The translations under genes were made by a program, and so were the position numbers. From Acetivibrionales bacterium (GTDB lineage: Bacteria; Bacillota; Clostridia; Acetivibrionales; JBMNNH01), in assembly GCA_050953835.1 (NCBI GenBank), contig JBMNNH010000018.1:3030-67029 (forward strand): 64,000 nucleotides of DNA, given 5' to 3'. Below are positions 1 to 64,000 of this stretch, one piece after another. Positions within the stretch are counted from its first letter, which is position 1. Every line of letters begins with the position of its first letter. Below the pieces are notes generated by a model that saw only the letters and a program-made list of their open reading frames with translations, did not search any database and was not told the origin of the DNA.

Positions 1-455
1 GAAATCAACTCAGATACCCTTATTCCTGTTGCATAAAGAAGTTCGAGCATTGCTTTATCGCGGTATCCCTTTAAATCCACGCATTTTGGCTGTTCAAGCA
101 ACAATTCCACTTCCTTGGTGGAGAGAATCTGCGGAAGCTTTTTTTCAACTTTGGGAGACTCAAGCTCCATCGTAGGATCCCTTTCGATTATTCTGTTCTT
201 TGTAAGGTATTGGTAAAAGGACCTTATTGACGCAAGGTTTCTGGATATTGTTGATGTAGCACGTCCTTTTTTCTTTAAATGCAACAGATATGTTATTACA
301 GTGGTTTTATTAGTATTTGCAATACTATTTAAATTCAATCCGCGTAAATATGATATGTATTGTTCAATGTCTCTTCTGTATGATTGTAAAGTATTCAAAG
401 ATAAACGCTTATCCTTTTCAAGGAAATTGACAAACTTTTGTATCAAAGCTTCCAT
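1..455 (-). CDS. xerD: Tyrosine recombinase XerD-like, N-terminal part (partial; 3' end lies beyond window start)
   Basis: Not in the ORF track because it runs off the edge. Manual translation from ATG at 455..453 gives MEALIQKFVNFLEKDKRLSLNTLQSYRRDIEQY...KAMLELLYATGIRVSELI. This is the N-terminal SAM-like domain and the start of the catalytic domain (LLYATGxRxSE) typical of XerC/XerD. It is adjacent to spoIIM. Confidence 0.7.
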   Translation of the reverse strand, partial: MEALIQKFVNFLEKDKRLSLNTLQSYRRDIEQYISYLRGLNLNSIANTNKTTVITYLLHLKKKGRATSTISRNLASIRSFYQYLTKNRIIERDPTMELESPKVEKKLPQILSTKEVELLLEQPKCVDLKGYRDKAMLELLYATGIRVSELI

Positions 456-775
456 TTAATCAACTACCCCTTTTTATTATAATATATGTTAATACTTAAC
501 TAATTTATCCAACCATATATCCTTTAATGCCAAACACAGCCAAACTACAAAAAGATTTTATTACATTTTTTATATTAATAAAAGAAAATTTTTCTAAAAT
601 ATAAAAAATAATTCTTACCTATTTATTCTTCAATTGTATTAAAAATCCTGCATGATTTTTACAATTATTAAATAATTTTATATTTTGTCGATGCATAACT
701 TACCTTATATACTATTATATGTATATTATTTATATGTATGTATATATAATTGACTTAAAATACCATTTATATACA

Positions 776-1417
776 TTAATTAATAATAATTGGTGCCATC
801 ATTCTGGTGAAAACTGGTATAATGTAAGCTTCAACCAATATACCGGTAAAAATAATGCTACAGAAAAAAAATGTAACAAAACAGTATGCAAAAAAATTGC
901 TCTTAAGGCTTTCTTTTGATATATGCTTATTTGATTTACTTTTAATAATATTTAGAGAAAAGTTTATTCCGTTGACTCCAAGAGCAATAATACAAGGCAT
1001 AACTATAACTTCTTTGGGGAAAAGAGTAAAAAGTGTAAATAGTATTCCCTTCAATCCAAATATTTTAACAATGAAAGCAGAGCTAAACCCTGTTATAAAT
1101 CCCCTTATACTTATAATTACAAAGATAAAAGGTATTCCAATTATGGTCACACCAAGTACCCATAAGACAACTATTATTCTGATATTTTCCATTAATGCGA
1201 TTTTTAGAAGCTCAGTATTATCAGTACTGTGGCTGTCCAGCAACTGTAAAAAACCCTGAAAATAATTGGTTAATTCATCCCTTTGGACTGAACTCAGCCC
1301 GTTTACTGTAAATGCGCCTGCAGATATCCCAATCACAAACGCCAACAGAAGTAAAAAATATCTGTTTAAATTATTTTTTACATGCATGAACAAGGTTTCA
1401 CGAATCCTAAAAATCAA
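776..1417 (-). CDS. spoIIM: Stage II sporulation protein M
   Basis: 213-aa polytopic membrane protein with SpoIIM-like sequence (NRYFLLLLAFVIGISAGAF...IRGFITGF). TTG start at 1417 lies 6 nt after GAGGGG. Confidence 0.85.
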   Translation of the reverse strand: MIFRIRETLFMHVKNNLNRYFLLLLAFVIGISAGAFTVNGLSSVQRDELTNYFQGFLQLLDSHSTDNTELLKIALMENIRIIVVLWVLGVTIIGIPFIFVIISIRGFITGFSSAFIVKIFGLKGILFTLFTLFPKEVIVMPCIIALGVNGINFSLNIIKSKSNKHISKESLKSNFFAYCFVTFFFCSIIFTGILVEAYIIPVFTRMMAPIIIN

Positions 1418-1486
1418 AATTATCCCCTCTCAACAACTCCTGTCAATAAGAATTTTATGCTGTAAACATAAAAATAATTACTATAA

Positions 1487-2032
1487 TTATTTTATTTCTT
1501 GCTTAATTATTTTATCTGCAAGCAGAATTCCAATTATTGTTTTTGCATCAGTTATTTCCTTATCAAGCACTTTCTCAATAAGTTTGCCTATGCTAATTTT
1601 TTCTGTGGAAATGAATTCATCCTCATCCGCACATGCATCACCTTGTTCCAATCCTTTTGCAATAAACATATGCAGTACTTCATTACTAAACCCGGGTGTA
1701 CTATATACACTTACAATATGTTCTATGACACGTGCTTCAAGCCCGGTCTCTTCTTTTAGTTCCCTTTTCGCACACTCAATCGGTGCTTCGCCAGGGTCCA
1801 GCTTCCCGGCAGGCAGTTCAAGCATTACCTTTTCAAGCGGTTTTCTATACTGCCTCACCATATAAAGCTCGCCATTCTCGCTTATGGGTATAACTACAGC
1901 AGCTCCCGGGTGCAGCACTATCTCTCGTGTACTTTCTTTTCCATTGGGTAAAGCAACTGTATGCAGTTCCAAATCTAAAATCTTTCCCTGAAAAATTTTC
2001 TTTTTTGAAATAGTTTTTTCTTCATACTTCAT
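1487..2032 (-). CDS. nudF: ADP-ribose pyrophosphatase (Nudix hydrolase)
   Basis: Nudix box GKLDPGEAPIECAKRELKEETG. The likely true start is ATG at 2032, preceded by AGGAGG (2041-2046) with an 8-nt spacer. The track start at 2059 is a TTG. Confidence 0.8.
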   Translation of the reverse strand: MKYEEKTISKKKIFQGKILDLELHTVALPNGKESTREIVLHPGAAVVIPISENGELYMVRQYRKPLEKVMLELPAGKLDPGEAPIECAKRELKEETGLEARVIEHIVSVYSTPGFSNEVLHMFIAKGLEQGDACADEDEFISTEKISIGKLIEKVLDKEITDAKTIIGILLADKIIKQEIK

Positions 2033-2274
2033 CGGTGTATCCTCCTGAAAGTTATTCAATTCTTGTAATATTTGTAATAAATAATGCTATATGTGGATAT
2101 ATTTATTAATAATAAAAACGGGAAGGGAAAACTTTATGATTCAAATACTTAATCAGGACGGTTTATACTTAAGGGGCAGTATTGTTGAAATAGTATCACA
2201 GCTCTCCATAATCAGTAAACATTTTAAAACTGTAAAGGAATATATCGATTATAAAACAAAATACCTGAATGAGT

Positions 2275-2733
2275 CTACCGGTTAGCTGCTGTCCTATCCC
2301 TATTTTTCTTAATTTCATCTGTGGCCAGTTTGTCGCACCTGTTATTATATTCATTATCGCTGTGGCCTTTTACTTTTATCCATGTTACTTTATGTTTTAA
2401 GGCCAATTGTTCAAGTTCCTTCCATAAATCTATGTTTTTAACCTCATCCTTGCCTGAAGTCACCCATCCGTTTTGCTTCCAATTGTTTATCCATCCTTCT
2501 TTAAAAGCATTGATAAGATATGCGCTATCACTATAAAGGTCAACTTCACACGCAACCTTAAGAACACTAAGGGCCTTTATTGCCGCAATTAACTCCATTC
2601 TATTATTTGTAGTGTTTTCTTCAAAGCCTGATATTTCTTTTTCATGCTCCCCGTACTTCAGAATAGCTCCCCATCCGCCATCCCCCGGATTACCAGAACA
2701 GGCTCCGTCGGTATATATTTCAACCTTCTTCAT
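2275..2733 (-). CDS. rnhA: Ribonuclease HI
   Basis: [22 protein letters not shown]...NNRMEL...[15 protein letters not shown] is a canonical RNase H fold signature. ATG at 2733 overlaps the proC stop (ATGA at 2730-2733). Confidence 0.85.
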
Positions 2734-3548
2734 ACCTGCCCATTTCCTCCTATTTCCCTCGCTCTCCTGGTACACCCATTCATGGCTTCAATGACGGAAT
2801 GCCTGAAACCATTCTTCTCAAGTGCATATACAGCCTCAATTGTTGTCCCGGCAGGGGAACAAACCTGATCCTTGAGTTGACCAGGGTGTTTACCGGTCTC
2901 TAGCACCAGTTTTGCTGAGCCAAGTACAGCCTGTGATGCCAGTTTGTATGCAAGATTTCTGGGTATTCCCGACAACACGGCAGCGTCACCCATTGCTTCA
3001 ATAAACATGAAAACATATGCCGGACTGCTGCTTGTTAATGCAGTTACTTCATTCATCAGGCTTTCATCAAGTATTTCGACTTTACCAACGCATTCAAACA
3101 TGTTTTTTACAATTGCAGCATCATTGTCATTTACGTTTTCTCCATATGATATAAGAGTCATTCCCTCCTTAACCAGCGCAGGTGTATTAGGCATTGTCCG
3201 TATTATTTTTTTGTCTTCGCCTAAAACACCTTTTAGAGTATTTATTGCGATACCCACTGCTATGGAAACAAGAATTTTTTTATTATCAAACACGCCCTTC
3301 ACACGTTCAAGAACAGGAACGGCCATATTAGGTTTAACTGCAAGGACAATTATATCTGACTTGCATACCAATTCCTCATTATCCCTTGCCACTATGACGC
3401 CGGTTTCATTGCTGAGGGTTTCAGTTTTTTTTGTATCAATATCATATATGTATATATGCGAAGGGAGTAACATTCCTGACTCCACCAGTCCTTTTAACAA
3501 AGCGGAACCCATATTCCCTGTACCAATAAAACCTATCTTCTTTTCCAT
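2730..3548 (-). CDS. proC: Pyrroline-5-carboxylate reductase
   Basis: [18 protein letters not shown]ossmann motif and a P5CR C-terminal domain (SPAGTTIEA). ATG at 3548 has AGGAGG upstream (3560-3565). Confidence 0.9.
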
Positions 3549-3652
3549 TACTATATTATCCTCCTTTAATTGCAAACTACTTCAGTAGTTTTCTTCCAAT
3601 ATAATACCATAAATATGTATAAATTCCACACTAAAAAATCTACTATTACCCA

Positions 3653-3681
3653 TTGACAGAGTTTTGATGCTATTGTATACT
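3653..3681 (+). promoter_or_regulatory. SigmaA-type promoter for tRNA-Trp
   Basis: TTGACA (3653-3658), 17-nt spacer, TATACT (3676-3681), about 15 nt upstream of the tRNA 5' end. Confidence 0.5.
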
Positions 3682-3696
3682 AATAAGGTCATTTGA

Positions 3697-3772
<76 letters not shown>

Positions 3773-3775
3773 GGC

Positions 3776-3809
3776 ATCCCAAGGGTTAAACCTTTGGGAT
3801 TTTTATTTT
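3776..3809 (+). terminator. Rho-independent terminator after tRNA-Trp
   Basis: 10-bp stem ATCCCAAGGG/CCTTTGGGAT with loop TTAAA, followed by TTTTTATTTT. Confidence 0.7.
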
Positions 3810-3869
3810 CCCCTTTTTCCTTGATATTTCTCTTTACTGACAAGAATATGATATATATGGGGTGCAAAA

Positions 3870-4598
3870 ATGTATAAGTGCTTTACTGTGGAGTATTACG
3901 GGAAACCATTTGAGCTTTTTGGCTTGACACATATTACTGTCCTGACTGTCTTAGCAGTTATTAATACTATAATAATTGCAATTCTTAAAACCAATAAAAG
4001 TGAAAAAGTAAAGAAGTATTTTAGATACTTATTTGCCTTATTTATTTGTGCTGCGAACATTTCCTTTTTTATATGGTCTTTCTTTTCAGGCTACTGGTCG
4101 GTAAAATATACTTTGCCATTGCATATTTGTGATGTATCTGTTGTTTTATCAGTAATAATGCTGGTGCTAAAAAATTACGCCGTTTATGAAATAACTTATT
4201 TCTGGGGACTTGCAGGAAGCACCCAGGCCATATTGACACCTGACATAGCTCCCTATAATTTCCCACACTATATTTTTTTCAGCTTCTTTATTCTTCACGG
4301 CGTTGTAATCACATCTGTCCTTTATATGACTATTGTAGAAGGTTACCGACCAAGGTTTGCCTCAGCAATAAAAGCCCTGATTTACACCCATATATATGCT
4401 TGTATTATTGCTGTAGTAAATGTTTTATTGGACTCAAACTATCTTTTTCTTTGCCGCAAACCATATAATCCATCCATTATTGACTACCTTGGTCCGTGGC
4501 CCTGGTACCTGCTTTCCCTTGATTTCATTGCTGTTATACTATTTCTTTTATACTATCTTCCTTTTGCAATACCCTATTTAATAAAAAACAAAACATAG
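3870..4598 (+). CDS. Polytopic membrane protein (YwaF-like family, function unknown)
   Basis: 242 aa with about 7 hydrophobic segments. The overall pattern resembles the YwaF/TIGR02206-type intramembrane proteins, but this is recognition by eye only. Confidence 0.5.
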   Translation: MYKCFTVEYYGKPFELFGLTHITVLTVLAVINTIIIAILKTNKSEKVKKYFRYLFALFICAANISFFIWSFFSGYWSVKYTLPLHICDVSVVLSVIMLVLKNYAVYEITYFWGLAGSTQAILTPDIAPYNFPHYIFFSFFILHGVVITSVLYMTIVEGYRPRFASAIKALIYTHIYACIIAVVNVLLDSNYLFLCRKPYNPSIIDYLGPWPWYLLSLDFIAVILFLLYYLPFAIPYLIKNKT

Positions 4599-4750
4599 AC
4601 TGGCAGTACTACTGCTACCGCAGCAATAAAAAAAACCATTAAAGCCCCGAGTATATTTTTCTGCCGCCATGTCCACAAACCATAGCTTACAGTATATATT
4701 AATGCCCAAATTAAAATAACAAAAATAATTGATATTGTAAACACCGTCAT
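4574..4750 (-). CDS. Small two-TM protein, candidate fourth (D-type) subunit of the germinant receptor operon
   Basis: Below the track's length cut-off. Manual translation gives MTVFTISIIFVILIWALIYTVSYGLWTWRQKNILGALMVFFIAAVAVVLPVYVLFFIK (58 aa). Its ATG at 4750 directly abuts the TAA (4751-4753) of the C-subunit gene. Confidence 0.45.
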   Translation of the reverse strand: MTVFTISIIFVILIWALIYTVSYGLWTWRQKNILGALMVFFIAAVAVVLPVYVLFFIK

Positions 4751-6046
4751 TTAGACACCCTCCCCTTTTGATGAGTACCCCGGGGTAGACCGTATCATTA
4801 AACCGGGCCTTCTTACCTTAAGATCGACTTCAATATTGAAGCTTGAGCCACTATATTTTTTAAGCCATTCGAACTCCATCCATTCATCCCACGTTAAAAA
4901 TCTGCCTTTTATATTTTTACCAAACTGGCATATGTCAGAATTGAACTGCTGTGTAGTTTTTTTCAGGAATAGAAGCATTTCTTTTTGTAGAAATTCTTCA
5001 GCTGCTTGTTCAAATGTCCTGTGGTTTTCAACACTTTCATAGTTTATTCCACTCTGTATTGACTCAAAATCTGCTTCCAGCATAATCTTGGCATATATAT
5101 TGGGCTTGTCCCCGGACATTTCAACCCGCCTGACAGGTTTTCTTCTCTGCTTGACATTTAGTACTACATAATTATTATTTGAAAGTGGATCGAGGAAAGT
5201 AATGTAGGAGTATTTATACTGGCCTGTGAGCATCAGATAATAAAGTGCTTCCTGCCCATCCAGTGTTCCAACCATTTTCCCTCCGTCAAACACTGCAAGA
5301 CCAAATATTACAGATTTTTCCTCTCCCGTACTGGGAATCTCTCCGGCTGTGAAATCACCACTGCGTGGATACTCCCTCCCTTTTTCCTTATATGTTGAGC
5401 CTTCCAAGTCAAATTCATCAGTAGACTCAAATCTGCCTACCGCACCGAGGTCTGCAACCGGCTGGCTGCAGGTGCATTCCTGCTGCAGGTAAAAGTTAAA
5501 GAGGGAAGTTTCTGCAGTAAAGCCTGTGTACCAAAATGACCGGGTATTCAATTCATAATACTTTGCCGGATGTATCTCCATCTTTGGATCTACATTTTTT
5601 ATGTAGTCTTCCGCAGACCCCTTTGCAATAATTATGTACATATTAGGTCTGAATTCCCTTCCTCTCACAAAAGCCTGTATGTATTTTTCTATTCCCTCCC
5701 TTGCCAACTCTTCTGATATAACTATCACCTTGGTGTGAGTTGTATTAATCCGCTTGCTTATATATGCGTTTATCATATTCATACCTGAGTATATTGTTGG
5801 AGTTTCCACAGAGGTAATTGTAAAGGATTTTCCTTCCGAACCACCGCCTTCACCGCCTCCAATGTTTTTTGGAATCTCTATCTGGAATGTCATTTTTAAA
5901 TGATTTGTTTTTCCTTTATCTAGCCCGATTGCACTTGTATACCCAAATTCGTCTATTTCTGTAGCGTCAAAACATCCGGAACATAGTATGAGTGCTAATA
6001 TTATAAATAAGAGTGCTGTTTTTTTCACAACACTAATCTCTTTCAT
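4751..6046 (-). CDS. Spore germinant receptor C subunit, Ger(x)C-family lipoprotein
   Basis: Lipobox LILCSGC followed by FDATEIDEFGYTSAIGLDKG, the hallmark N-terminus of Ger(x)C proteins. Third gene of an A-B-C operon. Confidence 0.85.
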   Translation of the reverse strand: MKEISVVKKTALLFIILALILCSGCFDATEIDEFGYTSAIGLDKGKTNHLKMTFQIEIPKNIGGGEGGGSEGKSFTITSVETPTIYSGMNMINAYISKRINTTHTKVIVISEELAREGIEKYIQAFVRGREFRPNMYIIIAKGSAEDYIKNVDPKMEIHPAKYYELNTRSFWYTGFTAETSLFNFYLQQECTCSQPVADLGAVGRFESTDEFDLEGSTYKEKGREYPRSGDFTAGEIPSTGEEKSVIFGLAVFDGGKMVGTLDGQEALYYLMLTGQYKYSYITFLDPLSNNNYVVLNVKQRRKPVRRVEMSGDKPNIYAKIMLEADFESIQSGINYESVENHRTFEQAAEEFLQKEMLLFLKKTTQQFNSDICQFGKNIKGRFLTWDEWMEFEWLKKYSGSSFNIEVDLKVRRPGLMIRSTPGYSSKGEGV

Positions 6047-7148
6047 TTCTATTTCTCTCCTTAATAGCCCTGTTTTTTTTAAAGCCAGCCATCAAAAGTA
6101 TAAGTATGGTTAAGCCAAAAGCAACAATCCATGCATAATTCATTAAGTATTTTGTATCCAATTCTATTGCTGTTAGCAGATTCGGAGGAATAATGCTCAA
6201 TGTAAAAACAATAATCGAAAAAGGAATTATCAATGGCTTATAGTATTTTATGTTAAAAGTCTCTGCAAATACATATAATATAAAAAAGAAGCTGAGAGTA
6301 AGATAGAGCAGAGCTGCGATTGCCCATAAAAATAAAAAAACAGATTCGACTCTCTGGAAAAACCTTCCATAATTGATGGTCCTGGCAAGTTGGTATATGG
6401 GTAAAAAATTTTCTGTGGCACTGGGGTATGGAAAAATAATCAAATAAACAAGTGCACTTAAAATAAGAAAAAGAGCAGACATGAGCAAACCAATATATCC
6501 CACCCTTTTAAAGTTTCTGTTGATTTTTAAAAAAGGAGCTATAAAAAAAATAACAATTATTCCTGAGAAAATTGAGATCTTTCCCAAACCTTCAAGAAAT
6601 ATTTTGTCAGTACCCAGTCCAAACCAGGGCATTATCCTTGAAAAGTCATTGAACTGAAGTACTCCGACTGCTATTATAATATAACCAACAATTATTAAAG
6701 GAACTGCAATTGCTGCAACCCTTACTATACCCTCAATGCCTGCATATGCTCCTGTAATCATACCTGCTAGAAAAAACAGCATTACAAAGCTTATGGGAGA
6801 TACCGAAAGGCTTATTATCTTCATATTTTCACTGAACTCACGCAGTACTATTGAGACATCAAAAATTAGATACAGGAATATTATTGTCCCTGCTATGATT
6901 TTTAGAGCCTTTCCTCCTGCAAACTCACTTATCTCTAAAATGTCCATCCCTTCAAACCTTGAGTACAGCCTTGTTATAAAAGTAAACAAGACTAAAGCAA
7001 TAATGGAAACATATGCCGTTAGAATCCATCCTGCCGTGCCTGCAGCTTCAGCTACCACACGGGGCATGTTCAAGAATATCTGTGTGCATATTGCCAATAC
7101 CACTGTTGATATCCCTTCCCATTTCCCAAAAATGATTTCCCTGTTCAC
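6033..7148 (-). CDS. Spore germinant receptor B subunit (amino-acid-permease-like)
   Basis: About 10 TM segments in the GerAB/spore-permease position. The likely start is GTG at 7148, 6 nt after GGGAGG (7155-7160). The track start at 7196 would overlap the A gene. Confidence 0.8.
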   Translation of the reverse strand: MNREIIFGKWEGISTVVLAICTQIFLNMPRVVAEAAGTAGWILTAYVSIIALVLFTFITRLYSRFEGMDILEISEFAGGKALKIIAGTIIFLYLIFDVSIVLREFSENMKIISLSVSPISFVMLFFLAGMITGAYAGIEGIVRVAAIAVPLIIVGYIIIAVGVLQFNDFSRIMPWFGLGTDKIFLEGLGKISIFSGIIVIFFIAPFLKINRNFKRVGYIGLLMSALFLILSALVYLIIFPYPSATENFLPIYQLARTINYGRFFQRVESVFLFLWAIAALLYLTLSFFFILYVFAETFNIKYYKPLIIPFSIIVFTLSIIPPNLLTAIELDTKYLMNYAWIVAFGLTILILLMAGFKKNRAIKERNRNERD

Positions 7149-7165
7149 CTTAAACCTCCCATGCT

Positions 7166-8923
7166 TTAACGTTTCTTTTTGTCCTCTTCTGCCCATCCCC
7201 TGCTTATTCCAGGCTGCTTTTTAGTACTTTTGGTGTTGAGATAATCCGGCCTTGATTCCTGTTTCCATATTGGTGCCCGTGTAATTTCATCATCCATAGT
7301 CATTCCAGTCCTTGGAGCAAAGGGTGCAAGAAAAGGTACACCAAATGACTTTGAAGTTGAAAGCCACAGAGCATGTACAAACAAGCCCAGGGAAATCCCC
7401 ATAAAACCTGCCATTGCTCCAAGTATTATATATGCAATTCTGACTATTCTAAATGAAAAAGCCATGGAGAAGCTTGGAATTGCAAATGAACCTATTCCGG
7501 TTACAGCCACAATAATTATTAATATGGGGCTTACAATTGTTGCAGCTACCGCTGCCTGCCCAAGTATCAGCGCTCCTATAATACCCAAAGTCGGGCCTAT
7601 CGGCCCTGGAACCCTGATACCCGCTTCTCTTATAAGTTCAAAGGAAAACTCCATTACCAAGAGCTCCACCAGGGAAGGAAAGGGTACTCTTTCCCTGGAG
7701 GCACCAATTGCAATAAGAAGGTCTGTCGGTATCATTTCATGGTGGAAGTTTATAATTGATATATATATGCCGGGTAAAAGTAAGCTAAGTATAGCGGCAA
7801 GCAGTCTGATAAACCTCAGAAAGTTAACATACGGGAACCTGATATATGCATCTTCTGCAGAATGAAACAAACTGGTAGCATTAGCAGGTATTACAAGTGC
7901 AAAGGGGCTGCCGTTCATTATTATAGCTACCTTCCCCTCAACAAGAAGGGAAGCCACCCTGTCGGGCCTTTCAGTATCTATAACAAGCGGTGCAGGAAGC
8001 ATAGTGCTGTCCTCCAAGAATTGTTCGAGCTGGCCCGTATCCAAAACATAATCAGCCTTTATGCTTCTCATCCTTCTTCTTACTTCTTGTACAAGCGAGT
8101 CATTGACAATATCCTTTATGTACATAATAGAACACGGGGTTTTACTTATTTTGCCTACAGCCACATCTTCGGCTATCAGGTCTTCATCTTTAAGAATCTT
8201 TCTTACAAGTCCTGTATTAACCCTTAATACTTCATTAAAGCCTTCCTGAGGGCCACGAAGGACAAGTTCATTATTCGGCCTTTCCACTCCCCTGTGTTCC
8301 CACCCTTTTGTATCACATGCGAAAGCATGATCAAGTCCATCAACAAAAATCCCACAGCCTCCAAAGTTAATTTCTGATATTATATCCTCATAAACACTGG
8401 TATATTTCAACTGATTTTGCGGAAGAAGGTTTTTCCTTATATACTGGCCAATATTTTTCTCATCGCTCTTAATATTAAGGTTTGATAGAATCATAAGCGG
8501 TTGAAGGATGTTATTGTTTATTACGTTCCTATCGGTCAAACCATCATAAAATATTATAAAAGCAGAAACCGGTTTATCATTAAATACAACATCAAATTCC
8601 CTAATAATAATATCTCCGTTTATTGGTATGCTATATACCTTTTTCATGTATTCAAGGTTAATACTTAAATCCTTATTTATAGCAATTTTCTGTTTTTCTT
8701 CTGATTTGCCTGTCTGTTTAATAAATACCTTTCCTACTCCGGTGTTCTTTATCCTGTGATGTTTCTTATTTCTATTATCTTTATTGCCTTCTTTTTCCTC
8801 TTCTCTTTCAATGTCTCCAATCTCTTCTTTCTCTCTCTTGGTTTCCTCTAACACAAAACTCTCTGCCTTTTCCGGTTCTTTAAACAGTAAAAGGCTTTTC
8901 ACCGTTTTCTTAAAACCTGTCAT
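7166..8923 (-). CDS. Spore germinant receptor A subunit (GerAA/GerKA family)
   Basis: Soluble N-domain plus a C-terminal 4-5 TM region, with conserved motifs such as GPQEGF and EFSFELIREAG(I)R. ATG at 8923 lies 7 nt after AGGAG. Confidence 0.85.
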   Translation of the reverse strand: MTGFKKTVKSLLLFKEPEKAESFVLEETKREKEEIGDIEREEEKEGNKDNRNKKHHRIKNTGVGKVFIKQTGKSEEKQKIAINKDLSINLEYMKKVYSIPINGDIIIREFDVVFNDKPVSAFIIFYDGLTDRNVINNNILQPLMILSNLNIKSDEKNIGQYIRKNLLPQNQLKYTSVYEDIISEINFGGCGIFVDGLDHAFACDTKGWEHRGVERPNNELVLRGPQEGFNEVLRVNTGLVRKILKDEDLIAEDVAVGKISKTPCSIMYIKDIVNDSLVQEVRRRMRSIKADYVLDTGQLEQFLEDSTMLPAPLVIDTERPDRVASLLVEGKVAIIMNGSPFALVIPANATSLFHSAEDAYIRFPYVNFLRFIRLLAAILSLLLPGIYISIINFHHEMIPTDLLIAIGASRERVPFPSLVELLVMEFSFELIREAGIRVPGPIGPTLGIIGALILGQAAVAATIVSPILIIIVAVTGIGSFAIPSFSMAFSFRIVRIAYIILGAMAGFMGISLGLFVHALWLSTSKSFGVPFLAPFAPRTGMTMDDEITRAPIWKQESRPDYLNTKSTKKQPGISRGWAEEDKKKR

Positions 8924-9021
8924 TTTTTCACTCCTGATTAGTATTCTCCTCATATTATGTATTATTTGTAAGTGAAATATGCAGTGTCTGGATTATTAAC
9001 TAAAACATTGGCAATAAAAAG

Positions 9022-9849
9022 TCAAAATTCTACTTCATTTCCAACAGAACCGTTTCCAAGCTTAACCAGGTATACATCCCATTTTCTAGAACCCAGCTTT
9101 TTTGCAAAGCTCCTGTCAAAAACCGCAAAGTCGAATCTGTATTTTCCTTTTATTGCAGATCCTGTATCCATTGCGACTGCATATCCAAGCCCTTTAATAT
9201 AGAATATTGTTCCAAAAGGCCAGTAATCTGTATCAACTGCTATTGATATTCCAGGGATTATTGGCTTCCCAGAATTGGTAATTCCCCTGTCATTTCCGCA
9301 TTCCTCTTTGCATGGTGTATAAGAAGTTCCCAAAAACCTTCCAATGTATTTTCCTCTGTCAATTTCACCTCTGAAGCTTAATCCTTTAAATTCTGTATAA
9401 TTCTGTGGTTTTATTCCAGCTGAAGCCGCAATCTTAAGTGAATTTTGAAGGGCAATATTGTCTTCCACTAATTCCTGGTTTTTTCTCAAAAGTCTATCGT
9501 TTAATTCCCTGAGTGAATGTATTTCCTTTAAAAATTCCCTGTTTTGTTTGATAATTTTTTCGTTATTATGCAGTATGCTTGCATTTTTAGATTCTAAGCT
9601 TTCCCTCTCCTTTAAAAGCAGACTTTTTTCAGTTTCTGCTTCATCAAATTTCCTTGCTGCAGTATCCACCATGCTTTTAATTTCATTATAGGATTTTGTT
9701 ACCATAACATTATTTATACAAAGCATCAGTATTAAAACCAATAATATATGTATTACTCCAAAATTCTTTATAAAATGTCTTATTAATATTCTGTACCTTC
9801 TTAATCTTTCATAAGGTGTATTATCCTTAGCCAACTGTGAGTTGAGCAT
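9022..9849 (-). CDS. Membrane-anchored coiled-coil protein with C-terminal 3D (MltA-like) domain
   Basis: N-terminal TM, a coiled-coil segment, and a C-terminal ISIAVDTDYWPFGTIFYIKGLGYAVAMDTGSAIKG pattern typical of 3D-domain cell-wall proteins. Confidence 0.7.
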   Translation of the reverse strand: MLNSQLAKDNTPYERLRRYRILIRHFIKNFGVIHILLVLILMLCINNVMVTKSYNEIKSMVDTAARKFDEAETEKSLLLKERESLESKNASILHNNEKIIKQNREFLKEIHSLRELNDRLLRKNQELVEDNIALQNSLKIAASAGIKPQNYTEFKGLSFRGEIDRGKYIGRFLGTSYTPCKEECGNDRGITNSGKPIIPGISIAVDTDYWPFGTIFYIKGLGYAVAMDTGSAIKGKYRFDFAVFDRSFAKKLGSRKWDVYLVKLGNGSVGNEVEF

Positions 9850-10423
9850 GTTTTCCCTCCCTTATTAATATTTAAAATTTACTTATAGATTATCTTCTTT
9901 TTCTCCACTTTATTCATTTTATTGAAGTCGTAATTCCCTGATGCAATCAAGTCAGCCTTTTCAGCTATAATTCCATTTTCACCCTTAAATTCTTTTTACT
10001 ATTGATAATGGGTGTATTTTGTATATTTGACCCAAATTATGGAAAGTATATTATGGAGAGGCTATAGAGGCTAATTAAAGGGTGTATATTATGTGAAGAA
10101 ATGTTTCCAGGAACTGATGCTTCAAGCTTAAAAGCCTGTAGTGTTCAGCCTTAATGTCAAATCAAACTTACAAAATAATTTCAAATCTTGTAAAAAGGTA
10201 ATTATTTTGCTCAAACAGTGATTTGACTCTATATCTGCTTCACAACAGTCTCTAAAGCTCTTGCATATGTTCCTTCCATCATTTTTCTTCACATTTGTTA
10301 CATGCACCAGCTTTAATGAGTTTGATTTGACACAAAGGTTGAATTTACAGCCTCTTAGAGACGGAACACAAGCCATGGAATAATATGGTTCATGCAGAAA
10401 ATACACTTTTACTGATTTATATA

Positions 10424-10452
10424 TTTACTTTTCAGTCCAACTATGCTATAAT
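10424..10452 (+). promoter_or_regulatory. SigmaA-type promoter for tRNA-Pro
   Basis: TTTACT (10424-10429), 17-nt spacer, TATAAT (10447-10452) preceded by TGC, 13 nt upstream of the tRNA. Confidence 0.5.
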
Positions 10453-10465
10453 TTAAATTCGTTAT

Positions 10466-10543
10466 CGGGGTGTAGCTCAGTTTGGCTAGAGTGCATGCTT
10501 GGGGTGCATGAGGTCGCTGGTTCAAGTCCAGTCACTCCGACCA
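10466..10543 (+). tRNA. tRNA-Pro (anticodon GGG by hand fold), CCA end encoded
   Basis: Acceptor CGGGGTG/CACTCCG, anticodon stem CATGC/GCATG with loop TTGGGGT, T-arm GCTGGTTCAAGTCCAGT, 3' ACCA. Confidence 0.85.
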
Positions 10544-10548
10544 AGTAA

Positions 10549-10584
10549 AAAAGCGGATTGCAGCGTTTGTAATCCGCTTTTTTA
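10549..10584 (+). terminator. Rho-independent terminator after tRNA-Pro
   Basis: Stem AAAGCGGATT/AATCCGCTTT followed by a T-run. Confidence 0.7.
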
Positions 10585-10719
10585 TATCAAAATGAATCAA
10601 ATATGAACCAAATATCAAATTAATGCCTTATATTATTGAAAGAGTTCTTAAAGAAACATAAAGAAAAGGCGACAAAGGTATACATAGAGTATATATAATA
10701 GTATTATTACATACTGATA

Positions 10720-11868
10720 TTAAACCCGTCCATAAGCAATATCCCTGACTGCATTTACAGCAATATCAATGTCATCAATTGTATTAAAGCAGCCAATACT
10801 AAAACGCACCACTCCCCTGTCCAGCGTTCCTAGTGTAGCATGTGCCAAAGGTGCGCAATGCAGTCCAGCTCTTGTCGCTATATTATAATTATTATTTAAA
10901 ATATCACTTACCTCGGTGGAATCCATATCCCCAATATTTAATGCAACTATGCCTGAGTTTTCTCCTTTACCTTGGGGACTGTATACCTTTACCCCTTTTA
11001 TCTCCCGAATCCCTTCAAAAAATCTTTGTAAAAGTAATTCCTTCAGGTACGCAATATTCTTTATGCCTATAGTGTTTATAAACCTTATTCCATAAGCCAG
11101 GCCAATAATTCCTGGTGTATTCAATGTGCCACTTTCAAGGTAATCAGGCATGAATCCAGGCTGGTAAAGATTGTTGGAATTACTTCCTGTTCCACCTTCC
11201 ATTAGTGTGTCCAATTCTATACTTTCCTTCACATAAAGCCCTCCTGTCCCCTGAGGACCCAGGAGACTCTTATGACCTGGAAAGGCAAGCATATCAATGT
11301 TCATTTTCCTGACATCTATGTCAAGAATTCCGGCTCCCTGGGAAGCATCTACCAGATATGTGATACCGTTATCTTTTGATAATTCTCCTATTTCATTAAT
11401 AGGCAGCACTATTCCATTAACATTTGATGACAGTGTTGTCACTATAAGTGCTGTATTTTGCCTTATTTGTTTCTTTACATCATTGGTATCAATACCTCCG
11501 TATTTATTCCCCTGGATAACTGTCAATTCAATTTTACCTTTTTTTTCAAGGGTCTTTAATGGCCTTATAACTGAGTTATGCTCCATACTGGTTGTAATAA
11601 CATGGTTTCCTGGCTTAAGGCAGCCTTTTATTGCTATATTTAACGCTTCTGTAGCATTTTTTGTAAAGGAAAGCCTTAAAGGATTACTTATATTAAAAAA
11701 ATTACTTATTACTTTTCTTGCTTCCATTACCGCTTCTCCAGATTTTATGGACATGTAGTGTCCACCTCTGCCTGGATTAGCACAATATACCCTCATACAT
11801 TTCTCTATTTCATTATAAACAATTTCAGGCTTTGGAAAAGATGTAGCAGCATTGTCCAAATAAATCAT
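10720..11868 (-). CDS. Class-V aminotransferase / cysteine desulfurase family protein
   Basis: MIYLDNAATSFPKP start, a PLP-lysine context FPGHKSLLGPQGTGGLY, and RAGLHCAP near the C-terminus. Confidence 0.8.
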   Translation of the reverse strand: MIYLDNAATSFPKPEIVYNEIEKCMRVYCANPGRGGHYMSIKSGEAVMEARKVISNFFNISNPLRLSFTKNATEALNIAIKGCLKPGNHVITTSMEHNSVIRPLKTLEKKGKIELTVIQGNKYGGIDTNDVKKQIRQNTALIVTTLSSNVNGIVLPINEIGELSKDNGITYLVDASQGAGILDIDVRKMNIDMLAFPGHKSLLGPQGTGGLYVKESIELDTLMEGGTGSNSNNLYQPGFMPDYLESGTLNTPGIIGLAYGIRFINTIGIKNIAYLKELLLQRFFEGIREIKGVKVYSPQGKGENSGIVALNIGDMDSTEVSDILNNNYNIATRAGLHCAPLAHATLGTLDRGVVRFSIGCFNTIDDIDIAVNAVRDIAYGRV

Positions 11869-11912
11869 GCTTCACTTCCTTTTTTATAATGCCCATTTTG
11901 TATTATATATAT

Positions 11913-12491
11913 TTAAACAAGAATGGGCTGAATCTGTTTTCCTTTTAATGCTTCTATTATTGTAGGAATAATTAACTCAGTCTTTGCAAAAAGAGAATTT
12001 GGCTTAGAAGCTGGTTCATCCTGTCCGAATGGAACAAAATAAACATTTTTCATATTTATCAGTGTAGCAATGTTTTTGGCATTTGCTCCCAGACCGTCAT
12101 TGGTTGAAATTGCTATAACCAGCGGTTTGCTGTTTCTTAAATGAGCTTTGCATGCCATTGTTACAGGTGTGTCGGTAATAGCGTTTGCAAGCTTTGCCAC
12201 AGTATTTCCTGTGCAGGGAGCTACAACCATAACATCCACCAGTGATTTGGGTCCTATAGGCTCTGCTTCAACTATTGTAGATATAATTTTATTTCCGGTA
12301 ATCCCTTCTACCCTTAACTTTAATTCATCAGCCCTTCCAAATCTTGTGTCATATTTTTGTACAGAATCAGAGAAAACAGGGAATACGGTTCCCCCTTCTT
12401 TTACAACTATTTCTAACACTGGTATAATTCTGTCTATAGTACAAAAAGACCCGGTGAAAGCAAACCCGATCTTTATTCCTTCAAATAACAT
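11913..12491 (-). CDS. dpaB: Dipicolinate synthase subunit B
   Basis: IGFAFTGSFCT flavoprotein-like N-terminus. 192 aa, immediately downstream of dpaA. Confidence 0.9.
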   Translation of the reverse strand: MLFEGIKIGFAFTGSFCTIDRIIPVLEIVVKEGGTVFPVFSDSVQKYDTRFGRADELKLRVEGITGNKIISTIVEAEPIGPKSLVDVMVVAPCTGNTVAKLANAITDTPVTMACKAHLRNSKPLVIAISTNDGLGANAKNIATLINMKNVYFVPFGQDEPASKPNSLFAKTELIIPTIIEALKGKQIQPILV

Positions 12492-12493
12492 TT

Positions 12494-13366
12494 TTATACC
12501 CCCAACTCTTCAATAATATTGTATATCGTTTCCTTAATTACCTTAGCTGCTGTTACGGGCGCAACTTTTCCGGGAAGGGATAATGCCCATATAACTTTAA
12601 TTCTCAACTCCTTAGCCTTTTCAAAGTCAACTCCTCCCGGCTTTGAAGCCAAATCTATTACCAGACATTCCGTATTTATCTTTTTCAGCATCTCAGTATC
12701 AAGAACTACATAGGGTATTGTGTTAAATATTATATCCATCTCTTTCAAGTTGGAGCCCAGATCATTAAAATGTATTGCTTTGTATCCATAGCTGCTTATC
12801 CATGCAATATCAGAGTATTTCCTTGCTTCAACAAAGACATTCGCGCCTATCCCGTAAAGCATCTTTGCCAGTGTCTTACCTATCCTGCCAAATCCTAATA
12901 TAAGTGAATTGCTGCTGTGCAAAGTAATAGGCATTTCTTCCATTGCTATCTGTATGGCGCCTTCAGCGGTTGGAATGGCGTTAAGTATGGCCAGTTCTTC
13001 CCTCTTGAACATATCTACCGAATACACATTGTAGACTTCCGCAATGTGTGAAATTTTACTACTGATTCTCCCGGCAATAAACAGCTGGTTTTTTGACATT
13101 TTCCTTAGTATGTCATTTATGTAGATTTCTTCAGTATGAAATGGGGCATTTATTGTTTCATCGTCATTTGAACATGGCAATGGGCCAACAATAATTTCAG
13201 ACCCATTAATTGCTACTCCCACATCTTCACTTTCCTTAATTCCAAGTTCAAAACCTGTCTTTTTAAATCCATAAATGTTTACATTGTTTCCTTCAGATGC
13301 CAATAAATTTGCAAGCTTTATGCTCCTTAAATCCCCTCCGATAATAGTGTATTTCTTTAATCTCAT
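12494..13366 (-). CDS. dpaA: Dipicolinate synthase subunit A
   Basis: 290 aa with an NAD-binding GFGRIGKTLAKML motif and SpoVFA-like organisation upstream of dpaB. Confidence 0.9.
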   Translation of the reverse strand: MRLKKYTIIGGDLRSIKLANLLASEGNNVNIYGFKKTGFELGIKESEDVGVAINGSEIIVGPLPCSNDDETINAPFHTEEIYINDILRKMSKNQLFIAGRISSKISHIAEVYNVYSVDMFKREELAILNAIPTAEGAIQIAMEEMPITLHSSNSLILGFGRIGKTLAKMLYGIGANVFVEARKYSDIAWISSYGYKAIHFNDLGSNLKEMDIIFNTIPYVVLDTEMLKKINTECLVIDLASKPGGVDFEKAKELRIKVIWALSLPGKVAPVTAAKVIKETIYNIIEELGV

Positions 13367-13522
13367 ATTGTACTCCCCCTGATTATCTTGTAGCAGCTTA
13401 CGGCAACTAATATATCCTATGAATTTTTTCTTTTATTAGTGCTTGTTTTCCAGTGATTGCCAGAATTGTGGTAGATGGTACAATTATCTGCTTCCTTGTG
13501 GTTTTTGTGTTTGCCCCGGATG

Positions 13523-13560
13523 AATAAAAAAACACCGCTTCTTGAATAGTTAGCGGTGTT
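13523..13560 (-). terminator. Rho-independent terminator after the M16 peptidase gene
   Basis: The minus-strand RNA folds AACACCGCT/AGCGGTGTT (13531-13560) and is followed by a U-run (complement of the A-run 13523-13530). Confidence 0.7.
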
Positions 13561-13579
13561 CAAATCCTTGTTACTGTAT

Positions 13580-14839
13580 TTAATTTTTCAGTAGGCTTTT
13601 TATATCCAGATCCTTTTTTATGTTTCCTACTAAGGAGAAACTTACTTTATTAAAATCAAACACCCTGTCAATTACTGTCCTGATATCATCCAAATCAATA
13701 TCTTGGATTTTTTGAATCACCTGTTCAGGTGAATATATCCTGCCTAAAAGCAGCTCAGACTTTCCAATATGGTTCATCCGGGCACTTGTGCTTTCCAGGC
13801 CGAGCATATAGTTTCCTATTAACTGTTCGCGGCACTTAATCAATTCATCTTCCCCAATGCCATTGTTAGCCAGTGACTCTATCTCCTGCATAATCAACCT
13901 AACTACCTCAGCAAGGTTCTCAGGGTTCATCCCGGCATATACAGTAAACAATCCAGCATTTTTATAGGATGAAGGATATGAGAAAATTGAATATACAAGT
14001 CCCTTTTCTTCCCTTATTTTTTGAAAAAGGCTGGAGCTCATCCCTCCGCCTAGAATACTATTTATTGCCAATAAAGGATACAGATATTCGCTTCCATGTT
14101 CTATCCCATCAAAAGCAATGCACATATGAACCTGTTCGATGTCTTTTTCCTTTATAGCAATATCTGAAAAAAACTCAGCCTTTCTTAATGGGCTTTTTCT
14201 TCTTTGTTCCGGCTGCCAATTCCGAAAATATTTGTTTAATAATGATGTAAGATTTTCATTATCGAAGTTTCCTGCAACCGAAATCACGCAGTTATCAGGT
14301 GTATAATTACTGTGTAAATACTCCCGGATCATTTCAGCATCAATAATTCCAAGGCATTTTTCTGTCCCGAGAATTGGATAACTTAGGGAATTGCCTCTCC
14401 ATACTGTTTTTGAAAGAACATCGTGAACCAGTTCCTCGGGAGAATCCTCATACATATCAATTTCCTCAAGAATAACTCTTTTTTCTATCTCTATGTCCTT
14501 GGTGTCAAACGTTGAATTGAAAAACATATCGGCCAGTATTTCCACAGCAATATCAATGTGTGAGTCCAAGGTCTTTGTATAGTAGCATGTACACTCTTTT
14601 CCTGTAAACGCATTAAGCTGTCCCCCGATATTATCTATGCTTTGTGCAATTTCCTTTGCACTTCTGTTTGTTGTGCCTTTGAAAAGCATATGCTCAATAA
14701 AGTGGGAAATACCATTATTTTTTTTATTTTCATTTCTTGACCCTGTTCCAACCCAAATACCTACAGAAACCGACCTTACATAAGGAATTTTTTCAGTTAC
14801 TACTCTGATTCCATTGTCAAGTGTTGTTTTTTTATACAT
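13580..14839 (-). CDS. M16-family zinc peptidase (MlpA/YmxG-like)
   Basis: Inverted zinc motif HFIEHMLFKG. Conserved position between pnp and dpaA, as in Bacillus. Confidence 0.85.
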   Translation of the reverse strand: MYKKTTLDNGIRVVTEKIPYVRSVSVGIWVGTGSRNENKKNNGISHFIEHMLFKGTTNRSAKEIAQSIDNIGGQLNAFTGKECTCYYTKTLDSHIDIAVEILADMFFNSTFDTKDIEIEKRVILEEIDMYEDSPEELVHDVLSKTVWRGNSLSYPILGTEKCLGIIDAEMIREYLHSNYTPDNCVISVAGNFDNENLTSLLNKYFRNWQPEQRRKSPLRKAEFFSDIAIKEKDIEQVHMCIAFDGIEHGSEYLYPLLAINSILGGGMSSSLFQKIREEKGLVYSIFSYPSSYKNAGLFTVYAGMNPENLAEVVRLIMQEIESLANNGIGEDELIKCREQLIGNYMLGLESTSARMNHIGKSELLLGRIYSPEQVIQKIQDIDLDDIRTVIDRVFDFNKVSFSLVGNIKKDLDIKSLLKN

Positions 14840-14936
14840 AATTCCAATATATCCTCCCGGAAAAGCAAAAGCTTGGATTCAATGTTTGTATGTTTATGCC
14901 AAATTACAACTCTGCATTTCCACCTTTAGCTTGTTT

Positions 14937-17057
14937 CTATTTTTTTACTATCTGTTTTTCTTCATTAGCCTCAGGCAATGCATCTTTTCTTGACAGGTTT
15001 ATTCTACCCTGCTTGTCTGTTTCAAGAACCTTAACAAGAATTTCATCACCAATATTTACAACATCCTCAACTTTTGCAACTCTTTTTCTGTCCAGTTTGG
15101 ATATATGGACAAGCCCTTCTTTACCCGGCAAGAATTCAACAAATGCCCCAAATGACATTATACGTACAACCTTTCCCATAAACACCTGTCCCGGTTTTAC
15201 TTCCTTGCCGATTCCTTCGATAATTTGTATAGCTTTTTCTCCTGCACTGGTATCTGTGGCAGCCACAAACACTTTTCCGTCTTCTTCAATATCTATTTTT
15301 ACACCAGTTTCAGCAATTATTCTATTTATAATTTTTCCGCCAGGCCCTATTACATCCCTTATCTTGTCAGGGTCTATCCTTGTTGTTAATATTTTCGGAG
15401 CATACGGAGAAAGCTCCTTTCTCGGCTCAGGTATCACTTTAAGCATTACTTCATCCAAAATCTGAATGCGCCCTTTTCTAGTTATTTCCAGAGCCTGTTT
15501 AATAATTTCTTCGGTTAGGCCATCAACCTTGATATCAACCTGAATTGCTGTAATACCATTCTTTGTTCCTGCAACCTTGAAATCCATGTCTCCAAAAAAG
15601 TCCTCTATTCCCTGTATATCAATAAAGGTAATAAAGTCCTCTGGATTGTTATCATCAACAATCAATCCGGCAGAAATTCCTGCAACAGGGCTCTTTATTG
15701 GAACGCCTGCATCCATTAATGCAAGAGTACTACCGCAGACACTCCCCTGCGAAGTGGAGCCGTTTGACATTAGTACTTCAGATACCAGTCTGATTGCATA
15801 CGGAAATTCCTCTTCACTTGGGATGACCGGTTCTAAAGCCCTTTCTGCAAGGGCTCCGTGCCCAATTTCCCGTCTTCCCGGACCCCTTGAAGGACGCGAT
15901 TCACCGACACTGTAAGAAGGAAAATTATAGTGGTGCATATACCTTTTTTCTTCTTCCAGGTCAAGACCATCCAACATCTGTACTTCACCCATAGCACCAA
16001 TAGTCACTGTTGTCAGTACCTGGGTCTGTCCTCTTTGGAATAGTCCGGAGCCGTGTGTTCTTGGCAAAACCCCTACTTCAGCAGACAAAGGCCTGATCTC
16101 GTCCAGAGCCCTTCCGTCAACCCTTTTATGTTCTTTAAATAAATACTCTCTGACAACTTTCTTTTCAAGCTTGTAAACACACTCAGAAATAATGTTTTCC
16201 ATTTCAGGGTAAATCTCCGCAAAGTGCTGCTGAATCTCGTCAGTTAAATTGCTAATGTTATCATCTCTTACCTGTTTATCATCTGTCAGCACCAATTCCT
16301 TCATCTTTTCATATGCAAAGTCATTGACCGCATTGAAAACATCCTCTGGAACTTCTGCTGATTCATACTCAAACTTTGGCTTTGCTATTTCAGCCATTAT
16401 TGTATTGATAAATTCAATGATTTTTTTGATTTCTGTATGCCCAATTCTTATTGCTTCAAGCATTTTCTCTTCAGGAACTTCATTTGCACCGGCTTCTATC
16501 ATTGTTATTTTATTCATTGTTCCTGAAAGAGTCACATACATCTGGCTTTGTTCCCTTTGTTTTGCATCGGGGTTAATGATTACTTCATCATTAATCAGGC
16601 CAAGTATAACACAGCCTATAGGGCCGTTAAAAGGTATATCCGAAATTGAAAGTGCTATTGATGTACCCAACATGGAAGCAAACTCAGGAGAATTATCCTG
16701 GTCAACAGACAACACCGTATTGATAACCGTAACATCATTTCTTAAATCCTTCGGAAAAAGAGGCCTAATTGACCTGTCAATAACTCTCGAAGTCAATATT
16801 GCCTTTTCTGATGGCCTTCCTTCCCTTTTTATAAAACCGCCCGGTATTTTACCTACAGAATAAAGCCTTTCTTCATAATCAACACTTAATGGGAAAAAAT
16901 CAATTCCTTCCCTTGGCTGTTTTGATGCTGTAGCTGTTGACAGTATTACTGTATCACCGTACCTTATCATTACTGAGCCATTGGCAAGCTGAGCCATTTT
17001 GCCGGTTTCCACCTTTAATACTCTTCCAGCTACTTCAGTTGTAAATTCTTTATACAT
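14937..17057 (-). CDS. pnp: Polyribonucleotide nucleotidyltransferase (PNPase)
   Basis: 706 aa with two RNase PH domains plus KH and S1 ([20 protein letters not shown]). GAGGAGG RBS upstream. Confidence 0.95.
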
Positions 17058-17083
17058 TACTCTTCCTCCTCATGTAAATATAC

Positions 17084-17186
17084 TGCAGACCGGAGCAAAA
17101 GAGCAGAGAACAAATAACAATTCGCCAGCCCTATTACCTGTTCTCTGTGCTTTTGCTCCAAAACAACCATTTTAATAGTCTGCAGC
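17084..17186 (-). promoter_or_regulatory. Long bipartite stem-loop in the rpsO-pnp intergenic leader
   Basis: 20-nt arms 17092-17111 and 17140-17159 are complementary except for a 2-nt internal mismatch. An outer 8-bp helix CTGCAGAC (17084-17091)/GTCTGCAG (17179-17186) extends it. Confidence 0.45.
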
Positions 17187-17221
17187 TAACATTAGTATTT
17201 CACAAAAACAGTTATTGTATT

Positions 17222-17249
17222 TAACAATAATGAGCGGATTTCTCCGCTC
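17222..17249 (-). terminator. Weak terminator/attenuator hairpin after rpsO
   Basis: GAGCGGA/TCCGCTC stem (17232-17249) starting 4 nt after the rpsO stop, followed by a poor U-tract (AUUAUUGUU). Partial read-through into pnp is plausible. Confidence 0.45.
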
Positions 17250-17253
17250 ACCA

Positions 17254-17517
17254 TTATTTTCTTAGATTCAGCTTATCAATAATTGTACGATATCTTTCAA
17301 TATCTTTTTTCATCAAATAATTTAACAAACCTCTTCTTTGTCCAACCATTTTCAAAAGACCTCTTCTTGAGTGATGGTCTTTTTTATGCACTTTCAAGTG
17401 CTCATTCAAATGGTTTATTCTTTCTGTGAGAATAGCAATCTGCACTTCGGGTGATCCAGTATCACTTTCATGCAGCTTATACTGGTCAATAATACCTTGT
17501 TTTTTTTCTTTTAACAT
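17254..17517 (-). CDS. rpsO: 30S ribosomal protein S15
   Basis: 87 aa. GSPEVQIA...[19 protein letters not shown] is the canonical S15 sequence. Confidence 0.95.
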
Positions 17518-17608
17518 TACTTAAGCCTCCTTTTATTTATCCCCATTAGCCTGGTAATTGGTCGGAGCCTTCCAATAACCCAGCAAATGGTTAAGTTCGC
17601 ACTTAGGT

Positions 17609-17637
17609 ATTCTAACATATAATTTATTAATTGTAAA
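17609..17637 (-). promoter_or_regulatory. SigmaA-type promoter for rpsO
   Basis: Minus strand: TTTACA (17637-17632), 17-nt spacer, TAGAAT (17614-17609). This leaves a leader of about 85 nt containing an imperfect 12-bp stem (about 17549-17582). Confidence 0.55.
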
Positions 17638-17641
17638 TATT

Positions 17642-18472
17642 TTATTTTGTCATCAGCTTATAAACATCATTTCTTCTGTGTTTCAATAATGGCAATTCTG
17701 TACGAGTCTTTTTTACTATGTCCAAATCAATTAAGGCATATATTATTCCTTCCTTTTCATCCGCCTTTGCAATTACATTACCCCATGGGTCAGCTACCAT
17801 TGAATTGCCGTACGCAATGTAAGCTGCATTTTCATTTCTAGCAGGAGATACTGCAGCAACATAGACCTGGTTATCAATAGCCCTTGTACGGATAAGCAAT
17901 TCCCAATGCGCTTGTCCGGTAATCATATTAAACGCTGCAGGTATAACTATTAATTCGGCTCCACTTAAAGCCAAAAGACGCATTTGTTCCGGAAATCTTA
18001 TATCATAGCATATTGCAATACCAATTTTACATAATTCTGTGTTTATTACAGTGATGTCATTCCCTTGTGAAAGTACTTCCGATTCTTTGAATACGATTTT
18101 TCCGGGAATGTCAATATTGAATAAATGCACTTTCCTGTACTTTGCAATAATTCTGCCTTTATTATCAAAGGTAATACTGGTATTATATATTTTCCCCTCA
18201 TCGGTCTCCGGTATTGAACCGGCAACAATATACGTACCAAGTTTTTTTGCTGTATCCGAAATTCTTTTTATAGTCTCACCACTATCAATACTCTCAGCAT
18301 AATCTGCAAATAACTCCTTTTGATAAGGGCAGTTGAAGATTTCAGGCAAAGCTACCAGTTCAGCACCGTTTTGGGCTGCCTCTTCAATTCTTGCAACTGC
18401 ATTGTTAATATTTTTATGTTTATCGTCTACAACTCTTGTCTGACAAAGTGCGATAGTAAAGCTGCTTTTCAT
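17642..18472 (-). CDS. Carbon-nitrogen hydrolase (nitrilase superfamily, omega-amidase-like)
   Basis: Glu-Lys-Cys triad contexts ALPEIF, YRKVHLF and [13 protein letters not shown]. Confidence 0.85.
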
Positions 18473-18569
18473 ATATATCAGCTCCAGGTGTTTATTCCGT
18501 TAATTAAATTATACAACGAAACAATAATATTAGCCAGTAATACATTCCTGTATTACTTAGTATTAGTTT

Positions 18570-18577
18570 CATACATT
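18570..18577 (+). promoter_or_regulatory. SigmaE-like -10 element upstream of cotJA (tentative)
   Basis: CATACATT matches the Bacillus sigmaE -10 consensus CATACA-T, 75 nt upstream of cotJA. No convincing -35 was found. Confidence 0.25.
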
Positions 18578-18651
18578 ATTTTTAAATTTATGAACTTTTT
18601 TATGTGAACATTAATATTATGTTAATATAAATCATTTATGGAGGTACTGCC

Positions 18652-18858
18652 ATGAAAAAAAATTCAAAAAGCCTTTCCGGCAAAATGCAGCATTTTTATC
18701 CGGTTATGCCATTAAATCCGGAACTGGCACATGCATATGTTCCATATCAATATATGACGAACATATACCCTCCCAAAAAAGGACTTAGCCGTGGAACAAT
18801 CTTTCCCTGCCTGTATAGGCCATATGGCTATGACCCTGAATATACTTTAGATGCTTAA
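18652..18858 (+). CDS. cotJA: Spore coat-associated protein CotJA
   Basis: ELAHAYVPYQ...GTIFPCLYRPY signature of CotJA. First gene of a cotJABC triplet. Confidence 0.8.
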   Translation: MKKNSKSLSGKMQHFYPVMPLNPELAHAYVPYQYMTNIYPPKKGLSRGTIFPCLYRPYGYDPEYTLDA

Positions 18859-18872
18859 TGGAGGTGTTTAAA

Positions 18873-19130
18873 ATGTATATGGAGAAAGAAAAACTTTTAA
18901 AAGAACTTATGGCTGTCGATTTTACTCTGGTTGATTTGCACTTATATCTGGATACACATCCTTATGACCAGAGAGCTTTAATGATATACAATAATACAGT
19001 TCAAAGAGCCAGGATGCTTCGACATACGTATGAAAGGTTGTATGGTCCGTTATTGGCAAATATGTCAACCAGCAGATATCCGTGGCAATGGGCTATGGAA
19101 CCCTGGCCATGGGAGAAGGAGGGATTTTAA
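18873..19130 (+). CDS. cotJB: Spore coat protein CotJB
   Basis: LLKELMAVDFTLVDLHLYLDTHPYDQRAL signature. ATG at 18873 lies 8 nt after GGAGG (18860-18864). Confidence 0.8.
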   Translation: MYMEKEKLLKELMAVDFTLVDLHLYLDTHPYDQRALMIYNNTVQRARMLRHTYERLYGPLLANMSTSRYPWQWAMEPWPWEKEGF

Positions 19131-19729
19131 TGTGGTTTTATGACAGAAAGCTCCAATATCCTGTAAGAATAAGAACATGTAATCCTAAGATGGCTAAGTA
19201 TATTATTACACAGTATGGCGGGCCGGACGGCGAACTTGCGGCATCATTAAGGTATCTCAGCCAACGTTTCAGTATGCCTACCAATGCAACAAAGGCCATT
19301 TTGAATGACATAGGTACTGAAGAACTGGCACACCTTGAAATGGTTGGAAGCATGGTTTATCAACTAACAAAGGATGTTCCTGCTGATGTTCTCGAAAAAG
19401 AAGGTCTTGGTGCTTATTACTCCGACCATGACCATGCAGTCTATCCAATGAGCGCAGCTGGCAATCCATTTACTGCTGCGTATATACAATCAAAGGGCGA
19501 CCCTATAGCAGACCTGCATGAAGACCTTGCAGCAGAACAAAAGGCCAGGGCAACATACGAAAACCTCATCAATCTTGCAGACGATCCTGATGTAATAGAT
19601 CCGCTGAGATTTCTCAGGCAGCGTGAAGTTGTTCATTTCCAAAGGTTTGGGGAAGCCCTCAGGATGGTTCAGGAAAAACTCGGGGAGAAAAAGCATTTTG
19701 TTAAGAAACCGGATTATATGCAGAAGTAA
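19130..19729 (+). CDS. cotJC: Spore coat protein CotJC (manganese-catalase family)
   Basis: MWFYDRKLQYPV...GELAASLRYLSQRF...EELAHLEMV is a ferritin-like catalase fold. ATG overlaps the cotJB stop (TAATG). Confidence 0.9.
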   Translation: MWFYDRKLQYPVRIRTCNPKMAKYIITQYGGPDGELAASLRYLSQRFSMPTNATKAILNDIGTEELAHLEMVGSMVYQLTKDVPADVLEKEGLGAYYSDHDHAVYPMSAAGNPFTAAYIQSKGDPIADLHEDLAAEQKARATYENLINLADDPDVIDPLRFLRQREVVHFQRFGEALRMVQEKLGEKKHFVKKPDYMQK

Positions 19730-19737
19730 AACTTATC

Positions 19738-19774
19738 TAAAAAATCAGGACTGCTGTTTGGATGACAGCAGTCC
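19738..19774 (-). terminator. Terminator of the 1287-aa gene (hairpin shared with convergent cotJC)
   Basis: Stem GGACTGCTGT (19748-19757)/ACAGCAGTCC (19765-19774). The U-run follows on the minus-strand transcript only (complement of the A-run 19738-19744). Confidence 0.65.
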
Positions 19775-19793
19775 CGATCATATTCGCGTTATT

Positions 19794-29062: not shown

Positions 29063-29765
29063 TATATTCTCTACCGAATTCTATAAAAAGTTTATTATCA
29101 TCCCTGATGAAGGAAAAACCTTCATAATCACAGGAAATAAGTTCCCTTTGCTTTTCAATGTCTGTAGATTCTACTTTACTGATATTCTTATAAGCCGGAT
29201 TATTTTTAGCAAAGTCCAGACAACAGATATAACGAAGTTTTCCATTGTATTTTTCTTTTAAATCCTTGATTTTCAATCCAAGCCTTAAAGTAGTTATTAT
29301 ACTCGGAATATTAAACGGGGAAACAGTATTGGCAACATAGTGTATTTCATTATCCTCTTTGGCAATATTAACCAATAAACGGGCAAGAATAAACTGTATG
29401 TTGTTTCCCCTCGCCTTCGGATGGACTACAGCGGTCTCAAGGTGGGATACATTTTGTATATGTTGGTCGTGTATCCTCAGGTCATATCCCAGATTATCAT
29501 CCCTTATACCAGGTTTTATCAACCCTACAAAGGCAAGCAGCTTTCCCTCGTCTCTCAAGCCGTAAAGGTAGCCTCCTCCGCCAAAAATGAAATCTAATTC
29601 CCACTCTTCAACCGGTACGAAAACCTGTTTACTGCCAAGGTATTCCATAACTTCTGACTGGAGTTTGAAGATATCAGGTACATCATTTGGAAAAAGGCGC
29701 GTAACGACAGCATCGGTACTTCTTCCGGTATCCTTAAAGACTATATGTACTGTATCCTTATCCAT
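28995..29765 (-). CDS. GNAT-like acetyltransferase (tentative)
   Basis: AVVHPKARGNNIQFILARLL resembles GNAT motif A (V-x-P-x-x-R-G-x-x-I). 256 aa. Confidence 0.4.
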   Translation of the reverse strand: MDKDTVHIVFKDTGRSTDAVVTRLFPNDVPDIFKLQSEVMEYLGSKQVFVPVEEWELDFIFGGGGYLYGLRDEGKLLAFVGLIKPGIRDDNLGYDLRIHDQHIQNVSHLETAVVHPKARGNNIQFILARLLVNIAKEDNEIHYVANTVSPFNIPSIITTLRLGLKIKDLKEKYNGKLRYICCLDFAKNNPAYKNISKVESTDIEKQRELISCDYEGFSFIRDDNKLFIEFGREYIDDWGDGKYRELLLYECKSGCI

Positions 29766-29768
29766 ATA

Positions 29769-32108
29769 TTACTTCTCCCTGTTCCCTTTACACCATTTTA
29801 AAACCAGTGATGCTAGAACCAGAAGCAAACCACCTCCTGCTATAATAGCCCCAATATAACCTGTGCCTGGAACAAGTCCTGCTGCAATAAACCCTCCATA
29901 CAGCATAGGACTGACGGCATCTCCCATTTTTTCACTCATGCTGAAAACGGAAATTGCTTTTCCTTCACCTAATTCTTTTGATTGTTTAGTTCCCAGATAG
30001 TAATTGGTAGATGCTGCTACAAGGCTTTTATCACATATACTTAAAATCATTATAGTAATTATCACTGATAGTACACTTCCGGTAGAAGCAAAAATGAAAA
30101 TTGCCCCGCCCATAATGAGCATTGAAATAACCATCGTAGGTTTTATGCCAAGATACCGGTTTGAATACTTTATTATTATCGAACTGAAAATAATACTGCA
30201 CAATGATGAAAGCATAAAAACCTGTCCTATAAAGCTTTGTGACAAACCATTTTCAGATGCAAACAAAGGGAAATAATAATCCAGGAATGTCCTTCCTAAT
30301 CTGGTTGGTATAATGATTGCAACAATAAAGAACAGTATTACAGGATTAAGAAGAAATCCAAAAATAGATACTCCATTACCCTTATTCCTTGCAGCCGACA
30401 CTTCTATTACAGCCTTTTTCTCTTCACTTAAGCTGTTTTTCCTTGAGACAAACATAACTACCATAATCCCAAGAACCAGTACAGCAGAAATCAGGAAAAC
30501 AGGCGGGAAACCAGCCCTATCAGAAATCATGGCTCCAATTACAACACCGCAGGTTGCTCCTGCACTGCCTCCAATATTCATACCTGATATACCTTCATTC
30601 CTTTTTTCAACCGAGTCAGCCATAAGTACCAAAGCCCTGATTGACATCAATAAAAGGCCGAATCCAATACCTGAAACTCCTCTGAACAAAGAAAACGGTA
30701 CTAGAGATTGTGCAAAACCTGAAAGCGCATTTCCCAGCAAAAGGAAGGCAGAGCCTATGCCAAATATTTTCTTCCAGCCGTATTTATCAATAAAAGCACC
30801 TGCAACTATTGTTGCAAGAACACCAAAAAGCATCTCTGCAGTATAGGGCATACCTATCATAATATTTTTAGGTATTCCCATAAGCGGCATATACAACTGT
30901 TTCGAAATTATTGGTATAAAAGACACATACATGCTGGTCGCAGTAAACACAACAAAGGATAATGCACGTATACTATATTTCCTTTCATCTTCTACCAGAT
31001 GTGGAGAGGCAAGCCTGTTTACAGAAAGTGATATAATACATGCTATTTCAAGCATAAACATAACAGATACTATCAGAGCTGTCAGTGTATCCAGCAAAAT
31101 TACCATAAGATAGCTTCTGATATTATCTTCTGAAATGTAGATGTCAAGCTTGACAGAATTTTGGCCAGCGTCCGGCTGAAGGGCGGATGAAATCATTTCT
31201 ACAGGCTTAGCGTTTTCTTGTTTTTTAGCTTCATGAGATATGGAGTTCCCATCAGTTATAGAAATAGAACTGATACCTTTCGTGGAACTAATTAAGTAAT
31301 CAAAATAATGTTCCATATCATTTAATCGGTCATATGTCACTCCCTTACTTATGACTGCCTCAATGTCATTTTTCACAGCATTGCTTACAATTTGGGCGTT
31401 TTCCCTTGCTACTGACCTGTACTCCTTGTTAAATTCAATATATGTCATCACACAGAAAAACAACTGTGCAAACAGCAATGTTATAATAAGGACTTTTCTT
31501 AATATCTTTGTATTAACCTTCGAATCCTTTATTAACGATCCCTTGCTTGTATAAATGACAAGTATCAGGAGTGCAGCAATAGAAACCAGTCCAAGGTAAA
31601 TAAGCATCCTCAACATACCAGAAGCAATCCTTCCGGTAACATTCTGTGAATCTATTATTATATCAAAAAAGCCAATTGTATCCTCTTGTTTGTCATGTAG
31701 CGGAAGAATTACATGATATTTGTCTTCACTCATGAATATCTGTTCGCTACTGCCGCTCTCTTTACTGAAGCCTTCAATAAAACCTGTATCAATATTATCT
31801 TCCGTATTTGTTGAGTACAGAAGGTTTTTATCTTTATTAAACAGATGTATATCATTAATAGACTGAGAAAGCCCCTTGATTTTGTGCAAAACGTCTTGAA
31901 TGCCATAGAACTTTTCAAGGTCCTTTCCGTACCTCACTGCATACTCAATGTAACGTACACCCTGGCTGCCGGCTATAGTATAAGTTTGGAGCAATGATTC
32001 CTCAAGATTGTTCCTGAATTTCGACAAATTATATATGCCAGTAAAACCCAGCGAAACAAGTATTAATACCAACGAATAAATAAATATTTTAGTTTTTATC
32101 TTTTTCAT
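29769..32108 (-). CDS. Fusion protein: N-terminal 4-TM/two-ectodomain sensor-like module plus C-terminal MFS permease
   Basis: ATG at 32108 lies 6 nt after AAGGTGGA. The N-terminal roughly 350 aa are paralogous to ORF 33305..34363. The C-terminal roughly 420 aa show 12 TM segments and MFS-like loops (GAFIDKYGWKK). Confidence 0.65.
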   Translation of the reverse strand: MKKIKTKIFIYSLVLILVSLGFTGIYNLSKFRNNLEESLLQTYTIAGSQGVRYIEYAVRYGKDLEKFYGIQDVLHKIKGLSQSINDIHLFNKDKNLLYSTNTEDNIDTGFIEGFSKESGSSEQIFMSEDKYHVILPLHDKQEDTIGFFDIIIDSQNVTGRIASGMLRMLIYLGLVSIAALLILVIYTSKGSLIKDSKVNTKILRKVLIITLLFAQLFFCVMTYIEFNKEYRSVARENAQIVSNAVKNDIEAVISKGVTYDRLNDMEHYFDYLISSTKGISSISITDGNSISHEAKKQENAKPVEMISSALQPDAGQNSVKLDIYISEDNIRSYLMVILLDTLTALIVSVMFMLEIACIISLSVNRLASPHLVEDERKYSIRALSFVVFTATSMYVSFIPIISKQLYMPLMGIPKNIMIGMPYTAEMLFGVLATIVAGAFIDKYGWKKIFGIGSAFLLLGNALSGFAQSLVPFSLFRGVSGIGFGLLLMSIRALVLMADSVEKRNEGISGMNIGGSAGATCGVVIGAMISDRAGFPPVFLISAVLVLGIMVVMFVSRKNSLSEEKKAVIEVSAARNKGNGVSIFGFLLNPVILFFIVAIIIPTRLGRTFLDYYFPLFASENGLSQSFIGQVFMLSSLCSIIFSSIIIKYSNRYLGIKPTMVISMLIMGGAIFIFASTGSVLSVIITIMILSICDKSLVAASTNYYLGTKQSKELGEGKAISVFSMSEKMGDAVSPMLYGGFIAAGLVPGTGYIGAIIAGGGLLLVLASLVLKWCKGNREK

Positions 32109-32147
32109 GTCCATTCCACCTTTATGCATCTCGTAATAATATAAGGC

Positions 32148-33308
32148 TTACTCTATCTCAAGGTATATTTTGTCTGCAACAAGAAGCAAATCGAAAGATA
32201 CAGGATAATTAATCCTGTCTGCAACACCAAGATTAATATCTATCCTTGGTGTAGAAACAAATTCCTGAACAAGATTACCAGGTTTTTCCCCCTTAAGCAC
32301 CTGAGCAATCCTTACTGCTCCAAACTGTCCTATTTCCTCAAAACTTGTAACATTAATACTCATTAAGGCGCCTTTAGCTACCTCCTGTCCTCCAAGCTGT
32401 GAAAAAACAGGTACTCTCTTTTCATAGAAGGGCTCAAGCAATTCCTTAAGCCATTCTGCGTTAATCTCCGCAACCGTTATGTAAAAAGCGTCTATTTCGT
32501 CCGAAATCTCATCATATGCACGGGCAAGTTCTTCCTTATACCTATCAATATCACTGCTGTCTTTCGGCATATCAACATATTTAATAACAGTTTCAAACCC
32601 ATATTCCTCTGATAGGTCATTAATATTATTCACCGGTGTAAAAGCCCTGGCAATATCACTGTCTTCCATTACTATGCCAAGTTTTTTAAAGTTGAAAATA
32701 TCATAGAAAACCCTTAACTGTCTTTCAAACCTTGCCGGATCGGTATGGGCCCATATGTTTTCCTTATTGGAGTATTCATATGTTTCTGATATTCCTGCTA
32801 AAACAGCATCAGTAACAGAAAAAATCATGGAATTAACACTGTGAGCAGTATCTGCAATCATGTTTCCGGCATCAGTACCCAAAACAATAACCAGATCCAC
32901 CTCATTACTTGACAGTCTTGAAACAAGCTGTTCCTTTTGCTCATCATCAATATAGGCCAGGCTGTAGTGAAAATCGGGAACAAACTCCAAATAGTCACTC
33001 ACATCATTTGTGCTTAAATAATCCCACATTGTTTTGGTATCCAACTGGCCTTCTTCATAGGGTACACCATCAATTCCTTTAAGCCACCTTATATCCTCAA
33101 GGCCTTTAAGTATATAATAAAATGATGGAGGATAGTTTACAAATTCATCACTTTCAATATAGCCGATTTTATACTTTCTTCCGTTTATTACCTGTGGTGA
33201 CAAATCATCATCAGAATCCCTTTCTGAATAAGCTGCCGCAGGCAACAACATTATCACCAAAGCAAGCACAAAGATTATAAAGAACTTTACACGTCTTCTA
33301 GCAATCAT
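32148..33308 (-). CDS. Secreted solute-binding protein (ABC_sub_bind/BMP-like family)
   Basis: Signal peptide, then a periplasmic-binding fold pattern ending KGALMSINVTSFEEIGQFGAVRIAQVLKGEKPGNL...INLGVADRINYPVSFDLLLVADKIY. No cognate ABC permease or ATPase is nearby. Confidence 0.6.
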   Translation of the reverse strand: MIARRRVKFFIIFVLALVIMLLPAAAYSERDSDDDLSPQVINGRKYKIGYIESDEFVNYPPSFYYILKGLEDIRWLKGIDGVPYEEGQLDTKTMWDYLSTNDVSDYLEFVPDFHYSLAYIDDEQKEQLVSRLSSNEVDLVIVLGTDAGNMIADTAHSVNSMIFSVTDAVLAGISETYEYSNKENIWAHTDPARFERQLRVFYDIFNFKKLGIVMEDSDIARAFTPVNNINDLSEEYGFETVIKYVDMPKDSSDIDRYKEELARAYDEISDEIDAFYITVAEINAEWLKELLEPFYEKRVPVFSQLGGQEVAKGALMSINVTSFEEIGQFGAVRIAQVLKGEKPGNLVQEFVSTPRIDINLGVADRINYPVSFDLLLVADKIYLEIE

Positions 33309-34363
33309 ACTTCTTTCCCCCTCCCGGATTGTCCGTTTTCAGTTTGTAAATATTTTTTGTCTATTATGCTAAACAGCTTTATAATTAGTACCTGCAGCAA
33401 TACACATATTGCAATAATGAATGCTGCACTACCTATTATTTTTTTTGCCCTATCATCTATATAAGCCTGAGACATAACTGCCTGTACTTCATTTTGCTGG
33501 TTTATATATAGATTCCTTATTTCTGGTACAGTACTGCTTATCTCTTCAAGCCAGCCACTAATGTCATGAATCCTGTCAATAGTGACTCCCTTATGAAGAA
33601 CCTTATTTATATCCATTTGGATAATAGAGCAAAGCCACTCACCTATTTTTTCAATTGAATAAAACAGAGAATCCCTTGTAATATACAATAGATAAGCGTT
33701 AAAAACTCCTAGTATAAAAATCGCAATAATGCAGAGTGCTAATGTAAAAATGAAGAAACTCCTCTTTTTATTATGTTCAAGCCTTATTCTTGTTGAGACA
33801 AAAATAATTATTATCAAGCCGCCTAATTGAAAAAGTATAAGCTGTATCCCATATTCCTTCTCATATAATGATACTTCATCGTTAAGCACATGATTTTCAA
33901 GGCTTATTACCATTACAGCAGCAAGATTTTCTTTCGCATCCAGTATAGGAACCGATATATAGTAAAGGCCTCCATCTTCAAAATAAGGTATTTCCTCATT
34001 GGCTGCATTGTTCAATAGTATACTCAGATTTGTGTTGTTATTTCTGTTGCTGTCATAAAGTGAATATAGGGTTTGTCCATTTTTCTGCATAATATGAATA
34101 TTATCTATTTCAGGTGCTGAATCACTAACCTGCCTTAAAATGCTGTCCATGTTATAAAAGTTTTGAATACTCTTACCGTATTTCAAGGCATATTCAATTT
34201 GCAGCACACCCTGTCGTGCTGCAAGCTTATAACCCCTGATCATTGCATTAATATGGCTTTCCCTGTACATCCTCTGGTTTATGCTGTATGAAAGAAACAG
34301 CCCGATGCAGATTACAATACTTAACAGTATAATAATATATGTCTTAAATTCCCTGCTGTTCAT
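33305..34363 (-). CDS. Stand-alone 4-TM/two-ectodomain sensor-like membrane protein
   Basis: Paralog of the N-terminus of the MFS fusion (RQGVLQIEYALKYGKSIQNFYNMDSILRQV versus SQGVRYIEYAVRYGKDLEKFYGIQDVLHKI). ATG at 34363 follows AGGAGG. ATGA overlap with the SBP gene. Confidence 0.6.
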   Translation of the reverse strand: MNSREFKTYIIILLSIVICIGLFLSYSINQRMYRESHINAMIRGYKLAARQGVLQIEYALKYGKSIQNFYNMDSILRQVSDSAPEIDNIHIMQKNGQTLYSLYDSNRNNNTNLSILLNNAANEEIPYFEDGGLYYISVPILDAKENLAAVMVISLENHVLNDEVSLYEKEYGIQLILFQLGGLIIIIFVSTRIRLEHNKKRSFFIFTLALCIIAIFILGVFNAYLLYITRDSLFYSIEKIGEWLCSIIQMDINKVLHKGVTIDRIHDISGWLEEISSTVPEIRNLYINQQNEVQAVMSQAYIDDRAKKIIGSAAFIIAICVLLQVLIIKLFSIIDKKYLQTENGQSGRGKEV

Positions 34364-34412
34364 ATCCCCCTCCTTGAATAAGTCTTGTACAGCCTGCCCA
34401 TGCAACAGCCTT

Positions 34413-34799
34413 TCAAGGCACTTGTATAGTAGCCTGTCCTGGATTGACTATCTGAATTATTCCACCATACATACATGTAAGCTTAGAAGATGAGTTAAGG
34501 GCCGGCTGTCCGGCAATAAGAACAGTAGGCGACCCAGGAACCCATGGTGAAGCAATATTAGGAACACAAGGCATGGGAGTCAGAACCCCCAACGCAGCAG
34601 CAGTCGCTGACTGCACAGCAGGATTACCCATACTGGTACACATAGCAAAGGGCATAACATTCGCCATTGGTTTATTGTCCATAATATTGGCCAAAGGTAG
34701 TGAAGTAATTGTTTTATTTTGAGGTGTTACGTTAAGTACCGATGGTGCTGTCCCAAAAGAACACATGCACTGTGCACCACCACAAACTGCCAATGCCAT
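34413..34799 (-). CDS. PAAR-like spike-tip protein (DUF4280-like)
   Basis: CGGAQCMCSFGTAPSVLNV...NVMPFAMCTSMGNP...PMPCVPNIASPWVPGSPTVLIAGQPAL...LTCMYGGIIQIVNPGQ matches the DUF4280 cysteine pattern. Confidence 0.85.
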   Translation of the reverse strand: MALAVCGGAQCMCSFGTAPSVLNVTPQNKTITSLPLANIMDNKPMANVMPFAMCTSMGNPAVQSATAAALGVLTPMPCVPNIASPWVPGSPTVLIAGQPALNSSSKLTCMYGGIIQIVNPGQATIQVP

Positions 34800-34859
34800 A
34801 AAAAGACCTCCGTTTTCTGTAATTATGTTTGTCAGTATTTATACCATGTAAAATATGAT

Positions 34860-35642
34860 TTAAAACTTAATAATGCCTGTATTATTATCAGTACCCAACT
34901 CCAGTGTGATGGATTCGGAATGTAGTACTTTGCCGGATACTCTTATTATTATCAAAGCCTCCCGGTCATCTTTATCAATGTCATGAATCCTTGCATGGAA
35001 TGCCCCATTACCGTCTATATATGCTTTAACTGCACTCTTTAACATCTCTCCTCTTTTATGAGTGTAAGAAAGCTGATGTTCAAAGGCATAAATATCATTA
35101 TCATAAGGCCCGCTTATTATTCTGCATAATTCACTATTCACATCATCCTTATCCTTAATTAAAAACATCCTTCCAGCTAAATCCTTTTTTCCTGTAGTAT
35201 AAAGCTTGACGCGTGTACTGCCTTTCTTTACAGATTCCTGTGCAATCTTTATTTTCTCCAGGTTTCTGCTGTATACCAGCAGTACATCTGTTTGATCAAA
35301 AGGCTTTTTCGATGAATCTAATTTACCATGGACTAGAACCAAATTACTCGAACCTGGATAAAGCATTCCTGGATTCAGGGTTACAGGTAAAACCGGATTT
35401 AACGGGTCAATGTCGGAAGTATTTACTGTAATTCTATCTGATTGGTAAACATCTGACACAATATCGAAATCATATGTATCATCTGGTAAATTACATACAA
35501 CGGTATAACCATCATTCTTATGTATAGTATCAACTGTAACACCGTTTACATATAACTTAACAAGGTTTTTGTTTACAGGCTTTCCTGTAATTGCATCCAT
35601 TATCCTAAATACTATTGATACTTTTTTCTTAATTGTGGTCAT
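34860..35642 (-). CDS. Carboxypeptidase-regulatory-like beta-sandwich protein (CIS-associated, function unknown)
   Basis: The N-terminal VSIVFRIMDAITGKPV...YTVVCNLPDDTYDFDIVSDVYQS resembles the CarboxypepD_reg fold. ATGA overlap (35639-35642) with the cap gene. Confidence 0.45.
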   Translation of the reverse strand: MTTIKKKVSIVFRIMDAITGKPVNKNLVKLYVNGVTVDTIHKNDGYTVVCNLPDDTYDFDIVSDVYQSDRITVNTSDIDPLNPVLPVTLNPGMLYPGSSNLVLVHGKLDSSKKPFDQTDVLLVYSRNLEKIKIAQESVKKGSTRVKLYTTGKKDLAGRMFLIKDKDDVNSELCRIISGPYDNDIYAFEHQLSYTHKRGEMLKSAVKAYIDGNGAFHARIHDIDKDDREALIIIRVSGKVLHSESITLELGTDNNTGIIKF

Positions 35643-36226
35643 GTTCTCTCTCCTTCATAAACATCCAGTGAAAAATCAGCCTCTGTGACTCTCTTAACTT
35701 CTCGAGTTTTTCTGGAATTCAACAGCACAGGTTCTACAATATATCCAACTGAAAGCTTATATGGTATATTCGGAAAGGCCCATATCCGCTGAAGCTCTTC
35801 ATAAGTAAGTTTATTGAAGGTAATTTGTATTCCTTCCCCGCTATCACGCAGTGTGCCCTCTAGATTTTCCGGTGTAATGACTGCATTGTCATGCAATATC
35901 TGTATTGCACGTCCTAATATCATGCTTTCATCTGCATTTCTAGAATATACTCCTGTTTTTGAATGTGATGTAAGTAAGTAATACAATTTTAGAGATAAGG
36001 GTGGGTATCTGAGTCTGTTCACATTCTCATTTATCATTGAGTTCTGACGATAATCACCGTTCTCTTCAATATGATATAGATAAAGTGTAAGCTGAAAATC
36101 CCCTGGATCATTTGGAGAGCACAAGCCGATCATCTCTGGTTTGTCAATAGGCTCGGGTATCATATTCTTCTGCAGAAGCCTTATTAAAGAGGTACCAACG
36201 TCAGTTATTACTGTATATTCCCCCAT
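35639..36226 (-). CDS. Tail terminator/cap protein, Afp16/Pvc16-like (DUF4255-like)
   Basis: VGTSLIRLLQKNM...FQLTLYLYHIEENG...YPPLSLKLYYLLTSHS...ESMILGRAIQILHDN is the DUF4255 pattern. Confidence 0.85.
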   Translation of the reverse strand: MGEYTVITDVGTSLIRLLQKNMIPEPIDKPEMIGLCSPNDPGDFQLTLYLYHIEENGDYRQNSMINENVNRLRYPPLSLKLYYLLTSHSKTGVYSRNADESMILGRAIQILHDNAVITPENLEGTLRDSGEGIQITFNKLTYEELQRIWAFPNIPYKLSVGYIVEPVLLNSRKTREVKRVTEADFSLDVYEGERT

Positions 36227-36227
36227 G

Positions 36228-39101
36228 TTAATCCTCCCTATTATTAAAAATCAGTTTATTATATTTCGTGTAGTACTCATAACCGTATCCTGTTATATCT
36301 TCAAATAAGAAAGCCGGGATATATATATGTCCATTTATTCCAAGTATATCTTGCTCCACATCCTTTTTATTGCCGTTAATAAAGATTTCTCTGGTGTGAG
36401 GTATTATTTTTACTTCCATACCGTTATAATTTATAACAGCTTTTCTCTCAGTTCCTACCCATACTACACTGCCTCCCAATCCTGTAAAGGCATCCCTGAT
36501 AGGAATATACGGTGTGCCCTGTGCCATAATAATTGGGTTCAAAAACTTTATATTACTGTCTGTAAAAATAGCTTCCCCTGCTTTAAAAGTACTGTATTTA
36601 TAACTTTCTGTTATCATTTCAGCCTTTTGATTTAGGCTTTTAATTTCCTCCTCAGTATATATACTGCTTTCCTTTTGGACTAACTGAAGAAGATTTTGGT
36701 AAATAAATGATTCAAGTGTTTCTGTTTCTATATCAACGCCTTGATTCATTCCTTCAATAGCAAGCTTCATTCTGGAAAAATAATCACTCTTTTCAGCAAC
36801 AAGAAGTGCATCAGCAGCTGCTCTGAAGCTCCTGATCAATGCCTGTACACCTGCCTTGTCTGTGCTGCCCGTGCTTAAAAAGCTGTTCCTGTATATACTT
36901 TGCATGCCCCTGGCTTCATCTGCATTATTCAGGGCAGAATAGTGCTTTGAAACATAATCCTCCATTTTGCTGCTGCCAGGAGAATATTCAATCAATAATT
37001 GCAAAATGGAAGCATTTTGCCTTTCTTCCATGCTCATTTTCATACTTTCAGCCGCAAGAGACACACTGCCTATCTGTTTTAGGATTCCAGCAGCAGAATC
37101 ACTGTCGCCGTTCTCTGAAAAGGTTTTATACAAAGCTTGTAAAGCATCTGAGATTTTATCAATGACACCATCGCTGTTAACAAATGACTTGTATTCCTCG
37201 TCAAGGGAGTTATAAGTGTCAAGCAGGTCTTTAACTGAAAACTCCAACTTACCTATTATATCTGAACCCGGTGTGTTGATTTCATCGAGAACTCTATACG
37301 CTCGCTCCTTGAAATCATTTATAAGGTTTTTGTCTTTATCACTAAGCAGATCTAGAAGTCCGGATATCATAATGTCTTTTAAGCCTATTTCGTTTTCCAG
37401 TTCCTTTGCAAGGCTGCTGTTTCCTTCCATAACAGCCTTGTCAAGTGAATTCTGCAGCTGTCTTTTCTCAGCATCAAGTTTATTTAAATCGTCCAATATA
37501 TTATCATTGTTATTAGATAAATCTTCAAGCACCCTGCCTATTTGCTCCTTTAATGAAGAGGCATGAGCAATGTTTCCGGTCTCAACCGCACTCATATACT
37601 CTTCTTTAAGCGCAGCAAGTTGATTCTCCAAACCCGCTTTTGCTTTCGAGGAACTGGATAGTTGTTCATTCATGGATGCTTTTATGCTCTTAATTTCATT
37701 ATCCAACAAGTTAAGAAAATCACCAAGAACCTTTAATGCAGGCTGGTTGTTATTAATGTCCTCCTGGCTGCCTGCGTTCAAATCAACTATTATAGCTGCT
37801 ATGTACCCTTTAATTCTTTCAAGGGCAGAAATTTTGCTTTTATTGTCTTCAAGCCTTTTAATGGTTTCAGTCTTAATAAATTCTACATCTTTTACCCTGG
37901 ATTCAAGCTGTTTTGAATTGTCTTCAATAATCTTATCCAATACAGCTTTGGATTCACCCGCAGCTTTTGCAGCCTTAAACTCACTATTATTGCTTACAAA
38001 CGCTGTACTTTTTAACCTGTCAAGAGCTCTGTCCAGGACTCTGTTCAGAACTATCAGTTCTTCCCCACTGCTTTTGATAATACTATTTTTTATATTGTTA
38101 ATATGTAATATATCACTCAAAACAGCATCCGCACCAGAAAAGTCCTGAGTATCAATTTTCCCAAGCAAACTCTTTTGTAATATACCTTTCTCTTCGCCGA
38201 GGACATCTGTTGATTGTCCTGCAAGGCTATTGATAAGATTGTTCTGAGTATCTATTAGTGCTGCAGATGAATTTGACAGTGGTTCCAAAATATCTGTATG
38301 TGCTTTATTACTTGCTTTATCAATTGCTGATTTAACCCTATCTGCAATCAACTGTACAACAAATATTTTTTGCTCGGTCAGTATATTGTTTTCCAGCTCC
38401 AAGACTTCAGCTATGTAAAGTTCCCTTTTATCAGTATGTGTCCTGTTGATATAGTCCTTATAACTTTGAATTCGAGTAAGTATGCTCTCACTATCCGAAT
38501 ATCCCTTCTGACCTTTAACCGAGGCAAGAATCGGATCAATAATTCCAAGCTTCTCTCTTATTTCTTTCCTTTCAGAACTGTCACTGCTTTTATTCAGCTT
38601 CTTTTCCTGGGACTTTCTCTCATTTGTAATGCTTTCAAGTTCTTTTTCGAGAAATTTCATCCCTTCGGGTAGATTATTCTCTGGTTCGTTTATCTGGCGT
38701 GCATCCACAGCTTTACCGGTAGAAAGGTCAATTATTTCTCCCGGTTTCTTTGCCCAGTGGGTAAGAGGAATGGAATCAATTTCTAGATTTGATACTATTT
38801 TCCCTTTTTCTGTCAAGATCTCATCCACAGTACCTGTACCGGTAATATCAACCCACTCGCCTTTTGCAAATTCTGACTTGTAATAAACCTTTTTCTGTCC
38901 GCTGTTTTCTGCGCTTTTTTCTGCCAATGACACAGTTTCACTATCAAGGGCTGACAGATGTATAAGAAATGTGCCAATAACGAGTGTCTGATTGGGAACG
39001 TCCTTTGCCAAAGGCCTTGTATCAGCACATGCTACACCAAATGGAAGAAGTGCTGTAATAACAAATATAATAAGCATCACAAAAGCATTTACTCTCTTCA
39101 T
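36228..39101 (-). CDS. Secreted 957-aa coiled-coil protein with C-terminal copper-amine-oxidase-N-terminal-like domain
   Basis: Sec signal MKRVNAFVMLIIFVITALLPFGVACA, about 750 aa of heptad-rich sequence, then C-terminal GTPYIPIRDAFTGLGGSVVWVGTERKAVINYNG...INGHIYIPAFLFEDITG. Its stop is 1 nt from the cap gene start. Confidence 0.7.
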   Translation of the reverse strand: MKRVNAFVMLIIFVITALLPFGVACADTRPLAKDVPNQTLVIGTFLIHLSALDSETVSLAEKSAENSGQKKVYYKSEFAKGEWVDITGTGTVDEILTEKGKIVSNLEIDSIPLTHWAKKPGEIIDLSTGKAVDARQINEPENNLPEGMKFLEKELESITNERKSQEKKLNKSSDSSERKEIREKLGIIDPILASVKGQKGYSDSESILTRIQSYKDYINRTHTDKRELYIAEVLELENNILTEQKIFVVQLIADRVKSAIDKASNKAHTDILEPLSNSSAALIDTQNNLINSLAGQSTDVLGEEKGILQKSLLGKIDTQDFSGADAVLSDILHINNIKNSIIKSSGEELIVLNRVLDRALDRLKSTAFVSNNSEFKAAKAAGESKAVLDKIIEDNSKQLESRVKDVEFIKTETIKRLEDNKSKISALERIKGYIAAIIVDLNAGSQEDINNNQPALKVLGDFLNLLDNEIKSIKASMNEQLSSSSKAKAGLENQLAALKEEYMSAVETGNIAHASSLKEQIGRVLEDLSNNNDNILDDLNKLDAEKRQLQNSLDKAVMEGNSSLAKELENEIGLKDIMISGLLDLLSDKDKNLINDFKERAYRVLDEINTPGSDIIGKLEFSVKDLLDTYNSLDEEYKSFVNSDGVIDKISDALQALYKTFSENGDSDSAAGILKQIGSVSLAAESMKMSMEERQNASILQLLIEYSPGSSKMEDYVSKHYSALNNADEARGMQSIYRNSFLSTGSTDKAGVQALIRSFRAAADALLVAEKSDYFSRMKLAIEGMNQGVDIETETLESFIYQNLLQLVQKESSIYTEEEIKSLNQKAEMITESYKYSTFKAGEAIFTDSNIKFLNPIIMAQGTPYIPIRDAFTGLGGSVVWVGTERKAVINYNGMEVKIIPHTREIFINGNKKDVEQDILGINGHIYIPAFLFEDITGYGYEYYTKYNKLIFNNRED

Positions 39102-39126
39102 AAAATACCTCCACTAACAATACCAT

Positions 39127-40475
39127 GTTCTGTTAACTTAATAATAAAATGAGACCTGAAACGCCTCTGGTATAATGGAATCGTCAAAAAACACATTATC
39201 TCCCAGAAAGGAGCGTTCAAGTCTCATGACTATTATACCATCTAACGTAGTATGTCCAAGGTGTTTTTCAAAAGTTCTTAACCGTTTTGGTAAGGACAAG
39301 GAGGGTTACCAAAAATATCAGTGTCAACATTGTAAGCGTCAGTTCGCTCCAGATAACCCTACTTCCAATTCACAATCGAGAAAAAGAAAATATCCTGATT
39401 GCCCGATTTGCGGTAAAGCAACTTTTCTTCACCATGACTATACTTATTACTCAAACTTCCGGTGTGGTGATAAAAAATGTAACCATTCCTTTAGAGTTCC
39501 GAAGCTTATTAACGTGGAACCACCTTCTTCTGAATTGAACCCACAAAGCTTTTCTTTTAAAGGAATGCGTCATTCTCTCCACATTGTTCTTTGTGCCCTT
39601 AATTACTACTTTTGCGGTAATTCAACCACCCGCAAGGTTTCCCAGATCTTATACATGGTTCATCAGATTAAAGTCTCACATGTTACCATCTCGAAATGGA
39701 TTAAGCGCTTTGCCCCGGTATTTAAAAAGATCGCCACAGATCGGCTTTTGGGGATTAAGCTCTGCGATTCGGATGAATGGCATTTCGATGAAACCTATAT
39801 CAAAATTTCTGGGAAAGATTATTATCTCTGGCTTGCCATTGATTCCGAAACCAGATTAGTTCTTGATTTTCATCTTTCTCCTAACCGTGATTCATCCGCT
39901 GCTCATACCCTTTTATCAAGCTGTAAAAGAAATTTCGGACAACCTCAATCCGCTGTAATTTCTGATCGATATTATGCCTATCAACAGCCTGCTTCTCTGT
40001 TCTTCCCAGAGGCCAAACATATTTGTGTGGAAGACTTTGATGATTTAATCAACAACAATGTTATAGAGGCTTTTAACGGGCAATTCAAAGCGTGGTACAA
40101 ACCTAAAAGAGGCTTTAATTCATTCGAATCTGCCAACCGGCTCATTGCTACATACATTTTCTTTTACAACTTCGTTCGTCCTCATTTGAGTCTCAATGGT
40201 TTAACACCGGCTCAAGTTGCCGGAGTTAAATACTCAAAACGCGAACGGCTCTTCTGGTTATTGGTAGCTTGAGTAATATTCAGATTTCAAGGTTCATTCC
40301 GTCCTGCGCTGTGCCAGGACTATTTGTGCTACCTTAATTAGAACTTTTAAGGGTTGCACATCACTTTTTTTCATGTTACTTTGTTCTTAGTCGTTTCCAT
40401 TAGTAGGCTTTTTTCTTTTTAAGCTCTACCAAAGGTCTTTCAGGTCTCATTTCTTCATACTTAGTTAACAGAACC
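39127..40475 (+). mobile_element. IS6-family insertion sequence (about 1.35 kb) with imperfect terminal inverted repeats and target-site duplication
   Basis: The IRs share GTTCTGTTAACT (12/12) and AAATGAGACCTGAAA (15/15), separated by a divergent 10-12 nt. The element is flanked by direct repeats (C)AATACCAT at 39118-39126 and 40476-40484. Confidence 0.85.
39175..40272 (+). CDS. IS6-family DDE transposase with N-terminal zinc-finger region
   Basis: CPRC...CQHCKRQF and CPICGK...CGDKKC zinc-ribbon motifs, then DDE-region motifs FDETYIKISGKDYYLWLAIDSETR, ISDRYYAY and NNNVIEAFNGQFK typical of IS6/IS26-type enzymes. The real start may be ATG 39226, because a TGnTATAAT box at 39168-39176 overlaps the first ATG. 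Confidence 0.8.
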   Translation: MESSKNTLSPRKERSSLMTIIPSNVVCPRCFSKVLNRFGKDKEGYQKYQCQHCKRQFAPDNPTSNSQSRKRKYPDCPICGKATFLHHDYTYYSNFRCGDKKCNHSFRVPKLINVEPPSSELNPQSFSFKGMRHSLHIVLCALNYYFCGNSTTRKVSQILYMVHQIKVSHVTISKWIKRFAPVFKKIATDRLLGIKLCDSDEWHFDETYIKISGKDYYLWLAIDSETRLVLDFHLSPNRDSSAAHTLLSSCKRNFGQPQSAVISDRYYAYQQPASLFFPEAKHICVEDFDDLINNNVIEAFNGQFKAWYKPKRGFNSFESANRLIATYIFFYNFVRPHLSLNGLTPAQVAGVKYSKRERLFWLLVA

Positions 40476-40496
40476 CAATACCATAATCTAAATACT

Positions 40497-42545
40497 TCAG
40501 TTTCCGATAACAATATCAAGTGTCCCGCTTCCATCCTGTGCATCCTTCAGATATGCCTCGGCTACCTTCTCTTCCTGTTTGTACAGTAACACCTTTAATT
40601 GGCTGTAGTCATTAATAACCACGTCAAGATGTTCAACCCTTTGGTTCACAGGCAATATTTCACTGATACTCTCATTTTTCCATAGCACCTGGTAGTGGGT
40701 TGCGCCAAGAGCGGTGTCTACATGTATATACAGGCTTGATTTATATGTACCTGCTATCTTTTCCGCTTTCCATGAGCCGGTAAATTTATTGGTTTCTGAA
40801 GGTTTATGGACAAGCAAAGTGCCTCCTGTTTCAAACCCGTCAAGCTCAGCTTCACCAACAATCTGCCCGTCTTTATAAAGCTTGACACGCAAAAGCGCGG
40901 AATCATTAAACATAACAGGAAGATGTACAATTTCCTTGTTAATTTCAGTTCTTTCTCCAACCCTTGAACCATCGTAGGTATATAGTTCATAGTGCGTTGC
41001 TTCTACACCAACAGGTAGTTTTTTTATACCAAATGCGACCTTATAGTCATCAAGCCTTATATTGGTATACCATTCTCCGGGCAGTCCATCTTCTTCTGTT
41101 TCTGTTTCGGGGAGCTGGTTTTGAATAAATGATTCCCCGTTTTCAAGCGCCTGTATTGTTATACTGTATTGTCCAATGTATTTTTCCAAAGCTCCCGACG
41201 ATTCATATGAAAGAATATAAATCTGTTGGTTCAAAGAAATAAGGTTGGAAATCACGCTATCCATAGCACTTCTTAAGGATGCCTTCATACTGTCGAGTTC
41301 CTCAAAAGTAATCAGTCCTAACTTGTTCTGAATAACTGCATCCTTATACTCTTGAAGCAATTCTTCCGATTTGGCCTTTGATTCTTCAAAAGCTATCTTG
41401 GCAGATACCAGGTTCAGATACAAGTTTTCTACGTTTTCTAACTGTTGTGTAGTAACATTTTCAACATTAATCTGCTCTTTTTCTTTTTCAGCTACAGAAA
41501 GAGGAAGGGCAAACTTTTCATTATCAAAATAGCGTATTCCGTCAAATTCCCTCTGGAACCACTCCTTCGGGATAGGTATAACAAAGAATATAAACGGTAT
41601 ATAATAATAACCACCATACTTATCCTCAATACTGTCAAGCATTCTCTCATACTTTGTCATAAGGTTGTCGAAATCAACCCTGCCTGAAGTCCTTAAGGCT
41701 TGTTCAACTGGAGATGCCATTGAGCCGAATTTCTTTTTAACATCCATCAATATGGTTTCGGTTTTAAGAGTTGCTAGGGCGAGTTTCCTTTTTGCCTGGT
41801 AAATATCAATGTCATCCTTTAAGGTATTATCAAGGATTTCTTTTAAGATACCCCTGTCTATATTTATGTTAATCAGCTTTTCTTCAAAAACATAGCCCGT
41901 ACTGACATCCATTCCTATTAGCTTTCCAAGGCTGTTTTTCTCCTTCTCATAGGCCATTACGGTTTGCTGGAGGTTCTTCGTAAATTCCTTAACTTCATTC
42001 TCTTTTGCTTTAAATGCTTCCTTTGTGGCCTGTCCAGTCCTAAACTTCCTTTCAAGCATTTCAAGGGCTTTCTCTGATTCTTCAAGTTTTATTGCTGCAT
42101 TGCGTTCATTAATGCCTTCTGTTATGACAGCAAGATACTGCAGCCTTATATCCATATTTAATTTTCTTCTTGCTTCAACAATCTGCCTGTCAATATCAAT
42201 TATTTTTGCTGTAAGTTCAGGAATCTTAAAGACAGTTTGAATCTCCTTGGGCTGGCCATGTGTCTCAGGCAGCTTTATATTAAACGGAAGTGAAAACCTG
42301 ACCGTACTTTCTTTCTTTCTGAGATCTCTTAGTGCTTCCCTAGCTTGATAAAGTTCAATACGTGTTTTAAACTTTTCCATTTCAAGCTCATATATTTCAT
42401 TACTGTTGCTAGTACCAATGCGCACCGCTTCTTCAAGGGTTAAAAGCTGTTCTCCTGCAGCAGCAGAATAGGTACTAGTACCGAAAAAAACCGCCAACGC
42501 AGTAAGGAAAGAAAACAGCCTGATAATATTACTCTCTCTTCTCAT
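40497..42545 (-). CDS. TolC/OEP-like secreted coiled-coil protein with two C-terminal beta-sandwich repeats
   Basis: Signal peptide, then LTLEEAVRIGTSNSNEIYELEMEK... (an OEP-like opening) and long helical repeats. The last 192 aa are two roughly 95-aa repeats, each containing GATHY. Confidence 0.45.
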   Translation of the reverse strand: MRRESNIIRLFSFLTALAVFFGTSTYSAAAGEQLLTLEEAVRIGTSNSNEIYELEMEKFKTRIELYQAREALRDLRKKESTVRFSLPFNIKLPETHGQPKEIQTVFKIPELTAKIIDIDRQIVEARRKLNMDIRLQYLAVITEGINERNAAIKLEESEKALEMLERKFRTGQATKEAFKAKENEVKEFTKNLQQTVMAYEKEKNSLGKLIGMDVSTGYVFEEKLININIDRGILKEILDNTLKDDIDIYQAKRKLALATLKTETILMDVKKKFGSMASPVEQALRTSGRVDFDNLMTKYERMLDSIEDKYGGYYYIPFIFFVIPIPKEWFQREFDGIRYFDNEKFALPLSVAEKEKEQINVENVTTQQLENVENLYLNLVSAKIAFEESKAKSEELLQEYKDAVIQNKLGLITFEELDSMKASLRSAMDSVISNLISLNQQIYILSYESSGALEKYIGQYSITIQALENGESFIQNQLPETETEEDGLPGEWYTNIRLDDYKVAFGIKKLPVGVEATHYELYTYDGSRVGERTEINKEIVHLPVMFNDSALLRVKLYKDGQIVGEAELDGFETGGTLLVHKPSETNKFTGSWKAEKIAGTYKSSLYIHVDTALGATHYQVLWKNESISEILPVNQRVEHLDVVINDYSQLKVLLYKQEEKVAEAYLKDAQDGSGTLDIVIGN

Positions 42546-44080
42546 CAGCTCTGCACCTCTCCTATAGTTAATACTACAAACTCCTCACTATCTACCATAT
42601 AGTGAAATCTGTACTCATAGCCATCAATAATGTATAGCATATATTTCAGTAAATCCCCCTCAATTATTTCCGTATGACCTGACGCCTGTGCTGCGGATGC
42701 CAGTGCTTGTTCTGAAGAAATTATACCTTTGCCGGACGGCTCGCCCATTGCATCCTTCATATTACTGAGATTCAGATTCTTATTCTTTAATACTACCAAC
42801 CCGGGGTTTTCACTCTCCCATATGTATGCTTTCTGCACAACAGCAGGATTTTCCATGTCTGCGTAGTTTATTAAAAAGGCGCATCCTGTTTCTTCCAGTA
42901 CTAATAGAAAATCGTATTCAAACATAACAAACTCAGATTTCCCAGTGAAATATGTGACAATTTCTTTTGTTTCTTTTCCAATCATATCTGCAAAAGGTAT
43001 TTCGTCCTGGAAAAAAAAGCCTTGGTATATTGGCGTTTCAAACTGTGAAAACAACCTTCCTTCCCCGTGCTTCATACCTGAAAACATTTCACCTTCATAT
43101 ACTTTTATCCCGTTTTGATATATTTTCCCCATGCCATTTGGCAGTCCATCCTTAAAATCCCCCTCATACCAGCCGGAATTTTTCTCATAGTATAATTTCC
43201 CCTTGCCATTATAAGCATTGTTTTGAAATTCTCCTTCATATATGATGTTTCCGTAGGAATCATATAAAATGCCCTGTCCGTTATAGCTGCCGTTTACAAA
43301 TGAACCTGAATACTTTAATAGGCCATTTTCATGGTATTCCATCCCCTGTCCATTTTTCTCACCTGCAGAGAATATACCTTTGAAAGACACACTGCCCTTT
43401 TCATTGTACATAATACCATTACCGTCAAATTGTGAGGCGGTAAAGCCTCCTTTATATAGTATGGCGTTGCTATCCGGATAAAAATAAGTGCCTGTTCCCT
43501 CCATCATGCCTCCGGAAAAATCCCCCTCATATACTTTTCTTCCTTTTTCATCGTACAGTTTCCCATATCCTTCATATAAATCATTCTGAAAATAGCCTTC
43601 ATAAATTAAGGTGCCTGTTTCAGCATATACTTTTCCATATCCAGTCTTAAGGCCGTTTTCCAGTTTGCCCTCATAAACCACACTGTCATTTTCTCTTTCA
43701 AGTAAATTTACCTTTCCATTGTAAGTGGCAATTCTCTCGTTATCCTGATAAAACACCGCAGTAAAGTATTTGCTTATTAACCACGGTCGTACGTACATAA
43801 AGAAAAGGAATATCAAAACAATTATAGCCACAGGTATAATAATAAAAAGTGACTTTGCCACGTATTTATGTCTGAACTCTATATAATCATTTATATTATC
43901 AGGCTTTACCTTCACTTTTTTCTGGATACTGCCTTTGGTTTTCATTACCAGTTTTCTTGCTTTTGAGCGAACGTTCAGGTTTTTCCTGATAGTTCTCGTT
44001 AATCTCCTAATGGGCAAAAGCAAAGCACTTTTAACCAGCCTGCCTATATACACTATAAAATTAAACAATCTCATTATCAT
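42545..44080 (-). CDS. Membrane-anchored MORN-repeat protein
   Basis: Basic N-terminus, one TM, then about 10 tandem YEG-x-(F/W)-x-x-G-x-x-x-G-x-G repeats (for example YEGYFQNDLYEGYGKLY). 1-nt stop/start overlap with the TolC-like gene. Confidence 0.8.
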   Translation of the reverse strand: MIMRLFNFIVYIGRLVKSALLLPIRRLTRTIRKNLNVRSKARKLVMKTKGSIQKKVKVKPDNINDYIEFRHKYVAKSLFIIIPVAIIVLIFLFFMYVRPWLISKYFTAVFYQDNERIATYNGKVNLLERENDSVVYEGKLENGLKTGYGKVYAETGTLIYEGYFQNDLYEGYGKLYDEKGRKVYEGDFSGGMMEGTGTYFYPDSNAILYKGGFTASQFDGNGIMYNEKGSVSFKGIFSAGEKNGQGMEYHENGLLKYSGSFVNGSYNGQGILYDSYGNIIYEGEFQNNAYNGKGKLYYEKNSGWYEGDFKDGLPNGMGKIYQNGIKVYEGEMFSGMKHGEGRLFSQFETPIYQGFFFQDEIPFADMIGKETKEIVTYFTGKSEFVMFEYDFLLVLEETGCAFLINYADMENPAVVQKAYIWESENPGLVVLKNKNLNLSNMKDAMGEPSGKGIISSEQALASAAQASGHTEIIEGDLLKYMLYIIDGYEYRFHYMVDSEEFVVLTIGEVQS

Positions 44081-44125
44081 ATAACAATCACTCCATGCTG
44101 GAAATAGACAAATCCAGAATTAATA

Positions 44126-46894
44126 CTATAACGTGTAATACTTGTTTCCTTTATCCTTGTCGTGATAGTACATATCGGAAAGATAAAGGTATTTTTTTGA
44201 CACTCCATCTTCAGGCAGTACTCTCAACACTTCAATAAACGATGCTCTGGCCTTGAAATAGTCACCTTGTTGGAAATACATGACCCCATTATTAAAGCTG
44301 TCCAATGTTTGCTCCTTCCGTTCTCTGATTGAAAACTCATCCCCCTCAAAGCAATCATAAATTTCTATTTCTGCTCCGCTGTCCTTAACAGTTCCAATAT
44401 ATCTCATTTTAAAAACAGAAGGAGGAAGATTCTTAATAATATCTCCGGTTGATAATGTTGAAACATTGGATTGATTTCCATATTCCTCAAGGCGCGCTGA
44501 TGTGTGTAAACATTGTGAAACAGCCGCACTGGAAAGCCGCACCCCATCACCTATGACACCAAGCATAACCCTCCCAAAATGGAGTGTTACGCCAACATTA
44601 ACTTTGGGCAACCCATCGCTCATTCTTTCTATATTCCACGCTGACAGCTTTTCTTGTATCCTTAAGGCAGCATTTATTGAATTCTCTGGGGAGTCAGGGA
44701 AAACAGCAGTAAAACCCGTATCCATAAATCTGTCAATAATCCCGTTAAACCCTTGAACAACAGGTGAAAACCTTTCGAACACCCCATTAATGAATTTAAA
44801 TATTTCTTCAGATTCCATTCCTGATGTAAGCTCGAAAAAAGACCTTACCTTGAAGTTCATAACCGCCATATCTTCTTTTAGATGATCGCCTTTTTTAACA
44901 CTTTCTATGCTTTTAACACCAAGCATATTTATAAATCTTTCTGGAATAAAGCGATAGTATGATTTGTTTAAAAGCGCAAGCTTTCTGGTATAGTTTTGAA
45001 TGAAACTTGCCATATCATTAAACCTGTTTGATAGGTGTTCAATTTCATCACCCGACTTTACATTGACCCTGACATCAAAATGCCCTGCTGAAATCTGCTC
45101 AACACCCTTGTTCAACTTTCTGATAGAAATGAGTGAGGATATTATAGTGCTTAAGATGATTATAAGCATCAAGGCAGCAATAAGCAAAACAACATACGAA
45201 AAAGTCTTTTTAAGTGTGTTATAACGCAGTTCATAATCTTCCATTGACAAACCTGTTTCCATAACAACAAAATCCTGGCTGCCTATAGATAGCGGAGTTG
45301 TCATATACATCCAACTTCCGTAACTGTAGGAATCTATCCCAAAGCCAACCGTTTTATCTTTAAAAGTATTGTTGATGATGCTTTCCCTTTCACTATCAAG
45401 CAGTGTATAATCCAAAGGATAAGAAACCGGTATGTTATCAGATGAAAAGACAAAAACGGTCGAATCATTTTTTCTCTTATAAATATTAAAATACATATCC
45501 TTTGCATAATTGCTAAAACCCTCTAATTCTTTAAGCCCATTTGAATTAACTATGCTTCTTAAATGCTCATAAGGCTCGCTGACAGTGTCCGAAGGGGTAT
45601 CAAAAGAATTGACATCCTGTTTTAAGATTTCATTTGCAAAAATGTAACTTGTATCAGCCAAATGTGACCTATACTCGTCATAGAGCACATTCCTGACAAG
45701 ATTGTCTGAGAATATGGTTGTCATGAACATCATGATAATTAGGACTGCTGATAACAAACCCAGACATTGCTTTAATATAATTGAAATACGCATTTTCATT
45801 ACCTTGCAATAGAAATCCCAGATAAGAAGAGTAACCAGCAGGACTATAGCCGCAATCTCAAAAATTATTATTAACGGCTTGCTGCCGGACTTTTCATGTA
45901 GGTTCTTAATAAGTGAAACATATGAAAAGCCGCCGTTGGCAAGCATATATTCCTCTCCGTTGTTGACCACAGCTGCAAATCTGCCTTCCGGGCTGGCAGT
46001 AATCTTTTTCATGTCAGAAAGGGTAATGCCATATTCGTTGTTTAAGCTCATATTATTGTCAATAATCAATTGGGGACCTTTATCCATGACAGCCTTTAAA
46101 TATTTATCAGAATAGGCATCATAGAAAAATACTCCGCCATCACCTGAATAGCATAAGTCAACCGCAATTGATTGTTCTTCTTGTATGGGGTAAAGCTTTT
46201 CAATCTTTCCGGACACATCCCCTTTATAGAGGCAGCCTTCAATGTCGGTAAATACAATGTTCCCGGCAGGAAGCACTGTTGTTTCCCTTATAGACTGGAA
46301 GCTTCCCAGGTCATATTCATATATCATCGTAACTTGGGATTCATAGGATAAAGGCATTCTGAATACCAATGCCTTTTTACCAAAAACCCAGCCTCCGAAT
46401 ATTCTTTCCTGATCCTCCGAAAGACCTGAAAAAATAAAGCTTCCCTTCTGCTCAACGGGCCCTATTTTTTTCCTCAAAACAAGCCTATTGCTGTACCAGG
46501 CATTATCAAGCTTTGTTATTGCAGCGTAAAATTCCCCTGTATCTTTTGGTACGAATTCGCAATACATAATAAAAAGGTTTTCGTCATTATCAATATAGAG
46601 GTCATGTATCTCAGTATCAAATTCTGGTTTGGATGGATTTACTTTTGTCCTTTTAAGTACCTCTCCATACTTATCTACCTTAATTATTTCCTCATCCTGT
46701 CCATTATCAACCGCCAAATACATTGTACCCTTATCATCAGTTTTCAAAACCTTTATATCTCTAAAATCCGTTATATTGCCCTCCTGTAAAGAAACGAACT
46801 GTTTTTGGATGAAAGGCCATGCAAGAATGCCTAACACTACCAAAATAGAGAAAAAACTGACTATCTTCTTCATACATTTACCCCAATATAACAT
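44126..46894 (-). CDS. Multi-TM receptor: two extracytoplasmic domains, HAMP, class-III cyclase-homology domain (apparently degenerate)
   Basis: HAMP signature SAGHFDVRVNVKSGDEIEHLSNRFNDMA. The CHD region is MAVMNFKVRSF...FMDTGFTAVF...HFGRVMLGVIG...CLHTSARLEE. Alternative start ATG at 46873 (MKKIVSFF). Confidence 0.65.
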   Translation of the reverse strand: MLYWGKCMKKIVSFFSILVVLGILAWPFIQKQFVSLQEGNITDFRDIKVLKTDDKGTMYLAVDNGQDEEIIKVDKYGEVLKRTKVNPSKPEFDTEIHDLYIDNDENLFIMYCEFVPKDTGEFYAAITKLDNAWYSNRLVLRKKIGPVEQKGSFIFSGLSEDQERIFGGWVFGKKALVFRMPLSYESQVTMIYEYDLGSFQSIRETTVLPAGNIVFTDIEGCLYKGDVSGKIEKLYPIQEEQSIAVDLCYSGDGGVFFYDAYSDKYLKAVMDKGPQLIIDNNMSLNNEYGITLSDMKKITASPEGRFAAVVNNGEEYMLANGGFSYVSLIKNLHEKSGSKPLIIIFEIAAIVLLVTLLIWDFYCKVMKMRISIILKQCLGLLSAVLIIMMFMTTIFSDNLVRNVLYDEYRSHLADTSYIFANEILKQDVNSFDTPSDTVSEPYEHLRSIVNSNGLKELEGFSNYAKDMYFNIYKRKNDSTVFVFSSDNIPVSYPLDYTLLDSERESIINNTFKDKTVGFGIDSYSYGSWMYMTTPLSIGSQDFVVMETGLSMEDYELRYNTLKKTFSYVVLLIAALMLIIILSTIISSLISIRKLNKGVEQISAGHFDVRVNVKSGDEIEHLSNRFNDMASFIQNYTRKLALLNKSYYRFIPERFINMLGVKSIESVKKGDHLKEDMAVMNFKVRSFFELTSGMESEEIFKFINGVFERFSPVVQGFNGIIDRFMDTGFTAVFPDSPENSINAALRIQEKLSAWNIERMSDGLPKVNVGVTLHFGRVMLGVIGDGVRLSSAAVSQCLHTSARLEEYGNQSNVSTLSTGDIIKNLPPSVFKMRYIGTVKDSGAEIEIYDCFEGDEFSIRERKEQTLDSFNNGVMYFQQGDYFKARASFIEVLRVLPEDGVSKKYLYLSDMYYHDKDKGNKYYTL

Positions 46895-46943
46895 ATATTT
46901 AATTTTTTTTGTATTATTTTAACATTATAATACCATATTAGTG

Positions 46944-46975
46944 TCCAAAAGACAAAATTTATTTTGTCTTTTGGA
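46944..46975. promoter_or_regulatory. 32-bp near-perfect palindrome in the divergent promoter region (candidate operator)
   Basis: TCCAAAAGACAAAAT-TT-ATTTTGTCTTTTGGA has 15/15 complementary arms. It lies 7 nt upstream of the plus-strand -35 and over the expected -35 of the minus-strand promoter (minus-strand TATAAT at 46929-46924). Confidence 0.5.
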
Positions 46976-46981
46976 ATATTA

Positions 46982-47010
46982 TTGAGAAAAAATAGTATTT
47001 AATGTATTAT
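46982..47010 (+). promoter_or_regulatory. SigmaA-type promoter for the pseudokinase-LysM gene
   Basis: TTGAGA (46982-46987), 17-nt spacer, TATTAT (47005-47010). AGGAGG RBS before ATG 47060. Confidence 0.45.
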
Positions 47011-47059
47011 ATTATATAAGTATCGGAAAAGGGAAGATTTTGTTAGTCAGGAGGTCTTC

Positions 47060-48211
47060 ATGGATAAGAAAATTATTGGTAATAAGTACCAGGTGCTAAG
47101 AGTGCTTTTTGATAATGAGAATTACTATGCTGCAATATGCCGTGATATTTCAACACCTGATGAAAAGCATAGTGTCATATTGAATGTATACCGAAGCAAA
47201 CCATCAATTTTGAAGGCTGCCCCTGTTTTTACGAAAGTTAACAGCGATATATGCCATGACTTTAAGGAATTCTTTGTTGAATCTCCGTATGTAATTTCAG
47301 TTTTTAAACATTATGATTATACTTCCCTTGAATGTTTTTTATCAGAGAATGACATTTCTCTCACCGAACGCCTTGCACTTTGCTCTTCATTCCTGCTTGA
47401 AGCAATACGTAATGATAATATACCACTGTTGTTAAAGTTGGATATCCTGCAAGCTAAGCATATAGTAGTTGACAGCGAAAGGAAAATTCATATTAATTTT
47501 TTTGCAAAGCTGGATAATAATGATGAACCGGAAATAATCGAAAAAAAAGTGATAAAAAACATATCTTCTATTATAGAATTAATACTTGGTAACAGGAAGA
47601 AACTACCTGAGGAGCTTTTGAATTTTCTTTCGGAACTTGAATCAGATAAATACAACATGATAAGCAGCATATTCTCTGAGTTTAATACTGTTTCTGAAGC
47701 TATTATAGCTAAGACAGAGGATAGCAGCGACCAAAATCTACAGAAGAGAGCCCGGACTGCACTGGGAAAGGCAGTTAAAAAACAAGTAAAAAAGCCAGCT
47801 GCAATAATTGTTTTAAGGGTTGTAGTTATTGTTCTTTTAGCAGGTATTATAATAGCGGGTGGTTATTATGCATACAAACATATCTTCACAGGCAAACCCG
47901 TGGCATCTTTTTCTGAAGAAATCAGTGAAACCAATGTTATTGATAATGCAATGCAGGTCAAGCTCTCGCCTAAGACTCCTGCAGTAAGCGAATCTGTGCC
48001 TGAACCTAGCCCTGTGACAGTAGAGCCTGAGAAAAACAATGAAGTTGTGCATATAGTAAAAATTGATGATAACCTTTTTGATATAGCGGAAGCATATTAT
48101 GGAAATGGTGATCTATATACATTGATTAAAGAAAGAAATAAACTTGAATCAAATATTATTTACGTAGGCATGGAATTGATCATACCTGCCTACAACCAAA
48201 TGGAACAGTAA
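47060..48211 (+). CDS. Bitopic protein: degenerate protein-kinase-like N-domain, TM, C-terminal LysM domain
   Basis: The N-terminus has a kinase-like layout, but the VAIK Lys, HRD and DFG equivalents read VILNV, LDILQAKHIVV and NFF. TM segment AAIIVLRVVVIVLLAGIIIAGGYYAY. LysM is HIVKIDDNLFDIAEAYYGNGDLYTLIKERNKLESNIIYVGMELIIP. Confidence 0.5.
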   Translation: MDKKIIGNKYQVLRVLFDNENYYAAICRDISTPDEKHSVILNVYRSKPSILKAAPVFTKVNSDICHDFKEFFVESPYVISVFKHYDYTSLECFLSENDISLTERLALCSSFLLEAIRNDNIPLLLKLDILQAKHIVVDSERKIHINFFAKLDNNDEPEIIEKKVIKNISSIIELILGNRKKLPEELLNFLSELESDKYNMISSIFSEFNTVSEAIIAKTEDSSDQNLQKRARTALGKAVKKQVKKPAAIIVLRVVVIVLLAGIIIAGGYYAYKHIFTGKPVASFSEEISETNVIDNAMQVKLSPKTPAVSESVPEPSPVTVEPEKNNEVVHIVKIDDNLFDIAEAYYGNGDLYTLIKERNKLESNIIYVGMELIIPAYNQMEQ

Positions 48212-48216
48212 AATTA

Positions 48217-48245
48217 GCGGGCCCGTGGGCCCGCCATTTTTCTTT
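48217..48245. terminator. GC-rich hairpin terminator between convergent genes
   Basis: GCGGGCCCGTGGGCCCGC (48217-48234) followed by CATTTTTCTTTATT. An A/T-rich tract on the other side allows bidirectional function. Confidence 0.75.
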
Positions 48246-48253
48246 ATTGTGTA

Positions 48254-50059
48254 TTATTCATTTACAACTACATATGCACTTACGCTCACTTCCGGATTCT
48301 CTTCTGAACGTGCGATAATCTCATATGTACCCCTTACGCTTGCTGCCTTATATATTCCGTTTTCGTCAATGCTGCCGCCATCTTCGTCCTTGAGAATCCA
48401 TTTTACTTTTTTATTGGCAGTTCCCTGTACAAATGCTTTAAACCTTATTTCTTCTCTTGGTTTAACCGATACCACATCGGGTTCAACTCTAAGTGTTATT
48501 TCTTTTTTGTCCGGATATTCCTCCGAATCCTTTTGAGGTTTAAATGCGAACCACCTTAAGGATATTGAAGTAATGTCCTCACCGTCTAAAAACTTCAAGC
48601 CGATTTTAAAAGTACCTTTTTCAGGATAAACGATAACTGCAGCATCAACTTTGTGAAGGGGTGTTCCAATATCACTTTTTTTAAACACATCCCCGTTGCC
48701 AAACAGCATTGCACCATTCTCCTTGTGAACAATACAGACATTTACGCAGACATTTCCCAAGCCAAGTTCATGTGATATCTCTTCAGACACATACCTGCCA
48801 TTTAATTTTGCTCCTGCTCCAAGGTTTATTTCTACCGTACCCGTTGAAGTTGCATAATCATATGCCTGTGCAGCAGGTATTCCTACATTGAAATCAAAGC
48901 TGTTAGTCTCTGCATTGTATTTTACATCGGCTTCCGGCTTTTCCCAAGCATTCAGGCGTTTTGTAACTATATTCGTATCAAAGCGGATATCACCTCCAGA
49001 CATCAGATTAGCCAACCCGCCCGAATTGCCTAACTGACTTGATGGAAGGTACTGTTTAAAGGGCACCTGAATAATATTCCGTATAATGTACGTTGTATTT
49101 GTGGACATCAAATCTATCCTGGCCAGGCATATCCCCAATTCTTCACCCGTACATGAAGCCTCCAGCGTCCTGGAATAATAATCCCTTTTTATTATTTTCC
49201 CAGGGTCATCTTCTGATATTTCGATCAATGCCTTTAGGGACAGCTCCTTGTTTTCATGTTCTGCTCCTATATATACATCAAAATTCACACTACTGCTGAA
49301 TAGTGCAGCCTTTATTCCATTAACCTGCTCTGCCTTTATAATATACTTAGCTTCATATTCAGCTTTCTGCTCATCAGGGTTTTCTGTAAAACTAAATACA
49401 AGTTCACTGCTTCCCTCTTTTGTCCTGAAATACTCGGAAACTGAAGAAAACTCAAACTTTACCGGTTCCATATCCTGGTGCTTTAAAACAATAAATGATA
49501 TTCTTGCTTCCTGTCCCGACCTCACCGCTACTGGAGTTTTTAATAGAATGGTTAAACCTTTCCTGTCATAAAGGAGTCTATAAGTAAAACATGGGTCGGC
49601 GTTAAGTATATCTTCCAGAGATGGTTCTTCAGATTTTAGGTATAAATTATATGTCTCTTCAATCCTGTTAAACTGACTGCCGCCTTCTTCATTATCGCCG
49701 GTAACAGTATTAACAGGCTCCTTCAGGTTTTCTTCATACTCTATATAGAGGTAGCAGTGGTTGCTCCCCTCAAGAGAATCAAAGCCATCAATCGTAGACA
49801 GTTTTCGCGTAATTGGAGCCGGTAGAACTATTTCCCTTCCAAGGTAATCAACTGCCATGCCCGACTCTACTGAAACTGTATTGTCGTCCGTTGCTACTAC
49901 TCCCATACCGCATACTATTCCCGCACCATGCAACAGTCTGTTCACGAATCTTCTCTTGTCGTTAAAGTACTTTTGTTCTGTTTCAAAGTCCCTTACAGTC
50001 AGAAGTTTTCCATAGAAAAACCTGTTTCTTTCAAAAGGATAATAACTTCTATTTTTCAT
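48254..50059 (-). CDS. CIS distal protein, candidate tail fibre/receptor-binding protein with C-terminal Big_2-like Ig domain
   Basis: Last gene of the core operon. The N-terminus is YYPFERNRFFYGKLLTVRDFETEQKYFNDKRRFVNRLLHGAGIVCGMGV. The C-terminus is VSVKPREEIRFKAFVQGTANKKVKWILKDEDGGSIDENGIYKAASVRGTYEIIA (Big_2-like). Confidence 0.45.
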   Translation of the reverse strand: MKNRSYYPFERNRFFYGKLLTVRDFETEQKYFNDKRRFVNRLLHGAGIVCGMGVVATDDNTVSVESGMAVDYLGREIVLPAPITRKLSTIDGFDSLEGSNHCYLYIEYEENLKEPVNTVTGDNEEGGSQFNRIEETYNLYLKSEEPSLEDILNADPCFTYRLLYDRKGLTILLKTPVAVRSGQEARISFIVLKHQDMEPVKFEFSSVSEYFRTKEGSSELVFSFTENPDEQKAEYEAKYIIKAEQVNGIKAALFSSSVNFDVYIGAEHENKELSLKALIEISEDDPGKIIKRDYYSRTLEASCTGEELGICLARIDLMSTNTTYIIRNIIQVPFKQYLPSSQLGNSGGLANLMSGGDIRFDTNIVTKRLNAWEKPEADVKYNAETNSFDFNVGIPAAQAYDYATSTGTVEINLGAGAKLNGRYVSEEISHELGLGNVCVNVCIVHKENGAMLFGNGDVFKKSDIGTPLHKVDAAVIVYPEKGTFKIGLKFLDGEDITSISLRWFAFKPQKDSEEYPDKKEITLRVEPDVVSVKPREEIRFKAFVQGTANKKVKWILKDEDGGSIDENGIYKAASVRGTYEIIARSEENPEVSVSAYVVVNE

Positions 50060-50067
50060 AGCCCCCC

Positions 50068-51246
50068 TTAACCCTCCTTGTTTGTATAATCATATATTAT
50101 TGTATCAAATGGTATGCTTTTGTTTTTCTCAAGTTTTAGAGCCGTTTGTTCTCCTATGCAGGAGTTTATCCCTAAATAGGCATGCATGTCAAGATATATG
50201 TATGGCTTAAGAGGTATGATTACCGCTTCCGTTTGAGCAGGTATGTTTTCCGACACTAGTCTCAGAAGTGCTTCATGCCTCTTCTTATCTGATATGCATT
50301 CCTCATTTATCAATACAAAGAAACGATATGGGTTCTCCCCAAACATTTTCTTGTAAGGATTATCAGGCATACTGGACTCTATCATTGGCCTAACCTGTGA
50401 ATACTCGATAATGATCGGCTTCTCACCTGTATATAAATAAATCAGCCTTTCAATGCCTTTTTTTGTTCCTGCTGATGCATATATATCCACTGCTTCAGCA
50501 AGTAAAACCCTTAGTTGCTTTTCATCCCAGGATGAAACATCATAGATATCCAACCAGCTGCAAAGCCATTCAATGAAATCGCTCCGGGCTGTTTGCAGGT
50601 CAAAATGCCTTGATATGTTATATATTTCATTTTCCATATCAAAAATAAATGACTGGAAAATGGACAAAAACCTGTAGAAAAAATCGTCCTTGGCAATATT
50701 CTGTCTGTATATTTCAGGAAGGTAGTCAATAATATCTTCCCCCGGCAGGTATATACGTATCCTCTTTAAAGCCGGTTTCAAATAGTATGTCCCTATTAAT
50801 TCAATTTTAAGCCACAGGTAACGGCCTTTTGATTTTATCAATGCATCTGGAGCGTTGATAACTGTCTCTTTAAACAGGTAATCCAGATACTCCTGTTTCT
50901 CCTTAAAAGAAAGAGAAGCCGATTTTATTACATTATCAATCTTTTCTTCATCTTGCCCTATTAATATAGTGCTGCTGTCCGAAGCATAGAAAGATACTTT
51001 TATAAAAGTATCCCTTAATATTTCTGCGTCCATAGTAATTCTGCGCCATTGCATTCCGTTTTCCCTTCCATCCAATGCACAGCAGTACAAAACACCCCTT
51101 GTTATTGACTCTTCATCTGCTTTTTCAGGCACACGTATTTTAAGGCATTCGTTATCAGCTGTAAGGTTATACAAATACCCGTTCTCCCAGTCATCACTTT
51201 TATTCATTGAGAAGTATTTAACTGTACCTTCAATCATAAATTGCAC
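50068..51246 (-). CDS. Baseplate protein, P2 gpI-like phage-tail-protein domain
   Basis: IDYLPEIYRQNIAKDDFFYRFLSIFQSFIFDMENEIYNISRHFDLQTARSDFIEWLCSWLDI matches the conserved LP-x-x-Y...FL...LD...A...FL-x-WL motif of gpI-type baseplate proteins. Confidence 0.7.
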   Translation of the reverse strand: MQFMIEGTVKYFSMNKSDDWENGYLYNLTADNECLKIRVPEKADEESITRGVLYCCALDGRENGMQWRRITMDAEILRDTFIKVSFYASDSSTILIGQDEEKIDNVIKSASLSFKEKQEYLDYLFKETVINAPDALIKSKGRYLWLKIELIGTYYLKPALKRIRIYLPGEDIIDYLPEIYRQNIAKDDFFYRFLSIFQSFIFDMENEIYNISRHFDLQTARSDFIEWLCSWLDIYDVSSWDEKQLRVLLAEAVDIYASAGTKKGIERLIYLYTGEKPIIIEYSQVRPMIESSMPDNPYKKMFGENPYRFFVLINEECISDKKRHEALLRLVSENIPAQTEAVIIPLKPYIYLDMHAYLGINSCIGEQTALKLEKNKSIPFDTIIYDYTNKEG

Positions 51247-51267
51247 CTCTATTCAAATATGTTGTGT

Positions 51268-53421
51268 TTAGCTGTCCTTAAAATTAATTTCATGCCTGCC
51301 TGGGTAAACCATTGCGTTAAAGGGAACATAAATATCTCCGCCCTTTGATTTCTTCCATCCGCTTCCTCTGGCAGACAGAGACACCCTCTTAACATAGCTG
51401 ACACAATCAAGTGAATTTATAAGGCTGATAATATCACTTTCAAAAACAGGATCTCCAATGTTTCTATTACACGCATCAAATAAACTTCCGTCAGGGGAAA
51501 GGTATGAATCAATCGTTTTCACTATTTCCTTTTCCGGGTTCTCAATTGAGAATGAAGGAACAACCTCTGCATAAATACTTATTTCAATATATTGAGGCTC
51601 AATAATTTCAATAGTAGACCCAATAAGCCTGAATTGTTCCATATGTCTTTTCACAGCCTGAATATATTGTTTATTAGGTTTTGGCCTCTTTTTTATACTG
51701 TAAGGCATTACTACAATTCTTACATTCGACTGTTCAATATCATCTGAAGGAACCGCTTTTACTTTTGCAACCCTTAGCCCGGGAGTTGTTTTTGCAAGAA
51801 ATTCATAATCAGATAGAGTCACAGCTCTTTGAGGAGTCCTCAGTTTCTGCTTAAGCCTGGATAAAGCCATATCTACTGTTTCATCATCCGAACCTCCGGT
51901 GCAGTCACTTATATTATAGCAGATAATATTCCCGGCATCCTCCCCAGCTATTTTTTCCAGATCAGGCATGCTGTCAATTTCTCCCTTGTTTATATTGCCG
52001 TTGGTTCCCTGTGATGTCCGGCATGAAATAATTAAAACATTCTCAAATCCTGCAGGTGGTATCAACCCATTTTCATTATCACCAAAAACTATCTCATTGG
52101 AGCTATTGTCAATGGTAAAACATCTGCTCTTTGAATGAGCCACATCAAGTTCGTCGGTATATTCCCAATCCTTCCAGATTACTTCACCTTTGGAATCAGT
52201 CTCAGAAACCTGTATAAGAATATCCTCCTTAAGAATACCGTTAAAGTCCCTGATTGAAAACCTTTGATGGGGAAGTTGGTTCGATGAACCAATTATTCTT
52301 GATGTCTCAAATGCTGGTTCATAACATATAATTCTTAATTTATTGAAAGTACCATCATTGTTCACAGAAACAATGCATTGCGCATTCTTATAGTCTTTAT
52401 TCACTGAAACCATGCTGTTTTCCGGATCAATATACCTCCATGTGCCGTCCTCTTGCCCAATCTGTATATCCATTTTCCCATATAGTGAAAGATAGGTCTG
52501 AAGACGAAAACAGTTTTGTCCTCCATTAAATTTAAACTCATGCATTTCACTTAAGGTATGTGCCTGTTCGGCAAAAACAAAATTGTTATATATTTTAAAT
52601 ATTTTGGGACTTTCTTCACATCCAGGCTGTTCAAGAACTGCACGTATCCAATACATGTCCACATCGCAGGCTTCAATCTTAGCCTTATCATTCTTACAAT
52701 TAAATTCAAGTTCAATAAAGCCATCATGCAAAAATCCGCTTGTCGCATCAATTACACTGTCAGCCTTAATCCAGTCCCCATCGGAAAAAGTTTCCCATTC
52801 AATCCTGTTAAGTCTTATGCTGCTTCCGTCTTCAACAGGATTCCTTTTAACAGGGTACTGGTCGAATAAATCAATCCAAAACCTGATTTTCTTTTTCGGA
52901 TCAACAGGTTTTTCAAATCCTATATACAATATACTACCGGCTTTCTGTTGCTCACCGAAAGCGTAGAAGGAAATCTCATGTTCATCATTTGTATTACTAA
53001 CATCGGTATAGACTTGACCGTCATACACTACTACCTTTTTTACCGGGCATGTGTCCAGCAAAACCCTGTCAGTGGTTTCATAAATAATATCTCCGGAAGA
53101 AAACCTGAACCTTTCAGGCAGGAAATATTCACGGCTGTTGTTTTCCAGAATAATTTTCGCTTTGGAAGGCGTAGTATGTTTCAGTTTTATACCTAAAAGC
53201 TTTAAAAACTTCTGTTTGTTTTTATCCGTTATCCGGTCAAGGTGATACTGCTGCATTTCCTTAAGCCATGCAAGCAATTCAATAAGTGTAATTCCGGGAT
53301 CATGGACATTAAAATCTGTCCACTCTGGCAATAGCTTAGGAATCTTTTTTCGGGCTGCATTTACTATGTCTTTATACAACTGGTCATCCAATTTTGGTAG
53401 ATTAATCATAAAACCACCCAT
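51268..53421 (-). CDS. Baseplate wedge protein (putative-baseplate-assembly / gpJ-related)
   Basis: The N-terminal LPEWTDFNVHDPGITLIELLAWLKEMQQYHLDRI is the signature opening of CIS/phage baseplate J-related proteins. Alternative start at 53409. Confidence 0.7.
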   Translation of the reverse strand: MGGFMINLPKLDDQLYKDIVNAARKKIPKLLPEWTDFNVHDPGITLIELLAWLKEMQQYHLDRITDKNKQKFLKLLGIKLKHTTPSKAKIILENNSREYFLPERFRFSSGDIIYETTDRVLLDTCPVKKVVVYDGQVYTDVSNTNDEHEISFYAFGEQQKAGSILYIGFEKPVDPKKKIRFWIDLFDQYPVKRNPVEDGSSIRLNRIEWETFSDGDWIKADSVIDATSGFLHDGFIELEFNCKNDKAKIEACDVDMYWIRAVLEQPGCEESPKIFKIYNNFVFAEQAHTLSEMHEFKFNGGQNCFRLQTYLSLYGKMDIQIGQEDGTWRYIDPENSMVSVNKDYKNAQCIVSVNNDGTFNKLRIICYEPAFETSRIIGSSNQLPHQRFSIRDFNGILKEDILIQVSETDSKGEVIWKDWEYTDELDVAHSKSRCFTIDNSSNEIVFGDNENGLIPPAGFENVLIISCRTSQGTNGNINKGEIDSMPDLEKIAGEDAGNIICYNISDCTGGSDDETVDMALSRLKQKLRTPQRAVTLSDYEFLAKTTPGLRVAKVKAVPSDDIEQSNVRIVVMPYSIKKRPKPNKQYIQAVKRHMEQFRLIGSTIEIIEPQYIEISIYAEVVPSFSIENPEKEIVKTIDSYLSPDGSLFDACNRNIGDPVFESDIISLINSLDCVSYVKRVSLSARGSGWKKSKGGDIYVPFNAMVYPGRHEINFKDS

Positions 53422-53425
53422 CCGT

Positions 53426-56400
53426 TTAATCTGTTCTTAGCCTGAATTTATGCATGCCGTTTACTGGAACTGCAAAAGGCATGTATACAGGCTTATCCAA
53501 GGCAATATACTTTCTTATGCCGTTCTTGATAAAACTTGCATCAAGATTGATCCGGCCTATATACTTAATACCGGGGATTTTCTTTATAGTACTGTAAAAA
53601 TGCGCTGGCTTAGGTATTTCTCCAATATCCCATCCTTTCCCGTCTGCGCCCCTGAGGGGGTCAAGATATTGAGATACTATTCCTGCCAGAGCTTCTTCAA
53701 CTGATGCTGCTGCTTCCATATCTTCTATCACTAGCTCACAATCAACATTGAGTTCGAGGAGTTGAGGAGGTACCACAAAAATCTTGTCATTGCTTGCAGA
53801 AATACAGAACGCCCTGTCCAATAAAAAACTGCGTATCTCTGAACAAAGGTCAATGTTGTAATGGTAATCCCAGTAACTGTCACACATTACGACCACTGTG
53901 ACACAACCGTAATCAACCTCACCTGAATTGTTAACATTCGGAATGCATTTTACCTTCCGTGCATCAATAAAATTCGACTTCACAAGTTTTTGATAATCCA
54001 GAAGCGTAACTGCCCTACCCCTATGCCTTAGTACTGCCGGGCCGAGTAAGGCAACATCATTTAACTCCTGACGGTCACAACCGCCACAGGTGGGTTTGAT
54101 ATTACTGACACTGTCGATGTATGCAATTGGACTCAGGAGGTTATTAATAGAACCCTCAGGAAGGTTTCCGATACTGCCTCCTCCCGAGGAATAATTGACC
54201 AGAATGTTCTCTTCTTCCTGTTCAGGCACTTTCTTTCCTTTATTTCCATCGCCAAAGTATATAATACCCTTTGATCGGTCAATCATATAGTGCCTGTCGT
54301 TGCTGCCAGAATCATAGAAGTTTTCAACCCCATCCCATAATACCCATACCTCCGCAACTCTTTCTTCATCATCCCTGACAATACTGATTTTTGAGGGATT
54401 TCCCTGTAACAAACTGTTTATTTGGTCATCGTTTATATGTCCAACCTCGTTAACCCATACTTCTTCTTCAATAACAGGTGAGTATGTAAGTGTCACCGAA
54501 GATGTCAGATCATTGGCATAAAGCATATGCCTTTCGTCTTTATGGGATTCCTTCTGTACTATTTTCACAGCATTCATATGTATACTGTCAATCATTGGCA
54601 GCAATTCCTGTTGGAATTCATTCCTTTCTATCTTAAACCAGTATCCTTCAACACCAAAGTATTCTGCAGGGATCATATCAGTACCTGATTCAATAGAAAC
54701 AATACCGCTTTTTGCAAAGCCGCAGGTTTTATCATCAACCCTTATTTCTACCCATTCCTTCATCCCCCTGTATTTTGACATTGCATACCACACCAGTTCC
54801 TTTACACTTGACTCTGACTGTGAAAGTACCTGAAAATAAATATTTATTGGTATGCCATAAGGCTTTTTATCGAAACATAGATATACAGTACTCTTTTTGT
54901 CATCAAGGGGCGAAAACATTTTTACGGGTTGTTCAACACCTTTACTCACATCAATCGGATTGCCTTCTGATGAATTATTTATATTAATAATCTTGTTAGC
55001 TGCAGGAAAGATGCCTTTATACCCATAATTTAATACCATATTTTTAAGCCATGGAGACAGGTATACTCCATTTACATAAAAATTATTTTCAATATCCACA
55101 ATTCTAAAGCGTATCCAATAGCCATCAATAGAGTTTACAAGAACAGGAGAGATATCATCCGGGCACTTAAATGTAATATGCTTTATGCCTGTTTTTCCGT
55201 TAAACACATTGTCGATTTTGCTTTCTGTTTCAATTCTCACCCATCCAATACCATTCCAATACTCCATAAGTATCCTTTGAATTGTAATGTTAAGTTTTTC
55301 AGGTTTTGCGAATTTGTTTTTATCCATAATCAATTTATAATTTTTATATAAATCAATCTGCGGTATCTCTGACTGAAAATCCTTTTCTATAAAACCCAGA
55401 TCAAGCTCTATGGAAACATGTGCACCTTTTTTTATAAACACTTCATCAGATTTAACGTACATACAATTATACATGCTGAATTGAGCCCCAAAACAGTATC
55501 CGTTTTCATTTTCAACAGGAATATCATCGGAATAGATCAAATCAGGCTGGATTCCCTTCTGTACTTTCTGATCACTTGAAGATGCGATAAAAATATGGTC
55601 AGCTAGTATTTCTTTCAACCTTAAAATGTTTTTAGCACGGCAAGATATATAAATATCCCCTTCGTCATGTTGATGTGATGTCAATATATCATTATTGCTT
55701 TTAAATAGAACTATTAGATCTTTATCCTTTTCAATTTTTTCAAAGGGCTTCCATCCGTCATTTGTATGGTAACACCATTCTACAAGCTCAGGATCAGAAA
55801 GCTTTTCAAGATACCTATCTACAATATGAGGATTTTTTCTGTTCTCTAGTTTAACACTTATTACAGCAGGGCTTTTAATACTTAAAACGCTGTTTTCACT
55901 TAAATAAAAAGCATGCTCCTGCAGGTTGGTCCCTTTTTCAGTATCGAACAGTGTAATGTTACAAGGGTACTCACTGCCCAGTCCATCCTGTGAATAGCAA
56001 TTTACAATCCTGTCCTTTACAGGGTCAACATTATAAATGGCTTTAATTTTTGCAGGTGTTACAAAAAAGTTCTGAGTAGTTTCAAAAATTATCCTGTCCG
56101 AATCTGTGTATTCACTATCACTGAATAATTTTGTCCCTGAAGGAATAAATACTTTATTAACCGCTCCTGAACTTGTATTGAAGCATACATATCCAATAGA
56201 AGGCACAACTGGCTTCATATCTATATCCAGCATATTTAAATAAGCCAGGTAATTTTTCAGCGGGGTTTTATTAAATCTGTCGATTGTCTCCTGGAACATT
56301 TCAGCAAAAATTATAAACAGTGCAGTACCGGGATCAGGTGATTCCAGGTTAAACCTCCACTCCGGAGTATAGTATGGCAGCATACTTGATAATTGTTTAT

Positions 56401-56443
56401 AAATGTCTTCAATGGTACGTTTATCAATTTTCGGTACGTACAT
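53426..56443 (-). CDS. Large baseplate wedge protein (baseplate J/gp6-like, Afp11-like)
   Basis: YYTPEWRFNLESPDPGTALFIIFAEMFQETIDRFNKTP N-terminal signature. About 1005 aa. ATG at 56443 lies 5 nt after GGAGG. Confidence 0.7.
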   Translation of the reverse strand: MYVPKIDKRTIEDIYKQLSSMLPYYTPEWRFNLESPDPGTALFIIFAEMFQETIDRFNKTPLKNYLAYLNMLDIDMKPVVPSIGYVCFNTSSGAVNKVFIPSGTKLFSDSEYTDSDRIIFETTQNFFVTPAKIKAIYNVDPVKDRIVNCYSQDGLGSEYPCNITLFDTEKGTNLQEHAFYLSENSVLSIKSPAVISVKLENRKNPHIVDRYLEKLSDPELVEWCYHTNDGWKPFEKIEKDKDLIVLFKSNNDILTSHQHDEGDIYISCRAKNILRLKEILADHIFIASSSDQKVQKGIQPDLIYSDDIPVENENGYCFGAQFSMYNCMYVKSDEVFIKKGAHVSIELDLGFIEKDFQSEIPQIDLYKNYKLIMDKNKFAKPEKLNITIQRILMEYWNGIGWVRIETESKIDNVFNGKTGIKHITFKCPDDISPVLVNSIDGYWIRFRIVDIENNFYVNGVYLSPWLKNMVLNYGYKGIFPAANKIININNSSEGNPIDVSKGVEQPVKMFSPLDDKKSTVYLCFDKKPYGIPINIYFQVLSQSESSVKELVWYAMSKYRGMKEWVEIRVDDKTCGFAKSGIVSIESGTDMIPAEYFGVEGYWFKIERNEFQQELLPMIDSIHMNAVKIVQKESHKDERHMLYANDLTSSVTLTYSPVIEEEVWVNEVGHINDDQINSLLQGNPSKISIVRDDEERVAEVWVLWDGVENFYDSGSNDRHYMIDRSKGIIYFGDGNKGKKVPEQEEENILVNYSSGGGSIGNLPEGSINNLLSPIAYIDSVSNIKPTCGGCDRQELNDVALLGPAVLRHRGRAVTLLDYQKLVKSNFIDARKVKCIPNVNNSGEVDYGCVTVVVMCDSYWDYHYNIDLCSEIRSFLLDRAFCISASNDKIFVVPPQLLELNVDCELVIEDMEAAASVEEALAGIVSQYLDPLRGADGKGWDIGEIPKPAHFYSTIKKIPGIKYIGRINLDASFIKNGIRKYIALDKPVYMPFAVPVNGMHKFRLRTD

Positions 56444-56478
56444 TTTTACCTCCAAATACACTTTTTTTATAAAGTACA

Positions 56479-56907
56479 CTACACGTCTTCTACATCTTTA
56501 AGTCCCTCAAAAAGATAGAATGGATAAACCATATTGTATGCATTATTAGTACTTCTGACAACATATGAAATATTAACCAGCAGTCTAGAGCTATCTCCTT
56601 TGTCGGCTTCAACCTCCACTTTAAGGTCTCTTATCCTTGGTTCCCATTTTAACAATGCTTTTTCTATGTCCGATTCCATCAATGTCAGGTATTCCAGTTC
56701 ATTTGTATTGAAAACATAGTCCTTAGCTTTCGTCCCAAAACTGCTTCTCATTACCCTTTCTCCATGATATGTCATGATAATAATCCGGATGGACTCTTTA
56801 ATGTCCTCTTCATGCTCCGACATCATTATCCTGCCAGTCTTCCTGTCCACCTGAACCGGAAACTTCCATCCTTTGCCCAGGAATCCTTTTCCTCCGGTTT
56901 CTGCCAT
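56479..56907 (-). CDS. Baseplate wedge protein gp25/GPW-like (Afp9-like)
   Basis: GKGWKFPVQVDRKTGRIMMSEHEEDIKESIRIIIMTYHGERVMRSSFG is the canonical GPW_gp25 pattern. Confidence 0.9.
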   Translation of the reverse strand: MAETGGKGFLGKGWKFPVQVDRKTGRIMMSEHEEDIKESIRIIIMTYHGERVMRSSFGTKAKDYVFNTNELEYLTLMESDIEKALLKWEPRIRDLKVEVEADKGDSSRLLVNISYVVRSTNNAYNMVYPFYLFEGLKDVEDV

Positions 56908-56943
56908 ATTATCACCTCAATAAACACTAAATAATAATCAAAA

Positions 56944-57690
56944 TCAGTTTATCTTAACCATAGATCCGTTAATCTTCACAATTGCACTGGATTTTATATC
57001 AAGCATACCGTTAGCTTTGGCTGCAAATGTACCTCCGGATTCAATATTTATTTGCTGCGAATTTACCTTTATAGATGTTCCGCTGCTTATCTTGATAGAA
57101 TTTGAGTTCCCATCCATTTCTATCTTGCAGTTCCCTGCTTCCAGGACAATTTTTTTCTCCGCCTTTAAAGTAATCTGTCCACTTTTAGACTCAATTTTTA
57201 TTGAGTTCTTGCTTCCTTTATCATGGATTTCCATAGTTTCTTTTTCATCATCCAAAATTACTTCCATCTCTTTGGGCGTATGTATAATAACCTTTTCCTT
57301 TCCCTGTGTATCATTAAAAACAAACTCGGAGCCGCTTCTTGATTTAATCTCTCTTATATTGTTTTTTCCATCTTCATTCTTCTGAGGTGCAGTGTCCTTA
57401 CTATTCCATAGGCTGCCGATAACATAAGGTTTTGAAATATCCCCTCCTGCGAAGGCAATCAATACCTCATCGTCAACCTCAGGCAGAAAAAAGCCCCCAC
57501 GGTCTTTACCTGCCATAAATGAAGCAACCCTTATCCAATCTGTTTCTTCTTCCTTCTCCCTTGCAATAAACCTGCACTTAACTCTCCCCAGCTTGTCCGG
57601 GTCTTTGTTGTTCGTGACCACAGCTACTGTTACTCCAAACATAAGAGGCCGTTCGCTTTTGTCATCTGGAAATAAATCAAAAATGCTCAT
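56944..57690 (-). CDS. Central spike protein (gpV/VgrG-like, Afp8-like)
   Basis: GVTVAVVTNNKDPDKLGRVKCRF...DWIRVASFMAG...FFLPEVDDEVLIAFAGGDISKPYVIGSLWN is the OB-fold hub, followed by a beta-helical C-terminal repeat region. Confidence 0.85.
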   Translation of the reverse strand: MSIFDLFPDDKSERPLMFGVTVAVVTNNKDPDKLGRVKCRFIAREKEEETDWIRVASFMAGKDRGGFFLPEVDDEVLIAFAGGDISKPYVIGSLWNSKDTAPQKNEDGKNNIREIKSRSGSEFVFNDTQGKEKVIIHTPKEMEVILDDEKETMEIHDKGSKNSIKIESKSGQITLKAEKKIVLEAGNCKIEMDGNSNSIKISSGTSIKVNSQQINIESGGTFAAKANGMLDIKSSAIVKINGSMVKIN

Positions 57691-58796
57691 ACTGAATTAG
57701 CCCCCACTTCAAATCTTGTTTTATACCCATTTTCATCAAAAATATGTGTTACTTTTTTAATATAATAACTGCCATTTATTGTCTTATCAAACCTTTCCAT
57801 TTTTACAAACCGTCCCGGAATCAGCTCAGGAATCCCTACACATTCACCATAACCGCTCACATACTGCATTGAATAGTCTTCCAGTATGCTTTTTGCTAAA
57901 GCATTGGCTTCTTCCAGAGTTCTAACGGCAGGGTCGTATATAGTCTCTGTTCTTTTTTTTACCAGGTCATATAAGTCTGAAGCAGCTTTTTGACCTGTTT
58001 TGGTAATTGTAGACGCTTTGCCAACAATCTCTTTTTTCTCCTTCTCGTCATTGCCAATTACCTTAACTTCCTTTAACTGTTCAGTAAGGTCTATTTCCCT
58101 TGTAAAAGACATAATATTTTCTCCCCAGGTAAAAACCATAATCGGGTCTTTTATTTTCCTCGGTTTTACGAACATAACCTCATCTTTCACTATAAAGAAT
58201 TCATAGCCAAGTTTCCTTGCCACTGCGACCAAAAAGTCATAATCCGTCTGGCAGTTCTGGAACACCTGCCGTTTCAAATCAGTAAGGTTATCCACAGTAA
58301 CCTTTTTAACCACTTTTAATGCCATATACTGGTTCAGTATCTCTTTTACAATATCGGTAAGTTTCTTCTCACCTCCAAAAATACGATGTTTGCCCGCCAT
58401 CATAGCGCCTTTTCCATCCATGCATGACACCAAAATTGTTGCGCCATTTTCTCCATCAAACTGGTTTATCACGGAATTTATAAATCCATAGAAAACAACT
58501 TCCTTTTTGATATATCCAAGCTTTACCTCAACGAGCTTACCGGGAACCAGGATTTTATCAAGCCAGCCGTCTGTATAACCCCCTTTTTTAGGGCTATAAC
58601 CGTTCAAAATTCTAAATGTGCATCCTCCCGCTTCATACCCTGCCGTAAGCTCAACTTCCAGGGCAGAAACCATCATACTTTTTTCCTTGTGTAATGTTCC
58701 GTCTATTCTTATTTCACAATCCGGAGTTGTGTACTGTTTGTATTTTTCTTTTAAACCTGCGTAAGTGTATTTACCTTTATCCATATTTGTTGTCAT
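57687..58796 (-). CDS. Baseplate hub protein, P2 gpD (late control D)-like (Afp7-like)
   Basis: 369 aa with the gpD-like central block QTDYDFLVAVARKLGYEFFIVKDEVMFVKPRK. ATGA overlap with the spike gene. Confidence 0.8.
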   Translation of the reverse strand: MTTNMDKGKYTYAGLKEKYKQYTTPDCEIRIDGTLHKEKSMMVSALEVELTAGYEAGGCTFRILNGYSPKKGGYTDGWLDKILVPGKLVEVKLGYIKKEVVFYGFINSVINQFDGENGATILVSCMDGKGAMMAGKHRIFGGEKKLTDIVKEILNQYMALKVVKKVTVDNLTDLKRQVFQNCQTDYDFLVAVARKLGYEFFIVKDEVMFVKPRKIKDPIMVFTWGENIMSFTREIDLTEQLKEVKVIGNDEKEKKEIVGKASTITKTGQKAASDLYDLVKKRTETIYDPAVRTLEEANALAKSILEDYSMQYVSGYGECVGIPELIPGRFVKMERFDKTINGSYYIKKVTHIFDENGYKTRFEVGANSV

Positions 58797-58817
58797 ACCA
58801 CCTTTAATATGGTGTTA

Positions 58818-59459
58818 TTAAAGCGAGGGAATCTTAAGGTTAGTCGCTTTTTTAAGTATTCTTGGATTATCTATCCTGTTGGCTTCAGCTATTTCACGCC
58901 AGAGCCCTGCATCATCATATTCTGCTTCAGCTAATTGCCATAGTTGTTCATTTTCCATGACTATATGGCTCTTTGTTCTGTCAGGTGAAGATTGTGTTTT
59001 TTCAATTACTTGCTCACCTTCCATTTCAACATCCATGTGCGCACGAACAGGTACGCCCTTGAAGGTAAACATAGTAAACCTCTGTGATACGCTTACAATA
59101 TACCCCTCGAACCTGAACTTTCCCCATACAAATATTACTTTAGGAGGTTTATGATTGCTCTCGGCCTTTTCCAATAGATTGTATATTCTGCTTGTCTCCT
59201 CTCTGACGTCATCTTTTTCAGCTTCAGGCAACTTAGAGCTAAACTCGCCTGTTGAATATGTATCGAAAAACAGTTTTAGTGATAACTTTTCATTACATCC
59301 GTATAAATACTGCTTTTCGTGGTCATCCTGACCTGGAGTTTTTTCCTCAGATCTCTCTACCCTCTTTGATAGAGTATATTCATTTGGGTTAAACATCACT
59401 TTTATAGCTTTTTCGCTTCCTTCTATCATGAACATTGCTTTCTTCAAAGTTTCCGGCAT
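58818..59459 (-). CDS. Tube-fold protein with C-terminal LysM domain (tube initiator, P2 gpX-position)
   Basis: The N-terminal KVMFNPNEYTLSKR...KLSLKLFFDTY...PPKVIFVWGKFRFEGYIVSVSQRF is a tube-protein-like pattern. The C-terminus HIVMENEQLWQLAEAEYDDAGLWREIAEANRIDNPRILKKATNLKIP is a LysM domain. Confidence 0.8.
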   Translation of the reverse strand: MPETLKKAMFMIEGSEKAIKVMFNPNEYTLSKRVERSEEKTPGQDDHEKQYLYGCNEKLSLKLFFDTYSTGEFSSKLPEAEKDDVREETSRIYNLLEKAESNHKPPKVIFVWGKFRFEGYIVSVSQRFTMFTFKGVPVRAHMDVEMEGEQVIEKTQSSPDRTKSHIVMENEQLWQLAEAEYDDAGLWREIAEANRIDNPRILKKATNLKIPSL

Positions 59460-59492
59460 AGTAATCCCCCTTTAAGCAAATTTTAGCAATTA

Positions 59493-62483
59493 CTAAATAC
59501 CTCGTCTTTTCTTTTCTTGCCTCAACCTCATTTCAAACTGCCTGTATACCTTGTCAACCAGCTTATTGATGTTGGATGATGACATTAAACTGTCAATAGT
59601 AATACCGGGTACCGGCTTATTAAAACCCATTGAAGAAGATTTTGCCATATCTCTTGTAGATATATTTGTGCTTACAGTTGTGTGCAAATCGTATGTTCCA
59701 GGCGGATTTTGAACCTCAATAGCTTTTTCAGGTACAAACCGTTCAGGGCGCTTTAATAGCTGAATCTGCGGCATCCCGTTGTAATAGGCCGAGCTGGTTA
59801 TGTCACTATTAACTACTTTCTGAGCAGCATTATTCTGAATTGTATTTGTTCTAATAATATTTGTCTGAATTATCCTGTCAATACGTCCTGCCTTAATAAC
59901 ACCTGTAGCCTTTCCCTTAAGAAGAACCGCACTGGATAGTGTCTTTCCACTTCTTTTCAGGCTTTCTTCTCCCTCATTAGATATCGGCAGCCGATTGGCT
60001 AATGCTTTTAACCTATGGAAATCAATAATTTTGCTATTAGCAGCTAAGCTTATATACTGCGGTTTTTCTTTATTAGCTACACTGTATATATTTAGGTAAC
60101 TTCTATTGCTGTATACACCGACACCGGACTTCATAAGAATGTTGTTTCCCAATGCTTTAATCTTGTCTTTAAATAAACTATCTTTAAACAAGTTCGAATA
60201 AAGATGTTTTTTTGTCATAACTGATTGAGTAATGTGTTTATTATCAGCCACTAAGCCTATGTACTGAGGTTTTTCTTTATTAGAAGCACTGTACATATTC
60301 AGGTAACTTATGCTGCCGTAATTATTTGACTTAATAAGAATACTGCTCTGCGGTGCTGCAGCTTTAGCTCTAAATAAACTATCTTTAAATAAATCCGAAT
60401 ACGGATGTTTTTTCCCCTTAACCGATTGAATAAAATGGTTATTATTGCTATATTCTTTCATGATAGTATCATTTATCTTAAGCATTAATGCATTGTTGTT
60501 TGTTTTATTTTCAATTGTTCTAAACAAAGATGAAATTTTTTTATAAATTGTATCAAATTTTGTAACGTTTTTAAATATCGTTGTTACACTTTGGGAATTA
60601 ACCAATCTTATTGGGTATTCCTTACCCTTAATAATTATTGTATGATTCTTGTCAATACCTTGGCTTGAATCTTCTCCCAGCTTTTTCTTAGATATTTCAC
60701 GGCCGATAAACTTATTTCTATATATTGTTTTAAAAATCTTCAAATCTCTGACAGCATTTTTATTCACTTCACTTAAACTATGATTAACATTCCTATAAAA
60801 CAGTGATAATCCGATTAATTGAGATATTTTTAGTAAATTTTCCTTGTTAATGTGGCTATCATCAATATTCAATATTCTATTCAAGTTATATCGTTTAAAT
60901 AATTCATTCACACTTGAATGATTTTCCTGGGTATTTATGCTGTATATCCCAACATCCCTTCTACCATTAACCAGTTGATAAATGTTCTTTGTTTCAGTCC
61001 ATCCTTGTAAACTGCTGCCATTCCTTATGTTAATAAACTCTGAAAAACCATGTATTAATACAGGACTTTTTTGAATAAGCTTTATGCTGTTCTTTAAAAC
61101 TCTGTTAAAGCTATGCAAAGCAAGGGCGCGCATTGTATCTCTTTTATGAATATACTTATCAATACTCAAAACATTGTTCCTGTTGAGTATTAAGGAAGCA
61201 GATCCTGTACCATACCCGGGAAAAGCTCTTAGAGGTCTCCAAATATTATAATTGATATCAAAAGTGACTATACCGGGATATCTTCCGTCCTTTCCGGCAC
61301 CTTCCGAATGGGTATCAAACGCTTGTCTGTATTTCTTTGATAAGATATCAATATTAGTTAAACTATTATTATACTCAAAGCTAGAATTGTATTTTAGTAT
61401 ACTATTCCTGTTTAATATATTAATACTATCCAGAATCATGTTTCTTTCTGGAATTGGTACTGTTTTTAACTTCCCTTCATCTCCATTAATAAAAACATTG
61501 TTAGCCAAATATCTGAATTTGCTTATATCATTTACGGTATAATACCGGTTCCTTTTTAAAAAATATTGATTCTTAATTGATCCGGAGGCAATTTTGAATA
61601 AACCAGTAAAATCCTTTATTACATTAAACACTTTAATGTTTCTTAAATACTGTCTGATGCTGCTAACAATACCAGGCAAAAAAACATGTTTTTTCATCAA
61701 AGTGCTGATATACATTTCCCGTGTGTGGAATAATCCTTTGTACTCTGGTATTCTATATTTTAATAAGCTGTATTCGTTTTTATAGTTATCAGGATGATAG
61801 TTATCAGGATGTGAATATACTTCATCAGGAAGTGTATATGCTTCACTAAAACCAGTAGAACTAGCTTTTTCTCTTGTAATACTTTTGTATCCAATCCCTC
61901 TGTTAAGTATATTATCTCCTTTTGTGCTTAAGTGCTCAAGATATCCACCTGATATGTAGGCATTGTATTTTGGGGATTGGCTGATAGCAATGCTTTTCAT
62001 ATATATGTTTGCCGTGCTGCTATTACTGTCCCTGTCTTTAAATAAAACTGTGTTTAATAAAAAATAATTTTTTTCTTTGTTATTTTGATAAATATTATTA
62101 AAGAACTGTGTATGGTCAGTTGGCTTTAAAGTACTGTTCAAACCGGAGTTGAATATTTTTTTTGTAAATTGCGTACCGTTAGATACTAGTATATTCAATA
62201 TAAATCCAAATGCAGCCGGTCCTTGTTTACGGACATTATGAACAGAAGGACCGATTGCATTCAACTCACCACTGTAAAAAAGTGAAAAATATTCCCATAA
62301 GTCAGTAATAATTTTCTGGCGAATACCTATTATTTCAAATGCGAACTTTGATTTATCAACTATAGCTTTATTAAAGTTGACAGTATTGTTCCCTATTAAT
62401 GTTTTATTCTTAATTAATCCTGCATTATTAATTATTTTTTTTTTATATATGAAATCTCTATTGTGCCACTTACCCAACACCAT
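59493..62483 (-). CDS. Tape-measure-like tail length determinant (996 aa, Asn/Lys/Ile/Ser-rich)
   Basis: Sits between the tube/chaperone genes and the tube-initiator/hub genes, which is the tape-measure slot in P2-like order. It has low-complexity composition and internal duplications. The C-terminal LVDKVYRQFEMRLRQEKKRRGI resembles C-termini I recall from CIS length determinants. Confidence 0.55.
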   Translation of the reverse strand: MVLGKWHNRDFIYKKKIINNAGLIKNKTLIGNNTVNFNKAIVDKSKFAFEIIGIRQKIITDLWEYFSLFYSGELNAIGPSVHNVRKQGPAAFGFILNILVSNGTQFTKKIFNSGLNSTLKPTDHTQFFNNIYQNNKEKNYFLLNTVLFKDRDSNSSTANIYMKSIAISQSPKYNAYISGGYLEHLSTKGDNILNRGIGYKSITREKASSTGFSEAYTLPDEVYSHPDNYHPDNYKNEYSLLKYRIPEYKGLFHTREMYISTLMKKHVFLPGIVSSIRQYLRNIKVFNVIKDFTGLFKIASGSIKNQYFLKRNRYYTVNDISKFRYLANNVFINGDEGKLKTVPIPERNMILDSINILNRNSILKYNSSFEYNNSLTNIDILSKKYRQAFDTHSEGAGKDGRYPGIVTFDINYNIWRPLRAFPGYGTGSASLILNRNNVLSIDKYIHKRDTMRALALHSFNRVLKNSIKLIQKSPVLIHGFSEFINIRNGSSLQGWTETKNIYQLVNGRRDVGIYSINTQENHSSVNELFKRYNLNRILNIDDSHINKENLLKISQLIGLSLFYRNVNHSLSEVNKNAVRDLKIFKTIYRNKFIGREISKKKLGEDSSQGIDKNHTIIIKGKEYPIRLVNSQSVTTIFKNVTKFDTIYKKISSLFRTIENKTNNNALMLKINDTIMKEYSNNNHFIQSVKGKKHPYSDLFKDSLFRAKAAAPQSSILIKSNNYGSISYLNMYSASNKEKPQYIGLVADNKHITQSVMTKKHLYSNLFKDSLFKDKIKALGNNILMKSGVGVYSNRSYLNIYSVANKEKPQYISLAANSKIIDFHRLKALANRLPISNEGEESLKRSGKTLSSAVLLKGKATGVIKAGRIDRIIQTNIIRTNTIQNNAAQKVVNSDITSSAYYNGMPQIQLLKRPERFVPEKAIEVQNPPGTYDLHTTVSTNISTRDMAKSSSMGFNKPVPGITIDSLMSSSNINKLVDKVYRQFEMRLRQEKKRRGI
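60030..60437 (-). repeat. Tandem in-frame duplication (201 + 207 bp) inside the tape-measure-like gene
   Basis: Copy 1 (60237-60437) encodes HFIQSVKGKKHPYSDLFKDSLFRAK...NKEKPQYIGLVADNK. Copy 2 (60030-60236) encodes HITQSVMTKKHLYSNLFKDSLFKDK...NKEKPQYISLAANSK. Roughly half or more of the positions are identical by eye. Confidence 0.85.
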
Positions 62484-62498
62484 ACACCTTCCACCACT

Positions 62499-62933
62499 TT
62501 AAATAGGAACAACCTCAAGACCGCCATGGATAATTTCCATTCTAGTTACAGCAACTTCACTCGATTGAGCATTAAGCTCTGGTCCCACATACTTCACAGG
62601 ATATGCATCTTTGAAAGCCCATATCTTCATTGGGATTCCAAATGAATTAATAAGCATTATCATACCAGAGTAACGGATCATTACCCCTGACAAAACTGCC
62701 GAATACCACGCTTCCATAGGGTTAAGATTCATAACACCACGTTCAAGGATCAACCTTGAGTGTCGAATATTAGTTGGGAAATAATAAACCCCGTCGTTAA
62801 CTCCACCTTCTCTGTACTCTTCAAATTCAATTTCATTTTCCAGTCCTGAGACCCTCGCAAAGTTGCCCCTTAATTCCGGACCTATAATCACCCTAAAAAG
62901 AAAATTACTCATAGGGTCATTTGATATAACCAT
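62499..62933 (-). CDS. Second tube-family protein (T4 gp19-like, Afp5-like)
   Basis: NFLFRVIIGPELRGNFARVSGLENEIEFEEYREGGVN...WAFKDAYPVKYVGPELNAQSSEVAVTRMEIIHGGLEV is the conserved tail-tube pattern. Confidence 0.85.
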   Translation of the reverse strand: MVISNDPMSNFLFRVIIGPELRGNFARVSGLENEIEFEEYREGGVNDGVYYFPTNIRHSRLILERGVMNLNPMEAWYSAVLSGVMIRYSGMIMLINSFGIPMKIWAFKDAYPVKYVGPELNAQSSEVAVTRMEIIHGGLEVVPI

Positions 62934-62950
62934 TTATATTTAACGCCCCT

Positions 62951-63133
62951 TTAATATTTAACATCAAATATGTTTTCCGGCTCTTCATTCAACTTTTTAT
63001 TTATTTTTGATACTTCCTCACACCATCGTCTTCTTTCACGGTGCTCCAGATTCATTATTTGCTCATGTGACCAATGCAAATAATAAGCTAAAAATGCCAA
63101 TTCTTCATATAATCTTTTTTCAGGATAGGTCAC
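62951..63133 (-). CDS. Small ORF in the -1 frame of the chaperone gene (E'-like extension or independent 60-aa protein)
   Basis: GTG start overlapping the upstream TAG (TAGTG). It is in frame with a -1 shift at the T TTT TTA heptamer 15 nt upstream. Confidence 0.5.
   Translation of the reverse strand: MTYPEKRLYEELAFLAYYLHWSHEQIMNLEHRERRRWCEEVSKINKKLNEEPENIFDVKY

Positions 63134-64000: not shown

Follow-up and report, generated by a model that had tools for sequence, protein, structure and literature searches.

A candidate envelope gene module within the CIS clusters of monoderm Clostridia

The gene p957 is best explained, on sequence grounds and with roughly even confidence, as the gene that closes a conserved envelope module of four to five genes within the clusters for phage-tail-like contractile injection systems (CIS) of monoderm Clostridia. 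The members of this module are the p383 family, p922 (lost in one sub-lineage), p511, p682 and p957, and they are flanked by the fibre gene cis13 on one side and by the genes for cap, p260, DUF4280 and sheath on the other. The module is previously undescribed, and no published description of its export signals, TolC-likeness, five-gene organisation or fusion was found in the literature searched. A preliminary description of the window (the whole stretch of 64,000 nucleotides analysed here, from an Acetivibrionales bacterium) viewed one gene, p957, and proposed an extracellular or wall partner of the CIS with a specific link to the cap and PAAR-like genes. The former idea stands in our best reading, whereas the specific link does not, since cap lies elsewhere in one sub-lineage; the module of four to five genes, and the insertion sequence that divides it here, had been overlooked.

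The p957 protein and its family

The p957 ORF (36228..39101, minus strand; stop TAA at 36228-36230) encodes a putative exported envelope protein of 957 aa, which is identical to an NCBI MAG protein labelled 'stalk domain-containing protein [Acetivibrionales bacterium]'. An exhaustive phmmer search with p957 returned 408 hits at E<1e-3 (222 at E<1e-10), and p957 serves here as the first member of a conserved family with a signal peptide, an N-domain, a helical scaffold and a stalk domain.

The signal peptide covers aa 1-26 (39024..39101, minus strand; MKRVNAFVMLIIFVITALLPFGVACA, cleaved before DTRP...) and shows n/h/c regions and an AXA site: MKR is followed by a 16-residue hydrophobic core and P..G.ACA then DT, which matches the -3/-1 rule. 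Residues 19-26 are of low confidence in the AF2 model. The Sec signal noticed earlier is kept family-wide, with a hydrophobic stretch ahead of the N-domain in 140/149 members, K/R in the n-region in 137/144 and a small-residue -3/-1 site adjoining the N-domain start in 101/144. A lipobox-like motif is present in only 6/144 members, and because the family has no conserved Cys, the signal peptide is assigned to the SPase I type, not to lipoproteins.

The N-domain (aa ~27-165; 38607..39023, minus strand) carries the motifs RPxAxDIP..IIGTHxI..YYKSE..GxW.DIT..LTHWT..G.TIDL.TG and was found in all of the 150 best family hits, with G43, Q69, S76 and W83 invariant. AF2 modelled it as an alpha/beta domain (pLDDT 81, core >90), and Foldseek gave no match for it in PDB (best E 3.1) or in BFVD (best E 0.26).

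The helical scaffold (aa ~166-834; 36600..38606, minus strand) was described at first as about 750 aa of heptad-rich, filament-like coiled coil. This was rejected, since the AF2 model (pLDDT 84.6 for the whole protein) contains ~27 helices of 15-48 residues each, parted by short loops, and its Foldseek matches are designed helical-repeat proteins, solenoids, importin and nucleoporins, while a 3.5-residue periodicity is moderate only and limited to ~residues 380-660. As modelled, the middle of p957 forms a bundle or repeat of short helices instead of one long coiled coil; Y502 and A505, within its 'ExYLxAxExGD' motif, are near-invariant.

The C-terminal Cu_amine_oxidN1 ('stalk') domain (aa ~844-954; 36240..36572, minus strand) exceeds the Pfam cut-off (E 4.7e-13), and its AF2 model superposes by Foldseek on the E. 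coli amine-oxidase N-terminal stalk domain with an rmsd of 1.5 A over 72 residues, in agreement with the copper-amine-oxidase-N-like C-terminus recognised before. Domains of this type are known from Firmicute surfaceome and cell-wall hydrolase proteins (PMC4137172). Supported by the family-wide signal peptide and a stalk domain typical of Firmicute surface proteins, p957 is very probably exported.

Gene order and members of the module

We collected 86 related loci with the order Cis13, p383-like, HAMP, MORN, p682, p957, cap, p260, DUF4280, sheath and tube. CIS core genes, p682 and MORN are present in 34/34 dereplicated loci with >=3 kb on either side, and 5/5 motif-independent evaluable picks from the exhaustive p957 search lie in the same CIS context; every family member in these 34 loci and five picks belongs to a CIS cluster. 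Because the loci were fetched with N-domain motifs of p957, highly divergent members outside CIS loci might escape this retrieval. The position between cis13 and cap/DUF4280/sheath is kept in 64 dereplicated lineages (28-45% identity) of several families, and the hosts include Acetivibrionales/Hungateiclostridiaceae, Anaerobacterium, Herbivorax and Lachnospiraceae. The gene is thus not a lineage-specific one lacking CIS association, and the fixed order in the 86 loci, the dereplicated loci and the independent picks together argue for dedication of the module to the CIS. The upstream boundary of the module is the Cis13-family fibre/baseplate protein (48254..50059, minus strand; NCBIfam CIS13_fam E 2e-31 in its N-terminal part), which is syntenic in 52 loci.

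The constant neighbour of p957 is p682 (40497..42545, minus strand), predicted to be a secreted TolC/OEP-like protein with a signal-like N-terminus and two C-terminal beta-rich repeats. OEP was matched by 30/33 p682 homologues (best Pfam E 4.6e-15), and a PDB profile search hit both TolC repeats. p682 is directly upstream of p957 in 65/65 loci, the two genes overlapping by 4 nt in 24/82 cases and lying within 40 nt in 75/82, and one lineage has a natural p682-p957 fusion (P0092) in its CIS locus. This adjacency, the short gaps or overlaps and the fusion argue for a partnership, and by synteny p682, not cap, is the invariant partner of p957. The two proteins show no homology to each other (hhalign probability 2%), p957 matched no transporter or adaptor family in Pfam or NCBIfam, and no ABC, RND or MFP transporter partner is conserved alongside the module.

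The other three members are predicted membrane proteins. p511 (42545..44080, minus strand) is bitopic, with a basic N-terminus, one TM (TM-like segment at 71-104) and MORN repeats (Pfam MORN E 8e-19), and has homologues in 57/57 evaluable loci. The receptor-like p922 (44126..46894, minus strand) has four TM, HAMP (E 7.6e-9) and a C-terminal cyclase-homology domain; a full-length homologue gives a Guanylate_cyc Pfam hit at E 7e-71, and the cyclase domain of this type appears, as judged by eye, to lack the metal-binding aspartates. p922 occurs in 44/49 evaluable loci and is missing from one sub-lineage, which still has p383-like, MORN, p682 and p957. In one homologous locus, a cNMP-binding protein gene adjoins the HAMP/cyclase-homology gene. 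p383 (47060..48211, plus strand) is bitopic, with a conserved ~240-aa cytoplasmic N-domain, a TM at 242-273 and a LysM tail (E 6e-7) that was detected in 1/26 homologues, the window's member only. Its N-domain gives weak but consistent hits to protein kinases (PAK1, E~0.2), which are not significant. In 45 loci, a p383 homologue separates cis13 from the HAMP gene; the p383 gene is on the opposite strand here, but on the same strand in relatives. The OEP match of p682, HAMP and cyclase homology in p922 and the TM topologies point to the envelope or signalling nature of these neighbours.

In this genome, the p682-p957 spacer is interrupted by an IS6-family insertion sequence (39127..40475, +/-1 nt, plus strand), which contains a DDE_Tnp_IS240 transposase ORF (Pfam; 39175..40272), inverted repeats GGTTCTGTTAAC at its ends and an 8-9 bp duplication (A)TGGTATTG. 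It cuts p957, cap, p260 and DUF4280 off from the upstream module genes, and the CIS may be impaired in this genome; a locus of the same species (L003) is free of the IS, and there p682 stops 37 nt ahead of p957.

Proposed role and alternative explanations

Most likely, p682 and p957 assemble beyond the membrane, in the wall zone, where p957 would form an elongated helical scaffold secured by its C-terminal stalk domain and by the N-domain peculiar to the family. The pair would join the three membrane proteins in one envelope complex, whose cytoplasmic domains may recruit the cytoplasmic CIS to the membrane, or position or trigger it there. We infer this whole reading, in which an envelope complex with p957 and p682 as its extracytoplasmic part anchors or triggers the CIS, from sequence with about as much confidence as doubt. 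A TolC-type duct is much narrower than the CIS tube, and therefore the module cannot be simply a passage for the tube. Cis13 fibre genes are usually taken to indicate released, extracellular particles (PMC12923769), and their retention in these clusters counts against the envelope-anchored reading. The lack of a structural match for the N-domain, the absence of TssJ, TssL and TssM homologues from the scanned window proteins and the IS insertion weigh on the same side. If true, this reading hints at how Clostridial injection machines may be attached to the cell surface or controlled from there.

A possible, though rather unlikely, alternative that overlaps the best explanation is a sensor or signal device only, like TagQRST-PpkA of the Pseudomonas H1-T6SS, with no particle docking. 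Here p957 and p682 would be extracellular scaffolds passing cues from the wall or from contact on to the HAMP/cyclase-homology receptor and a kinase-like bitopic protein, which would set the timing of CIS production or firing. The HAMP and cyclase-homology domain of p922, the receptor-like topologies of p922 and p383, the consistent kinase hits of the p383 N-domain and the adjacent cNMP-binding protein in a homologous locus favour this idea. However, the HAMP protein is dispensed with by a whole sub-lineage that keeps the rest, the kinase similarity is not significant, the cyclase domain apparently lacks its metal-binding aspartates, and ~1,600 residues of secreted scaffold would be large for a sensor.

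We consider an exit or release function, in which the module would open or remodel the thick wall for eCIS departure or govern lysis, unlikely. Such a role would suit the Cis13 fibre genes, which point to particles acting outside the cell, and the peptidoglycan-binding LysM on the window's p383, but this LysM is an exception among its homologues, hydrolase, holin and endolysin domains were undetected in the module proteins and their homologues, and the closest characterised systems do not work as released particles.

It is still less probable that an independent envelope or efflux-like operon is merely co-located with the CIS genes. Export systems are the normal role of TolC-like proteins, and a strong terminator at 48215-48236 splits transcription of the module and cap genes from that of the baseplate genes in the window; yet the position amid core CIS genes is kept across the 64 lineages, no transporter partner accompanies the module, and no family member was found elsewhere among the 34 dereplicated loci and the five independent picks.

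The version first proposed, an extracellular coiled-coil filament partnering cap and the PAAR-like protein, is very improbable and largely refuted by synteny. The p957/cap junction (36224..36238, minus strand) is indeed as tight as had been reported: a Shine-Dalgarno, GGGAGGA (36232-36238), lies within the 3' end of p957, and base 36227 alone separates the TAA from the ATG (36224-36226). The cap/tail terminator gene (35639..36226, minus strand; 195 aa) is correctly identified as Pvc16_N/DUF4255 (Pfam E 3.4e-33); the reported ATGA overlap with p260 (34860..35642, minus strand; 260 aa) and the 60-nt spacer between p260 and the DUF4280 gene (34413..34799, minus strand; 128 aa) were both read in the sequence, and no terminator-like site was predicted on the coding strand from p957 to DUF4280; the tight junction and the common transcription speak for this version. 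The CarboxypepD_reg label of p260 holds as a weak resemblance of its N-terminal ~80 aa, sub-threshold throughout (Pfam E 0.11; best homologue 5e-5, 23.9 bits against a cut-off of 32.3; matched by just 2-4 of 33 homologues); p260 is present in 45/57 evaluable loci and has no PDB relative. Similarly, the so-called PAAR gene encodes a PAAR-like DUF4280 spike-tip protein (Pfam E 4.2e-37; NCBIfam IglG E 7e-18), 46-73% identical across related loci, with the PAAR_motif itself sub-threshold (17.1 bits, cut-off 27).

A specific link of p957 to cap or the PAAR-like gene is not supported, given the gene order and the constancy of p682. In most loci cap comes immediately after the p957 homologue, but in 11 loci of one sub-lineage (L016, L021, L023, L027, L034, L037, L038, L045, L047, L068 and L089) DUF4280 follows p957 directly, and in those with enough upstream sequence (L037, L047 and L068) cap adjoins the ATPase gene, upstream of cis13. 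The p957-to-cap gap varies from -1 to 141 nt in homologous loci, and 1-nt gaps or overlaps are the usual spacing throughout the gene string around p957 in the window; the tight junction therefore indicates co-transcription with no special coupling, and the closeness is operon layout, not physical partnership. In established CIS architecture, cap and spike tip belong to the cytoplasm and occupy the two ends of the particle, and the modelled multi-helix scaffold does not fit a filament. Finally, a shield or surface receptor sparing or marking sister cells is very unlikely, for although the module is large, extracellular by prediction and strictly CIS-linked, and the nearest relative shows contact-dependent antagonism (PMC11566945), immunity usually pairs and varies with individual effectors, while the module is conserved amid structural genes and effector-like genes lie elsewhere.

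Comparison with known systems

In our preferred reading, the envelope complex would be the thick-walled Clostridia counterpart of Streptomyces CisA, haloarchaeal Hbor_38620 or the T6SS membrane complex. Among solved sheaths, that of L010, a syntenic locus, comes nearest to PDB 9EZM of haloarchaeal T6SS clade IIa (E 1e-108) and then to 8BKY of the Streptomyces CISSc (E 2e-95); for Cis11, the nearest solved structure is 9GTP of the Streptomyces coelicolor CISSc (E 3e-30). According to a previous study, Bacillota are the nearest bacterial relatives of haloarchaeal Cis11, and the haloarchaeal T6SS mode correlates with a conserved membrane protein, the system being membrane-anchored (PMC11566945). 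Like the Clostridial systems, the T6SS-like CIS of Halogeometricum borinquense has a single-membrane host, a Cis11/12/13-type baseplate and a conserved membrane protein linked to the cluster, which presumably connects baseplate and membrane. This putative anchor, Hbor_38620, consists of a single 6-TM protein whose cytoplasmic domain has ~150 residues, whereas the Clostridial module comprises three membrane and two large secreted proteins; for the Clostridial systems a cell-anchored mode is only proposed.

The function of CISSc requires the membrane protein CisA, which is needed for firing and is not in the particle (PMC12237407). Its host is also Gram-positive, and the CisA architecture is also that of p383 and p511. 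Unlike the multi-protein Clostridial module, CisA consists of one protein, whose outer domain is substrate-binding-like, and secreted TolC-like or helical-scaffold proteins, both found in the module, are not described for CISSc. CISSc fires inside the cell and leads to cell death, whereas the Clostridial clusters retain fibre genes.

In T6SS, exported or lipid-anchored envelope proteins (TssJLM, TagQRST-PpkA) dock the baseplate or switch on assembly, and therefore a Sec-exported protein in a CIS cluster is not anomalous per se. However, the Clostridial hosts are monoderm and the proteins are unrelated by sequence to those of T6SS; no TssJ, TssL, TssM, PpkA or Fha homologues or domains were detected among the scanned window proteins.

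Like TolC/OEP factors, p682 has the OEP profile and both TolC helical repeats, and the p957 gene follows it as an adaptor gene would in tripartite export systems. However, the Clostridial hosts lack an outer membrane, p682 has two additional beta-rich repeats at its C-terminus, and an inner-membrane transporter is not conserved with it. An eCIS survey by Chen et al. 2019 reported two or three extra conserved genes without recognisable domains per lineage II subtype (PMC6899500), among which the module genes may be found. Those subtype genes were uncharacterised there, whereas the Clostridial module described here has export signals, a TolC-like protein and a natural fusion.

Gene organization around p957

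A complete structural block of a contractile injection system (CIS) is present at 48254..64000 of the window, including two gp19 tube genes, CIS_tube, a gp27-like YQBQ protein, a Phage_base_V spike, gp25, two Baseplate_J genes (51268-53421 and 53426-56479), Tail_P2_I, a CIS13-family protein, and a 996-aa ORF which occupies the tape-measure gene position and has no significant Pfam match. A conserved protein of about 120 aa with a weak DUF7575 zinc-ribbon-like match is encoded at 63133..63504 (minus strand); its homologues were found in 43 loci, always after the tube gene.

Four genes, named here like p957 by the length of their products in amino acids, are located between Cis13 and p957 and were not discussed in the preliminary description. 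p383 (47060..48211, plus) has a cytoplasmic domain of about 240 aa, one TM segment and LysM; p922 (44126..46894, minus) has four TM segments and HAMP; p511 (42545..44080, minus) has one TM segment and MORN repeats; and p682 (40497..42545, minus) has a signal-peptide-like N-terminus. The p383 gene is inverted in the window and co-directional in relatives, and LysM is found in the window protein only (1/26 homologues). A strong GC-rich bidirectional terminator-like hairpin (48215..48236; 9-bp stem, 7 GC pairs) lies between the convergent cis13 and p383, and forms the boundary between the baseplate and module/cap operons of the window organism.

The 957-aa ORF of p957 (36228..39101, minus) is followed on the same strand by cap (195 aa, 35639..36226), p260 (260 aa, 34860..35642) and a DUF4280 gene (128 aa, 34413..34799). 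The assignment of cap as a CIS cap or tail terminator (Pvc16_N/DUF4255), within the CIS cluster, is borne out by Pfam (115.3 bits vs a cut-off of 27). The gene previously called PAAR encodes a DUF4280 PAAR-like spike-tip protein of IglG type (127.5 bits vs 26.3), but reaches only 17.1 bits vs 27 for PAAR itself (PF05488); it also matches NCBIfam T6SS_IglG at E 7e-18, below the 'exception' cut-off of that model. The proposed CarboxypepD_reg likeness of p260 is weak and below the Pfam cut-off: p260 scores 13.4 bits and its homologues at most 23.9 against a cut-off of 32.3, and matches at E<0.01 occur in only 2-4 of 33 homologues. PDB sequence searches with cap, the p260 family and the DUF4280 protein gave no useful match, leaving p260 without a PDB relative.

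The junctions are as first described: the p957 TAA is followed after 1 base by the cap ATG, cap and p260 overlap at ATGA, and a 60-nt spacer leads to the DUF4280 gene. A ribosome-binding site, GGGAGGA, is within the p957 3' end. According to the gene coordinates, tight spacing is typical along the entire co-directional gene string of the window, and the gap between p957 and cap in homologous loci ranges from -1 to 141 nt; the p957/cap junction thus argues for co-transcription and nothing more specific.

An IS6-family element (DDE_Tnp_IS240; about 39127..40475, transposase ORF 39175..40272, plus) is inserted between p682 and p957. It has the inverted repeats GGTTCTGTTAAC and a target duplication of 8-9 bp, (A)TGGTATTG, and is separated from the p957 start codon by 23 nt. 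A conspecific contig from a different sample (locus L003) is free of the element, and there p682 ends 37 nt before p957. The insertion is therefore recent and polymorphic, and the module/cap operon is split in the window genome.

After the DUF4280 gene, the minus strand (29769..34405) encodes a 366-aa protein with four TM segments, an ABC_sub_bind lipoprotein-like protein, a 786-aa MFS fusion, GNAT and an alanine racemase; by eye, the 366-aa protein looks like a paralogue of the N-terminal part of the MFS fusion. These genes adjoin the CIS genes in tight packing, yet only 3-4 of the related loci have them (e.g., L022), and they were rejected as parts of the module. A WHD+AAA ATPase is encoded at 25711..27906. 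At 19794..24581 (minus), a YbjN/CesT-like protein of 299 aa and, after it, one of 1288 aa without Pfam match look like a chaperone-effector pair; in another locus (L008:15037-22998), a YbjN-like gene and a 2225-aa ORF directly follow DUF4280.

Predicted architecture of p957

The N-terminus of p957 consists of MKR, a 16-residue hydrophobic core (V4-L19) and P..G.ACA, where heuristic rules place cleavage after A24-C25-A26 and before D27. The Sec signal proposed earlier is thus supported, as a predicted textbook Sec/SPase I pattern of n-region, h-region and -3/-1 residues, obtained with heuristics and not SignalP. The same heuristics found a K/R n-region in 137 of 144 family members, an h-region in 140 of 149, and a -3/-1 site at the domain start in 101 of 144. 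We also considered p957 as an SPase II lipoprotein modified at its single Cys, C25, which has a PROSITE-like lipobox position. This was rejected because the Cys is not conserved: a lipobox-like motif is found in only 6/144 members, and homologue signals end in FA|E, VKA|E and similar.

The signal is followed by a conserved alpha/beta N-domain (residues ~27-165) with invariant G43, Q69, S76 and W83. Its AF2 model from a 40-sequence alignment has a pLDDT of 81 (core >90), and Foldseek detected no structural relative in PDB or BFVD.

The middle of p957 had been described as a long heptad-rich coiled coil, which the modelling contradicts. In the full-length AF2 model (30-sequence alignment, pLDDT 84.6), residues ~156-834 form about 27 helices of 15-48 residues separated by short loops; the nearest Foldseek folds are helical repeats or solenoids (designed helical-repeat proteins, importin, nucleoporins), and heptad-type (3.5-residue) periodicity is moderate and restricted to residues 380-660. 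This part of the protein is accordingly modelled as a helical-repeat or bundle scaffold and not as a filamentous coiled coil. The repeated motif 'E.G[ND]...A' in the helical region is no commoner than in shuffled sequences.

The C-terminal domain, on the other hand, is as first described: residues 844-954 match the copper-amine-oxidase-N-like stalk domain Cu_amine_oxidN1 (PF07833) with a Pfam E of 4.7e-13 (49.5 bits vs a gathering cut-off of 24.2), and superimpose on the N-domain of E. coli amine oxidase with an rmsd of 1.5 A over 72 residues. Cu_amine_oxidN1 domains have been reported among the surfaceome proteins of a Gram-positive bacterium and in hydrolases of the cell wall (PMC4137172). 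p957 carries a predicted conserved secretion signal together with envelope-type domains.

Conservation of the module and coupling of p957 to p682

When full p957 was used for a word-indexed homologue search, p957 itself was the sole match, as the low-complexity helices swamped the candidates, and the same kind of search with the N-domain profile gave 13 fragments only. Exhaustive phmmer with p957 yielded 408 cluster representatives (E<1e-3), of which 222 reach E<1e-10; most are 750-1100 aa long. Among the best 150 matches, the N-domain is present in 150/150 (near the N-terminus in 149), and the stalk domain was detected in 99. A scan of viral contigs found no relative.

Retrieval of loci was seeded by N-domain sequence patterns and led to 6 loci in genomes and 80 in metagenomes; the former are from Hungateiclostridiaceae, Anaerobacterium chartisolvens DSM 27016, Herbivorax sp., one Bacillota MAG and two Lachnospiraceae MAGs. 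When all ORFs were scanned with profiles, one gene order recurred: Cis13, p383-like, HAMP (p922), MORN (p511), p682 and p957, followed by cap, p260, DUF4280, an unannotated gap of ~1.7 kb at the sheath position, tube and the 120-aa protein; in loci L092 and L095, the gap is filled by a called Phage_sheath_1 gene. p682 is directly upstream of p957 in 65/65 evaluable loci (four scored 'exceptions' arose merely from overlapping longest-ORF starts) and the MORN protein is present in 57/57; the HAMP protein was found in 44/49, DUF4280 downstream in 51/57 and p260 in 45/57 evaluable loci.

Dereplication at 90% identity left 64 lineages, and the CIS core genes, p682 and MORN are all present in the 34/34 dereplicated loci flanked by 3 kb or more on each side. 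Because retrieval depended on N-domain motifs, six divergent members from the exhaustive list were looked up as well: P0028, P0029, P0126 and P0146 have the same order, P0092 is in a CIS locus, and the contig of P0062 is too short to judge. With 34/34 loci and 5/5 evaluable divergent picks, p957 is not a lineage-specific gene lacking a CIS link elsewhere; it represents a large family which, within this sample, is confined to CIS clusters.

p957 had been proposed as a specific partner of cap and PAAR. In eleven loci (e.g., L021, L023, L037, L047, L068), however, DUF4280 directly follows p957 with no cap between. Where upstream sequence is sufficient (L037, L047, L068), cap is located beside the ATPase gene, upstream of cis13, and in L068 p260 is also there. 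Seven of the eleven (L021, L023, L037, L038, L045, L047, L068) lack the HAMP gene and make up a sub-lineage. p957 is therefore not tied to cap. The constant neighbour of p957 is p682: with refined starts, the two genes overlap by 4 nt in 24/82 loci, and the gap is at most 40 nt in 75/82. A p957 filament partnering the cap and PAAR-like proteins is thus scarcely credible.

Protein P0092 (1221 aa, L093:10001-13666) is a natural p682-like/p957-like fusion, in which residues 50-618 resemble p682 (E 6e-47), 673-767 the p957 N-domain (E 2e-15) and 1069-1210 the p957 stalk region (E 3e-12). Ahead of its gene are gp25, a pair of large genes at baseplate positions (Baseplate_J is weakly matched by one of them), Tail_P2_I and a 553-aa Cis13-position gene. 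This fusion provides Rosetta-stone evidence for p682 and p957 acting together. The idea that p957 is a paralogue of p682 was discarded (hhalign probability 2%).

The OEP Pfam model is matched by 30/33 p682 homologues (best E 4.6e-15), and the p682 family profile matches both TolC helical repeats in PDB at E 0.014-0.05; the window p682 alone is sub-threshold for OEP (9 bits) and matches TIGR01845 at E 2e-4. p682 and its homologues (L006-L097) begin with a predicted signal peptide, end in two additional beta-rich repeats, and are conserved, as TolC/OEP-like proteins, in the CIS clusters of hosts without an outer membrane. p957 is genetically welded to this predicted TolC-like secreted protein.

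Possible roles of the module and comparison with known systems

Overall, the first observation was confirmed in part, its interpretation was partly supported, and the finding is larger than first reported: the genes from p383 to p957 constitute a conserved and apparently undescribed envelope module in the CIS of Clostridia, which includes a new protein family and, in monoderm hosts, a TolC-like protein. Ahead of p682 and p957 stand two or three membrane proteins whose cytoplasmic domains are sizeable. We give an even chance to the reading that the five module proteins form a CIS-dedicated envelope complex, in which p682 and p957 would make up the portion in the wall zone, and the membrane subunits would connect it to the cytoplasmic CIS particle for docking, positioning or triggering. 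This reading has its caveats: a duct of TolC type is too narrow to take a CIS tube, the fibre genes are in keeping with a released particle, and the locus sample was motif-seeded.

A doubtful extension of the envelope-complex reading is that monoderm Clostridia run a cell-anchored T6SS-like weapon, with the baseplate docked to a dedicated trans-envelope complex, spanning the thick wall, of three membrane proteins, the TolC-like protein and p957. Candidate hosts would be Acetivibrionales, Oscillospirales and Lachnospiraceae, including gut and rumen species. If true, it would give Gram-positive bacteria their first T6SS-type machine and membrane/wall complex, with parts that have no relation to TssJLM.

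It is unlikely that the module is purely sensory or regulatory. Among its other members, p922 has a homologue (L093:18047-20806; full-length alignment, E 7e-71) with HAMP and a Pfam Guanylate_cyc domain, and the p922 C-terminus is therefore a class III cyclase-homology domain; both metal-binding aspartates are apparently replaced (by eye). A cNMP-binding/HEAT protein is encoded two genes downstream of the p922 homologue in L093. The conserved N-domain of p383 (~240 aa) gave weak, consistent and non-significant protein-kinase matches (PAK1, MLCK, NEK1; E 0.2-0.7), and its assignment as a kinase, at E~0.2, was kept as a lead only.

The remaining alternatives concern particle exit, linkage and immunity. 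A release or exit device is improbable. An independent hitch-hiking operon, for which the hairpin marks a separate unit in the window and against which the constant CIS surroundings count, is highly improbable, and self-protection is barely to be entertained.

The CIS of Gram-positive bacteria may relate to the cell envelope through release by lysis, intracellular firing, or anchored outward firing. Presence of the module could serve as a mode-of-action marker for uncharacterised CIS clusters. The module is widespread in gut, rumen and digester Clostridia; p957 defines a new protein family whose N-domain is without a structural relative; and cultured carriers (Anaerobacterium chartisolvens DSM 27016, Herbivorax sp.) make the question directly testable.

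According to Chen et al. 2019 (PMC6899500), CIS of subtype IIa have two Cis11 (Baseplate_J), a split gp27/gp5 spike, divergent Cis12/Cis13 and a PAAR-like gene, and lineage II contains uncharacterised 'subtype-specific conserved genes'. The window contains two Baseplate_J genes, YQBQ-like and Phage_base_V, Tail_P2_I, CIS13_fam and DUF4280; by this gene content and the sheath match of the syntenic locus L010, the window CIS fits clade IIa. The L010 sheath is closest to that of Halogeometricum borinquense from the 'archaeal T6SS' paper (PDB 9EZM, E 1e-108), followed by CISSc, the CIS of Streptomyces coelicolor (8BKY, E 2e-95), and the window Cis11 is closest to CISSc 9GTP. Our search of the literature on Clostridial/Bacillota CIS envelope components, and on MORN or TolC in CIS, found no description of the module, and Pfam and NCBIfam detected no TssJ, TssL or TssM homologue among the 30 window proteins scanned.

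The haloarchaeal system has its anchor point at the cytoplasmic membrane; a conserved 6-TM protein correlates with its T6SS mode, and the nearest homologues of its Cis11 were reported in Bacillota (PMC11566945). Firing of CISSc needs the bitopic membrane protein CisA (PMC12237407). Two module proteins resemble a CisA-type adaptor by architecture only: p383, with a cytoplasmic part (1-241), a TM segment (242-273) and LysM outside, and p511, with a basic part (1-70), a TM segment (71-104) and MORN outside. The sole characterised relatives, CISSc with CisA and the haloarchaeal T6SS, each point to a single membrane adaptor; the strictly CIS-linked module, with two large predicted exported proteins, one of them TolC-like in hosts without an outer membrane, offers candidates for the missing envelope interface.

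Follow-up and report, generated by a model that had tools for sequence, protein, structure and literature searches.

A putative cell-envelope module with a TolC-like protein, a membrane MORN protein and a secreted stalk protein encoded beside Afp/PVC-type CIS genes of Bacillota

In an Acetivibrionales genome, the receptor, MORN and TolC-like genes beside those of a phage-tail-like contractile injection system (CIS) appear to belong to a cell-envelope module dedicated to a Bacillota CIS lineage of the Afp/PVC type. The stretch of DNA analysed here (the window) is 64,000 nucleotides long, and the three proteins are named A (receptor), B (MORN protein) and C (TolC-like protein). Analysis of related loci reveals that the evolutionarily invariant unit is composed of B, C and a secreted protein named Cu, often together with the gene of a Cis13-like protein of 601 aa, rather than of A, B and C as the original prediction had it. 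A and a LysM membrane protein are dispensable members. We infer that B, C and Cu form a trans-envelope docking and trigger complex for the CIS in monoderm bacteria, and we assign this reading a probability of about 0.45.

The module bears on the question of how a CIS is deployed from a thick-walled bacterium that has no outer membrane, and hints at how single-membrane Firmicutes might dock or fire injection machines through such a wall. In Streptomyces, the sole studied monoderm case, the CIS fires inside the cell and relies on one adaptor, CisA. A different, multi-protein envelope module accompanies the CIS in over a hundred Bacillota species, and cultured carriers are available (Clostridium sp. 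ASF356, Extibacter muris, Dorea sp. D27, Fusibacter, Heliorestis and Wukongibacter). Our search of a literature library turned up no account of this module, which is apparently undescribed. NCBIfam, PHROGs and PADLOC yielded a curated family for none of the four proteins, and these unnamed families can serve in annotation as marks of this Bacillota CIS lineage.

Gene content and conservation of the locus

All three genes of the trio are located on the minus strand, A at 44126..46894, B at 42545..44080 and C at 40497..42545. A gap of 45 nt separates A from B, and the ORFs of B and C overlap by 1 nt, just as described originally. The gene of Cu (957 aa) is located at 36228..39101 on the same strand. 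It is followed, again on the minus strand, by genes for the CIS cap (Pvc16_N, 35639..36226), for a conserved CIS-associated protein of 260 aa (34860..35642) and for a PAAR-like spike-tip protein of 128 aa (34413..34799). The last of these is the PAAR-like gene of the locus, as its product matches DUF4280 (E=4e-37); the 260-aa ORF has no PAAR match. On the other side of the trio, the 601-aa Cis13-like protein, of the baseplate-periphery/fibre kind, is encoded at 48254..50059 (minus strand); it has an Ig-like end and neither an export signal nor a TM segment. Baseplate and hub genes extend from 50068 to 59459 on the minus strand (Tail_P2_I, two Baseplate_J paralogues, gp25, Phage_base_V spike, YQBQ-like hub and CIS_tube), and an Afp15-like AAA+ ATPase with WHD and AAA parts is encoded at 25711..27906 on the plus strand. 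The window therefore holds the gene set of an Afp/PVC-type locus, namely cap, tube, hub, spike, gp25, Baseplate_J, Tail_P2_I, PAAR-like protein and AAA+ ATPase, and a tape-measure-sized ORF in addition. The sheath gene lies outside the window and is present in related loci.

Between A and the 601-aa gene, the plus strand encodes a LysM membrane protein of 383 aa (47060..48211), which has a cytoplasmic N-domain with no match to a Pfam family, a TM segment at residues 247-265 and an extracellular LysM part. It is present in about one third of related loci, on either strand. A GC-rich, bidirectional terminator-like hairpin (48215..48236) separates it from the 601-aa gene. The hairpin and the divergent LysM gene agree with the claim that the trio heads its operon in the window. 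However, this arrangement is not general, since in other loci the module comes after genes of the baseplate or spike that share its strand.

The census is based on an HMM scan of 91 loci and of 80 GTDB species-representative loci, in which A was scored where at least 5 kb of upstream sequence was available and CIS genes where at least 6 kb was available on both sides. B is located upstream of C in all 70 species-representative loci with enough flank, and Cu downstream of C in 73 of 73. In contrast, of the 61 related loci with the required flank, 46 contain A and 15 lack it, so that B and C stand as members of the predicted unit while the third place belongs to Cu. The 601-aa gene is found just upstream of the module in most loci. 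Core CIS markers, strictly defined, are present in 50 of the 53 species-representative loci with sufficient flanks, and the remaining three contain the Cis13-like gene with no core CIS gene. This strongly supports the predicted tie of the trio to the CIS, and a trio widespread without CIS genes and never beside them, which would have spoken against it, is not what we find; in three loci the module is more than 10 kb away from any recognisable core CIS gene. A reverse census from the cap protein, using a five-sequence alignment, returned only 12 metagenome contigs, mostly short, and four context look-ups gave mixed outcomes limited by flank length.

The 80 loci belong to Clostridia lineages (Lachnospiraceae, Oscillospiraceae, Fusibacter, Heliorestis and others) and one further locus to Paenibacillaceae, an 'E. 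coli' label on one locus being a binning artefact. The order receptor, MORN protein, C and Cu_amine_oxidN1 protein is kept in seven of seven loci whose C is 27-57% identical to that of the window, and Pvc16_N and other CIS genes are present in the six of them that have enough flank. The placement of B-C-Cu varies: the block may come behind the baseplate genes, behind the spike gene or ahead of the tube genes, and CIS genes remain beside it in at least three distinct gene orders. B is divergently encoded in the single Paenibacillaceae locus examined. C and Cu are naturally fused in at least 17 representative clusters, a single one of which was looked up and belongs to a Paenibacillaceae genome. 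That the genes are chance neighbours with no functional tie to the CIS is hardly conceivable, as the linkage is kept across Clostridia families and the Paenibacillaceae locus despite sequence identities of 23-57% and repeated changes of gene order.

Other neighbours raise the idea that the module, together with alanine racemase (Alr), GNAT/LPG-synthase-like and MFS proteins, shields the producer from its own CIS or that of its kin by remodelling the envelope. In the window, as in the Paenibacillaceae locus, the CIS genes are followed by a block of Alr, GNAT, MFS and ABC_sub_bind genes. LPG_synthase_C and an MFS protein of about 990 aa flank the module in two loci (L009 and L011), LPG_synthase_C is also present in a third (L058), and some of these MFS proteins of other loci share the ectodomains of A, with which they are paralogous. 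However, remodelling genes are found within 10 kb in a minority of loci (MFS in 10-18 of 91) while B-C-Cu is universal, and nothing enzymatic is present in B, C or Cu. We regard such a protective role as very unlikely.

Architecture of the module proteins

C is a secreted protein of 682 aa with a hydrophobic signal segment at its N-terminus. Its resemblance to TolC, noted originally, is weak at the level of sequence: the Pfam OEP family (PF02321) scores 17.2 bits against a cut-off of 22 and NCBIfam NodT (TIGR01845) 20.1 bits against a cut-off of 210, although one homologue (P0007) carries a precomputed PF02321 match and one orthologue has been named 'TolC family protein' by PGAP. With the AlphaFold2 model of C (pLDDT 75.8), the top 44 Foldseek matches are all TolC, OprM, CmeC or CusC chains (E=1e-7 to 2e-4, probability 1.0), with target-normalised TM-scores of 0.45-0.62. 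C is thus modelled with a TolC fold, comprising an alpha-barrel and a beta-hairpin part with internal duplication, and it shares with this family the overall fold, the duplication and helices of 63-70 residues. About half of the family-invariant residues of C are located in two segments (~74-109 and ~316-339) which match the beta-barrel hairpins of TolC and have low pLDDT in the monomer model. These hairpin segments are the most conserved part of the C family, in contrast to variable surface loops. Unlike the TolC/OMF proteins, C falls below the family sequence cut-offs, adds a pair of Ig/Fn3-like domains in its last ~200 residues and is fused to a stalk protein in some clusters. Another difference is in the hosts, as the Clostridia and Paenibacillaceae lineages are monoderm and have no outer membrane. 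The locus thereby provides a context for TolC-fold proteins in monoderms.

Cu begins with a signal peptide and a conserved N-domain, continues as a long helical/coiled-coil region and ends in a Cu_amine_oxidN1 domain (the 'stalk'); its N-region has no Pfam match. One C::Cu fusion was modelled (pLDDT 80.7), and in this model the TolC-like part is followed by an Ig domain, the Cu N-domain, a helical bundle and the stalk domain. For the Paenibacillaceae fusion, TolC-family channels are likewise the top Foldseek matches. N-terminal export segments are present in 78 of 78 homologues of C and in 76 of 79 homologues of Cu, whereas in the comparison set they were found in none of 57 caps and none of 48 homologues of the 260-aa protein. 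Together with the predicted orientation of B described below, this supports the envelope location originally proposed across the families.

The fold of C could also point to an independent TolC-based export or efflux system, with B as adaptor, C as duct and an MFS protein as pump, which would only be co-regulated with the CIS and might export, for example, a signal or toxin. A membrane-anchored B with an extracytoplasmic part does recall periplasmic adaptor proteins, and MFS transporters are located nearby in some loci. However, no HlyD, MFP, RND or ABC pump component was found among the module neighbours in the window and related loci, and the block has neither a conserved adaptor of the HlyD/MFP type nor a conserved pump of the ABC or RND type. 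In the loci surveyed, the C family was seen only adjoining B and Cu and never away from CIS-related genes, and its fusion to a fibrous stalk protein would be unexpected for a duct. We see very little room for a separate exporter.

B is a bitopic protein of 511 aa with an N-terminal tail, a single TM segment (residues 77-95), about ten MORN repeats and a C-terminal domain of ~150 aa predicted to lie outside the membrane, the profile of which gave no match in the PDB. The single pass and the repeats are as originally described: Pfam MORN (PF02493) scores 66.8 bits against a cut-off of 22.5, and nine full and one or two partial repeats can be read between residues ~112 and 358, of which a loose repeat pattern caught seven. 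The N-tail is basic (21 K/R against 3 D/E), and a juxtamembrane motif, KPxxxxDY...SK(R/K), is conserved on the predicted cytoplasmic side. One TM segment is present in 75 of 77 homologues, and the side upstream of it is the more positive one in 66 of 77. By the positive-inside rule, B is predicted to be oriented N-in/C-out in most homologues with its MORN array outside the membrane, which gives extracellular MORN arrays a context as well.

A is a receptor of 922 aa with four hydrophobic segments (residues 11-29, 341-359, 377-395 and 568-586). Gene callers place its start at M8 on identical metagenome contigs, which gives 915 aa. The segments delimit two ectodomains predicted to be extracytoplasmic (~30-340 and ~396-567) and are followed by a cytoplasmic C-terminal part, beginning just after the last segment with a HAMP domain (residues 591-629; Pfam, 36.2 bits against a cut-off of 25), in keeping with the layout first proposed. 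The description of ectodomain 1 as beta-propeller-like is modestly supported by repeat-type profile matches to the PQQ propeller 3hxj (7e-6) and the PknD sensor 1rwi (4e-5), while ectodomain 2 gave no profile match in the PDB. Promoter-like sites upstream of A show no excess (9 against 7.7 expected by chance). The MFS protein of the window was considered as a paralogue of A and rejected (BLASTP E>1).

The cyclase-homology domain of A (~670-840) was part of the original prediction, and it is present in a degenerate form. On the single sequence, Guanylate_cyc remains sub-threshold (16.5 bits against a cut-off of 21.9), but Pfam detects it in 10 of 17 family members, and the profile of these 17 matches solved class III cyclases, among them bPAC, CyaB and CyaC, at E=1e-15 to 1e-14. 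The catalytic positions considered were those of the two metal-binding Asp, the substrate Lys and the transition-state Asn and Arg. Across 59 family sequences, the substrate Lys is found in none, the first metal Asp in one and the second in seven; A of the window bears K682, T726, R722 and H797 at catalytic positions. Judged by these residues, the domain is real but catalytically dead across the family, that is, a pseudo-cyclase, and A cannot signal through cAMP or cGMP because the catalytic residues are absent family-wide. A thus resembles class III adenylate/guanylate cyclases with HAMP in its TM-HAMP-cyclase architecture and differs from them in lacking both metal-binding Asp and the substrate Lys and in having two ectodomains and four TM segments. 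It would represent a case of a cyclase domain retained as a non-catalytic signalling part. The best-conserved stretch of the cytoplasmic C-terminal region is a TPR-like motif at its end. Membership of a defence system was also considered and rejected, the sole match in the NCBIfam, PHROGs and PADLOC scans being a weak one to PycC (4e-6) that reflects the cyclase fold.

Possible roles of the module at the envelope

The closest parallel to B is CisA of the Streptomyces coelicolor CIS. It has been reported that CisA is bitopic and N-in, with one TM segment, a flexible cytoplasmic N-terminus and an extracytoplasmic C-terminal domain, and that it is encoded in the CIS cluster, absent from the purified particle, required for firing and proposed to act as a membrane recruiter (PMC12237407). 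B has the same predicted topology and is likewise encoded in a CIS cluster of a monoderm, and it has a conserved cytoplasmic motif in addition. The likeness is one of predicted topology. The cytoplasmic part of CisA is ~285 aa long and its C-terminal domain is substrate-binding-protein-like, whereas B has a tail of ~75 aa and about ten MORN repeats. Moreover, CisA acts alone while B is always accompanied by a TolC-fold protein and a stalk protein.

In the docking and trigger complex that we favour, B would lie N-in/C-out in the membrane and its cytoplasmic tail would recruit the baseplate of a cytoplasmic CIS, like CisA, perhaps via the Cis13-like 601-aa protein encoded alongside. The extracellular MORN rod and C-terminal domain of B might hold a TolC-like oligomer of C, which would be extended by the coiled-coil/stalk protein Cu. 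Together the three proteins would cross the peptidoglycan and give the monoderm wall a fixed site for docking, exit or triggering. A, where present, and the LysM membrane protein might sense a wall or surface cue, which A might relay inward by conformational change and protein contact via its dead cyclase dimer and TPR-like end, with no cyclic nucleotide involved. C cannot simply be a conduit, because the lumen of a TolC trimer (~2-3.5 nm) is far too narrow for the CIS tube. To our knowledge, a monoderm also has no obvious membrane for a beta-barrel to enter, and these hosts lack BAM.

Two other membrane-attached systems are comparable. TssJ-TssL-TssM of the T6SS is likewise made of several proteins, spans the envelope and is encoded together with a contractile machine, and the T6SS baseplate docks onto it via TssK. 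None of the TssJ, TssL and TssM families was found among the Pfam matches of the window proteins scanned. The hosts considered here differ in having no outer membrane, and their Afp/PVC-like CIS comprises a cap, a tape-measure-sized ORF and an Afp15-type ATPase. The eBAP3 class of fibres, which occurs in systems of Bacillota and Actinobacteriota, has been reported to resemble the T6SS baseplate protein TssK, and the eBAP3/Tail_P2_I baseplate type of Bacillota to be TssK/TssG-like (PMC12923769). The second system is the thylakoid tCIS of Anabaena, which is anchored by an extension of Cis12 and a TM helix of Cis13 (PMC8894136). In this system, fibre-position and baseplate proteins keep a machine of the eCIS type on a membrane, and the N-terminus of the 601-aa protein has a weak profile match to the tCIS protein All3314 (7b5h_AA, E=0.024). 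However, the tCIS anchors are built into Cis12 and Cis13, while here the 601-aa protein lacks a TM segment and separate proteins make up the parts in the membrane and wall.

A wider proposal, which we consider doubtful, is that a contractile secretion apparatus of a type-VI-like kind, anchored to the cell, exists in monoderm Firmicutes, gut Lachnospiraceae and Oscillospiraceae among them. A junctophilin-like MORN spacer, a repurposed TolC-fold barrel operating in the absence of an outer membrane and a coiled-coil stalk would make up its envelope complex, with a pseudo-cyclase receptor as the gate. If true, such an apparatus would represent a trans-wall machine of a new class and would give TolC-fold proteins their first assigned role in single-membrane bacteria.

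It is also conceivable, but in our view unlikely, that the CIS is truly extracellular and that the module opens or weakens the membrane and wall of the producer for exit of the particle. C would then be a pore-former that enters the producer membrane from outside, its position in the wall would be set by B, Cu and the LysM protein, and the timing of release would fall to A. The tape-measure-sized ORF, the Pvc16_N cap, the Afp15-like AAA+ ATPase and the fibre-like 601-aa protein with its Ig-like end are as in released eCIS and fit an extracellular mode without an anchor. A Paenibacillus fibre of the eBAP3 type grafted onto PVC targeted cells, and this work argues for extracellular action in Bacillota (PMC12923769). 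In addition, a wall-binding LysM protein is interleaved in the locus, and the amphipathic hairpin segments of C are suited to insertion into a bilayer. However, scans of the module proteins revealed no catalytic domain of a hydrolase, holin or endolysin, and the LysM protein is optional. Moreover, the cytoplasmic motif of B and the fixed stoichiometry of B, C and Cu, with fusions, suggest a stable structure and not a lysis trigger.

An IS6 element between C and Cu

The genes of C and Cu are separated in the window by an IS6-family element of ~1.35 kb (39126/7-40475), located inside their 37-nt spacer. Its transposase is encoded at 39175-40272 on the plus strand (DDE_Tnp_IS240, Pfam E=3.9e-25), and the element has ends GGTTCTGTTAAC and an 8-9-bp target duplication ATGGTATTG. 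The original prediction took the trio to have been contiguous with the 957-aa, cap and PAAR genes before this insertion, and the interruption by the IS is confirmed. In two contigs whose B protein is 100% identical to that of the window (L002 and L003), the 957-aa gene follows C after 37 nt, and the IS site is empty in L002. The IS6 insertion is thus polymorphic in the population.

Organization of the locus in the window

An Afp/PVC-type contractile injection system (CIS) locus encloses the receptor gene A (44126–46894, 922 aa), the MORN gene B (42545–44080, 511 aa) and the TolC-like gene C (40497–42545, 682 aa) in the window. The coordinates of these genes in the original prediction, including the 45-nt A–B spacing and the 1-nt B/C overlap, were reproduced, with each of the three ORFs on the minus strand. 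That strand also carries, upstream of the trio, the genes for a gp19-like tube, CIS_tube, a YQBQ-like hub, a Phage_base_V spike, gp25, Tail_P2_I and a Cis13-like 601-aa protein (48254–50059), and a 996-aa ORF without any family match occupies the tape-measure position. Downstream of the trio are the genes for Cu (a 957-aa secreted coiled-coil protein with a C-terminal Cu_amine_oxidN1 domain), a Pvc16_N cap, a 260-aa protein and a PAAR-like DUF4280 protein (34413–34799). An Afp15-like AAA+ ATPase is encoded at 25711–27906, and the gene for a 383-aa LysM membrane protein (47060–48211) is divergent from the trio. One exact protein match assigns the window to an Acetivibrionales MAG (Clostridia).

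Two consecutive Baseplate_J paralogues (1017 aa, 53426–56479; 717 aa, 51268–53421) are present in the window, whereas many CIS carry just one gene of the Afp11 type. The 601-aa and LysM genes converge on a perfect GC-rich hairpin (48215–48236, GCGGGCCCGTGGGCCCGC), which has T-runs on either strand and resembles a bidirectional terminator dividing the CIS locus of this genome into two transcription units. Close to the YbjN and AAA+ genes is a 1288-aa ORF (19794–23660) for which Pfam, NCBIfam, PHROGs and PADLOC gave no match and the 91 related loci no homologue. In L014 and L024 the ATPase gene is followed by ORFs of 1269–1360 aa that are not homologous to it, and all of these may be variable cargo or effector genes.

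A 1.35 kb IS6-type element with a DDE_Tnp_IS240 transposase separates C from Cu (39126/7–40475; ends GGTTCTGTTAAC, duplicated ATGGTATTG). Its transposase is unusually long (365 aa), with N-terminal matches to the zinc ribbons Zn_ribbon_InsA and Zn_ribbon_IS1595. A B protein identical to that of the window is encoded on four metagenome contigs, and on L002 and L003 the 957-aa gene starts 37 nt past C. Since the element is missing from otherwise identical metagenome contigs, its insertion is recent and polymorphic, and the trio was contiguous with the 957-aa gene beforehand, as had been proposed. Contig L001 stops 51 nt past the C stop codon, which fits an assembly breaking at a repeat. The insertion is probably polar on the Cu, cap and DUF4280 genes of this genome.

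Distribution of the module and its linkage to CIS genes

The C family is compact, with 11 clusters found by word search and 172 clusters at E<=1e-30 in a profile search of 1.84 billion representatives. The order receptor–MORN–C–Cu is kept in all seven loci whose C is 27–57% identical to that of the window, and the cap and other CIS genes are present in six of these, namely those with enough flank. A scan of one genome per GTDB species yielded 112 relatives, and the 80 retained loci are labelled almost entirely as Clostridia lineages (Lachnospiraceae, Oscillospiraceae, Fusibacter, Acidaminobacter and Heliorestis among them), including Clostridium sp. ASF356, Extibacter muris and Dorea sp. D27.

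The HMM census of the retained loci places B upstream of C in 70/70 and Cu downstream of C in 73/73, whereas A is present in 46 of 61, so that A–B–C as the conserved unit is not borne out. The B-C-Cu block is found in three or more gene orders: it may follow the baseplate genes, come straight after the spike gene or precede the tube genes. These counts and arrangements indicate that selection acts on B-C-Cu together with its link to the CIS, with A as a frequent option. The linkage of the trio to the CIS holds, as strict CIS markers occur in 50 of the 53 loci that extend 6 kb or more in both directions, and the condition set to refute it, a trio common without a CIS and never with one, is not borne out; the three marker-less loci keep the Cis13-like 601-aa gene beside A-B-C-Cu. 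That these genes are chance neighbours with no relation to the CIS is extremely improbable.

Among caps, the closer relatives in L093, L097 and L099 have the module, and the Wukongibacter locus L105 contains both B and A. For several caps that are more distant (L095, L101, L102, L106 from a Bacilli MAG and the actinobacterial L107), no module lies within the available flank, in a reverse census that is thin, with few caps and limited flanks. In L106 (3782–5962), whose cap is 47% identical to that of the window, partner-switching genes (HATPase_c_2, STAS and GAF-SpoIIE) and a gene for an MFS-HEAT-cNMP_binding protein lie upstream of the CIS, the B-C-Cu block is absent within the flank, and these genes may represent a different regulatory or envelope solution. 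L040, nominally an E. coli locus, was rejected as a binning artefact (GC 0.56; megablast against 5,426 complete E. coli genomes gave no match). L032 is labelled Desulfovibrionaceae and has a GC of 0.50.

Features of the module proteins

Four hydrophobic segments divide A into two ectodomains and a cytoplasmic HAMP-containing part. The cyclase-homology domain named in the original prediction is present, as a 17-member profile of the C-terminal region matches solved class III cyclases (E=1e-15). However, the first metal-binding Asp is found in 1, the second in 7 and the substrate Lys in none of 59 family members, and on these residues the domain is a pseudo-cyclase and A a HAMP pseudo-cyclase. 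The best-conserved part of the cytoplasmic C-terminal region is a TPR-like motif at its extreme end. The predicted beta-propeller-like repeats of ectodomain 1 are modestly supported by repeat-type profile matches to beta-propellers, including the PknD sensor (E=7e-6 to 1e-3). Both ectodomains share just 8–23% identity across the family, which fits a fast-evolving ligand-binding surface. The A-receptor HMM also matches the first ~580 aa of ~990-aa MFS proteins (E=1e-36 to 1e-58; L009 1138–4110, L011 18898–21867, also L016, L018, L021, L039, L041, L044 and L046), so that one and the same double ectodomain is joined to a transporter in some proteins and to a HAMP pseudo-cyclase in others. It is absent from the MFS protein of the window (BLASTP E>1).

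B is, as predicted, a single-pass protein: a 76-aa N-tail with 21 K/R and 3 D/E is followed by one TM segment, about ten MORN repeats and a ~150-aa C-terminal domain with no detectable relative. Among 77 distinct homologues, a single TM lies near residue 72 in 75 and the N-side is more positive in 66; by hydropathy and the positive-inside rule, B is predicted to be N-in with the MORN array outside. A motif conserved family-wide, KPxxxxDYxxxGxxx(V/I)(S/A)K(R/K), abuts the TM on the N-side.

C carries a signal segment, and two Ig-like domains follow its TolC-like part. The first 44 Foldseek matches of its AlphaFold2 model are TolC-family outer-membrane channels only, in line with the helical region first noticed, and about half of the 45 invariant residues of the family fall in two segments corresponding to the TolC barrel hairpins. 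Although C shares the TolC fold, it fails the sequence cut-offs and the host-envelope and partner-gene criteria for outer-membrane factors, and should not be filed as one. To a role of the module as an independent exporter we give very little weight. C and Cu form a single polypeptide in at least 17 representative clusters; one such locus contains Baseplate_J, Tail_P2_I, a 601-like gene, B, DUF4280, the fusion and A. The confident model of this fusion (pLDDT 80.7) is again TolC-like, with an amine-oxidase stalk domain. C and Cu are a physically coupled TolC-fold/stalk pair.

Possible role at the cell envelope

N-terminal export segments occur in 78/78 C and 76/79 Cu homologues and are absent from caps (0/57) and homologues of the 260-aa protein (0/48) in the same screen, and C and Cu are therefore predicted to lie outside the membrane. 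The MORN array, A ectodomains and LysM domain are likewise predicted outside. The B tail, the HAMP-pseudocyclase-TPR part of A and the N-domain of the LysM protein are predicted to face the cytoplasm, the side where the CIS assembles. Together these genes encode a multi-protein envelope module dedicated to the CIS, in which B is the one conserved link across the membrane.

It is possible that B recruits the baseplate, as proposed for CisA, which would recruit the CIS in Streptomyces (PMC12237407), that B, C and Cu form a wall-spanning docking, exit or trigger structure, and that A gates this structure through protein contact. We assign a docking or trigger role a probability of roughly 0.45. 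Against it, the TolC lumen is too narrow for a CIS tube, the barrel of C has no outer membrane in this host, and the locus otherwise resembles a released eCIS. Of the other roles, egress machinery is unlikely, and self-protection or envelope remodelling still less probable.

For docking, the 601-aa protein may provide the contact. Its N-terminus belongs to NCBIfam CIS13 (E=2e-31), its family profile weakly matches the Anabaena tCIS baseplate-attached protein All3314 (7b5h, E=0.024), and its gene stays beside the envelope module where the CIS core is >10 kb off (L058, L070 and L074). In the T6SS, docking onto the membrane complex is the task of TssK. Fibres of the Tail_P2_I-dependent baseplate type resemble TssK according to a 2026 survey (PMC12923769). 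By this likeness, the 601-aa protein is, speculatively, the obvious candidate partner of the envelope module.

The closest analogues of the module are CisA, the T6SS TssJLM complex and the built-in anchors of the Anabaena tCIS (PMC8894136), none of which has the same components, and no description of this module was found in the searched literature. The 2021 eCIS survey reported eCIS-associated toxins from Ruminiclostridium cellulolyticum and Paenibacillus jilunlii and no Pfam domain characteristic of Gram-positive loci (PMC8213781).

In the window (27866–34405) and in the Paenibacillaceae CIS locus L104 (15970–23141), the CIS genes are followed by a block of alanine racemase, GNAT, large MFS, ABC_sub_bind and membrane-sensor genes. 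LPG_synthase_C (MprF catalytic domain) and ~990-aa MFS genes flank the module in L009 (221–4113) and L011 (17985–21870), and an LPG_synthase_C gene adjoins it in L058 (108–1088). These neighbours suggest that this CIS is accompanied by a system that modifies lipids or the wall.

The module is widespread and is present in cultured gut commensals, and with it the deployment of CIS by monoderm bacteria becomes open to direct tests. Carriers that are cultured or fully sequenced (L047, L060, L081, L033, L041, L044, L055 and L105) include Clostridium sp. ASF356 of the Altered Schaedler Flora, Extibacter muris DSM 28560, Dorea sp. D27, Heliorestis acidaminivorans, Fusibacter ferrireducens, Fusibacter sp. 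3D3, Lachnospiraceae bacterium CE91-St61 and Wukongibacter baidiensis; these carriers are candidates for experimental work.
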